A stretch of DNA of 64,000 nucleotides from Hemiscyllium ocellatum (Eukaryota): NCBI RefSeq assembly GCF_020745735.1, contig NC_083402.1, positions 8,260,004 through 8,324,003 on the forward strand, in the 5' to 3' direction. Below the pieces are notes generated by a model. That model did not search any database. It saw nothing but the letters and a program-made list of their open reading frames with translations, and was not told the DNA's origin. How positions within the stretch are numbered: the stretch's first letter is position 1; every line of letters begins with the position of its first letter. The position numbers and the translations under genes were made by a program. Positions 1-64,000 of this stretch are shown here, one piece after another.

Positions 1-1021
1 TCCTCAATTCACTTGCCCCCAACAAGTCTGCCCACAATTTCACTTTCACTACCATCTGGACAGGAACCCAAACCCACCACCTCAGAACATACAATGGCAT
101 TTATTTTATCTGTGGCCACAAAACATACCCTTGGCTGCCATTGTCATGGACTGTGAGCTGTTTCATCAGGTAAATGATACCATTAATTTACCACTCCCAA
201 TCCTCTCCTTTCCGGTAGCTTACCCCGGAAAGTAGCATAGAGTAAATGGCCTGGGAGTTGCAGTAGGAGAAGGACTCCCTGAGATTCTTGTAGAGAGAGG
301 AGGAAAGCTTCTTCAAGGCAGGCATCCTTTCTACTTTCTCCCCACCCCCACCCTCCTCTCATTTATCTCTCCACCCATTAGGCTCTCTGCCTGTATTCCT
401 GATGAAGGGCTTTTGCCCGAAACGTCGATTTTACTGCTCCTCGGATGCTGCCTGAACTGCTGTTCTCTTCCAGCACCACTAATCCAGAATCTGGTTTCCA
501 GCATCTGCAATCATTGTTTTTACCTACTCTCCCTACTTGTGCCCACTTACGTAACCCTGTGCCTGGACATAGAGGCACATCAGCTGGCCACCACACTCAA
601 GGAGATAGCGAATGCCACGGCTGAAGCGCTCGCCCAACTGAATATAGAGGCTGTCGCCATTTGCACTGTTGCCCTACAAAATAGAATGGCCCCGGATTAC
701 TTGCTGGCTGAAAAGGGAGGCACTTGCTCCCTCATTGGTGCAGACTGCTGTACCTAATTCCCTGATCCCAGCGAAAATATAACAGACCTGATGCGCCACA
801 TCCAACAGGCTACTGCTGTCTGACATGGCCAAGAATCCCGCTGGGACTTGTGGAGCTGGGTAACCTCCTGGCTGGGCTCATGGGGCACAGCCCTGCTGCA
901 GGGTCTGATATCCCTTACTGCCATTCTTGTGGGTATCATAGTCCCAGTCATGGCCCTCCATGTGTGCTGCTCCCGGTTGTGTACAGCATTGTTATCCCCT
1001 GCCCCATCACCACCCAGCTAA
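1..1021 (+). pseudogene. env: Endogenous retrovirus env relic (end of SU plus TM subunit, gamma-type), disrupted by stops and an insertion
   Basis: Near 95-170 it reads GIYFICGHKTYPWLPLSW (SU C-terminus). From ~527 it reads SLLVPTYVT...LQNRMAPDYLLAEKGGTCSLIGADCCT (immunosuppressive domain plus CX6CC). Two in-frame stops follow, then a Trp-rich MPER (WDLWSWVTSWLGSW) and a hydrophobic TM (LISLTAILVGIIVPVMAL), ending at TAA 1019-1021. Confidence 0.9.
240..526. mobile_element. Penelope-derived fragment with pLTR/hammerhead motif inserted in env
   Basis: Contains ttcctgatgaagggcttttgcccgaaacgtcgatt...gatgctgcctgaactgctg, the same terminal repeat that flanks the Penelope RT/GIY-YIG copies elsewhere in the window. 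Confidence 0.75.
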
Positions 1022-1154
1022 TACAAGTCCACTGGAGTGACATCCAAAGCGCTGACACAGCCTCCACCCTGCCAGATTTAGACACACGGACAACCCCCCC
1101 CCCGGATCTGGTACATTGTCCCCTTTTCAACCCATCTCAAAAAAAAGAGGGCAT

Positions 1155-1785
1155 TGTGGGAACAAGAACTGCCAACCTGCCCACCCGCAGCACGGCCATA
1201 AAAAGCACAGAAGCTGGCCGGCGAATCACAGAAATCAAGCCTGCCAACACATACAGAACACACCCACAATGCCCCAGCATTGGCGAAACAGACTAACAAA
1301 GAAATCAGACATGGCCAAGCTACTCCCAGACCAGAGAATACATTTCCCAAACAACGTTTACAGTAAAGCTCCCAGCCCCGGTGAGCACTGCGGTCCCAAT
1401 CCCCAAAGGGCAGGCTCAAATCCCATTGAAATCGATACCGCAGAAACAAACAGGCAGACCGTGAGAACCAGGATGACTTCACTTGCAGGAGGAACTCAAC
1501 GGACACACCTGAGTGCCAGGAGAAGGGACATTTATACATATTCATGCAGACGGGAAATACAATGAAGACATTCTCACCTACTCGCAGAGATGGCTGGAAT
1601 CTCCTGTGTCAATTACAAATGAATTGCTACTGAGGGATGCGTGATTAACTTCCATTCAGTTTATTCTTGTTTAAATCACTTTTTAATGTTCACTATTGTC
1701 CTGTAACTGCTTTACAGTTATGACCTTTGTGTTGTACCCCTATAAAGCATGCTGCATCTTCAGTTCTGGGAGTAGCATTATGGCC
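1155..1785 (+). mobile_element. Probable ERV 3' LTR (U3 part), truncated by the U2/Tx1 insertion
   Basis: A polypurine tract aaaaaaaagaggg (1139-1151) downstream of env is followed by TG at 1155. There is a TATA-like tataaag at 1741. No terminal CA or U5 is visible. Confidence 0.6.
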
Positions 1786-1832
1786 ATCGCTTCTCGGCCT
1801 TTTGGCTAAGATCAAGTGTCTGTTCTTATCAG
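1786..1832 (+). ncRNA. RNU2: U2 snRNA 5' fragment (nt 1-52) with a 5-nt deletion; non-functional retrocopy/head
   Basis: atcgcttctcggccttttggctaagatcaagtgt|ctgttcttatcag matches U2 nt 1-34 and 40-52 exactly. AGTAT (nt 35-39) is missing. Confidence 0.92.
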
Positions 1833-2137
1833 GACAGGTGTCAAGCTGTGAGTCATCAGAGCTAGTAGAGATCATCGCTGGATCATGATTGGACGCTGGA
1901 GGATTGTTTGGTTGTGCTGACCTGCTCTTGGTGGATCTTTATGCTGGCTTCTGCCTAACGCCAATTCAGGTATCAGCCAACCTCAGAGCTATGGCCTCAG
2001 CAGATGCTCGCAGCCCTGGCCAGGGCATTCGCAACACAGTCAAGGTGACTGTGAAGAAGGTGGAGGAACACACACCAGTCGATCGGAGAGGATTTGTGAA
2101 GGTTTTGCTGAAGTGCTGTGGGTTTGTAGTAGTGGAT
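1833..2137 (+). mobile_element. Tx1-clade LINE, outer copy: 5' UTR and ORF1 N-terminus
   Basis: ATG at 1991 gives MASADARSPGQGIRNTVKVTVKKVEE...CCGFVVVD, which joins seamlessly to VYCLQDF at 5119. Confidence 0.8.
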
Positions 2138-5118
2138 GTCAGATCCACTGATGTCCAGCCGGTGTTCTTCTCTGACCACTGCCTCCTGCTGGCTGGCTGT
2201 CACTAGCAGCGGGTGGGTAAGGGAACGTGGAAGCTGAACACCAAGCTGTTGACCCCGGGAAACATTGAGGAGCTCAAGAGGGACTACGCAGGTTGGAGAA
2301 ATGTGAAGCCCCTCTTTGAGTCTCCAGTGGACTGGTGGGAAACAGTAAAAGGGAACATCAAGCGGTTCTTCATCCTCAAAGGTGTTCAGGAGGTGAGAGA
2401 GAAGCGGGGAAAACTGTCCCTGCTCCAGAAAACTATGCAGAACCTGCTCCTGCTGCAGACGATGGGGGTCGATGTCACGGAGGACCTCAAGGAGGTGAAG
2501 GGCCAGCAAGCCTCGCTCTTTACCTCAGAGGACTCCAACATAATCTTCCGGTCCAGGGTCCGCTCTGTGGAGCAGGACGAGATGTGCTCACGTTTCTTCT
2601 TCCAGAAGGTGCACAAAGAGAGCTCTGTGCTCAGCAGCCTGAAGGAAGAAGATGGCTCGACAACGTCATCTCAGGCTGACGTCATGAGGATCAGTAAATC
2701 CTTCTATGCCAGTCTGTATGACGCGAAGCCAACCGACAGCGTGGCCTCCCAGTCGTTCCTGTCGTCTATCACGGAGGTCTTAGACGACAGAACACGCGAG
2801 AGGCTGGACCAGCCGCTATCTCTGGACGAGCTGACCAAGGCCCTCGAGTCCTTCGAAAAGAATAAAACTCCCGGAAGCGATGGCTTACCGGTCGAGCTCT
2901 ATTCCGCTCTGTGGGACTTGATTGGCCAGGACCTGCCGGAGGTGTATGTCAGTATGCTTCAGGCGGGTACCATGAGCGAATCCATTAGGAAAGGCATCAT
3001 CACCCTCATCTACAAGCGGAAGGGGGAGAGGGAGGAACTCAAAAATTGTAGACCGATCACACTGTTGAATGCAGACGACAAAAATCCTGTCAAAGGTAAT
3101 CGCCAACCGGGTCAGGTCTGCTCTGGGGTCGGTGATTCACCCTGACCAAACCTGTGCTGTGCCGGGCAGGAAGATCGCTGAGAGTCTCGCACTCCTCAGG
3201 GATACGATCGCCTACGTGCAGGACAGAGAGTTGGACGCCTGCCTGATCAGCCTGGACCAGGAGAAAGCCTTTGACAGGATATCACACAGGTATATGAGAG
3301 ATGTTCTCTCCAAAATGGGCTTTGGGGAGGGAATCTGCAATTGGATCAGACTGCTCTACACCAACATCGTCAGTGCAGTCTCAATCAATGGATGGGAATC
3401 AGATAGCTTCCCAGTCACATCTGGAGTCAGGCAGGGCTGCCCTCTCTCTCCTGCCTTGTTTGTGTGCTGCATAGAGCCATTTGCCGAGTCCATCAGGAAG
3501 GATGCGAGCCTGAGAGGGTTGACTATTCCTGGCAGCGGGGGCCTGCAGGTTATGGCCTCCCTGTACATGGATGACGTCGCTGTTTTCTGCTCGGATCCGC
3601 TGTCCGTGCGCAGACTCATGTGCATTTGTGACCAGTTCGAACGGGCCGCGGGGGCCAAGGTAAACCGAGGCAAGAGCGAGGCCATGGTCTTCGGGAACTG
3701 TGCCAACCAATCCTCGATCCCCTTCACCGTCAGGACCGACCACCTGAAGGTGCTGGGTATTTGGTTTGGGGGGGATGGGGCGTGCGCCAAGTCTTGGGAG
3801 GAGCGTATCAGTAAAGTGAGGCAGAAACTGGGCAGATGGAGGCTGCGGTCGCTCTCCATCACGGGAAAAAACCTGGTCATCAGGTGTGAGGCACTGTCAT
3901 TGCTGTTGTACGTGGCACAGGTCTGGCCTATTCCCAGAACCTGCGCCGCTGCAGTCACCCGGGCCATCTTCCAGTTCATATGGAGTTCAAAGATGGACCG
4001 GGTCCGAAGGGACTCACTATACAAAGATCTGGACAACGGGGGAAAAAATACACCCAATGCCACCCTCACACTGATGGCCACCTTTGTGTGTGGCTGCATC
4101 AAGCTGTGCATGGATCCCCGGTACGCAAACACCAAGTGTCACTACGTACTGAGGTTCTACCTGTCCCCGGTGTTGCGAAGGATGGGCCTGGCCTCGCTGC
4201 TGCGGAATGCTCCGAGTAGTTGGACCGTTCCGTACCACCCGTCCTTCGTGGAGAAATTTCTGAAGAAAAACACCTTTGACCACAAGTCCATCAGGAAGTG
4301 GTCACGTTGCATCCTTGAGACCCTTCGGGAAAAGGAGAGGGCGGATCATGTCGAGTGGTTCCCTGAGCAGACTGTCAAAGCAATTTGGCAGAATGCCTCA
4401 TCGCCAGAACTTTCCAACAAGCACCAAGACATGGCTTGGCTGGTGGTGAGAAGGGCTCTACCTGTGAGATCATTTATGCACGCCCGGACTCTCAGCCGCA
4501 CCGCACGCTGCCCTCGAAGCGGCTGCGGGGGGGACGAGACTGTCACACACCTCCTTCTGGAATGTGCCTATGCAGAGGAAGTCTGGAGAGGAATGCAGTG
4601 GTATTTGTCGAGGTTCGTCCCGAGCAGCGCCGTGATGCGGGACTCCGTGCTCTACGGCCTGTTCCCCGGGACGCACACCGAGACGAACATCAACTGCGCC
4701 TGGAGGGTCATCAACTCAGTGAAGGACGCTCTCTGGGTGGTCCGAAACCTGTTGATCTTCCAGCTGAAGGAGTTGACCCCGACTGAGTGTTGCAGACTGG
4801 CACATTCCAAGGTCCAGGACTACGTGTTGAGGGACGCGCTGAAGCTTGGGGCAGCTGCCGCCAAGGCGCGGTGGGGAAAGACCACCGTTTAACATCTGCC
4901 TGTCAAAAGAAAAGCAGGGGGCCCATGCAGTCATTTGGGCTCTGCTGACGCCTCAGCTCAATATATGAGTGAGAAATGCACAGATATGTATGTAATAATG
5001 ATAATTCGGAGCTGTGTATGCAAATGTGGAAATATGAATGGCATTACCTAATGTACAGTGCATCAAATTATTCTATGCATATTTTATGAATAAAGTATAT
5101 TTTTGAAATAAAAAAAAA
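2138..5118 (+). mobile_element. Tx1-clade LINE, 5'-truncated inner copy (EN C-terminus, RT, CCHC finger, 3' UTR, polyA)
   Basis: It begins VRSTDVQPVFFSDH (APE C-terminus). RT motifs: KTPGSDGLP, RPITLLNAD, LDQEKAFD, GVRQGCPLSP, YMDD. C-terminal finger CPRSGCGGDETVTHLLLEC. One frameshift at ~3080. aataaa plus A-run ends at 5118. Confidence 0.93.
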
Positions 5119-8113
5119 GTGTACTGCCTGCAGGATTTCCCAGTGGTAGGGTATTTTGATGTGACCTTCAGGAGTGTGAAGCATTGTGAGCAGCTCCTGA
5201 AGGTCTTCAAGGAGAAGGAAGGGGAACCTCTGTTCTCCATCTTGTTGGCTGTCCTGTTCTGTGTGCTACCAGCGCAGAGGAGTCAGGTTGTAACAATCCA
5301 GATGTACAACCCTTACGTCCCAGCAGCAGATGTCCTGACCTTCTTGAAGAGATATGTCCAGGTTGAAGGAGAGAGTACCGATGTGGTCGATCCTTTCGGG
5401 ATCTGGACCAGCAAAAGACAGGTCAGGGTAACCCTGAGGGTCGACGCCAGTGGGAATATCCTCCACCCACCCTCCAGCTTCGCCATCAGAGGAAGCAGAG
5501 GTTACCTGACATACGCTGGGCAGCCGAAGGTGTGCCGAACCTGCAGGTGGTCAGGCCACATGGCGGAGGATTGTAAGGTGACCATCTGCCGAAACTGCAA
5601 GCAGGAAGGCCACCCGACCAAGGCATGTAAGGAGGGCAAGAATTGTAATCTGTGCGGAGAGGCGGGCCACATGTACAAGGCCTGCCCAAGACGAGGAGCC
5701 GACACCAACGCACAGAGGGCTGGAGGTGGCAACACGAGCCGTGGATCAACTAAGACCAGCAAGGTACCACAACATAGCATGGAAACGGAGTCTGGAGGCA
5801 TCCAGAAGGAAGGGCAGGCTGTAGCAGAGCAGACGGCAGACAGCAGGGAGATGCAGCAGCCGACCCAAGCTCTTTCAAAACAGACGGAGGAAATGGAAGA
5901 GGAGGGATCAGAAGAGGCAGAGGATTGGATTACTGTCAAAAACATGAACAGGAAACCTCTCTGGGGCCCCAAAGCCACCCAGTGAAGGGGGAAGCGACAC
6001 CTACACAAGGAGGATACAGGCAGCTCTTCCGATGGCGAGGACGGGCGCAAGAAGGGTCGCCACCAGAGGAAGAGACAGCGCCGTGGGGAGAAAGGAGGGC
6101 AGCACCGCCCAAGAAGGGAAAGACGATCCCTCTGAGGGGATGGGTAAAGGCCTCCCACTACCTGGTGAAAACCAAGAGTTACTGACCGGCCCACAGCTCC
6201 AGGTAACTGGGAGCAGTGGTCCTGTGACAGCCCTGCTGTCAGATGGAGAACTGGACGGTGCTGACACTGGGCTCGACACAAAGACACCAGAGCGGGGTAA
6301 TGGCTCCAGCGTGGAGCCGGACAGCTACCTCAGCCCTGGGATGGTCCAGCAGATTGCCATCACCACAGGGATGCACACAGCTACCCCAGAGGAGCAAGAC
6401 CAGCAGCAAATGGACACTGTTAAAATTGTTAAAATGGGGTTTAAAAATTGCCAGCATCAACGTGCGTAGCATCAAATCGGCTACGCAATGTGTATCTACA
6501 ATGGCCTTCCTGGCCAGCATTAAAGCCGACCTCCTGTTTCTGCAGGAGTGTGGGATACCGCACCTCAGCAGCTACAGGAGATGGTCGAGCTTGTGGGCCC
6601 ATGGGCAGTCAGTTTGGTCGGGGGGCAACGATAGCCGCACCTCCAGCCTGGGTATCCTGTTGCGAGGAAGCAACTTCACCATCTCTGAGGTTAAGGAGGT
6701 GGTGGGCGGACGCCTCCTCGTCGCCGACGTTATGTACAAGAATGCTCCCTTGAGACTGATCAATGTGTACGCCCCAGTGGGTAAGAGTGAACGGTTGGCC
6801 GTCCTGCAGCAGCTTCCACTGTTGCTGGCTACGTCCAGGCCATTCATTCTGGCCGGAGACTTCAACTGTATCATTGATGCAGATGGACGATCCGGCAGGG
6901 GGGACAGTAAACTGGACGCCACGTCCAGAGCCCTGATGGACATGGTAAAAGATGCCAAGCTGCACGACGTCTTCAGCACCCCTGCAGACGGAGCGCAGCG
7001 TAGATACACCTGGTCACGGGCGGACGGGTCTATCCGCTCAAGGATAGATTACCTGTTTGTGTCCCAAACGCTCTTGGTCAGATCCTGACCAAACCTGTGC
7101 TGTGCCGGGCAGGAAGATCGCTGAGAGTCTCGCACTCCTCAGGGATACGATCTTCTACATGCAGGACAGAGGGTTGGACGCCTGCCTGATCAGCCTGGAC
7201 CAGGAGAAAGCCTTTGACAGGATATCACACAGGTATATGAGAGGTGTTCTCTCCAAAATGGGCTTTGGGGAGGGAATCTGCAATTGGATCAGACTGCTCT
7301 ACACCAACATTGTCAGTGCAGTCTCAATCAATGGATGGGAATCAGATAGCTTCCCAGTCAGATCTGGACTCAGGCAGGGCTGCCCTCTCTCGCCTGACTT
7401 GTTTGTGTGCTGCATAGAGCCATTTGCCGAGTCCATCAGGAAGGATGCGAGCCTGAGAGGGAGGAACTATTCCTGGCAGCGGGGAGTGCAGGTTAAGGCC
7501 TCCCTGTACATGGATGACATCGCTGTTTTCTGCTCGGATCTGCTGTTCATGCGCAGACTCATGTGCATATGTGACCAGTTCGAAAGGACCTTGGGGGCCA
7601 AGGTAAACCAAGGCAAGAGCGAGGCCATGGTCTTCGGGAACTGGGCCGACCAATCCTATATCCCCTTCACCGTCAGGACCGACCACCTGAAGGTGCTGGG
7701 TATTTGGTTCGGGGGGACTGGGTCATGCACCAAGTCTTGGGAGGAGCGTGTCAGCAAAGTGAGGCAGAAACTGGGCAGATGGAAGCTACGGTCGCTCTCC
7801 ATCACAGGAAAAAACCTGGTCATCAGGTGTGAGGCACTGTCATTGCTGTTGTACGTGGCACAGGTCTGGCCTATTCCCAGAACCTGTGCTGCTGCAGTAA
7901 CCCGGGCCATCTTCCAATTTATATGGTGGTCAAAGATGGACCGGGTCCGAAGGGACTTGCTATACAAAGATCTGGGCAATGGGGGAAAAAATACACCCAA
8001 TGCCACCCTCACCCTGATGGCCACCTTTGGGTGTGTCTGCATTAAGCTGTGCGTGGATCCCCAGTACGCAAACACCAAGTCTCACTATGTACTGAAGTTC
8101 TACCTGTCCCCGG
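5119..8113 (+). mobile_element. Tx1-clade LINE, outer copy continued: ORF1 (3 CCHC knuckles), APE endonuclease, ~1 kb deletion, partial RT
   Basis: ORF 5119-5985 has CxxCxxxGHxxxxC three times. ORF 6243-7088 has APE motifs (SINVRSI, LQE, GDFN, SRIDY). The junction gtcagatcc|tgacc at 7085/7086 jumps to RT sequence homologous to 3143 onward. The copy ends where a CR1 begins. Confidence 0.92.
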
Positions 8114-10075
8114 GGTAAGATAAAGGAACCTTAGATGACGAGCGCGGAGGATATTCTCGCCAAAAGAAAGAAGGGAGCTTACGTAAGGTGGAGGAAGCTC
8201 TAAAGGATTACAGTCAGGCGAGGAAGGAGCTCAAAAATGGTCTGAGGAGAGCCAGGAGGGGGCACGAGAAAGGCTTGGCAGGAAGAATTAGGGAGAATGC
8301 AAAGGCATTTTACATGTATGTGTGGAATAAGAGAATGATCAACGAAAAAGTAGGGCTGATCAGGGATAGCATAGGAAACTTGTGTATAGAGTCTGAGGAG
8401 GTTGGGGAGGCCCTAAATGAGTTTTATGCTTCTGTCTTTACTAACGAAAAGGACCTTGTAGTGAATGAAATCATTGAGGAGCAGGTACGCATGCTGGAAT
8501 GGATAGAGATCGAGGAAGCTGATGTGCTGAAAATTTTGACAAACATTAAGATTGACAAGTCGCCAGGGCCAGACCAGATTTGTCCTCAACTGCTTTGGGA
8601 AGCGAGAAATGTGATTGCTTCACCACTTGCGAAGATCTTTGCATCCTTGCTCTCCACCAGAGTCATACCTGAGGACTGGAGAGAGGCAAATGTAATTCCT
8701 TTCTTCAAGAAAGGAAATAGGGAAATCCCTGGCAATTACAGACCAGTCAGTCTCACGTCTGTCGTCTGCGAGGTGTGAGAAAGGATTCTGAGGGATAGGA
8801 TTTATGACCATCTGGAATGTCATGGCTTGACTAAATGCAGTCAGCACACCTTTGTGAGGGACAGGTCATGCCTCACAAATCTTATTGAGTTCTTTGAGGA
8901 TGTTACTCGACAAGTTGATGAGGGTCAAGCGGTGGATGTGGACTTCAGTAAGGCATTTGATAAGGTTCCCCATGGTAGGCTCGTTCAGAAGGTCAGGAGG
9001 AATGGGATACAGGGAAACTTAGCTGTCTGGATACAGAATTGGCTGGTCGACAGAAGACAGTGAGTGGTAGTGGAAGGAAAGTATTCTGGCTGGAGGTGAG
9101 CGGTGTTCCACAGGGCTCTGTTCTTGGGCCTCTACTCTTTGTAATTTTTATTAATGACTTGGATGAGGAGATTGAAGGATGGGTCAGCAAGTTTGCAGAT
9201 GACACAAAGGTTGGAGATGTCGTTGACAGTATAGAGGACTGTTGTAGGCGCAGCGTGACATTGACAGGATGCAAAGATGGGCTGAGAGGTGGCACATGGA
9301 GTTCAACCTGGATAAATGCGAAATGATGCATTTTGGAAGGTTGAACTTGAAAGTTGAGTACAGGATTAAAGGCAGGATTCTTGGCAGCGTGGAGGAACAG
9401 CGGGATCTTGGTGTGCAGGAACATAGATCCCTTAAAATTGCCACCCAAAGTGGACAGGATTGTTAAGAAAGCATATGGCTTTCATTAACAGGGGGATTGA
9501 GTTTAAGAGCCATAAAATCTTGTTACAGCTCTACAAAACTTTGGTTCGATTGCACTTGGAATACTGTGTCCAGTTCGGGTTGCCATATTATAGGAAAGAT
9601 GTGGATGCTTTGGAGAGGGTTCAGAGGAGGTTTACCAGGATGCTGCCTGGAATGGAGGGCTTATCTTATGAGGAGAGGTTGACTGAGCTCGGACTTTTTT
9701 CTTTGGAAAAAAGAAGGAAGAGAGGGGACCTAATTGAGGTGTACAAGGTAATGAGAGGCATAGATAGAGTTGATAGCCAGAGACTTTTTCCCAGAGCAGA
9801 AATTATTAACACAAGGGGTCATAGTTTTAAGCTGTTTGGCGGAAAGTATAGAGGGGATGTCAGAGGTGGGTTCTTTATGCAGAGAGTTGTGAGAGCATGG
9901 AATGCATTGCCAGCAGTAGGTGTGTTAGCGACATCATTGGGGATATTTAAGAGACTGCTGGACATGCATATGGTCACAGACATTTGGGGGTTCGTACATT
10001 AGGTTTACCTTACATGAGGATCAATGGTTGGCACAACATCATGGGCTGAAGGGCCTGTTCTGTGCTGTACTGTTA
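8114..10075 (+). mobile_element. CR1 LINE (5'-truncated ORF2 RT and 3' tail)
   Basis: [65 protein letters not shown] motifs spread over shifted frames. 3' end gggcctgttctgtgctgtactg. Confidence 0.92.
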
Positions 10076-10590
10076 AAAAAAAATCACATTCTTGAGATAA
10101 CTTACAGTTTTAGAGTAAAAGGTGGCATCTTAGTTCAGTTAATACAATAAAGGTGTGAGGTTAGAGTCTGTCTGTATTCCAATTTTGAGTCAGACTAGTT
10201 CTATTTCCAAAGTAGGAATTTATAAAGTGTTACATGGATTAGCTGCCTGCATTGACTGCCTGCAGGTTGTGGACTTTTTGACAAAATGGAATGTTCCTAC
10301 AATTTTGCAAATTCACATTCACCCAATATAAATGTGTGTGAGCATGTGAGGGACAGAGAGAGAGAGAGTGTGTGTATGTATGTGAGTGAGAGAGCGAGAG
10401 AGTGTGAGTGTTTGCACTTGAGTGTGTATGTGTGGATGTGAATGTGAGTGCTTGAGAGTGTGTGTTTGCGTGTGTGAGTACTTGGTAGTCTGTGTGATTG
10501 TGACAGTGTATAAGCCTGTGAGGGGATTTGTGCTTGGGTGTGAATGTGGGGAGTGTATGTGTGTGTGTCTGAGAGAGAGTGGGTGTATGA
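10076..10590. repeat. Penelope-associated terminal repeat with degenerate (TG)n/(GA)n tract
   Basis: TG/GA-rich tract at 10330-10590. The flank caaattcacattcaccc resembles the arms at 26350-28965. Confidence 0.6.
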
Positions 10591-11004
10591 GAAAGGCCCT
10601 TTGGTCATCTCCCTGCACTAACTGCTTTTTACTTGAATAAACGTTGGCCACGTGCCTGGATCCTGTCTGCCTCCTGAGTCTTTGTACCCATTCGGGGGGA
10701 CAATGTAAAGGTGCTTTCCTTCTGGTTAATTTCAATTTTAAAAAGTAGAAGGAGTTTTACTCTGGATCCAACCCTGAGCTGTGGCTGCCTGGGAGTGTTT
10801 GATGGAGACAGTGCTGAAAGAGCTTTACTCTGTCTCTAACACTGTCCTGCTCCAGCTCACAGAGTGTTTGATGCTGAAGCTGATAATTTTGAGAATTATG
10901 TTGGAAGCTGATAGAACATCTCTTTTTCTCAACGGTTGCTGTGGTTGGTGCTTCTGTTTTAGAATAGCTTTGTCATTCTCTCAGCTCCTACTGACCATAC
11001 ACAG

Positions 11005-11062
11005 ACTTCCCGTTTGTTGTTCGTATCGTGTATGATTGCCTCACATTTATTTGGCAGGAAGT
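11005..11062. promoter_or_regulatory. Two ETS-type core motifs upstream of the leader ATG (candidate leukocyte promoter)
   Basis: acttcc at 11005-11010 and caggaagt at 11055-11062, 65-120 bp before ATG 11128. These motifs are short and can occur by chance. Confidence 0.3.
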
Positions 11063-11127
11063 CAAGTAACTTCTGTAAAAGGACAAGAGTAAGTGAGTGA
11101 GAAGGATGAAATGGTGAAATATTAACG

Positions 11128-11188
11128 ATGAGGTCTCTCTATGTTTGTCTTTCTGCATTCCTGCTGTCAGTCTCAGTACAGGGTCACA
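11128..11188 (+). CDS. SIGLEC15-like: Exon 1: signal peptide of Siglec-15-like gene (MRSLYVCLSAFLLSVSVQGH)
   Basis: ATG, hydrophobic core and a VQG cleavage-type motif. It ends in phase 1 at a consensus donor CA|GTAAGT (11189). Confidence 0.75.
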
Positions 11189-11709
11189 GTAAGTACTTTC
11201 TAATACTGACCTTTCAAATCCACTTTGTTCATCATGGAATTGCCTCCTCCTTGATGGTCTGTTTGCTGTCTGGTATTTAGTTCCCAAACTGTTACTGCTC
11301 AGCACGATGTGCCTTTTCCTTCACTGCGGTTTCTACATCAGGGAGAAATCATTTGTTTTATCAAAAATGAAAACAGTGACAATTGACTATTCCGAGCGTG
11401 ATGATTTATTCCTTCATGTTTTCCTTGTAGATTCATCAACCTTAGACATTTACAGTGTAGAAGGAGGCCATTTTGGGTGATCATGTCTGTATCAGTCAAC
11501 AATGATTTCACTCTACTTCTCCCATTTTGCAGCTCTCCATCTAAAAGCCTTCTTAACCAACTTATTGAGGGCTTTAATGTAATTAGTGGGGTGGAGATCG
11601 CGGTGGGAGGTGGAATTCAGTTGGAGGGAATTTTGAAAATCAGAAAGTGATGCTGTTCAGAGGGTCAATGTGGATTTGTTGGGTCAATTCTCCTGTTTTC
11701 ACACTGCAG

Positions 11710-11832
11710 GGATTCGGAAAAATAGAAATGACAGAGCAGAGGTGCAGGCTACTGAAGAGGCAAATAGAAATGCAAATGAACATCGAAGTACAAATGTTAC
11801 CAGTGTTTATAACTCAACTTCCCTTTCAGGCA
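11710..11832 (+). CDS. SIGLEC15-like: Exon 2: 41-codon linker (RIRKNRNDRAEVQATEEANRNANEHRSTNVTSVYNSTSLSG)
   Basis: Acceptor ttctcctgttttcacactgcag|, donor A|GTGAGT, 123 nt, open in phase 1-1, two N-glycosylation sequons. It parallels the short pre-V exon of mammalian SIGLEC15 as I recall it. Confidence 0.7.
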
Positions 11833-12219
11833 GTGAGTTCCAGACTCTTATTAACCTCTACATGAGGAAGAATCTGTTAAGTCTCCTCTCACTCTCTATC
11901 TCCGACCTTAAATCTATCTTTCCTGTTAACTGACCCCAGTATGAATGAAGAAAGGACCTTCTTCCCTATCCTATCTGAGCACTCATAATTATCCATATTT
12001 TATTAGTTTTCCTGTCAACCAATCAAAAAAAATGAGAAAGCAAATAATGCAGGGTAGTGAAGAGGTTAATGATAATCAAAGTGTGATGGGAAAGAGTAGG
12101 AGATGTACAGAGAAAGATACAAGAGGCGAGGCCACATTGGATTCGGTACTGGGCAATAAACTGGGCCAGCTGTTAGATTTGGTGATAGTGACCACAATTC
12201 AGTTAAGTTTATTTCAGTG

Positions 12220-13630
12220 ATGGAAAGGTGCAGGTATATACTGCAGGGCAAGAGTTATAGCTGGGGGAAAGGCAATGAGGCAAGATTTATGAAGCATAAG
12301 ATGGGGAAAGAAACTGCAGGGAATGGTCATAATTGAAATGTGGAGCCTGTTCAAGGAACAGCTCCTACGTGTCCTTGATAAGGATGTACCTGTCAGGCAG
12401 GGAGGACGTGGTCATGCCTCACAAACCTTATTGAGTTCTTTGGGATGGCGACCAAACATGTGGATGAGGATAAAGTCGTTGATGTGGTATATATAGATTT
12501 CAGTAAAGTGTTTAATAAAGATCCCCATGGTTGGCTATTGCAAAATACAGGGAGGCATGGGATTGAGGGTGATTTAGCAGTTTGGATCAGAAATTAGCTA
12601 GCTGAAAGAAGAGAGGGGAAGGTGGTTGATGGGAAATGTTCATCCTGGTGTTCAGTTAGGAGTGGTGTACTGCAAGGATCTGTTTTGGGGCCACTACTGT
12701 TTGTCATTTTTATAAATGACTTGGATGAGGGTGTAGAAGGATGGGTAAGTGTATTTGCAGATGGCACTAAAGTCAGAGGAGTTGTGTACATTGCTGAAGG
12801 ATGTTGTAGGTACAGAGGGACATAGATAAACCGCAGAGGTGGGCTGAAATGTGGCAAATGGAGTTTGATGAGGAAAAGTGTGAGGTGATTCACTTCGGAA
12901 GGAGTAATAGGAATACAGAGTACTGGGCTATTGGTTAGATTCTTGGTAATGTGGATGAGCAGAGAAATCTCGATGCCGATGTGCATTATCGCTGAAAGTT
13001 GCCACCCAGATTGATATTTTTTAAGAAGGCTTACAGTGTGTTAGATTTAATTGGGAGAGGGATTGTGTTTCAGAACAAGAGGTCATGTTGCAGCTGAACA
13101 AAACTCTGGTGCTGCCACACTTGGAGTATTGCATACAGGTCTTGTCAGTACATTATAGGAAGGATGTGGAAGCTTTGGAAAGGGTTCAGAGGAGATTTAC
13201 TAAGATATTGCCAGGTATGGAGGGAAGATCTTATGAGGAAAGGCTGAGGGACTTGAGGCTGTTTTCGTTAGTGAGAAGATGGTTAAGAGGTGACTAAGAG
13301 AGAATACAAGATGATCAAAGGATTAGATAAGGTGGACAGTGAGAGTCTTTTCCCTCGGATGGTGATGGCTAGCACGTGGGGACATAGCTTTAAACTGAGG
13401 GCTGATCGATAGAGGACAGATGTCAGAGGTAGGTTCTTTACTCAGAGAGTAGGAAGGGCACGGAATGCCCCATCTGCAACAGTAATAGACTGACCAACTT
13501 GAAGGGGTATTAAATGGTTATTGGTAAATATATGGATGATAATGGAATAGTGTAGGTTAGATGGGCTTCAGGTTGGTGCAACATTGAGGGCCGAAGGGCC
13601 TGTACTGCACTGTATTGTTCTGTGTTCTAC
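12220..13630 (+). mobile_element. CR1 LINE fragment(s)
   Basis: [36 protein letters not shown] motifs. 3' tail gggccgaagggcctgtactgc. Confidence 0.85.
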
Positions 13631-14689
13631 GTTTTAAAGATGTAGTAGAAACTACCAGCAGCTTAACAAATAAAGTTAAAAAATTTCAACTTTGGGCTCT
13701 TTATCCCTGTCCGGAAAAACATTCAAAAAATGAAAGGAGTTGGGGTCACATTGTTCATAAAGGAGGGTATCAGTGTGGTGATGAGGAGTGATACAAGTAC
13801 AAGAATTCATGATGTGGAATCGGTTTAGGTGGAAATTCGGAATATCAGGGGAAAGGAATTACTGGTATGAGTTGTTTATTGGCCGCGGAAAAGTTGTTTC
13901 ACTGCAGGATAAATTATAAACCAGGAAATAGGAGAGGGGTGCAACAAAGGTACGACAATGGTCATGGGTGATTTTCATCTGAATATTGACTTGACAAATC
14001 AGATCAGCGAGGATAACAAGGAGAATGAATGTGTAAAATGCAGAAAGGATGGTTTTTTAGAAAAGCCAGTTGCAAAATCTGCCTGGTAATAGGCTATTTT
14101 AGATCTACTAATGTGTAATAAGGGAAGATTATGAAGCATTTCTGTAATTGAGGATGCTCTCGGGCGATCACAACATTGTAGAATTTCAAATCAGCTTGGG
14201 TCTAAGAATTGTGTCCTCAACTTCAGTGAAGTCAACCACAGAGGTTTGAAGAAAAGGAAAACCCACAACTTGTAAAAATTATTTGGATGAAAACTTGTGG
14301 TGTCATAACATTCAAGGCTATTGGCCGAGTGCAGGAAAGTGGGACTTGTGTTGGTGGAATATATTTTGGTAGTCCAGTCTTAATGGGCTGAAGGGCCACT
14401 TCTGCACCGTCTGATTCTGTGATTCTAAACCAACTGCAGATGCCAATAAAGATCGTAAAGGTGGAGACAATTGGGATGACAGTAACTGGACAAGCAATAG
14501 GGAAACTAACAGCAATCGTTGCTCTGGGCATATACAGAGAAAGAAAATAATTGTGGAACTGCGTGAGGGAGAAAGTTGGGAATTTAAAACATGGAACAGG
14601 GAAATGGCAGATAATTTAGAGTTACATGGTGATCTGCTCATAGAATTTAACAGCACAGAGGGCCATTCTGTCCATTGGGTCTGTGCTGG

Positions 14690-15140
14690 TCACCTATCTA
14701 TTCTAATCCGATTATCTAGCACTTGCCCTCATATACCTCATGACCAGCCTGTTGATATTTTCTTTCTGCCCAAGGCTATCCTCCTCATTATTTATCACCC
14801 CACCAAGTTGTTTAGACTCTGTGAACATGTTGATCAATCTGCCTACATATAAGTTTATATCATTGATATAAACCACAGACAGCAAGGGTCCCAACACCTA
14901 CCCCGGTGGGCCTCCAGTGGACACAAACACCCAGTCGGAAAAAGGTCCCTCATCCTTCATCTTCTACTGCCTGCCAGTGAGAAAATTGTGGATCCAATTT
15001 CCCAAATGTCCTTGGATCCCATGGGCTCTGACCTTTGCTGTCAGTCTCCCATGTGGAGATTGATAAAAGCCTTGCTGAAGTCCAAGTAGACAACATCAAA
15101 ATCACTGCCTCATCTGCACACCTGGTCTTGGCTTCAAACA
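14690..15140 (-). mobile_element. Degenerate CR1 RT fragment
   Basis: The minus strand reads LGPLLSVVYINDIN and DFSKAF-like sequence. Confidence 0.65.
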
Positions 15141-15789
15141 AATTCAATTATGTTGGTCAGATATAAGACCATAGGATATTGGAGTAGAGCTAAGCCATTT
15201 GACCAATCAAGTCTGCTCTGTTTGCGATCATGGCTGATATGTTCCTCAAACACATTCTCTGCCTTCTCCCCATAACACACTTGAACCCCTGACTAATCAA
15301 GAACCCTGTCAGAAATACACTCAATGACTTGGCCTCCACAGCCCTCTGCAGCAATGAGTTCCACAGAATTCTCACCACAGGCTGAAGAAATTCTTCCTCA
15401 TCTCAAATCTAATCCTGCACTCTGCGGCTGTGCCCCTGGGTCCTCATCTCTCCCCCGAGTAGAAACATCTTCACGTTCATGATATCCAGGCCTCTCAGTA
15501 TTCTGTAAGTTTCAATCAGATCCCCCTCATCCTCCTAAACTCCCTTGAGTACAGACCCAGAATCTGTACTCATCATAACAAGTCTTCGTCCCCTGGATCA
15601 TTCTTGTAACTTCCTCGATCTCTTCCAATGCCAACAGCTCCATCCTCAGATATGGGGCCCAAAACTGCTGTCAGTATTCCAAATGTAGTTTGGCCAGATA
15701 TAGCCTTATACAGCACAGGCAATACACCCCCTAGCCTTGTATTTACACCCTCTCGAATGTTTTCTGAACTGCCAACTGAACTTAGAACT

Positions 15790-17225
15790 TAGAACATAGA
15801 ACATAAAAAAGTACAGGACAGAACAGGCCCTTCGGCCCACAATGTTGTGCCAAGGTTTAATCCTAATTTAAATTATAATAACTTCACCTACACATCCCTC
15901 AACTCACGGCTATGCATGTTCATATCCAGCAGTCGCTTAAATGTCCCTAATGACTCTGCTTCCACCACCACCACCACTGGAAATGCATTCCATGCATTTG
16001 CAACTCTCTGTGTAAAGAATCTACCTCTGACATCTCCTCAATACCTTTCTGCTAATACCTTATAACTATGACCCTTTGTACCAGTCAATCCTGCCCTGGG
16101 GAGAAGTCTCTGGCTGTTCCTCTCATTATCTTGTACACCTCGATCAGGTCTCCTTTCATCCTCCTTCTCTCAGAGAGAAAAGTCTGAGCTTGTTCAACCT
16201 TTCTTCATAAGGCAAGCTCTCCGGTACAGGCAGCATCCTGGTAAATCTTCTTTGCACTCTTTCCAAAGCCTCTGCATCTTTCCTATAGTAGGCTGACCAG
16301 AACTGGACACAATATTCCAAGTGTGGTCTCACCAGGGACTTGTAGAGCTGTAGCAAAACCTTACAGCTCTTAAACTCAATCTCCCTGTTAATGAAAGCCG
16401 AGACACCATATGCTTTCTTAACAACCCTATCCACTTAGTGGGCGGCACGGTGGCACAGTGGGTGGGCGGCACGGTGGCACAGTGTGGGCGGCACGGTGGC
16501 ACAGTAGTGGGCGGCACGGTGGCACAGTGGTTAGCACTGCTGCCTCACAGCGCCTGAAGACCCGGGTTCAATTCCCGACTCAGGCGACTGACTGTGTGGA
16601 GTTTGCACGTTCTCCCCGTGTCAGCGTGGGTTTCCTCCGGGTGCTCCGGTTTCCTCCCACAGTCCAAAGATGTGCGGGTCAGGTGAATTGGCCACGCTAA
16701 ATTGCCCGTAGTGTTAGGTAAGGGGTAAATGTTGGGGTATGGGTGGGTTTCGCTTCGGCGGGTCGGTGTGGACTTGTTGGGCCGAAGGGCCTGTTTCCAC
16801 ACTGTAAATCTAATCTAAATCTAATCTAATCTAATCTAATCTTATCACTTGGGTGGCAACTTTGAGGGATCTATGTACTTGCACATCCAGATCCCTCTGT
16901 TCCTCTACACTGCCAAGAATACTGTCTTTAATCCTATTCTCATTATTTGAGTTCAACCTTCCAAAATGCATCACTTCGCATTTATCCAGGTTGAACTCCA
17001 TCTGCTATTTCTCAGCCCAGATCTGCAGCCTGTAATAATGTTCAATATTATCAACGGCACCTCTAAACTTTATGTCACCTGCAAATTTACTAATCCACCC
17101 CTCAACCTCCTCATCCAAGTCATTTATAAAAACTGCAAAGTACAGAGCCCTGGGGGACCCCACTCATCATTGTCTTCCAGGCAGAATACTTTCCGTTGAC
17201 AGCCACTCTCTGCCTTCTGTTAGCC
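15790..17225 (-). mobile_element. CR1 LINE 3' part, with a SINE nested inside
   Basis: The minus strand reads LYKSLVRPHLEYCVQFWS. CR1 tail complement (agaacatagaac...acaggcccttcggccc) at ~15790. Confidence 0.85.
16438..16845 (+). mobile_element. HE1-type tRNA-derived SINE with 4 tandem copies of its 5' head
   Basis: A-box tggcacagtgg, B-box gggttcaattccc, central gtgtggagtttgcacgttctccccgtg, CR1-like tail gggccgaagggcctgtttcc and (taatc)n tail. Confidence 0.88.
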
Positions 17226-17239
17226 AAACAGGGTTCAGA

Positions 17240-18110
17240 GACACTGTGCTCCTGTTAGAGTGAAAGGTAAGGCCAGTAAAATGAGGGAACAATGGATGAA
17301 TAAATATATTGAGGCTCTGGTTAAGAATATGAACGAGTCATGTATTAGGTGTCGACAACTGGGATCAAGTGAATCTTTTGAAGAATATAAGGGCGATCGG
17401 GGCATTCTTATGAGGGATATCAGGAAGGCAAAAAGTGGACATCAGATAACCTCAGCAGATAAGGCTGAGGACAAGCCAAAGATATTCTACAACGTCATTA
17501 GAAGCCAGAGAGCATCCAGGGAGGGAAGAGGGCCTCTTCAAGATCAATGAGGTCATCTATGTGTAGAACCAGAGGAGAGGGGGAGATATTCTAAACAAAT
17601 AGTTTGCATCAGTTTTGACTGTGGAGAAAGAAATTGACGCAAGGGAGATTAAGGGCTACGGGGAGAACGCTGGTAAGTGGAGTTGAAATGCCCATCAGCC
17701 ATGATTGAATGGCGGAGTGGACTCGATGGGCCGAATGGCCTTACTTCCACTCCTATGTCTTATGGTCTTATGGTCTTAACTCGGGCAAATAAATATTGAT
17801 GTCTTGAAAGCAATTCACTTTACTGAAGAGGAAATGTTGGAGGTCTTGAAAAACATAAAAGTGGCTTTGTGCAGGGGAAATCATGTGTCACAAACTTGAC
17901 TGAGTTTTTTGAAAATGTAACCAAAAGACCAGTGAGGGCAGAGGGGGAGATATTGTTTACATGAACTTGTGTAAAGCTGTTGTCAAAGTTCCACATGGTG
18001 GACTAATTAGTGAAGTTAGGTGGCATGGGATTCAGGGAGAGAATACCAGTTGGATACAAAATTTGCTTGATGCTAAGAGACAGAGTGTTGTGATGGGGGT
18101 TTGTTTTTAC
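17240..18110 (+). mobile_element. CR1 fragments (nested)
   Basis: CR1 ORF2-like remnants (KPKIFY, KVPHGGL, WIQNLL), with a CR1 3'-end piece with (ttatggtc)n at ~17640-17780. Confidence 0.7.
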
Positions 18111-19172
18111 ATTGGACCATGTGACCTCATTTTAAGAACATTCTAAGATATCATCCATCTTATGTCAGTGAGTAACTCCTTCATCAATGTTGCAACACCC
18201 TCTCCTCTTTGACATTCCCCCTACCCCTACATGCCTCATCTCACAGTTCGATAGCCCAGAACATTGTGCTGTCAATCCTGTCACACCCTCAACCATGTCT
18301 GTGTGATAACAACAATATCTCATCCTCATTCATTAATCTACACCCTCAGCTCATCTGCCTGACTCACAAGTAAATGCCATCCAGCCATGCCTCACTCCCT
18401 TATGCCCTCACTTGACGATATTCACACTGCCTTCTGGATTTACTTGGATTGCCATCTCACCGTCAGTTAGCTCAGTTGGCTGGACAGTTGGTCTGTGATG
18501 TGGAGTGATGCCAACAAGGGATGTTTAATTCCCATATTGTCTGAGGTGACCATGAAAATCCAATCTTCTCAACCTTGCCCCTTGTCTGAGGCAGAGTGAC
18601 CCTGAGGTTAAATCATTACCAGTCATAACTTCCTTTAATGAGACAGGAGTTCTCTCGCACAATGATGAGTTTACTTTTTTCCTTCAGTTTACTTTTTTCC
18701 ATCTTCATGTCTCTCTGTATCCACCCCTGCCCCCCACTCAATGCTTCCACTGCATCCCCCATCCCTCTGCTACGCCTGATGAATGAGCCAGGTTGCTGAA
18801 GGCTGGCTCGGTAATAGAGTAGAAAGCGATGGGAAATAGAAAAGGTTCCGCAGGGAGGGCCCTGAGTCCTGCTCTTCAGATCACTCTGGGTCTCCTGGAA
18901 CAATGGAGAGTTCAGAAAACTCTCAGGCACCAAACCCTCTCTTCAACCAACAGCAACAAACACCCACAGTCTCACCTCAGGATGTTTACAAACCACCTGA
19001 AGACCTGTGTTGTATCCAGCCCGGAGTTCATTCCACACTGTCACTAGTCTGTTCAGGAATCACAATTGTATCATATTTTATCTTTTCTCACAAAATAACA
19101 GATTCAGTGTTTTACCTCACTGTTTGGTGTCTGTGCTGTGTTCATATCCTCTCTCTCTCTCTCCTCCCACAG

Positions 19173-19559
19173 CGGATTCTGCTAATGGTTGGTCAATGAC
19201 AATCGCGGATGGAGTGAGGGCTGAGGAAGGAGGCTCCGCTGTCTTACCCTGCAGCTTCACCCACCCTGACGCTCACCTCACACTTACCGGCTCCATCTTA
19301 TGGCACAAGGCGGAAACACAGGCTTTAATCTTTAAGTGTACATATCCTGGTCCAGACCATTCCCAGGGTGAGCTGTGTGAGAATGTGAGACAGCGGGATG
19401 GTAGGAATCGATTCAGATTCGTGGGGAACCTCAGCAACAAAGATGCCTCAATAATGATGGAGGGACTGAACCAGGAGGATGCTGGTTCCTATCGGTGTCG
19501 TGTGGAGCTCAATATTAACAATTTTGGATCTGGAAAAGGAACACGCCTGGAAGTGGAAG
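19173..19559 (+). CDS. SIGLEC15-like: V-set Ig exon A1, Siglec-15-like, sialic-acid-binding Arg retained
   Basis: Acceptor (ct)n-cccacag|, donor G|GTGAGG, 387 nt, phase 1-1. WSMT..VRAEEGGSAVLPCSFTHP, IFKC..ELCE, RFRFVGN, DAGSYRCRVEL, GTRLEV align by eye with Siglec-15 (WSMQ..AEAGDAAVLPCTFTHP, VFRC..ELCQ, RFRLLGN, YFCRVEF). Arg codon at 19499-19501. Confidence 0.88.
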
Positions 19560-19726
19560 GTGAGGAACAATGTTCGGATGGTGTCACTGTCCTGACAGCT
19601 CAATGGGGACAGGCTCCACCAGGTCCGGGAGCTCTCGGGTTGGGTCCTTCTCCTGGGCTCTTCCAGTTGGTCTCAGGCAGGAGGCAGTGAGAAGGACAGA
19701 GAGAGAGACACACACAAAGAGGGGGG

Positions 19727-19764
<38 letters not shown>

Positions 19765-21254
19765 TGACTGGGATTTAGAGACCATTCCATCACCATTTTT
19801 GAAACCTCCCACAGTCACACTCATTCATTATCACGGTCAAACTGGCTTCATTGCTCTGGGATGGGGAACAGAGAAAACATCACTGACAATCCAAGCTCCA
19901 AGATCCCCATCAATGAGTGTCCAGCTTTATCAGCATTGGGTGAGGACAAGAGAGACCTGGCACCTCCTGAGCCCTCATTGGATGAGCTCATCTCAGGGTG
20001 AAGGAACCCTCAGCTCACATTGGCCAAGAACCTCACTGTTGCTATCCTCCACCTCTACTGGCTGAGGAGATAATGGGGGGAGCTGTCCTTGCCAGAGGCT
20101 AATGTCCTGGGGATTGTGGCAGATTGTGAAATTTGAAATTGAAAATATTTAGAACTGAAAACTAGTCTAATAATGACTGTGTAACCATCACCATTAAAAA
20201 AGAATCTGCGTTAATCATGTCCTTTTGGGAGGGAAATCGGCTAACCTTACCTGATCTGACCTAGATGTGACTCCATACCCACAGTTATGTGGTTAACTAT
20301 TAACTGCCCCTCAGTTGTGGATAAAGAGTGAACCCAGGAGTGCAAATGAAACTGTGGCTACAAGAGCAGGTCACAGGCTAACAATCCTATGAATTAATAC
20401 ACCTCCTGACTCCAAAGCTTATTGGCCAGTCAGGAGTGTGATGAAATACTTCCCACTTGCCTGGAACAGTGCAGGAAAATATATCACTGTTCTGTCATTA
20501 TTACTGGGTCAAAATCCTGGAAATCCCACCCTCATATCACTGTGGTAAGAAAAATAACTATAAAATGCACCGCAGCAAGACAGCAACATTTCTCCACCAG
20601 CACCTTCCAAAGTAGGGACCTTGAAGACCTCAGTGAAAAATAACATCAGATACAGGCCATCCTGATGTGGAACTATCTTTTCATTGTCCAAGGGGATGTG
20701 GGTGTTCCATGCACAGTCAGCCTTTATTGGCCAGCCCTGGAGAAGGGAATGGTGAGCTGCCTTCTTGAACTGCTGTATTCCCTCAGCTGCAGACACATTC
20801 ATGATACGGTTGGTAAAGGATTTCCAAGGCTTTGTCCCAGTGACACTGAAGGAATGATGAAATATTCCCCAATCAGGATGGTGAGTGTCTTGGAGGGAAG
20901 CTTGTAGGTGGAGATGTTCTCCTGTATCCCATGTTCATCAGTGAACAACCATCCCCATTGCTGACCTGATCGTGGAGGGAGGGGCAATGATGATGCAGCG
21001 AAAGATGGTTAGACCAAGGACACACTAACCTGAGGAACTCCTGTAGAGATGTTCTGGAGCTGAGATGACTGAACTCCAAGAACAACAACAATTAGCGTTG
21101 AGGTTAGAATATAGAACATAAAACATAGAACAATATAACACAGAACAGGCCCTTCGGCCCTCGATATTGTGCTGATATGTGAACTATTGTCAGTTCATCC
21201 CCCTACACTATCCCATCATCATCCATGTGCTGATCAAAGGATTGTTTAAATCTC

Positions 21255-24200
21255 CTTTAGAATTGGATCTAACCAGGGACATGGGGAAGCTGAAATTGTA
21301 AGGGAGTTAGTCAAGCACTTTGGTGTGTCAGAGAAACAGAGAAGTGCAGGAGAGTTAGAAACATTTAGTTTACAAATGAGGAAAATGGAGTTAGAAGGTA
21401 AAGAAAAGGAAAGAAGAGCCATGAGAGAAGAAAAGAAGAGAGAGAGAAGAAAGAAACAAAGAGAGATAGAATAAATGGAGGGAAACAGACAGAGAGAGAG
21501 AGAGATAAAGAGAAGAAAGGGAGAGAGAAAGAGTGAAGAAAGAGAAAGGAAAAAGAAAGAGAGAGAGAGAGAGTGAAAAAGAAAGAGAGAGAATGTTGTT
21601 AGCAGAACAAAGAGAGAGCGAAGAAAGAGAAAGAGAAAGGGAGAGAGAATTTGAACTTTGGAAGTGGTGAATGAGTCAGGAAAGCCAAGTTAACAGGATG
21701 GAGATGAAGAGTGAAGATCGTGATATATACAAATACATCAAACCTCTGCTACATTTTGATGAGAAAGATGTGGAAGCCTTTTTAATTTATTAGACAATTT
21801 TGCTCGGCAAAGGAAGTGGTCAGGGAACCTCTGTGTAATGCTAGTTCAGAATAAGCTGGTAGGCAGAGCTAGTGAGGTATTTGCAGTGCTGTCAGATGAG
21901 GGGTCAAGAGATTATGAAGATGTCAAACATGCTACTTTGAGTGCTTATGAATTGGTACCAGAAATATATAGACAGTGGTTCAGAAATATAAAGAAGGAAC
22001 CAAGTCAGACTTGTATTGAGTTTGAAAGAGTTAATCAGTCATTTTGATAGATGGGTACGTGCTTTAAAGATAGATAAGACCTTTGAGGCTCTAGGAGAGA
22101 TTATTCTGCTGACGAGTTTAAAAACTCACATCACTCAACTTGCACCAGATTGTGTTGCTGGTAGCATACAGACAGGAGATGTTCCATGGAACACATGAAC
22201 TACCAGTAGGAGGTCACCTCAGTGTAAGGAAGACTCAGACAAAGGTACATAAGCCGTTGTATTGGCCTGGGATGCACAAAGATGTTGTTAACTTTTGCTG
22301 TACATGTCAGACAAACCAAGTGGTTGGTGAGCCAAAGCAGTGAACCCAACACCTTTGTTGCCAGTTCCCACATTTGAAGAACCTTTCATGTGGGTTAAGA
22401 TGATGTAGGTTCCCTCCCTATAACTATAAGTGGGAACCAGTACTTGCTAACCATAATGGGTGTATCTCCCAGATTTCCGGATGTAATTCCATTACGGAGC
22501 ATGAAGGCAAAATGGGTGGTAGAGGAGTTAGTAGCTTTCTTCACTTGGTATGAGCTACCCAGAGAGATTCAGTCAGACCATTGTCTCATTTTATGGCTCA
22601 GCTGTTTAAAGAAGTCATGGATAGATGAGGCATACAGCACATTAAACCAAGTGCATATCATCCTGAAACTCAGGGAGCTTTGGAAAGGTGGCATCAGACC
22701 CTGAAGCCCATGTTAAGAATGTGCTGTCAGGATTACCTGAATGATTGGGATGAAGGTATCCCATTCATATTGTTTGCCATTAGAGATGGCTCAAATGAAT
22801 CTACTCAGTTCACTCCCTTTGAGTTAATATTCGGACATGAAGTGAGAGGTAAATTGAAATTAATTAAAGAAAAATTGACAGGACTGAAGACGGAGGTCAC
22901 ACACATGGACTATGTATCAGGGATGAGAGAGAGATTAAATCAGGCAGGTGAGTTAGCTAAACAGCACTGAAAGAGGGTGCAGTGTAGATTGAAGCAGGTG
23001 GCAGCTAAAAACTCCAGAATTCAGTAATTTTCCCATGGGGATGATGTGTTAGTATTGTTACCGATGACAGGATATGCTTTCAAAGTCAGGTTCAGTGGTC
23101 CCTGACAAATTGAGAAAAAAGTTGAGTCAGGTAAACTATCTGGTAAAGATGCTGGACAGGAAAAACATTGTATTGGGTATGTCATGTGAATATGTTGAAA
23201 CATTATTATAATAGAGAGGGGGAACTGGAGGATCAGGTGTTAGTTACTGCCCCACAGAGTGAGGAATCAAATCTCATGTTGTGCAGTTTGATTGCCTTAA
23301 AATACATGAAACAATGAAGAAGTCCTTGAGGAGGGGGATAGGTTAGTGAACAATCTGTCCCAGTAACAAAGAACCAGCTGAAAGGATTGGTGCAGCAATA
23401 TAAGGACATATGCAGGAATAAGATGGAGAGGCCTGATCCTATTGTGCATGAGGTAGAAGTAGGGAATGCTGTTCCAATAAAACAACACACCTACAGGCTT
23501 AATCCTTTCAACGCCACACAGATCCAGAAGAAGTGGATGCAATGCTCAATGAAGCTATCATCAAACCGAGTCAAAGCAAGTGTAGTTCGATGATTGTGTT
23601 AGTTGCCAAACCTGATGGGATTCAACAATTTTGCATGGACCATTGGAAGGTCAAGTCCATTACAAAATCAGACTCAGACCAATACTAATACTCTCCTTCT
23701 TTATGGTCATTTAAGCGGGCATTGGATAGGCATTTGGAAGTTATTGGGCTAGTATAGGTTAGGTAGGATTCGGTCGGCGCAACATCGAGGGCCGAAGGGC
23801 CTGTACTGCGCTGTATCCTTCTATGTTCTATGTTCTATGTTCTATTTGAGGACTGTATGGAGAAAGTTTAACAAGCCCCTTACATCACAAAGTTGGACTT
23901 ACTTTTTGGGTATTGTCATCCCTTTATCAGAGAAAGTGAAATAAATTCCTGCGTTTGTCACCCCAAATGGGTTCTGTCAATTCAAAGTGCTGCCCTTTGG
24001 AATGAAGAACACACCCAGCCACATTTAAAAAGCTCGTGAACAGAGGTGTGGCTGTGTTAACAAACTGTGCAGTATATCTGGATGTTGCAGTGATCTTTAG
24101 TGAGTCATGGAAAGATCACATGGTACAGTTGGCACACAGCTCTTTGAACGATTAAGAGAAGCAAAATGGTAATAAAATTAAAGAAAACACAATTTGCGAA

Positions 24201-25525
24201 GGCAGAGGAGACATTATTGGGAGATAACATCGGTCATGAAAGGTTGACCCTCAGGAATGCAAAGACAAAGACCATCGAGGAATTTCCACAAACAACCTCA
24301 AAGAAAGAAGTGCTTTGATTTTGGGGACTAAGTGGATTCTATTGGAAGTTTGTTCCAAATGTCAGCAGGGTAGTGACTTCACTCACGGATTTCCTGAAGA
24401 AGAACACAACAATTCGGTGGATGGAACAATGCCAGGAGGCACTTGACAATGTAAGAGTTGTATTAACCGTGGCTCCAGTTTTAGCTGCACCAAATATTGC
24501 ACTCAAAGTAGCAATCGATGCTCATGATATTGGACTTGAGGCTATACTGCTACAGGAAGGTGATGGTGGAATTGAATAGACAGTTGGTTACTTTTCAAAG
24601 AAACTCAACACCCACCAGAGAAAAATATTCTACCATTGAAAAGGAATTATTGAGTTTGGTACTGGCTATACAACATTATCGCAAGTTTAATGGATAAATT
24701 TTAAATAAAATTGAACAGATACCAATGTTATACATATGTGTGAGGAAATTAATATGAACTTAAGTTAATATCCTATGTATTTCATTGTCATGGGGTTAAG
24801 AATTAGGCAAAAAATGGAGACATCTTTTCATTATGATGGTTCATTTTTTTTCTTTGGGGGTGTTTGTTATGAAGTTGAAGGTGCGTACTGTACCTTTAAG
24901 CGAGAGTGTAAGCTGTTCTGCACTGAGAACGTGCAGGCACCTGTCATGTGACTGACGAGCAGTCTCAGAGTGTACTGGAAAATTGAAAATATGTAACATT
25001 TAGCTGTAAACTAGATACCTCAATTGTTTTGTCCATAATTTGAATCTAATCAATCAGTTTAAATTATGCCCCAGGATACAAAATGAGTTTGAATTTATTG
25101 TTTTTGCCAACTTCGAAACAATGAAACTACCTGATGTTTGGGGTATAAAAAAAAGCAAACATTTTGAAAGTTAGACAGAAAGAAATTGCCATTCAAAACA
25201 TTCTCGATCAAAGGGAGGTTTCTCATATGAAACATCTTTGCAGTGAAAGACAGAAGACAACTCAGGGAGATCTTGAGCTGAAAGAAGAAACACACCAATA
25301 ATAACAGCCACTGTGTGGTCTTGTAATGAAGCTGATGTAATTTTAATACAGGTGCTTATTGGAACAGTAGATTGTTATAGAGTTGGAGACAGATAGCAAG
25401 CGGTTTAGGGAAAGGAGGCTAAGAGTTGGAAATAGTTGTTGTTTAAGGTACACTTTGAGAGTTAAAGAATCCATTTTTTATATAAAAGTGAATTTTGGGA
25501 GTTCTCTGTTCCTCATACTTTAACA
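21255..25525 (+). mobile_element. Degenerate Gypsy LTR retrotransposon with Gmr1-type order (gag/SCAN-like, INT, RT, RNase H) and 3' LTR
   Basis: Gag-like KLVGRASEVFAVL..YELVPEIYRQWF (~21840-22120). Integrase GGHL..YWPGMHKDV..C..CQ, EIQSD, TPFELIFG (22130-22950). RT PIKQHTYRLN, YLD (23450-24150). RNase H AIDAHDIG..LLQ, YFSKKLN (24380-24680). PPT-like tract then TG at 24865; the LTR end (~25525) is uncertain. Confidence 0.85.
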
Positions 25526-26349
25526 GATGGCGATGTGAGGTGGGCTTTTCTGGGTGTTTGGTTTAATTAGCAGAAGGCTTCAACGCCGTCTCATAACAGC
25601 AGCTTCACCTGGGCAATCAGGATGGACAATACATGCACATAATCCGGGCCAGCGACACCCATGATGGAATAAAACAAAAGGAGAAATAAATGAAACAAAG
25701 AACATCCTGAGGAAAAACCGAAAACAAAGCTGCTGATGCTGCAAATCAGAAACAAAAATGGAAATTGCTGGAAAAGCTCAGCAGGTCTGGCAGCACCTGT
25801 GGAGAGAAATCAGAGTTAACATTTCAGGCAGAGTGACCCTTCCTCAAGATCCTGAGGAGCTTGACAAGACAGATTCTGAGAGGATATTTACTCTTGTGAA
25901 CAGAAGGCAAACAGGGGAACAATTACAAAATAACAGATTACTGATTTAAATAAGAATGAGGGAACATTTAATCTCATAGCTCCTCTTTTAAGTTCATGCA
26001 GCAAAGAGCCACATGGCTGGTTATCCCCCTCCTCCTGCACCCAAATATTTTACTCAGTGTAGGAAAATGTAATATGGACTCTGAGTTTAAATTAACCTGT
26101 GCTCATTTCAAAGGTCACAGGTTGGAGCTGGTGAATGGTTACATTAGGAATGACACCAGGGGGTTCCCCTTCACACAGAGTGTGGTCAATACTTTGAATG
26201 TGTTTGAGCAACAGAGTGATGGGGGGAGGCTGTAAAATCCTTGACCTTGTTGAAAGAAAATTAACTTTGAGCAACGGGCGGAGGGTTCTGCATGAATGAA
26301 TTCAGGAGGGTTCAATGGATCCGATCTGTAAGTACCTTCAGCGGTCACA

Positions 26350-26836
26350 CGACACCAGGTTTTACTCCAACAGGTTTATTTGGAAGCACTAGCTTTTGGA
26401 GCGCTGCTCCTTCATCAAGTGATTGTGAAGTATAAGATTGTAAGACACAGAATTGACAGCAAAGGTTTATAGTGTGATGTAACTGAAATTACATGTTGAA
26501 AAAGATCTGGATTGTTTGTTAAATCTCTCATCCATTAGAATGACCATGTTGACTTCAATTCTTTTATATGTAAATCACAAAACTTTTTTTATAAAAGCTC
26601 CATTCTCAAGTGAACTTTAACAATTGGTGTCTGTCAGCCCAGATAATGTATTGAAGGTGTGAGCTCCCCTGGGTGATACTGTCTGTGCCACAATGTTTAG
26701 ACTGATTCTCATCTAAAAAATTGAATTTATCGAATCTTACATGGATTCATGCAGTTTTTGTGCAATGTAAAATGCAACTCTGCAGTACAAATTCACCCCC
26801 ACAAACTTATATGTGCATGTGTGCGCGTCCACGTGT

Positions 26837-26877
<41 letters not shown>

Positions 26878-27806
26878 GGGGAGGGGGGGTGGGCAGGGGT
26901 GTGGAAGGGGGGAAGGGTGTGTTTGTGAGTGTCTGTGAAAGAGTGTGTGCATGTGTTTGAGTATAAAGGGGTATACGTCTGTGAGAGGGGCATGTGTGAT
27001 TGTGGGAGTGTATGTGTGAGCATATGAGAGAGGGTCTGCCTCATGTGTCCGTAGGAGTGTCTGTGTGTGTATGAGAGAGAGTGTCTGTGTGTGTGTGTGA
27101 GAGTGTCTGTGTTTGTTTGTGTGTGTGTGTGTGTGTGTGTTTGTGTGTAAATGTGTGCGTCTGTAGGAGTGTCTCTGTGTGTGTTTAAGAGTGTCTGTGT
27201 GTGTGTAGGAGTGTGTGTGTGTGTGTGTCTGTGTGTGTGTGTGTGTGTGTGTAGGAGAGTCGGTGTGTGTGTGTGTGGAGGAGAGTCGGTGTGTGTAGGA
27301 GTCTCTCTGTGTGCGTGGAGGAATGTCTGTGTGTGTAGGAGTGTGTGTGTATCTGTGTGTGTGTCTGTGTGTGTAAGTGTGTGTGTGTGTGTGAGTATGT
27401 GTGTGGAATGTTTGTGTGTCTGTGTGTAAGTGTGTGTGTGAGTATGTGTGTAGGAGTGTGCGTGTGTGCTTGTGAGTGTGGAGGAGTGTCTATGTGTGTC
27501 TGTGTGTGTGTAGGAGAGTGAANNNNNNNNNNNNNNNNNNNNNNNNNNNNNNNNNNNNNNNNNNNNNNNNNNNNNNNNNNNNNNNNNNNNNNNNNNNNNN
27601 NNNNNNNNNNNNNNNNNNNNNNNNNNNNNNNNNNNNNNNNNNNNNNNNNNNNNNNNNNNNNNNNNNNNNNNNNNNNNNNNNNNNNNNNNNNNNNNNNNNN
27701 NNNAGTGTGTGCGTGTGAGTATGTGTGTAGGAGTGTGTGTGTATGTTTGTGAGTGTGTAGGAGTGTCTGTGTGTGTGTAGGAGAGTGAATGTGTGTTTGT
27801 GTATAT

Positions 27807-27886
<80 letters not shown>

Positions 27887-28965
27887 AGTGTGTTGGGGGT
27901 CACCTGTAGTGTGACATGAACCCAAGATCCCGGTTGAGGCCATCCCCATGGGGACCGAACTTGGCCAAGAGCCTCTGCTCGGCCACTTTTTGTTGCTGCC
28001 TGTCCCGAAGTCCGCCTTGGAGGATGGTCACCTGAAAGTCCAAGGTTGAATGTCCCAGACTGCTGTATGTGGCAGGTACTCATGCAACTCAGCCAACGTT
28101 GTCTATCCCATTCGCTGCAGGCAAGGATGCCCTGAGGCATGCTGCATTGGTGAGACCAAGCAGGGGCTATGGCAACGGATGGGTGGGCACCGTACAGCAA
28201 TCAACAGACAGAGGTGTTCCCCTCACCCCCAGTCAGAGAACACTTCAGCAGTCCTGCATACACAGACATACACACACATATACAGAGACACACATACACA
28301 CAAGACACATACACACACACACACACACACTCCTATAGACACACATACGGACGCAGATCCTCTCTCATACACTCCCACACTCACACATGCACCCTCCTAC
28401 AGACTTATACCCCTTTATACTCACACTCACATACATGCACACACTCTTTTACAGACACTCACAACCACTCCCGCACAAACACACACACACATATAAGTTT
28501 GTGGGGTGAATTTGTACTTTCAGAGTTTCATCATATTTTGCTCAAAAAACTGCAGGAATCCATGGAAGTTTCAACAAATTCATTTTTTTAGATGAGAATC
28601 AGTCTAAACATTATGGCACAGACAGTACCACCCAGGGGAGCTCACATCTTCAATACATTATCTGGGCTGACAGACACCAATTGTTAAAGTTCACTTGAGA
28701 ATGGAGCTTTTAAAAAAGAATTGTGATTTGCATATAAAAGCACTGAAACCAACATGGTCATTCTAATGGATGCGAGACTTAACAAACTATCCTGGTCTTT
28801 TTCAACATATAATTTCAGTAACATATAATTTCACACAATAAAAATTTGCTGTAAGTTCTGTGACTTACAATCTTATACTCCACTATCACTTGATGAAGGA
28901 GCAGCGCTCCGAAAGCTAGTGCTTCAAATTAAACCTTCGGACTATAACCTGGTGATGTCTGATTT
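26350..28965. mobile_element. Penelope-type inverted structure: two ~470 bp inverted arms, (TG)n/(CA)n tracts and a split GIY-YIG core
   Basis: 26350-26815 is approximately the reverse complement of 28490-28965. 28050-28250 (+) reads YSCNSANVVYPIRC..IGETKQ (GIY-YIG N-half) and 27890-28050 (-) is the C-half. Confidence 0.8.
27523..27703. other. Assembly gap (181 N) within a TG microsatellite
   Basis: Run of n characters in the sequence. Confidence 1.
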
Positions 28966-29178
28966 TTAATCTTGTAATCAAGGTTTTCAAATTGAGTGGC
29001 GAGGAGACATTTTGATCAGGATGACTCTTGTTGGGGAATGTCTAGGACAGACCTGTTAGAGATGTGAGTGGAGTCTTTAATTGTTAATTTTATTGTGAAG
29101 TTGAAAGGAATATAACATATTGAAATAAGAACTTCTGCACACTGACCTCACCCATCCTGATGTTTGTCCTTTCCTCAG

Positions 29179-29526
29179 CTTCTCAGGAAAATGTCTCAGT
29201 GGTGAGTGGGACAGAGGGAGATTCAGTCACTTTACCCTGTATCTTCAGGCGCTGGGACTCCCACGTACTGACCAATGTTACCTGGATGAGGAAGGAGCCT
29301 TACCAACACATCGTTACATTTACAGCCCAATCACAGGGAAATTGGACAACTGGACACGGTGGAAATCGGTACGAGCTCATCGGGAACCCAGAGGAGGGAA
29401 ACGCCTCGACCAGGATAAACCAGCTGAGTGTGAGGGACAATCACACTTACCTGTGTCTGGTGGAATACAGGTCAGAACCTGATTCTCAGTATCTGATCCA
29501 GAAAGAGACTCGGCTGCAGGTACATG
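29179..29526 (+). CDS. V-set Ig exon B1 (Siglec-15-related, lacks the essential Arg)
   Basis: Acceptor tttgtcctttcctcag|, donor G|GTAAGA, 348 nt, phase 1-1, no stops. GDSVTLPC, W-MRKEPY (cf. Siglec-15 W-RAGEPY), RYELIGNP, DNHTYLCLVEY, TRLQV. Confidence 0.85.
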
Positions 29527-31124
29527 GTAAGAAACCGTTCCCACATTCTTCAGCCTGTAGAAGGTGCACAGTGAGAGTGGAACAGATTCTGTGAATGTTT
29601 TGTGATTTGATTTTCTGGTGAAAAGACATGGAACTAAAACATTAACCCTGTTTCTCTCCATCGGTATTGTCTGCCCTGCTGAGTGTTTGCAGCATTTTGA
29701 TGTTTATTTAAAATGTCCAGCATCTGTAGTATTTTAGCTTTTGGTTTCAAATTTAATTTTTTTCAATATTTAAAGTACTATGATGTGCTGATATTTTTAG
29801 GTGCACTCTGATGTCAGTATTGAAAGACATTGACACACTCAGAATATTTAGTTCAATCTCCAAATGACCCAAACTTATACTGGCATTAAGATCATCTCCT
29901 TGAACAGGAAGGTGCTACAGACTAATGTGTCCCTCTTGGTTCCAACCTTCATCAGGAATAGTTCCATCAATGCAAGTACGTTCCCCCAGTGTCCATCTGA
30001 CTGTGTGAGGCATCACAGCCACGTGGGACCTATCCTAGCCCTGCATTCACACATGGGTGATAACAGGAGTTGGTGGTATACTGTTACTGTTACTGTTATG
30101 TCACTGGGTGACTAATCCAGAGACCCAATCCTCGGGCCATGGGTTCAAATCCCACCACAGTAGAAGGTGATTTGTTTTAAAATCTGGAATTTGAAAAAAA
30201 AGCTAACCTAATGGTTACATGTGCCCATTGTTGAGATTTGGAAAAGCCGATCTGATTCAATCATACACTTTAGGGAATCTGGGCTTTGGTTAGTTAGCTG
30301 GACGGTTGGTTTGCAAAGCAGTGTGATGCCAACAGTGTGGGCTCAATCCCCACATTGACTCAGGTGACCATGAAGCACCCTCCTTCTCAACTCTCCCCTC
30401 ACTGAGGTGTGGTGGCCCTCAGGTTAAACCACCACCAGTTGTCTCTCTCTCTCTCTCTGTCTCTCACTGTCTCTATCTGTCTGTCTGTCTCTCTCTCTCT
30501 CTCTCAAGAGAAAGCAGCCCATGGTCTGGTAGGAATATGGCGACTTGATTTAGAGAATGAAATCTGCCATTCACACTCAGTGTCATGTGTTGCCATATGC
30601 ACAATATTGAGCCCTCTCTCTCCATCAGCACCACCTCACGCAGGCTCAGGGCTGCTAATAATCCACCAACTCTGCACAGTCCACTTCTAACTCTGTATTG
30701 GGAAAGCAAAACACAGACTGGATGATTACTTTGCAGAACAGAAATGTTCTGCCCACAAAAATGATTCTCAGCAGCCAGTTGCCTGCCATTTCCACACACC
30801 ACTTTTTGGGGACCCAGTGACCTTCTGGACTCAATATTGAGGTGAATAATTTTAGGGCCTCAGCACCTTCTCCTACCTCCTTCCCCAACCCCCACACACC
30901 AGGCCTTGTCATCACATGGGCTACTACCAAAACAATCCATTGTCAGTGACGAATGGTCCCCATCAGCAGCTGTTCACTCTCCCAGGCCGACCTTTCCCCT
31001 TTCGTTTGTCTGTCCAATTGTTTTTCTCTCTGTCTGGGGTCCCTTCCCACTGAGTGTTTACTCCTGCCTCCTCCCCCCTCCCCATCTTCAGCATCTATAC
31101 CAACCTTTCCGCAGCTATAATCAG

Positions 31125-34100
31125 TTATAGAGTCATACAGCACAGGAGCAGACCCTTCAGTTCAACTAGTCCATATTGACCATAATCCCAAACTAAAGTA
31201 GACCCACCTACCTGCGCTTTGTACATATCCCTCCAAACATTTCTTTTTCATCCACCATTTCCTCTGGAAGTTCATTCCACATGAACCACTCTCTGTGCAA
31301 AATAAAAACTGCCCCTTAGAGGCATAGAGTCATAGAGATGTACAGCTTGGAAACAGACCCGCTGGTCCAACTCGTCCATGCCGACCAGATATCCCAACCC
31401 AATCTCGTTCCACCTGCCAGCACCCAGGCCATATCCCTTCAAATCCTTCCTATTCATATACCCATACAAATGCCACTTAAATGTTGCAATTGTACCAGCC
31501 TCCACCACTTCCTCTGGCAGCTCATTCCATACACGTACCACCTTCTGTGTGAAAACGTTGCCCCTTAGGTCTGTTTGCTATCTTTCCCCTCTCACCCTAA
31601 ACCTCTGCCCTCTCGTTCTGGACTTCCCAACCCCAGGGAAAAGATTTTGCCTATTTATCCTATCCATGCCCCTCCCGTAATTTTGTAAACCTCTATCAGG
31701 TCACCCCTCAGCCTCCTTCCTTATGTCTTTTTAAAATCTTTCTCCTCTCACCTTAAAGATATGCCCCAGTCTTGAAATCTCCCACCTGAGCAAAAAGACA
31801 CCTGCCATTCACCTTATCTATATTCCTCATGCTTTCATCGATCTTGATAAGGTCACCTCTCAACCTAGTACACTCCAGTGAGAAATGTCCCAGTCGCTCC
31901 AGTCTCTTCCGGTAACTCAAGGCCTACTTTCTCGGCAACTTCCTGGTAAATCTCTTCTGAACCCTCTCCAGCTAAATGATATCCTTGTAATAACAGGGTG
32001 ACCAGAACTGGACACAACAGAGGCCTCACCAGCATCCTGTCTAACCTGAACATAATATACCAACTCCGATAATCAAAGGTCTGAGCAATGAAGGCAAGTG
32101 TGCTGAACCACCGTATATATAGATGATGCAAACTTGGAAGAATTCTGTACCTGAATCCCTAGGTCTCTGTTCTACAGCACGACCCAAGGCCCTACTTTTA
32201 ATTGTGTAAGTCTTCCCTTTGTTTGTTTTTCCAAAATGCAATACCTCACACTTATCTTCAACTCTATCTGTCACTCTTCAGCCCATTGAGCCATTTGATA
32301 AAGATCTTTTTGTATTCTAAGATAACCTTCTTCACTGTTCAATATTCCATCAATTTTGGGATCAACCACAAACTTGCAAAACATGCTTTTTGTAATCTCA
32401 TCGAAATTGTTCATATAAATCAGTGACAAAAGTGGGCCCAGCCCTGATCCCCGTGGAACCCTGCTGGTCACAGGCCTCCAGAACAAAACCCTCCCTCCAC
32501 CGTCACTCTCTGTCTTCTGCCTTTCAGCCAATTGTGCATCCACTTGCCAAGCTCACCCGGAATCCCATGGGATCTAACTTCACTAATTAGTCTACCATGC
32601 GGAACCTTGTCAAAGGATTAACCAAAGTCTAAGTAAACAATGTTAACCCCTCTGCCCTCATCAATTTTCTTGTTTACTTCTTCAAAAAACTCAATCGAGT
32701 TTCTGAGACACAATATCCCTTGCACAAAACCATGCTGACTATCCCAAATCATTCCTTGCCTCTCCAAATGCATATAAATCCAAAATTTTGGAACAACTTA
32801 CTCACCACTGAAGTCAGACTCACAGGTCTGAAGTTCCCAGGCTTCTCCTGACATCCCTTCTTGAATATTAGCCACTCTCCAGTCATTCAGCACCTGACTG
32901 TTATTCATGGACGATACAAATGTTCCTGCAGGGGGCCCAGCAATTTCCTCTTCACTTCTGACAAAGTCCTGGGATTGAGTAGATCACGTCTCAGAGATTT
33001 ATATTTATATTTTCGAAGATCTCTAACAATTCCTCTTCTGTACTGCACGCTGTTTTCAAAATGTTAATATTTATTTCTCAGAGTTCTCTCACCTCCACTT
33101 GTTTCTCCACAGTAAAAACTGACACAAAATATTCATTTGATATCTCTCCCATCTCCTGAGTGGTGGCATGATGGCTCAGTGGTTAGCACTGGCACCGGGG
33201 ACCTGAGTTCAATTCCAGCCTCAGGCAGCTGGAGTTTGCATGTTCTCCCTGTGTGGTGAGGGTTTCCTCCCACAGTCCAAAGATGTACAGGTTAGGTGAA
33301 TTGGCCATGCTACGTTGCCCATAGTATTAGGTGTATTAGTCAATGGAAATGGGTCTGGGTGGGTTACTCTTTCGAAGGTCGGTGTGGACTTGTTGGGCCG
33401 AAGGGCCTGTTTCCACATTAGATTAGATTAGATTAGTTACAGTGTGGAAACAGGCCCTTAGGCCCAACAAGTCCACACTGACCCGCCGAAGCGCAACTCA
33501 CCCAGACCCATTCACGTACATTTACCCCTTCACATAACACTACGGTCAATTTTAGCTTAGCCAATTCACCAAATGTGCACATTTTGTGGACTGTGGGAGG
33601 AAACTGGAGCACCCAGAGGAGACCCACGCAGACACGGGGAGAATGTGCAAACTCCAAAATGAGGCGTAGAATTGAACCCAGGTCTGTGGCGCTGTGAGGC
33701 AGCAGTGCTAACCACTGTGCAACCATGCCCCCACATTGTAGGGAATCTAAAACACAAAGACAACCTCTTTGCTTTTTAAGGAGGCTTACACTCTATCTCT
33801 TGTTGCTGTCTTGGTCTTAATGTACTTATAGAATCCCTTTGGATTATCCTTAACCTTATTTGCTGAGCCTATCCCATATTTTTTCTTTGATTTCCAGAAC
33901 TCTCTCTTATGAATGCCCCGACACTCATTATATGGTGCAAGAGATCCAATTGGATCCAGTTGTTTGTATTTAGTATATGATCCTTTTTTATCCCTGACTG
34001 GAACCTCCATCTCTTTATTCACACATTGTTCCCGAAAGCAGTACAGTTGAAACCATCCTTTGTGAATGGTCTTTTCTGCCTCAGAAGAGATCGCAGTGAT

Positions 34101-34703
34101 CCAAGAATCTGAATCCCTGAACATTACACCACCTCTTCAGCCATTGATTTGTCTCCTTTCTCCTTTTGTTCCCTCATTTGAGTTCGAGTCTGGGAGTAAA
34201 TTAGAGATTAGTACTTTTGAGGGTCTGTTTTTTAAATTTTCGACCTAACCTCTGATATTCACTTTGTAAAGCCTTTATTCTTTCCCTAACCATGTCATTC
34301 CCATCAATATGTACAAAAACTTCCAGTATCTCACTCTTCCCTTGAACAGTATGTGTCAAACATTTTGCAGTGTCCTTAATCCTAGCACCAAGAAAACAGT
34401 ATAATATCCAAGATTCATGCTCACTGCTGCAGAGTCTCCTGTCTGTGCCCTTGACAGGAGAATCACCTACAACAATTATTCTTTTAAAAGGAGACTTATC
34501 TATTTTCGCGCTCTGCAGGGTTTCTAATACCTCTTCCTTGTGAACCTCAATCCCACCTAGTCTAGTAGCCTGTATCTCAGTATTCTCCTTGACAACATTG
34601 TCGTTTTCGAGAGTGAATACTGTTGAAAAATATTCGTTTAGTGCTTCCCCTGTCGCCTCTGACTCCACACACAACTTCCCACTACTATCCTTGGTTGGCC
34701 CTT
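31125..34703 (-). mobile_element. Stack of nested CR1 fragments (3' tails, RT, ORF1 esterase-like piece)
   Basis: Repeated CR1 tails (agagtcatagag..acag). The minus strand gives RT motifs GSGLGPLLSLIYMN and the esterase-like IIVVGDSPVKG. Confidence 0.8.
33163..33735. mobile_element. Tail-to-tail pair of HE1-type SINEs (+ then -), specific to copy 1
   Basis: The + SINE ends gggcctgtttccacatta; it abuts gattagattag..cagtgtggaaacaggccc of a minus SINE. The site is empty in copy 2 (~54175). Confidence 0.85.
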
Positions 34704-35070
34704 GATTGGGCAATGACAATCGTGGATGGAGTGAGGGCTGAGGAAGGAGGCTCCGCTGTCTTACCCTGCAGCTTCACCCACCATGACACTAACCTCACAC
34801 TCACCGGCTCCATCTTATGGTACAAGGAGGAAACACGGGCTTTTATCTTTACCTGTACATATCCTGGTCCAGACCATTCCCAGGGTGAGCTATGTGAGAA
34901 TGTGAGACAGCGGGACGGTGGGAATCGATTCAGATTCGTGGGGAGTCTCACCAACAAAGATGCCTCAGTAATGATGGAGGGACTGAGCCAGGAGGATGCT
35001 GGTCCCTATCGTGTGGAACTCAATATTGATAGTTTTCAAACAAAGTCTCCAACAAAGCTGGAAGTTGAAG
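34704..35070 (+). pseudogene. V-set exon A2 (pseudo-exon)
   Basis: A-type sequence, but the acceptor and first codons are replaced by a CR1 fragment. The donor is mutated (G|GAAAGG), and a 6-nt deletion removes the F-strand Cys (DAGPYRVEL). Confidence 0.85.
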
Positions 35071-35439
35071 GAAAGGAACAATGTTTGGATGGTGTCACTG
35101 CCCCGATAGCTCAACGAGAACAGGGTCTACCTGGGCCCGGAGAACTCGGGTTGGCTCCTTCTCTTGGGCTCTTTCAGTTGGTCTCAGGCAGGAGACAGTG
35201 AGAAGGAGAGAGAGAGAGAGAGAGAGATGAGGCTGGGATTATGGACCATTCCACCACTGTGTCTGAAACTTCCCACAGTCTCCCAACAACTCCCTAATTT
35301 GTTGTGTTCAAACTGGCTTCAGTGTTCTGAGGTAGGGACCAGAGAAAACATCACCAAGGATGCAAGCTCCAAGATCCACCTGGTTCCATGTTCCCTATGG
35401 GCAATATGGAGTCAATGACAGGGATCTCAAGGATGGATC

Positions 35440-36640
35440 TGGATAAAGGAAGTCGGGGGTCAGAGTGCATCGGTTTTTGAAGATGTCAGGACATGTTGAG
35501 AATGTGGTTGGAAAAGCAAATGGGATTTACAGGTTTCAGAAATGGAGGTGTTGAGAACTGAGGCAGGTAGCCCATAAGACATAGGAACAGAGGAAGGCCA
35601 TTCAGCCCATTGAGACTGTTCCACATTCAATGAGATCATGACTGAGATGATAAACATCAATTCCCCATTCTTGCTTTATCTTCACAATCCCTGATTCCGT
35701 GAATGATTAAAAATTTGTCTATCTCAGCCTTGGCTATACTTAATGACCCAACATGACCTCCTCTCTGTAGTAAAGTAGTCCAGAGATTCACTACCCTCTT
35801 AGAGAAGAAATTCCTCTCATCTGAAATGTGTAACCCCTCATTCTGAGCTGATGCCCTCTGTTCCTGACAAGGGGGACAACCACGCTGCATCCACCTTATC
35901 AAGCACCCGAAGCATCTTTAATGTCTCACTTTGGTCACTTGTCATTCTTCTGTAATCCATCAAGCACAGGCTCAATCTTGTCAAACGCTGCCCATAAGAC
36001 CGCCCCTCCCGACCTGGCATCAACTAATTGAATCTTCTCTGGACTGCCTCCAATGCCAGTTTCACTTTCCTTTGATAAGGGAACAAACCTATCCACAATA
36101 TTCCAGCTGTGAGCTAACTAGTGTCTGGTAAAACCTCCCCACTTTAAAATTCGATTCCATTTGAAATAAAGGTCAGCATTCCATTGCCCTTCCCTACTCT
36201 CTGCTGAATGTTTTTGTGAATCTTCCATATTCTTCTGTTCTGGAACTTTCTGCAGGCTTTCTCTGTTTCACTAATATTCAGCCTCTCTATTCTTTGTGCC
36301 AAATGTATAACCTTACATTTTCCACATTATATTCCAATTGCCAAGTCTTTCCCACTTATTTAACCTGTCGACATCTCTCTGCAGCTTCTGTATTTCATCC
36401 TCATCACTTGCCTTCTCACCTACATTTTTGTCATCAGCAAACTTGGCTACAGTGCATTCACTGACCTCATCCAAATCATTAATGTATATTCTCATAAATG
36501 TGGCCCCATCTCAGATCCTGTGATACACCACTAATTACAGTTTGCAGGCTGAATATCACTCCCGTGTTATCCCAACTCTCTGTTTTCTATCAGTTGGTCA
36601 ATTCTCTATCCATGTTCGTACACTACCACCAGCACCATAG
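35440..36640 (-). mobile_element. CR1 fragment (shared with copy 2, 59880-60929)
   Basis: The minus strand reads YINDLDEVSECTVAKFADD. Confidence 0.8.
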
Positions 36641-36679
36641 AATCTAATCGCATTAAGGAGCTTAATGTGTTGCACCTTC

Positions 36680-39260
36680 TGAAATATCCGCCCCGATTCC
36701 CGCCCCCACGCCTAACCCCACCTCCACTCCCAGCTCCAGCCCCACACCAGGTCCTAGCTCCCAGCCCTGCCGTGTTTTCACCATCCCTCCAGACCGCCCA
36801 CTCTCTGAGGATGAACGATCGGTCCTCGGCAGAGGCCTCACCTTCATTCCCCTACGCTCTCGGATTAACGAGTTCAACACGCGGCGAGACATCGGACAAT
36901 TCTTCCGCCGCCTTCACCTCCACGCCTACTTCTTCAAACAGGATTCTCGCCCACCCTCTGACGTCCCCTTGTCCCGCCTCCAACACACCTCATCCACCTG
37001 GACACCCTGTGCTGGCCTCTTACCCGCCCTCGATTTCTTCATTGCCAACTGCCGCCGCAACATTAACCGCCTCAACCTCTCCACCCCTCTCACCCACTCC
37101 AACCTCTCACCCTCGGAATGTGCAGCCTTCCACTCCCTCCGCTCCAACTCAACCTCACTATCAAACCAGCAGACAAGGGAGGCGCGGGAGTAGTTTGGCG
37201 CACCGACCTTTACACCGCTGAGGCTAAATGCCAGCTCGCGGATACCTCCTCCTACTGCCCCCTTGACCATGACCCCACCTCCCACCACCAAACCATCATC
37301 TCCCAGACCATCCATAGCCTCATCACCTCAGGGGATCTCCCATCCACCACCTCCAACCTCATAGTCCCACAACCCCGCACCGCCCGTTTCTTCCTCCTGC
37401 CCAAAATCCACAAACCTGACTGCCCCTGGCCGACCCATTGTCTCAGCCTGATCCTGCCCCACCGAACTCATCTCCGCATGCCTCGACACAGTTCTGTCCC
37501 CCTTAGTCCAAGAACTCCCCACCTACGTTTGGGACACCATCCACGCCCTCCACCTCTTCCATGATTTTTGCTTCCCCAGTCCCCAAAGCCTTATCTTCAC
37601 TATGGACGTCCAGTCCCTGTACACCTCCATCCCCCATCACGAAGGCCTCAAGGCCCTCTGCTTCTTCCTTTCCTGCCGTACCAACCAGTACCCTTCCACT
37701 GACACCCTCCTTCAACCGACTGAACTGGTCCTAACTCTGAACAACTTCTCTTTCCAATCCTCCCACTTCCTCCAAACCAAAGTTGTAGCCATGGGCTCCC
37801 GCATGGGCCCCAGCTATGGTTTCCTCTTCGTGGGATATGTGGAACAGTCCGTCTTCCGCAGCTACACTGGCACCATCCCCCACCTTTTCCTCCGCTACAA
37901 CGATGACTGTATCGTTGCTGCCTCGTGCTCCCATGAGGAAGGTTGAACAGTTCATCCACTTTACCAACGCCTTCCACCCCGACCTCAAATTTATCTGGAC
38001 CATCTCAGACTCCTCCCTCCCCTTCCTAGACCTCTCCATTTCTATCTTGGAAGACTGAATCAACACGGACATTAACTATAAACCGACCGATTCCACATCT
38101 ACCTAGACTACACCTCGTCCCACCCTGCCCCCTGTAAAAACGCCATCCCATATTTCCACTTCCTTCGTCTCCGCTGCATCTGCTCCCAGGAGGACCAGTT
38201 CCAATACCGAACAACCCAGATCGCCTCCTTCTTCAAAGAACGCAATTTCTCCCCCAATCATGGCCGACAATGCTCTCGGCTGCATCTCCTCCGCTTCCCG
38301 CTCCTTCGTCCTTGAGCCCTGCCCCTCCAATCGTGACCAGGACAGAACCCTACTGGTCCTCACCTCCCACCCCACCAACCTCCATAAACATCATATCATC
38401 CGTCGTCATTTCCGCCACCTCCAAACGGACCCCACCACCAGGAATATATTTCTCTGCCCTCCCCTATCAGCATTCCGAAAAGACCACTCCCTCAGTGACT
38501 CCCTTGTCAGGTCCACATCTCCCACCACCCCAACCTCCACTCTCGGTACCTTCCCCTGCAAACGCAAGAAATGCAAAATTTGCGCCCACACCTCCCCCCT
38601 TACTTCCCTCTAAGGCCCCAAGATTTCCTTCCATATCTGCCACAGATTCACCTGCACCTCCACACACACCATTTACTGCATCCGCTGCACCCGATGTGGC
38701 CACCTCTTTCTTGGGGAGACAGGCCGCCTAATTGTGGAACATTTCAGAGAACACCTCTGGGACTGCCAGATCAACCAACCCAACCACCCTGTGGATCAAC
38801 ACTTCAATTCCCACTCCCACTCCACCAAGGACACGCAGGTCCTTGGACTTCTCCATCGCCAGACCACAGCAACACGACGGCTGGAGGAAGAGCGCCTCAT
38901 CTTCCGCCTTGGAACCCTCCAACCACATGGGATAAACTCAGATTTCTCCAGTTTCCTCATTACCCCTCCCCCACCTTAAATCAGTCCCAACCCTCGAACT
39001 CAGCACCACCTTCCTAACCTGCAATCTTATTCCTGACCTCTCCACCCTCACTCCCACTCCAACCTATCAACCTCACCTTAACCTCCTTCCACCTATTGCA
39101 CTTCCAACGCCTCTCCCCCAAGTCCCTCCTCCCTACCTTTTATCTTAGCCTGTTTGGCATACTCTCCTCATTTCTGGAGAAGGGCTCATGACCGAAACGT
39201 CGATTCTCCTGCTCCTTGGATGCTGCCTGACCTGCTGTGCTTTTCCAGCAACACATTGAC
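36680..39260 (+). mobile_element. Penelope-like element (RT + GIY-YIG), frameshifted, with 3' pLTR
   Basis: IKPADKGG, MDVQSLYTSIPH, AMGSRMGPSY, LRYNDD, CKRKKCKIC, GET..EH, EEERLIFRLGTLQP motifs. Confidence 0.92.
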
Positions 39261-39279
39261 ACCTCTGCTGTCAATCTTG

Positions 39280-40025
39280 CCCCACCCTAAAGGAGCCTTT
39301 CACATCCATCAAAGATTTACCTGCGCATCCAGCAATATCATTTATTGAATCCGTTGCTCCCGATGCAGTGTCCTCTACATTGGGGAGACTGGACGCTCCT
39401 AGTACAGCACTTCAGGGAACATCTCCGGGACACCCATACCAATCAACCCCACTGCCCTGCGGCCCAAAATTTCAACTCCCCCTCCCACTCCGCTAAGGAC
39501 ATGCAGGTCCTGGGCCTCCTCCACTGCCGCACCCTCACAGGAAAAACACCTCATCTTCCGCCTCAGAACACTTCAACCCCATGACATCAATGTGGAGTTC
39601 ACCAGTTTCCTCATTTCCCCTTCCCCCACCTCACCCCAGATCCAACCTTCCAGCTCAGCACCGCCCTCATGAATTGTCCTATCTGCTAATCTTCCTTTCC
39701 ACCTATCCACTCCACCCTCCTCTCTGACCAATCACCTTCTTCTCCACCCCCCCATTCACCCATTGTACTCTTTGCTACCTTCCCCCACCCTCCTCTCTGA
39801 CCTATCACCTCCATCCCCACCCCCATTCCTTTATTGAACGAGATGCTACCTTCTCCCCACCCCCACCTCCCTCTCATTTGTCTCTCCACTCTGCAGGCAC
39901 CCTGCCTCGATTCCTGATGAAGGACTTTTGCACGAAACATTGATTTTCCTGCTCCTTGGATGCTGCCTGACCTGCTGTGCTTTTCCAGCACCACTCTAAT
40001 CTCGACTCTGGTTTCCAGCATCTGT
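39280..40025 (+). mobile_element. Second Penelope GIY-YIG/pLTR fragment
   Basis: HQRFTCASSNIIY, YIGET-like sequence. pLTR with cctgatgaaggacttttgcacgaaac at ~39910. Confidence 0.75.
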
Positions 40026-40889
40026 TTTTATCTGTTTATACCCACCCTCAACTACATCCCTGCAATAACAACTAAATCACATACCAATGTGTTAATCTAC
40101 ACCCTCAGCTCATCTGCCTTTCTCACAAGTAAATGCCATCCAGCCATGCCACACTCCCTTATGCCCTCCCTTGATGATATTCACACTGCCTTCTGGATTT
40201 CCTTGGATCATCTGTTGGATCAGTTAGCTTGGTTGGCTGGACAGTTGGTTTGCGATGTGGAGTAATGCCAACAATGCGGGTTTAATTCCCATCCTGCCTG
40301 TGGGGACCATGAAGGGTCTCAGGTTCTCAACCGTGTCCCTGTCTGAGGCAGAGTGGCCCTCAGGTTAAATCACCATCAGTCACCTCTCTCTAATGAGACA
40401 GCAGTTCTCTGGGATTATGACTGATTTATTTTTTTACTTCAGTTCTCCTTCTTCATGTCTCTGTGTATCACCTTCACCCTCTGCAATACTTTCACTGTGT
40501 ACCCCATCCCTCTGCTACGCCTGATGAATGAGCCAGGTTGCTGAAGGCTGGCTCGGTACTAGAGTAGAAGGTGATGGGAAATAGAAAAGGTTCTGCAGGG
40601 AGGGCCCTGAGTCCTGCTCTTCACATCACTCTGGGTCTCCTGGAAACTCTCAGGCACCAAAAACTCTCATCAACCAACAGCAACAAACACCCACAGTCGA
40701 ACCACAAACCCCCTGAAACCTCCTGTTGTGCTCCAGCCTGTAGCTCATTCCACACTGTCCCAGGTTAGTTTATAAACCACGACTGAAAAATGTTATATCT
40801 TTTCTCATCATACAACAGATTCAGTGTTTTACCTCACTGTTTGGTGTCTGTGCTGTGTTCATATCCTCTCTCTCTCTCCCCCCTCACAG

Positions 40890-41276
40890 CTTTGTCTGCT
40901 AATGGTTGGTCAATGACAATCGCGGATGGAGTGTGGGCTGAGGAAGGAGGCTCCGCTGTCTTACCCTGCAGCTTCACCCACCCTGACACTCACCTCACAC
41001 TCACCGGCTCCATCTTATGGTACAAGGAGGAAACACGGGCTTTAATCTTTAACTGCACATATCCTGGTCCAGACGATTCCCAGGGTGAGCTGTGTGAGAA
41101 TGTGAGACAGCGGGACGGTGGGAATCGATTCAGATTCGTGGGGAGTCTCACCAACAAAGATGCCTCAATAATGATGGAGGGACTGAGCCGGGAGGATGCT
41201 GGTTCCTATTGGTGTCGTGTGGAGCTCAATATCGGCAACTTTCAATCATGGTATGGAACAAGCCTGGAAGTGAAAG
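40890..41276 (+). CDS. SIGLEC15-like: V-set Ig exon A3, Siglec-15-like, essential Arg retained
   Basis: Acceptor (ct)n-ccctcacag|, donor G|GTGAGG, 387 nt, phase 1-1, four Cys, YWCRVEL (Arg 41216-41218). Confidence 0.88.
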
Positions 41277-42754
41277 GTGAGGAACAATGTTCTGATGGTG
41301 TCAGTGCCCTGGCAGCTCAATGGGGACAGGCTCCACCAGGTCCGGGAGTTCTCGGGTTGGTTCCTACTCCTGGGCTCTTCCAATTGGTCTCAGGCAGGAG
41401 GCAGTGAGAAGGACAGAGAGAGAGGGAGAGACCTGGCTGGGATTTACAGACCAATCCATTTCCGACTCTGAAACCTCCCACAGTCACTCATTTGCTGTGG
41501 TCAGACCGGCGTCAGTTTTTTTTGGACAGGGAACAGACACAACATCATCAAGGATTCAAGCTCCAAGACCCCCTTCCCAATGACAGTCCTGCTCTATCGG
41601 CATTGGGTGAGAAAAAGAGATCCATAAATTCTGAGCCCTCATTGGATGAGCACGTCTCAGAGTGAGGGAACCCTCAGCTCGCATTGGCTGAAAACCTCAC
41701 TGTTTCTATCTTCCCTTTCTATTGGCTGAACAGAAAATAGATGGATGGGGGGAGAAGGAATCTGCAGAGGCTAATGTCCTGGGGAATACTTTCCAATCCA
41801 TGGCAGATTGTGAAATTTGAATTTGAAAGGAATCTAGACTGAAAAGCCAGTTTAATAAAGACCATGTAGCCACCTCCGACAAAAAAAAACCTGGTTCACT
41901 CATTTCCTTTAGGGAGGGAAATCTGTATCCTTAATGGTCTGACCTACATGCGGCCCCATACCCACTGTAATGAGGTTGACTCTTAACTGCCCCCTGAATG
42001 ACTCACTCTGTTGTGGACAAGGAGTGAACCCAGGTGTGTAAATGGAATTGTGACTCCAAGAGTAGGCCACAGGCTGGAGATCCTGTAAATTAACACACCT
42101 CCTGACTCCAAAGCATATTGACCAGTTAGAAGTGTGATGGAATACTCCCCACTTGTCTGGAAGAGTGCAGGAAAATATATTGCTGCCCTGTCACTGTCAC
42201 TGGGTCAAAATCCTGGAACTCCCACCCCAACAGTATTGTAACAATAAAAATAACAACAAAATACACTGCAGCAAGACAGCAACACTTCCTCCACCAGCAC
42301 CTTCCAAAGTAGTGACCTCTATGACCTCAGTGTAAAAAATGGCGTCAGATACAGACCATCCTGACTGGGAAATATAGTTATCTTTTCATTGTTCAAGGGG
42401 ACATGGGTGTCACATGCTCGGTCAGCCTATATTGGCTATCCCTAATTGCCCTGGAGAAGGGAATGGTAAGCTGCCTTCTTGATCTGCTGCATCCCCTCAG
42501 CTGCAGGGAATTCACGATAAGGTTGGTTAAGGATTCCAAGGGCTTTGTCCCAGTCACACTGAAGTAATGATGAAATATTCCCAAATCAAGATGGTGAGTG
42601 TATTGGAGGGAAGCTTGTAAGTGGTGATGTTCTCATGTATATAGTGGAGGGAAAGTCATTGATGATACAGCAGGAGATGGTTAGGCTGAGGACTCTACAC
42701 TGAGGAACTCCTGCAGGGATGTTCTGGAGCTGAGATGACTGACCAACAACCACA

Positions 42755-44860
42755 ATCATAGTCCCACAACCCCACACCGCCCGTTTCTACCTCCTGTCCA
42801 AAATCCACAAACCTGACTGCTCCAGCCGACCCATTTTCTCAGCCTGCTCCTGCCCCACAGAAAAAACTTCCCACCACCAAACTATCATTTCCCCAACCAT
42901 CCACAACCTCATCACCTCAGAGGATCACCCATCCACCGCCTCCAACCGCATAATCCCACAACCCCACACCGCCCGTTTCTTCCTCCTGCCCAAAATCCAC
43001 AAACCTGATTGCCCCGGCCGACCCATTGTCTGAGCCTGCTCCTGCTTACACAGAACTCATCTCTCCTTACCTCGACATGATCCTGTCCCCCTTAGTCCAA
43101 GATCTCCCCACCTATGTTTGGAACACCACCCACGCCCTCCACCTCCTCCATGATTTTTACTTCCCTGGTCCCCAACGCCTTATCTTCACAATGGACATCC
43201 AGTCCCTGTACACCTCCATCCCCCATCACGAAGGACTCAAAGCCCTCTGCTTCTTCGTTTCCCTCCATACCAACCAGTACCCTTCCACTGACACCCTCCT
43301 TTGACTGACTGAACTGGTCCTCACCCTGAACAACGTCTCGTTCCAATCCTCCCACTTCCTCCAAACCAAAGGAGTAGCCATGGGCACCCGCATGGGCCCC
43401 AGCTATGCCTGCCTCTTCGTAGGATATGTGGAACAGTCCATCTTCCGCAGCTACACTGGCATCACCCCCACCTTTTCCTCCGCTACATCGATGACTGTAT
43501 CGGTGCTGCCTCGTGCTCCCATGAGGAGGTTGAACAGTTCATTAACTTTACTAACACCTTCCAGCCCGACCTCAAATTTATCTGGACCATCTCAGACTCC
43601 TCCCTCCCCTTCCTAGACCTTTCCATTTCTATCTCGGGCGACCGAATGAACACGTACATTTACTATAAACTGACCGATTCCCACAGCTACCTAGCCTACA
43701 CCTCCTCCCACTCTGCCCCCTGTAAAAACGCCATCCCATACTCCCAATTTCTTTGTCTCCGCCGCATCTGCTCCCAGGAGGACCAATTCCAATACCGTAC
43801 AAGCTAGATGGTCTCCTTCTTCAAAGTCCGCAATTTCCCCCAGACATAATCGACGATGCCCTCCTCTGCATCTCCTCCACTTCCCGCTCCTCTGCCCTTG
43901 AGCCCTGCCCCTCCAATCGCCACCAGGACAGAACCCCACTGGTCCTCACCTACCACCCCACCAACCTCCATACACATCGTATCATCCGTCGTCATTTCCG
44001 CCACTTCCAAACTTACCCCACCACTAGGGATATATTTCCCTCCCCTCCCCTATCAGCATTCCAAAAAGACCACTCCCTCATCAGATCCACACCCCCCACC
44101 AACCCAACCTCCACTCCCGGCACCTTCCCCTGCAACTGCAAGAAATGCAAAACTTGCGCCCACACCTCCCCCCTTACTTTTCTCCAAGGCCCCAAGGGAT
44201 CCTTCCATATCTGCCACAAATTCACCTGCACCTCCACACACATCATTTACTGCATCTGCTGCACCCGATGTGGCCTCCTCTATATTGGGGAGACAGGCCA
44301 CCTACTTGCAGAACGTTTCAGAGAACACCTCTGGGGCACCCGGACCAACCAACCCAACCACCCCGTGGCTCAAAACTTCAACTCTTCTTCCCACTCCACC
44401 AAGGACATGCAGGTCCTAGGACTCCTACATCGCCAAACCATAGCAACACGACGGCTGGAGGAAGAGCACCTCATCTTCCGCCTAGGAACCCTCCAACCAC
44501 AAGGGATGAACGCAGATTTCTCCAATTTCCTCATTTCCCGTCCCTCCACCTTGTCTCAGTCAAATCCCTCGAACTCAGCACCGCCTTCATAACCTGCAAA
44601 CTTCTTCCTGACCTCTCGGCCCTCACCCCAACTCCGGCCTATCACCCTCACCTTGACTTCCTTCCACCTATCGCACTTCCAACGCCCCTCCCCCAAGTCC
44701 CTCCTCCCTACCTTTTATCTTAGCCTGCTGGACACACTTTCCTCATTCCTGAAGAAGGGCTCATGCCCGAAACATCGATTCTCCTGCTCCTTGGATGCTG
44801 CCTGACCTGCTACGCTTTTCCAGCAACACATTTTCAGCTCTGATCTCCAGCATCTGCAGT
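42755..44860 (+). mobile_element. Penelope-like element (RT + GIY-YIG + pLTR), specific to copy 2
   Basis: TMDIQSLYTSIPH, MGTRMGPSYACLFVGYVE, YIDD, FTCTSTHIIYCICC..LYIGETG..RFREH. Confidence 0.92.
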
Positions 44861-44899
44861 CCCCACTTTCTCCTCCAACAACCACAACAATCTGGGTTT

Positions 44900-45200
44900 G
44901 ATTCCAGTCTGAGGTAACAGTCTGTGTGGAGTTTACACATTCTCCCTGTGTCTGTGTGGGTTTCCTCTGGGTACTCTGGTTTTCTCTCACAATCCAAAGA
45001 TGTACAGGTCAGGTGAGTTAGCCATGCTAAATTGCTCATAGTGTTCATGGATATACAGGTTAGGTGTATCAGTTCAGGGTAAATGTAGAGTAATAGGTTC
45101 GGGTTGGGAATGGGCCTGGGTGGATCACTCTCTTCAGACGGTTGGTGTGGACTTGTAGGGCCAAATGGCCTGCTTCCACAATGAAAGGATTCTATGAACC
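44900..45200 (+). mobile_element. 5'-truncated HE1-type SINE
   Basis: gtgtggagtttacacattctccctgtg core and gggcc..cctgcttccac tail. Confidence 0.75.
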
Positions 45201-45419
45201 ATCTTCCTCTGTGCCAGGTCTGACTGAAACCCATGGAGGTTTCTCCCCTCGGCTTCCCACTGGCTCAGGTTCCTTGATGCTACACTCGCTCAAATACAGC
45301 CTTGATGTTAAAGGCAGTCACTGATACCTTCAATCAGTTTAATTGGTCTGGTCAGACCCACCTTGCTTTTTGTGGACAGGGTATACCTGGGTATTGTTGG
45401 GTAGATGCCAGTGTCATAA

Positions 45420-46590
45420 TTAGAAGAAGAACAAATAACAATACAGCACAGGAACATGCCCTTCCATCCCCCAAACCAGCGCTGACACATTTTGCCTTTC
45501 CATACTCAAACTGTCTTCACTTACAGGATCAGCATCCTTTCCTATTCATGTATTCATCCAGGTGCTTCTGGAATGCTGCTATAGTGTCTGCTTCCACCAC
45601 CTCCACTGGCAGTGCGTTGCAGCCACTCACCCACCTTTTGTGTGAGAAACCTGCCTTGTACATCTCTTAATACCACCACCACCACCCTCCCCCCCACCCT
45701 CTCCAAACCCCAGCCCCATATCTTAAACCCATGTCCTCTAGTAATTGACCCCTCTACTAGGGGGAAAAAGCCTCATATATTCCACTTTATCCCTGCCATT
45801 CACAATCTTATAAACTTCGATGAGGTCACCCCTCAACCTCCTGAGTTCCAGTGAAAAAAAAACCAGTCTATCCACCCGTTCTTCACAGCTAAAATCCCCC
45901 ATTCAAGACAATATCCTGGTAAACCATTTCTGTACTCTCTCCAAAGCATCCATATCCTTCTGGTAGTGTGGTGACTAAAACTGCACCTAATATTCCAAGT
46001 GTGGCCGAATTAAAGTTCTTTAAAGCTGCAGCATAACTTTGTCTGTCGTTATACTCAATGCTCCTTCCAATGAAGGCAATGATGCTGTGGGCCTTTTTCA
46101 CTCCCTTATCTGTCTGCTTTGTCACCTCCAGAGAGCTGTAGACCTGCACACCCAGATCCCTCTGCATATTAATCCTCCTCAGGGTTCTGCCATTCAGTGT
46201 TTAATTTCCACCTGCACTTGACATTCCAAAATACATCAGTCACATTTGTCTGGATTAAACTCCATCTGCTATCGAACTGATCTGTATCCTGCTGAATCTT
46301 CTGATAATCCTTCTCATTATCCTTAATTCCACCAATCTTTACATCGCCTGCAAAATTACAAATTAGATCAGACACATTTTCCTCCAAATCATTGGATAGG
46401 CCATGAACAGCAGACGTCCCAGCACTGATCCCTGTGGAACATCACTTGTTACAACCCTCCATTCCATTGTTACCCTCTGTCTCCTATGACTAAGTCAGTT
46501 CGGTGTCCACATTGCCAGCTCACCCCGATACCATGTGACTTCACATTTTTACCAGTCTGCAGTGAGGGATCTTGTCAAAGGCTTGACTGA
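45420..46590 (-). mobile_element. CR1 fragment
   Basis: The minus strand reads RDLGVQVYSSL and FAGDVKIGG; CR1 tail at ~45440. Confidence 0.8.
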
Positions 46591-46756
46591 AGTCTGTCTA
46601 TAGCAGGACTGCAGAGCCATCTGATCCATTGGTTATGGGGTGGCTCTGTTGTGTGCTGTTTCTGTTGTTTGATGAGCAAGTAGTCCTGGGGATGTTGTAG
46701 ATTCAGTGTGTTGGCCTCACACATTTGAATTTGCCTGGTGTTGTACACAGTCAAGG

Positions 46757-46935
46757 TTAGAGTGGTGCTGGAAAAGCACAGCAGGTCAGGCAACATCTGA
46801 GGAGCAGGAAAATCAATGTTTCGGGCAGAAGCCCTTCATCAGGAATGTAGCTGATGAAGGGCTCCGGCCCGAAAAGGTGATTTTCCTGCTCTTGGATACT
46901 GCCTGACCTACTGTGCTTTTCCAGCACCACTCTAA
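46757..46935. repeat. Hairpin: head-to-head inverted pair of Penelope pLTRs
   Basis: Arms of ~85 bp (46757-46842 and 46851-46935) around the spacer gaatgtag. Confidence 0.85.
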
Positions 46936-48615
46936 TCCTGACTCTGATCTCCAGGATCTGCAGCCCTCACTTTTACCTGGTATTGCATGCAGCAAAATCA
47001 TGTGTCTCTTCATTGATCTCCCAGCCTGACGGGAATGTTGGTGTGGGGGGTGTTAATGTGGATTGTGAGGTTACAGATTGAAGTTCAATGGGCTTACAAT
47101 GTAGTCTTTAACTTGGGAACTTCATACTGGGGAGTCCCTGGGCAACTCCCACCTGATGGTATACCACTGTGCCTCCACCTCTGCTGGGTTAGTCCTGGTG
47201 GTGGGTCAGGCTGTGTCCAGGGACAGTCATCGTGGTGTCTGTAATATTGTAAGTTATGGTTCTGTGAGTTTGACCATGTGAGGCTGTTAGTCGACCCGTC
47301 TGTGCACTAGCTCCTAGATGTTACTGAGGAGGCCTTTGCAGGGTTGACAGGGCTGGGACTGTTCTCACTGTTATTGGGGCCTTGGTCAATGCAGTGTAGT
47401 CTGAGTCTACTTGTAGTCTATTGGCATTCCTTCACTGTTGCTGGGTCAAAGTCCTGAAACTCAATCCCTTAAATTACTCTGGATAACCCCGACACCTCAG
47501 GGCTGCAGCAGTTGAAGAAAGCAGCTTCTCCTGGGCAATCAGGATGGGACAATAAATGCACATAATCTGGGCCAGTGACACCCACCAAATAAAACAAAAG
47601 TAGAAATTAATGAAACAGCGAACATCCTGAGGAAAATACAAACAAAAAACTGCAGATGCTGCAAATCAGAAACAAAAATGGAAACTGTTGGAAAAGCAAG
47701 TCTGGCAGCACCTGTGGAGAGAAATCAGACTTAATGTTTCAGGCTGAGTGACCCTTCCTCAAGATCCTGAGGAGCTTGACAATGCAGATTCTGAGAGGAT
47801 ATTTGCTCTTGTGAACAGAAGTCAAACAGGGGAACAATTACAAAATAACAGATTACTGATTTAAATAAGAATGAGAGAACATTTAATCTCATAGCTCCTC
47901 TTTTAAGTTCATGCAGCAAAGAGGCACATGGCTGGTTATCCCCCTCCTCCTGCACCCAAATATTTTACTCAGTGTAGGAAAATGTAATCTGGACTCTGAG
48001 TTTAAATTAGCCTGTGCTCACTTCAAAGGTCACAGGTTGGAGCTGGGGAATGGTTACATTAGGAATGACACCAGGGGGCTCTCCTTCACACAGAGTGTGG
48101 TCAATACTTTGAATGTGTTTGAGCAACAGAGTGAGGGGGAGGCTGTAAAATCCTTGACCTTGTTTAAAGAATATTAGTATTGAGCATCGGGCGGAGGGTT
48201 CTGCATGAATGAATTCAGGAGGGTTCAATGGATCTGATCTGTAAGTACCTTCAGCGGTCACACGGCACCAGGTTATAGGCCAACAGGTTTATTTGAAATA
48301 ACAAGGTTCAGAGCACTACTCCTTAATCAGGTGAAGTCCTGGTGCAGTGTGACTTCTGACTTTGTCCACCGCAATGCAACACTGGCACCCCCACATCATG
48401 GAAGTATCTTGTAATCAAGGTTTTCAAATTGAGTGACGAGGAGACATTTTGATCAGGGTGACTCTTGTTGGGGAATGTCTAGGACAGACCTGTTAGAGAT
48501 GTGAGTGGAGTCTTTAATTGTTCATTTTATTGTGAAGTTGAAAGGAATGTAACATATTGAAATAAGAACTTCTGCACACTGACCTCATCCATTCTGATGT
48601 TTGTCCTTTCCTCAG

Positions 48616-48963
48616 CTGCTCAAGGAAATGTCTCAGTGGTGAGTGGGACAGAGGGAGATTCAGTTACTTTACCCTGTATCTTCAGTCACTGGTACTACCC
48701 TCCCCTGTCCACTGTTACCTGGATGAGGAAGGAGCCCTGCCAACACATCGTTACATTTACAGCCCAATCACAGGGAACTTGGACAACTGGACACGGTGGA
48801 AATCGGTACGAGCTCATTGGGAACCCAGAGGAGGGAAACGCCTCGACCAGGATAAACCAGCTGAGTGTGAGGGACAATCACACTTACCTGTGTCTGGTGG
48901 AATACAGTTTCGAACCTGATTCTCAGTATCTGATCCAGAAAGAGACTCGGCTGCAGGTACATG
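48616..48963 (+). CDS. V-set Ig exon B2
   Basis: Same splice sites and 348-nt length as B1, open frame, 22 nt differences from B1. Confidence 0.85.
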
Positions 48964-49532
48964 GTAAGAAACCGTTCCCACATTCTTCAGCCTGTAGAAG
49001 GTGCACAGTGAGAGTGGAACAGATTCTGTGAATGTTTTGCGATTTGATTTTCTGGTGAAAGGACATGGAACTAAAACATTAACCCTGTTTCTTTCCACAG
49101 GTATTCTCTGCCCTGCTGAGTATTTGCAGCATTTTGATGTTTATTAAAAATTTCTACCATCTGTAGAGTTTTAGCTTTGGGTTTCAAATTTAATTTTAGT
49201 CCATATTTAATGTACTATGCTGTCCTGACATTTTTAGGTGCATTCTGATGTCAGTATTGAAAGACATTGACAGACTCAGAACATTCAGTTATATCTCCAA
49301 AAGCCCCAAAGTTATACTGACATTGAGATCATCTCCTTGAACAGGAAGGTGCAACTGTCTGATGTGTCCCTCTTGGTTACAACCTTCATCAGGAATAGTT
49401 CCATCAGTGCAACTACATTCCCACAGTGTCCATCTGACTGTGTGAGGCATCACAGCCATGTGGGACTTATCCGCGCCCTGCATTCACCCATGGGTTATAA
49501 AGGAAGGTGGTGGTATACTGTTACTGTTGCTG

Positions 49533-50412
49533 TAGTAAAAAATGAGGTCTGCAGATGCTGGAGATCACAGCTGCAAATGTGTTGCTGGTCAAAGCACAGC
49601 AGGCCAGGCAGCATCTCAGGAATAGAGAATTCGACATTTCGAGCATAAGCCCTTCATCAGGAATAAGCTTGTGGGAGTCAGTCGGTTTATAATAGATGTC
49701 TGTGTTGAGTCGGTCGCCCGAGATAGAACTGGAGAGGTCTAGGAAGGGGAGGGAGGAGTCTGAGATGGTCCAGGTGAATTTCAGGTCGGGATGGAAGGTG
49801 TTAGTAAAGTTGATGAACTGTTCAACCTCCTCGTGGGAGCACGAGGCAGCGCCGATACAGTCATCGATATAGCGGAGGAAAAGGTGGGGGGTGGTGCCAG
49901 TGTAGTTGCGGAAGATGGACTGTTCCACATATCCTACGAAGAGGCAGGCATAGCTGGGGCCCATGCGGGTGCCCATGGCAACTCCTTTGGTTTGGAGGAA
50001 GTGGGAGGATTGAAAAGAGAAGTTATTCAGGGTGAGGACCAGTTCAGTCAGTCGAAGGAGGGTGTCAGTGGAAGGGTACTGGTTGGTGCGGCGGGAAAGG
50101 AAGAAGTGGAGGGCTTTGAGTCCTTCGTGATGGGAGATGGAGGTGTACAGGGACTGGATGTCCATAGTGAAAATAAGGCGTTGGGGACCGGGGAAGCGAA
50201 AGTCCTGGAGGAGGTGGAGGGCGTGGGTGGTGTCCCGAACGTAGGTGGGGAGTTCTTGGACTAAAGGGGACAGGACCGTGTCGAGGTATTGGGAGATGAG
50301 TTCGGTGGGGCAGGAGCAGGGGATTCCTGATGAAGGGCTTATGCTCGAAACGTCGAATTCTCTATTCCTGAGATGCTGCCTGGCCTGCTGTGCTTTGACC
50401 AGCAACACATTT
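49533..50412 (-). mobile_element. Penelope RT fragment bracketed by 90-bp inverted pLTRs, with a 13-bp target-site duplication
   Basis: Inverted arms 49575-49664 and 50323-50412. Direct repeat gttactgttgctg at 49520-49532 and 50413-50425. Absent from copy 1 (~30085). Confidence 0.88.
50321..50360 (+). ncRNA. Minimal type-I hammerhead ribozyme motif in a Penelope pLTR
   Basis: GGAUUC-CUGAUGA-A-GGGC uuau GCUC-GAAAC-GUC-GAAUUC: stem I 6 bp, stem II 4 bp, palindromic ACGU in place of stem III. Confidence 0.65.
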
Positions 50413-51394
50413 GTTACTGTTGCTGGTTGACTAATCCAGACACGCAAGTCTGTGGCTATGGGTTCAAATCCCATCACAACAGAAGGTGAACTGTGAATAA
50501 ATGTTTTTTAAAATCTGGAATTTGAAAGTAAAGCTAACCTCATGGCTGAGATTTGGAAAATCTGATCTGATTCAGTTGTACACTTCAGGGAATCTGGAGT
50601 TTGGTTCAGTTAGCTGGGCGGTCGGCTTGCTAAGCAGTGTGATGCCAATCGTGTGGGTTCAATCCCCACATTGGCTCAGGTGACCATGAGGGACCCTCCT
50701 TCTCAACTCTCCCCTCACTGAGGTGCGGTGGCCCTCAGGTTAAACCACCAACATTTCTCTCTCTCTCTCAAGAGAAAGCAGCCCATGGTCTGGTAGGAAT
50801 ACGGTGACTTGATTTAGAGAATGAAATCTGCCATTCATACTCAGTGTCATTTGTTGCCATACGCACAATATTGAGCCTTCTCTCTCCATCAGCACCACCT
50901 CACGCAGGCTCGGGGCTGCTCATAATCCACCAACTCTGCACAGTCCACTTCAAACTCTGTATTGGGTAAACAAAACACAGACTGGGTGATTACTTTGCAG
51001 AACAGAAATGTTCGTCCACAAAAATGAGGCTGAACATCCAGTTGCCTGCCAGATTGACACACCAGCTTTTGGGGACCCAGTGACCTTCTGGACTCAATAT
51101 TGAGGTCAATAATTTTAGTGCCTCAGCACCTTCTCCTATCTCCTTCCCCCAACCCCCACACACCAGGCCTTGTCATCACATGGGCTACGACCAAAACAAT
51201 CCATTGTCAGTGACGCATGGTCCCCATCAGCAGCTGTTCATTCTCCCAGGCCGACCTTTCCCCTTTCGTTTGTCTGTCCAATTGTTTTTCTCTCTGTCTG
51301 AGGTCCCTTCCCACTGAGTTTTTACTCCTGCCCCCTCACCCACCTCCCCATCTTCAGCATCTATACCAACCTTTTCCCAGCTATAATCAGTTAT

Positions 51395-64000: not shown

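Follow-up and report, generated by a model that had tools for sequence, protein, structure and literature searches.

The window examined here is a 64,000-nt stretch of the Hemiscyllium ocellatum genome. Its best fragment matches, at 74 to 83%, are in Heterodontus proteins and point to a cartilaginous fish as the probable host. Near its start, the 3' LTR of a broken provirus contains a LINE of the Tx1 type, which is itself split by a nested copy of the same family. The following features were annotated.

575 to 757, + strand: env remnant (broken) of the host provirus; Pfam TLV_coat, E 3.2e-5
1156 to 1785, + strand: provirus 3' LTR up to the insertion point; 82.6% to an LTR copy 4.5 kb before the window, empty site compared
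1786 to 1832, + strand: U2-derived head; own-genome U2 identity, Rfam, 54 exact junction copies
1833 to 1990, + strand: element 5' UTR; about 89% to an intact array copy
1991 to 2139, + strand: first part of ORF1 (element nt 208 to 359); comparison with the intact element
2040 to 2056, + strand: PSE look-alike within ORF1 (element nt 257); 98 nt ahead of the nested nick in the window copy
2138 to 5118, + strand: second, 5'-truncated family member nested in the first (element nt 2330 to poly(A)); RVT_1 and zf-RVT, 2-nt overlap, ORF1 hotspot
5119 to 6433, + strand: remainder of ORF1; in-frame stop at 5983 to 5985
6434 to 7085, + strand: ORF2 AP-endonuclease domain; Exo_endo_phos, E 2.3e-12; ended by an internal deletion of ~1 kb (element nt 2338 to 3341)
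7084 to 8116, + strand: RT part of ORF2; the element 3' end is lost here and another LINE starts at 8117

The head corresponds to U2 nt 1 to 52 minus 5 nt (34 to 38 or 35 to 39), being letter-identical to nt 1 to 34 plus 40 to 52 of the genome's own U2 and equally to nt 1 to 33 plus 39 to 52. Rfam aligns U2 to it across a 5-column gap (E 9.4e-7) at a score under the gathering threshold, and a search at that threshold gives no U2 match for the head. The U2 likeness stops at nt 52; the element 5' UTR follows from 1833 and the ORF1 ATG lies at 1991. A preliminary description of this locus had reported just such a 5-nt-deleted head fused to a Tx1 5' UTR and ORF1, and both observations hold. It also had the head begin exactly at U2 nt 1. 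The empty LTR site reads GGCC before the insertion point and ATCTGTGC after it, and the first three head letters, ATC, can be assigned to target or head; because they are common to both, the head does start at the beginning of U2, but "exactly" can mean only nt 1 to 4. The letters ATCTGTGC at the empty site resemble U2 nt 38 to 45.

As had been proposed, the surroundings of the head are those of an ERV LTR and not of a U2 gene: a PSE search of the LTR upstream found no match (PWM score -8.7 or lower at 1684 to 1694). The LTR portion beyond the insertion point was not found within the window, and the two LTRs of the provirus are only about 83% alike. A TATA-like box, TATAAAG, lies in the LTR at 1741, 45 nt ahead of the head (1741 to 1786), so transcription from the LTR may at one time have entered the element. 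The head is not a functional U2 snRNA gene, since it is without full-length U2, the branch-pairing bases, an Sm site or an upstream PSE.

The element does not end at 2137, where the nested copy splits it, and resumes at 5119. In element coordinates, the start of the nested copy and the start of the host copy's internal deletion (7085) are no more than 8 nt apart (about 2330 to 2338). The LINE from 8117 is presumably of the CR1/L2 type, judging from its motifs. Intact elements are 5.3 kb long with two ORFs of 492 and 1135 aa, the first of which encodes ZCCHC3-type RBDs and zinc knuckles. A second copy with the same flank, 62 kb upstream, belongs to a segmental duplicate of provirus and insertion together (~95.5% over about 10 kb); the two therefore represent a single event and not repeated targeting of the LTR. 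Duplication at about 95.5% also means that the insertion is old. After the duplication, the two proviral copies each acquired their own nested insertion at the ORF1 site. The copy in the window is thus an off-target insertion of a Tx1 LINE of the Keno type; it is old and broken, dead and ordinary in itself.

The gap-bearing head and its source copies

A DNA search for the family returned 773 candidates, of which 40 were scored and 30 loci were fetched; all 30 fetched loci carry the gap. Genome-wide, the exact deleted junction occurs in 54 copies and the undeleted junction in 1 (exact pattern, with one mismatch allowed for the undeleted form). These counts rule out a one-off chimera, the outcome that would have undone the preliminary description. 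The deleted junctions lie in U2 genes in 22 of the 54 cases and are otherwise dispersed. The only undeleted U2 1 to 52 head on the UTR of the gap subfamily is also dispersed (L081, C7:103425272); it has a 13-nt duplication and an inverted portion, and could be an ancestral state or a restored junction. A sister subfamily, about 93% identical, retains the branch-pairing bases and is as common in a variant-U2 array described below. We also detected an ORF1-only derivative of ~1.9 kb with the same tail (eight loci, about 76% to the full element), some copies of which have the gap-U2 head. The UTR and ORF1 were covered at 80 to 99% by contigs of three other organisms' sequencing runs and of one DNA-like run; such contigs do not reveal where transcripts begin, and among the runs listed as containing the element none was recorded as RNA.

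Full-length copies of the gap subfamily reside in true U2 genes, as the preliminary description had supposed, and all 24 of those on target have the gap (9 sit in canonical U2, 14 in variant U2 and a single one in a third class). Elements of the canonical array take the place of U2 genes in register, and the 300 nt upstream of them are those of intact genes. Most of the 9 canonical-U2 copies encode intact 492-aa and 1135-aa ORFs, and ORFs of 485 to 492 aa and 1135 aa are retained in seven of eight copies on contig C3. Poly(A) is joined to U2 nt 36 to 39 at 62 exact places (control, 0). The Keno target is quoted as TCTGTTCTTATCAGTTTAAT after U2 nt 37 in the relevant part of PMC6136364, and PMC4640811, where it treats the two, assigns Utopia and Keno the same U2 site.

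With promoters in place upstream, these source copies are likely transcribed from the U2 promoter, and their RNA likely starts with U2 nt 1 to 52. Heads of 24 dispersed copies begin between U2 nt 1 and about nt 19 and never include promoter sequence, as expected for an RNA beginning at U2 +1. Judged from the sequences, the earlier proposal that a U2-promoter transcript would carry the head to off-target sites thus fares well.

Transfer of the head and origin of the gap

The variant U2 genes, in which nt 23 to 30 read TGGAATAT and nt 38 is T, offer natural markers. They form large arrays with a 2.0-kb tandem unit (14 loci on four contigs); their branch-pairing sequence reads GUAGUU, and stems I and IIa still fold. 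We take nt 23 to 30 to be the U6-pairing region. The third U2 class (two loci) differs in its 5' part solely by the nt-38 change. The variant arrays are heavily colonized by the element and are possibly germline or embryonic U2 variants.

Behind variant-U2 promoters, 14 of 14 gap-headed copies have the canonical nt 23 to 30, and their 3' flank remains variant; in nine, the element is joined to variant nt 38 with nothing in between. The head therefore moves along with the element and takes over the 5' part of the target. Probably it is brought in by the RNA and written over the target sequence, in the manner known from R2. The eight variant-array copies that we compared are 0 to 5 substitutions apart, so array turnover may have multiplied as few as two or three insertions into the 14. 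The outcome of overwriting could equally be reached in two steps, if an insertion first left a doubled head and a deletion then removed the stretch between the 22-nt repeats; no doubled head occurs among the 24 full-length on-target copies.

Truncated on-target insertions (11 loci, about 7 distinct junctions) bear on the origin of the gap. They keep 5'-side U2 sequence to nt 37 to 56, which amounts to a target duplication of 0 to 19 nt, and have no gap, nt 33 to 37 being retained. A deletion made at every insertion is excluded by these junctions, and the endonuclease does not remove the 5 nt each time. The gap is one inherited lesion adjoining the nick site, not a per-insertion scar; the suggestion that it marks the Keno target region was right as to place but not as to a recurring process. 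The gap probably goes back to a single event at the nick site (nt 37/38) of one source copy and has belonged to the template since.

Two rival readings of these data were considered. The canonical head in variant-U2 genes might have come from later gene conversion between arrays instead of from the insertion step, and array copies are indeed nearly identical across contigs. However, the switch always falls within the common nt 1 to 22, with the variant promoter upstream and variant U2 downstream, and 22 nt is short for ordinary recombination; we regard gene conversion as distinctly unlikely. The gap itself might have been selected because it prevents re-cutting of the element's own head or splicing interference by the fused RNA, two roles raised in the preliminary description. 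One of about 9 intact junctions was re-hit, compared with 0 of 24 deleted heads, numbers too few to tell; the predominance of deleted junctions, which persists although annealing via nt 40 to 52 could restore the bases, also speaks for it. Against a role in splicing, no Sm-like site was found in the element, and the sister subfamily, with its branch-pairing bases intact, is equally common in the variant array. R2 has inherited junction lesions too, uniform deletions of 3 and 7 bp, along with downstream target duplications, and the sections of PMC3774820 on these junctions give the deletions no such role. Selection for the gap thus seems improbable to us, and a protective role is unsupported for re-targeting and splicing alike. 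The gap is most simply read as a neutral founder lesion.

The ORF1 landing site and distance from the PSE

Beyond what had been noted before, U5 genes and the family's own ORF1 serve as targets too, and the insertions there keep a set distance to a PSE. Exact poly(A) junctions at ORF1 nt 349 to 360 number 93 genome-wide (control, 0), the nested copy of the window among them, and the insertions at this site have many different 5' truncation points. Among 38 fetched head-bearing rows, which include duplicates and one on-target copy, 16 contain both junctions of an ORF1-site insertion and another 6 break at this point.

A motif starting at -60 to -64 is common to six U2 and U5 promoters of the genome; we take it to be the PSE from its position and the PSE consensus. 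A PWM built from these six promoters finds its best match among 10,620 element positions at ORF1 nt 257, and the result is unchanged with the most similar promoter left out. The distance from this look-alike to the nick downstream is 97.7 +/- 2.3 nt over 18 nested junctions. U2 nicks lie 96 to 98 nt behind the PSE. In the U5 array, two junctions are at U5 nt 33 (96 nt from the PSE; one is a remnant) and one is at nt 41 (104 nt). One exact pattern searched genome-wide found no junction into a U1 gene. We examined 27 dispersed insertions with a recognizable duplication (7 full-length copies and 20 from a sample of 77 3' ends): a PSE match at 95 to 101 nt was found in 4 of them (0.17 expected; P 2.6e-5) and none in the other 23. 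The LTR insertion of the window was not guided by a PSE, there being no match at that site. About 1,100 of 1,273 exact 3' ends lie outside both U2 and the ORF1 site, a figure that combines differing search patterns. By eye, the 77 sampled 3' flanks have no flank in common except the element itself. A test of spacing against indels gave rho -0.40 (p 0.10; 18 nested junctions, only 4 with indels).

The family thus lands repeatedly ~97 nt behind a PSE-like motif and likely homes on the promoter rather than on U2 sequence. The look-alike in ORF1 makes full-length copies targets for the next copy. It is probably also a promoter for that copy, a suggestion that comes from two cases. Placed in register with U2, the motif predicts a transcription start at element nt 318, and the 5' ends of two independent daughters, both dispersed, consist of ORF1 sequence from nt 316 and from nt 317 to 320, respectively, with unrelated DNA upstream. 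The nt-316 daughter is present at three duplicate loci, where the ORF1 piece is followed by U1 and gap-U2 pieces; both daughters continue into a full head. A third head type contains ORF1 nt 334 to 353.

Heads from U1, U5 and variant U2 occur as well. Stacked heads at six loci combine a U5 piece (nt 3 to 6 through nt 42 to 45), a piece of ~35 nt for which Rfam gave no name, and a variant-U2 piece. The U5 and U1 pieces score poorly in Rfam; the U5 identity rests on the U5 genes of the same genome, and the U1 piece (E 2.6) is presumed to be U1. Heads have also been swapped between two body lineages, the window having the gap head on the second body type.

Homing on the promoter has to be set against an endonuclease that reads a loose U2-like sequence (AT.TGT.CT), the PSE spacing then being incidental and the ORF1 site a chance mimic of the U2 target. 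ORF1 nt 356 to 364 do match U2 nt 38 to 46 at 7 of 9 letters, so that both cues, sequence and spacing, may act; the LTR site with its ATCTGTGC has no PSE, and Kojima 2015, in its discussion of target choice, has the endonuclease as its main determinant (PMC4494074). Nevertheless, the U5 junctions at nt 33 keep the 96-nt spacing with no U2-like sequence, nicks in ORF1 spread over nt 349 to 360 instead of falling at one bond, and the 27 dispersed sites match the U2 motif mostly at 3 to 5 of 9 letters (random mean, 3.9) while being enriched in PSE matches. Sequence reading by itself is, we think, unlikely. The heads, for their part, might have come from free snRNAs, through template switching or RNA ligation at the reverse-transcription stage, with no part for snRNA promoters. 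The stacked U1, U5 and U2 pieces at some 5' ends agree with this, as does the occurrence of a U1 piece where the U1-gene search was negative, and head addition of this kind is the proposal made for SINEU in PMC4494074. Free U2 snRNA, however, is without the gap that 54 junctions carry, source copies stand behind U2 and U5 promoters, and an ORF1-derived head cannot come from an snRNA. We therefore judge this origin of the heads very improbable and retain transcription from snRNA promoters as the preferred reading.

Mechanism, relatives and significance

We postulate that full-length copies in U2 genes would be transcribed from the U2 promoter into an RNA headed by U2 nt 1 to 52, with first-strand synthesis primed at U2 nt 36 to 38, where the junctions lie. 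The U2 head of the cDNA would anneal to the target's own 5' part and take its place, so that every newly entered U2 gene would receive the gap; replacement is seen in the variant markers, and annealing is adopted from R2. Outside U2 genes the head would be joined by microhomology, as at the LTR site of the window. The site would be chosen by distance, about 95 to 100 nt behind a PSE bound by the snRNA transcription complex, with a weak local sequence preference; the spacing was measured, and from it we infer tethering. The PSE look-alike in ORF1 makes a full-length copy the target for the next copy and would probably serve as its promoter. Taken whole (a Keno-type LINE, U2-promoter transcription, head overwriting, site choice by PSE distance and a pad in ORF1), this explanation appears to us probable. 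We are more tentative about a narrower version, toward which we lean slightly on the doubting side: that the LINE docks on SNAPc at the PSE and has a working PSE in the codons of the first beta-strand of ORF1, so that every full-length copy would be both landing pad and promoter, freed from U2 genes, with the older copy's ORF1 destroyed.

Keno was reportedly described by Kojima and Fujiwara in 2004. In an RT tree of 37 rows (Ixodes and one lancelet row were left out for their short match), support of 100/99 joins the element to proteins of amphibians and teleosts, among them Takifugu BAD04856, Danio BAC82621 and a "transposon TX1" protein; placement outside Tx1/Keno, which could have overturned the preliminary description, was not seen. 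We assume BAD04856 and BAC82621 to be Keno, and a link from the accessions of the tree to Keno was not found in the literature searched. Passages on Keno in PMC6136364, PMC4640811 and PMC4494074 present it as an AP-endonuclease LINE of the Tx1 clade in U2 genes. The architecture found with Pfam is that of Keno, an RNA-binding ORF1 with zinc knuckles and an ORF2 with AP endonuclease and RT, and in both the poly(A) tail runs into TCTGTTCTTATCAGTTTAAT after U2 nt 37. Unlike Keno as portrayed in those passages, the present element is not strictly U2 specific (62 U2 junctions versus 1,273 exact 3' ends, with 93 in its own ORF1 and others in U5 genes), also using variant U2 and having over a thousand dispersed ends, and its U2 head is inherited together with a fixed gap of 5 nt.

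Repeated addition of snRNA heads is known from crocodilians, in the Tx1-Mar families and SINEU; these include Tx1 LINEs related to Keno whose heads derive from U1 or U2 (Kojima 2015, PMC4494074), among which Tx1-11_Crp has a U2 head (PMC4494074). According to the part of that paper devoted to them, Tx1-Mar elements target a Mariner element, preferring Mariner-N4-like transposons, and their mode of transcription is left open; here, in contrast, source copies stand behind snRNA promoters and head transfer could be followed by variant markers. The element is not itself a SINEU, a short non-coding retroposon with an snRNA head, as it is 5.3 kb long with two ORFs. In R2, as PMC3774820 sets out for its 5' junctions, the RNA keeps upstream 28S sequence, and the target-derived 5' sequence of the cDNA anneals upstream to give uniform junctions. 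Target-derived 5' sequence and an inherited uniform junction are common to both; R2, however, has a restriction-like endonuclease, Pol I cotranscription and a ribozyme, compared with a putative Pol II snRNA promoter here. Utopia, in the sections of PMC4640811 on it, uses the same U2 site, with target duplications in some lineages and occasional tandem and off-target copies, but has a restriction-like endonuclease and one ORF; identity with Utopia is excluded by Exo_endo_phos at the N terminus of ORF2. We conclude that the element behaves as Keno does, except that its 5' junction is inherited much as in R2, with PSE-spaced targeting in addition.

Tethering to transcription factors also places Ty3 and the Dictyostelium TRE elements at a set distance from the promoters of small-RNA genes, with tRNA genes and Pol III factors as the partners. 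We know of no internal landing site of their own in either.

U2-headed Tx1 LINEs have already been published for crocodilians, and the treatment of snRNA-headed LINEs and SINEs in Kojima 2015 leaves their transcription open (PMC4494074). The openly accessible literature searched contained no paper on PSE-spaced Keno targeting or on a self-carried ORF1 pad; Repbase reports, subscription papers and supplements may nevertheless describe them. Here, source copies behind snRNA promoters, together with natural U2 variants as markers, allowed the head to be seen written into its target. If the site is chosen by PSE distance, the specificity of Keno would be a matter of factor tethering and not of sequence cutting, and such elements would be candidates for promoter-addressed gene insertion. 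A self-carried landing pad would offer a simple route from a site-specific to a dispersed element and may act as a brake on the element's own copy number.

Follow-up and report, generated by a model that had tools for sequence, protein, structure and literature searches.

Replacement-rich variation in two CDR-like loops of the second V-set domain in a Siglec-15-like receptor family of the epaulette shark

Introduction

In receptors of the KIR and Fc-receptor types the second domain supplies the ligand site through its B-C and F-G loops, at the interdomain elbow, and these families diversify through duplication and conversion. The lysine in the membrane anchor of Siglec-15 serves pairing with an adaptor (DAP12). 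[quoted passage not shown] The teleost NITR and NILT receptors are presented in two other papers (PMC2442602, PMC3022915) as germline multigene families with one or two Ig domains, mostly with an ITIM, whose V domains are strongly diverged.

Here we describe a stretch of 64,000 nucleotides (the window) from contig NC_083402.1 of Hemiscyllium ocellatum (epaulette shark), which contains two copies, B1 and B2, of an exon for the second V-set domain of a Siglec-15-like receptor. The literature searched contained no paper on these shark genes. The two exons differ chiefly in one short loop, and comparison with other members of the family leads us to favour diversifying selection on two CDR-like loops combined with gene conversion among paralogs, to which we assign a probability of roughly 60%.

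Results

A duplicated unit within a large receptor gene cluster

B1 and B2 lie in a tandemly duplicated unit of about 20 kb, composed of an A exon, a B exon and a dead A exon (Table 1), and this unit belongs to a large gene cluster of the epaulette shark. Identity between the two units varies from 79% to 96% along their length. The leader exon listed in Table 1 is the only leader-like match in the window. Searches with family tails as queries returned no membrane-anchor or tail exons within the window; these exons are located past its end.

Table 1. Coordinates of the exons, relics and variable patches within the window
Feature	Position	Strand	Remarks
Leader exon	11128..11193	+	3' end approximate; tblastn with P0005, P0154, P0236 and P0240
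A1 exon, Siglec-15-type V-set	19173..19559	+	387 nt, phase 1-1; arginine motif YRCRVEL
Exon-centred high-identity tract, unit 1	28969..29650	+	~680 bp; partner 48406-49087
B1 exon, second V-set Ig domain of Siglec-15-like receptor	29179..29526	+	348 nt, phase 1-1; without the Siglec arginine
B1 B-C (CDR1-like) loop and start of strand C	29247..29276	+	RRWDSHVLTN; carries NVT N-glycosylation sequon
B1 codons 98-99, end of strand F / F-G turn	29469..29474	+	RS; second variable patch
A2 relic exon	34698..35078	+	approximate bounds; 6-nt deletion removes second Ig cysteine; donor GT changed to GA
A3 exon, second intact A-type V-set	40890..41276	+	YWCRVEL; can be joined in frame to B1 on its 5' side and to B2 on its 3' side
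B2 exon, paralogous copy of B1	48616..48963	+	348 nt, phase 1-1
B2 B-C loop	48684..48713	+	SHWYYPPLST; more derived state
B2 codons 98-99, F-G turn	48906..48911	+	SF; counterpart of B1 RS
A4 relic exon	59276..59661	+	approximate bounds; 6-nt deletion as in A2, plus frameshift

At least 14 epaulette-shark loci represent the family, as clustered paralogs with similar ectodomains and differing signalling tails, and the ectodomains include repeated A-B-A-B arrangements. The tails either contain an ITIM, lack an ITIM and follow an uncharged anchor, or are attached to an anchor with a lysine in the membrane (paralogs P0189, P0007 and P0022). RefSeq names these predicted genes "uncharacterized" or "Siglec-15", and several family members have been automatically named "polymeric immunoglobulin receptor-like". 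The conserved arginine after the F-strand cysteine is present in 50 of 63 A domains.

The B exons and their products

Both B exons are bounded by an AG acceptor and a G|GTAAG donor that can be read directly in the sequence. B1 matches the Pfam V-set family (E 6e-17), and the B domain scores as V-set rather than C2-set, with C' and C'' strands in its AlphaFold model. Residue 94 is a leucine in place of the Siglec arginine (YLCLVEY), as it is in 62 of 73 B domains overall; a single one of the 73 has arginine at this column. A rearranging antigen-receptor V gene was considered and rejected, as B1 and B2 end in splice donors and not in a recombination signal.

The only protein model to use B2 is RefSeq P0238 (LOC132821696 isoform X2), which begins at Met37, downstream of the loop, is identical to B2 from there onward, and joins B2 directly to a membrane-anchor sequence; its anchor is uncharged and its short tail lacks an ITIM, lysine being confined to the other paralogs. 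The retrieved proteins include no product with a complete B1 exon, no whole B1 or B2 core and no full-length product joining B1 to B2. Since P0238 starts past the loop and no whole-B1 product was retrieved, translation of the B1 and B2 loops is presumptive.

Clustering of the B1-B2 differences

The two exons align without gaps and differ by substitution at 22 of 348 sites. A sequence-only reading of this DNA had singled out 30 nt with 11 substitutions in which all eight changed codons, of ten, alter the amino acid; a recount gives the same figures, the two quoted loop sequences are exact, and the division into 30 and 318 nt agrees with the exon bounds. The same reading placed three of the 11 remaining differences, those changing RS to SF, in the F-G loop. 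The count stands (29471, 29473 and 29474 on the forward strand), with the site better described as the end of strand F and the F-G turn. The N-glycosylation sequon of the B1 loop is absent from B2.

This concentration is hard to attribute to chance. The scan probability that any 30-nt window of the exon holds at least 11 of the 22 differences is about 1e-5, and about 7e-4 when the same test is applied to a 1128-nt aligned block with 80 differences. The loop also exceeds the adjacent intron, where 8 of 337 sites differ (Fisher P = 8e-9). The exons sit in a tract of high identity whose non-coding part differs by 2.4%, versus 11.2% over the 446 bp of intron that follow (Fisher P 1.4e-6).

For this pair alone, loop dN/dS is not significantly greater than 1, because path counting by the method of Nei and Gojobori (Sd 2.0, Nd 9.0) takes 2 of the 11 loop steps to be silent-type third-position steps in multiply hit codons. 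Likewise, the 9:2 ratio of replacement to silent steps is not significantly different from that in the rest of the exon (P 0.36), and pS is nominally raised in the loop (0.29 vs 0.06, n=2). Loop replacement divergence exceeds framework silent divergence (OR 10, P 3e-4).

Position of the loops in the predicted fold

In an AlphaFold model of B1 (pLDDT 89.6), strand B spans residues 17-22 and strand C residues 30-39, so that the patch (residues 24-33), described in the sequence-only reading as a CDR1-like loop, maps to the B-C loop and runs four residues into strand C. From the topology of the Ig fold, this loop and the F-G loop are predicted to lie at the N-terminal tip of B, adjoining the junction with A. 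There they could provide a binding site at the elbow or a contact between the domains, and loops next to the A-B junction might also be structural. A two-domain A-B model has a pTM of 0.86, and no solved two-domain structure is close to the predicted geometry, the best match being JAML (TM 0.42). Covariation between the C-C' loop of A and the loops of B was not evident by eye among nine pairs compared.

Variability across sharks and rays

A variability profile of 70 distinct shark and ray B domains has its most variable 10-residue window starting at residue 24, which is the first codon of the B1-B2 patch. Entropy reaches 2.28 bits in the B-C loop and 2.51 bits in the F-G loop, a second hot spot family-wide, and is 0.75-1.1 elsewhere; the C'-C'' region is conserved and variability is confined to the two loops. 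When epaulette-shark B domains are compared in eight independent nearest-neighbour pairs, 17 loop residues account for 43 of the 79 differences (P 3e-16), and all four residues that distinguish B2 from P0240 are loop residues. B1 and B2 are thus two samples of a loop polymorphism found among paralogs across the family and not a simple isolated duplicate pair.

Loop variants in other copies

Other genomic copies carrying either loop were found at the protein level: the exact B1 loop is present in the same-genome paralogs P0181, P0200 and P0237, and the B2 loop with one change (SRWYYPPLST) in P0240, P0205 and P0239. The loops are also differently combined. RRWDSHVLTN is accompanied by the F-G sequence RSEPDSQY in B1 and by RSRRNLLY in P0200 and P0181, while SRWDSHTLTT occurs with RSEPDSQY in P0196 and with RSEHNLLY in P0197, so that all four B-C/F-G combinations are present among paralogs. 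A four-gamete test at the protein level yielded 115 incompatible allele-pair combinations among informative sites. No difference separates B1 from P0181 over 83 residues, after which the final 32 contain six. This evidence for a putative exchange between paralogs consists of protein-level mosaics, and some of the near-identical "paralogs" on unplaced scaffolds may be uncollapsed haplotypes.

Within the 64-kb window neither loop recurs elsewhere with up to three mismatches allowed, and k-mers suggestive of a local template or template switch were absent, at lengths of 11 or more anywhere in the window and of 9-10 within 1.5 kb. Paired frameshifts as the source of the patch were ruled out by the ungapped alignment of the two blocks.

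Replacement and silent changes

DNA-based comparisons covered seven short exons that themselves recombine, with the DNA from outside this genome taken from an older Chiloscyllium punctatum assembly, and used counting methods (minimum changes and pN/pS). Replacements number at least 19 in the B-C loop, against 2 silent changes, and 40 against 25 in the framework (P 0.015), an approximately five-fold enrichment of replacements in the loop. Silent changes per codon are about as frequent in the loop (0.2) as in the framework (0.25). Summed pairwise pN/pS is 2.35 for the loop and 0.48 for the framework. The framework, with a dN/dS of about 0.3-0.5, is under purifying selection and is almost invariant among more than 15 paralogs and several species, which upholds the earlier view that the arginine-less B domain is probably more than an inert spacer.

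Three paralog exons of the bamboo shark (Chiloscyllium punctatum) have loops that are identical or differ by one change, and this loop (AGG AGC TGG GAC TCC CAC ACC CTG ACC ACT) was taken as ancestral. Measured against it, 3-4 of the 8-9 derived changes of B1 and 7-8 of the 13-14 of B2 are in the loop; both lineages are accelerated.

Discussion

Clustered differences, their location in a loop, family-wide hot spots, an excess of replacements, mosaics and homogenised flanks together make up the pattern to be explained. The sequence-only reading had offered either diversifying selection or the conversion of a short tract by a paralog that it had not seen, and both parts of that proposal gain support from the occurrence of the loops in other paralogs, their four combinations and the replacement-only enrichment. 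The data point to selection and conversion acting together rather than one alone. Purifying selection would hold the B framework almost constant, with exchange between copies homogenising it in places, while selection for amino-acid diversity would keep the B-C loop (24-33) and the F-G loop (about 98-104) different between paralogs. Gene conversion or unequal recombination would then move loop variants between frameworks and generate combinatorial B-C and F-G sets. The contrast between B1 and B2 would be one instance of this process, an RRWDSHVLTN variant facing an S[H/R]WYYPPLST variant, each of which occurs in other copies. Variation in these two loops throughout the shark and ray family is expected from selection for diversity combined with exchange of loop variants.

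It is unlikely that neutral conversion is sufficient, that is, that B2 received a few dozen bases of a diverged paralog, and B1 a smaller tract, after homogenisation and without selection on the loop. Such an event would fit the five consecutive mismatches at 29263-29267, the silent-type steps within the patch and the YPPL motif common to an older subfamily (KTRSYPPLTT in P0203, ETRSYPPLTT in P0186), and four-gamete incompatibility is widespread and identity patchy along the duplicated units. However, the donor is missing from the window, both lineages have been altered from the ancestral loop, paralog loops form a graded series and not two blocks, and the enrichment of replacements without silent changes across the family would be unexplained. 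The graded series (RSWDSHTLTT, SRWDSHTLTT, SRWYYPTLTT, SRWYYPPLST, SHWYYPPLST) looks stepwise and, with the uniformly replacement character of the eight changed codons and a loop replacement rate above neutral proxies, might be taken to indicate positive selection through point mutation only, after the B1-B2 duplication and with no exchange between paralogs. We consider this improbable: the four combinations place the same multi-residue B-C and F-G motifs on distinct frameworks, the identity of B1 and P0181 gives way abruptly to block divergence, and eight changes in 30 nt are hard to reach by single steps in a tract that has diverged by 2.4%.

We give still less credence to relaxed constraint, whereby tolerant loops diverged long ago and the surrounding exon and intron were homogenised later. 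The low-divergence tract is centred on the exon and pS is nominally high in the B1-B2 loop, as this history would lead one to expect, but loop divergence (37%) is far above the roughly 21% of those parts of the units that are least homogenised, and among the seven exons the roughly five-fold rise in replacements is unaccompanied by any rise in silent changes per codon. Moreover, the three C. punctatum paralogs keep an identical or one-change loop despite a framework pS of about 0.15, so there are copies in which the loop cannot drift freely. A chimeric assembly, haplotypes that were collapsed or duplicated, or a sequencing error in one patch is very improbable. Several family proteins more than 90% identical to one another do occur on unplaced scaffolds and in two chromosomal blocks, and an N gap and microsatellites are found 1.5 kb upstream of B1; against this, either loop is found independently in other assembly records, P0238 reproduces B2 exactly from Met37, the frames are open with intact splice sites in both exons, and the ungapped alignment contains substitutions only.

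We infer that ligand or pathogen recognition may drive the diversity of the loops, and that the loops may contact a putative ligand. Replacement-rich variation in surface loops, as in diversified paired Ig-receptor families, is seen here in a small sample. A more far-reaching and tentative proposal, which we regard as doubtful at present, is that sharks and rays possess a germline repertoire derived from Siglec-15, in which A, a conserved sialic-acid-type sensor of "self", is coupled to a B domain whose B-C and F-G loops are diversified and exchanged in new combinations across dozens of paralogs. The oldest jawed vertebrates would thereby have an innate recognition system of the NITR/KIR kind, perhaps with a composite site made of the A-B elbow and the hypervariable C-C' loop of A. 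The B1-B2 difference offers a small, clean view of the family pattern. If the favoured reading is true, cartilaginous fish have expanded a receptor family of their own on a Siglec-15 scaffold, with V domains diversified in the germline and the variable surface on the second, non-lectin V domain; the family would stand beside teleost NITRs, mammalian KIR/LILR and CD33-related Siglecs as their elasmobranch equivalent, and would be a system for studying how innate repertoires diversify when a conserved framework is combined with two hot loops and sequence exchange among copies.

Comparison with known systems

Among solved structures the top sequence match of the B profile is pIgR domain 1 (E about 3e-15), although this match covers a generic V-set core (residues 9-97) and the shark family does not have the five-domain pIgR architecture. 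Like NITR and NILT, the shark family is a germline multigene family of Ig-domain receptors with diverged V domains. The sequences give no evidence of NITR/NILT membership, pIgR domain 1 and Siglec-15 being the best solved-structure matches of the B profile, and this family differs in that its hosts are cartilaginous and in that variability is limited to B-C and F-G, with C'-C'' conserved. The resemblance to KIR and Fc receptors may serve as a lead only, as their domains are of the C2/I type, whereas shark B is V-set.

The V-set domain of Siglec-15 (PDB 7zoz) is matched by the A domain (E 1.5e-13), with YRCRVEL opposite YFCRVEF, and also by the B profile (E 2e-12, 28% identity, TM 0.77), and Siglec-15 shares the membrane-anchor lysine with some shark paralogs, namely the three identified above. 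In contrast to Siglec-15, the second shark domain is a V-set without arginine and not a C2-set, the B2-using gene has an uncharged anchor and no ITIM, and the family forms a large cluster with ITIM, neutral and lysine-anchor tails and A-B-A-B ectodomains. The CD33-related Siglec pairs (Siglec-5/14 and Siglec-11/16) provide a parallel: their inhibitory and activating genes are clustered, and sequence passes between the ectodomain exons. There, conversion chiefly maintains similarity in the sialic-acid-binding V domain, whereas in the shark family two loops are kept different on a second, non-lectin V domain.

Clustered differences between two copies of a V-set exon

The two copies (B1 and B2) of the exon for the second V-set domain ("B") of a Siglec-15-like receptor translate as 115-residue V-set Ig domains (Pfam V-set, E 6e-17 and 5e-16) and differ at 22 sites in total. 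Eleven of these fall inside 29247-29276, a patch encoding residues 24-33 (RRWDSHVLTN in B1, SHWYYPPLST in B2), where all eight changed codons alter the amino acid, and three lie at codons 98-99 (RS>SF); the other eight are dispersed, four replacement and four silent. A sequence-only reading of this DNA had quoted both loops, which match the window exactly, and its counts of 11 differences and eight non-synonymous codons were confirmed by exon alignment. The clustering is well past chance (scan statistic, P about 1e-5 for the exon and 7e-4 for the 1128-nt aligned block; Fisher P 8e-9 against neighbouring non-coding flanks with 8 differences in about 335 nt). By path counting, two of the 11 nucleotide steps in the patch are of silent type, at third positions of multiply hit codons (Sd 2.0, Nd 9.0), so the B1-B2 pair alone does not prove a dN/dS above 1 in the loop. 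The non-coding flanks of the exons (28969-29650 and 48406-49087) are 2.4% different and the next 446 bp of intron 11.2% (P 1.4e-6), so that the stretch centred on the exon was recently homogenised or is under constraint. The patch, at 37% divergence, is thus a hypervariable island within the most similar tract of the unit.

Positions of receptor exons and other features in the window
Feature	Position	Strand	Remarks
Leader-like exon	11128-11193	+	sole one in window
A1, intact A-type V exon	19173-19559	+	unit 1
A1 hypervariable segment, residues 39-48	19298-19327		
A1 hypervariable segment, residues 112-120	19517-19543		
N gap	27523-27703		sole N gap of window
B1 exon	29179-29526	+	348 nt, phase 1-1, pyrimidine-rich AG acceptor, donor G|GTAAG
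Dead A exon	34698-35078 (approximate)	+	unit 1; 6-nt deletion; donor GT now GA
A3, intact A-type V exon	40890-41276	+	unit 2
B2 exon	48616-48963	+	348 nt, phase 1-1, pyrimidine-rich AG acceptor, donor G|GTAAG
Dead A exon	59276-59661 (approximate)	+	unit 2; same 6-nt deletion; frameshift
Repeated element copies	37277-39267 vs 42866-44842; also 37447-38097, 43035-43688, 49666-50320, 60948-61294		

Tandem units and gene family

Self-comparison of the window revealed a tandem repeat with a unit of roughly 20 kb, each unit containing an intact A-type V exon, a B exon and a dead A exon; identity between the units is uneven (79%-96%). The A domain resembles the human Siglec-15 V domain (PDB 7zoz, E 1.5e-13), with YRCRVEL aligned to YFCRVEF, and the arginine position of this motif is leucine in B, so that the earlier label of an Arg-less domain is correct. 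The deletion common to both dead A exons removes the second Ig cysteine and, being shared, is older than the unit duplication. A1, B1, A3 and B2 can be joined in a single reading frame, and the 64-kb window showed no exon for a membrane anchor or a tail. About 2.5 kb of unit 1 (26353-28954), comprising CA/TG-rich microsatellites and the N gap, has no unit 2 counterpart and is flanked by inverted repeats (87.5%; 26353-26823 and 28480-28954). Copies of a repeated element with reverse-transcriptase-like open frames (88-94% identity, both orientations) are interspersed with the receptor exons.

In an exhaustive profile-free search, all relatives came from sharks and rays. Restricting the search to the B domain, with a full-length bamboo-shark protein, gave 61 clusters. 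At least 14 of these are loci of the epaulette shark, annotated as "uncharacterized", as "sialic acid-binding Ig-like lectin 15" or as "polymeric immunoglobulin receptor-like". Ectodomains are laid out as A-B, A-B-A-B or A-B-A-B-A-B, and three types of tail occur: with an ITIM, uncharged and lacking an ITIM, and lysine-in-membrane. The predicted protein P0238 (LOC132821696 isoform X2) is identical to B2 from Met37 through the exon end, followed by an uncharged anchor and short tail. Several predicted proteins are more than 90% identical (P0179/P0233, P0200/P0237, P0205/P0239/P0240, P0197/P0232) and are annotated in two accession blocks of the 153.6-Mb chromosome as well as on unplaced scaffolds (59.5, 81.6 and 122 kb); they reflect either a large duplication of very recent date or haplotypes that were left uncollapsed. 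The C-terminal peptide of P0200 is identical to a read-through translation of the post-B1 intron (29527-29594), indicating that this RefSeq model retains the intron of a near-identical copy. In P0042, P0017, P0009, P0010, P0227 and P0238, models from C. punctatum, Rhincodon, C. plagiosum and the epaulette shark, part of the B exon is read in the +2 frame or the protein begins within the exon, at Met37; either there are frameshifts in some copies or automatic pipelines perform poorly on this family.

Loop variability and structural position

Across 70 distinct B domains, mean column entropy is 2.28 bits at residues 24-33 and 2.51 bits at 98-104, against 0.75-1.1 bits elsewhere. Variability peaks in the 10-residue window that opens at residue 24, the first codon picked out in the sequence-only reading, and the C'-C'' (CDR2-like) region is conserved. 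The framework is near-invariant among epaulette-shark paralogs; in eight independent nearest-neighbour pairs of their B domains, 17 loop residues hold 43 of 79 differences (P 3e-16). An independent replicate of the B1-B2 observation comes from B2 and the P0240 B domain, whose four residue differences all fall within the two loops. That observation is real and extends to the family. In domain A the B-C loop is conserved, and the hot spots are the stretch following strand F and the C-C' loop, which in Siglecs is the specificity loop.

An AlphaFold model of B1 based on the family alignment (71 sequences; pLDDT 89.6) has strands B at 17-22, C at 30-39, F at 90-99 and G at 103-114. The patch therefore comprises the B-C loop, as the CDR1-like placement had proposed, plus the initial part of strand C; the RS>SF change is at the F-G turn. 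Among solved structures, B is closest in sequence to pIgR domain 1 (E about 3e-15) and to Siglec-15 (E 2e-12); by structure comparison the fold is generic V-set. A two-domain A-B model (P0240, residues 21-268) is confident (pLDDT 88.3, pTM 0.86), and its A-B geometry matched no solved structure (best TM 0.42, RMSD above 10 A, JAML). In V domains the B-C and F-G loops are adjacent, at the N-terminal tip; from this topology, the tip of B with both loops would adjoin the base of A in the tandem. The loops could make an interdomain contact or, in the style of KIR and Fc receptors, an elbow site, and their surface may be ligand-facing. The B1 loop ends in Asn-Val-Thr (29274-29282), an N-glycosylation sequon arising from ACT>AAT and lacking in B2; since a sequon is present in this segment in 12 of the 73 B domains of the family, presence of a loop glycan differs among paralogs.

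Probable selection and exchange among paralogs

Changes were polarised with five bamboo-shark B exons as DNA. The loop AGG AGC TGG GAC TCC CAC ACC CTG ACC ACT (RSWDSHTLTT) is found in two of these, with a third one base off; C. plagiosum also has the peptide, and Stegostoma has it with a single change. This loop was taken as ancestral. B1 then carries 3-4 derived changes within the loop and five outside it; for B2 the counts are 7-8 and six, three of the latter at the F-G turn; one derived change is common to both. Both lineages are thus accelerated.

The best explanation, to which we assign a probability of about 0.6, combines exchange among paralogs with diversifying selection acting on the two CDR-like loops of B, a conserved second V domain: selection would have diversified the loops of B over a conserved framework, and loop variants would have been exchanged between copies alongside it. 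Neutral short-tract conversion, an unlikely account, would move loops between copies with no preference for replacement changes. Between B1 and B2, replacement divergence in the loop (9/23 sites) exceeds silent divergence in the framework (4/69; OR 10, P 3e-4), where dN/dS is about 0.3-0.5. Nor is the loop equally variable at synonymous sites in our small sample of seven exons: the 10 loop codons require at least 19 replacement and 2 silent changes, and the 99 framework codons at least 40 and 25 (P 0.015), with silent changes per codon equal (0.2 and 0.25). The same figures bear on relaxed constraint amid homogenised flanks, which would suit the low flank divergence and which we regard as very improbable.

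Selection acting through point mutation only, for which the paralog loops, a graded series from the ancestral to the B2 form, might speak, is improbable beside the pairings of loops. P0181, P0200 and P0237, epaulette-shark paralogs with exactly the B1 loop, are otherwise identical to B1 through residue 83 and have RSRRNLLY at F-G for RSEPDSQY in B1. P0196 has the F-G loop of B1 and a different B-C loop, and P0197 joins a P0196-type B-C loop to an NLL-type F-G loop, so that all four combinations exist; a four-gamete test at the protein level gave 115 incompatible allele-pair combinations among informative sites. The B2 loop with His25 changed to Arg is present in P0240, judged from accession order to be a neighbouring locus, as well as on two unplaced scaffolds, the near variant SRWYYPTLTT in P0179 and P0233, and the YPPL motif is common to the B2-type loop and an older subfamily. 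Other epaulette-shark proteins thus carry either loop, exactly for B1 and with one change for B2, and the 64-kb window contains no donor for either. An assembly artefact is extremely improbable given this recurrence. The mosaic loops and the exon-centred tract fit reticulate evolution, in which frameworks would have been exchanged and loops reassorted.

Comparison with known receptor families

Clustered paired Ig receptor families with diversified loops and gene conversion are already well known as a kind of system. KIR are one example of clustered paired Ig receptors. Further examples are the CD33-related Siglecs (PMC5701461, PMC4042635) and the NITRs (PMC2442602). The literature searched yielded no paper on a shark Siglec-15-like receptor family. 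The family described here differs from CD33-related Siglecs, NITRs and KIR in its Siglec-15-type V domain, in bearing its variable loops on a second V domain, and in its elasmobranch host.
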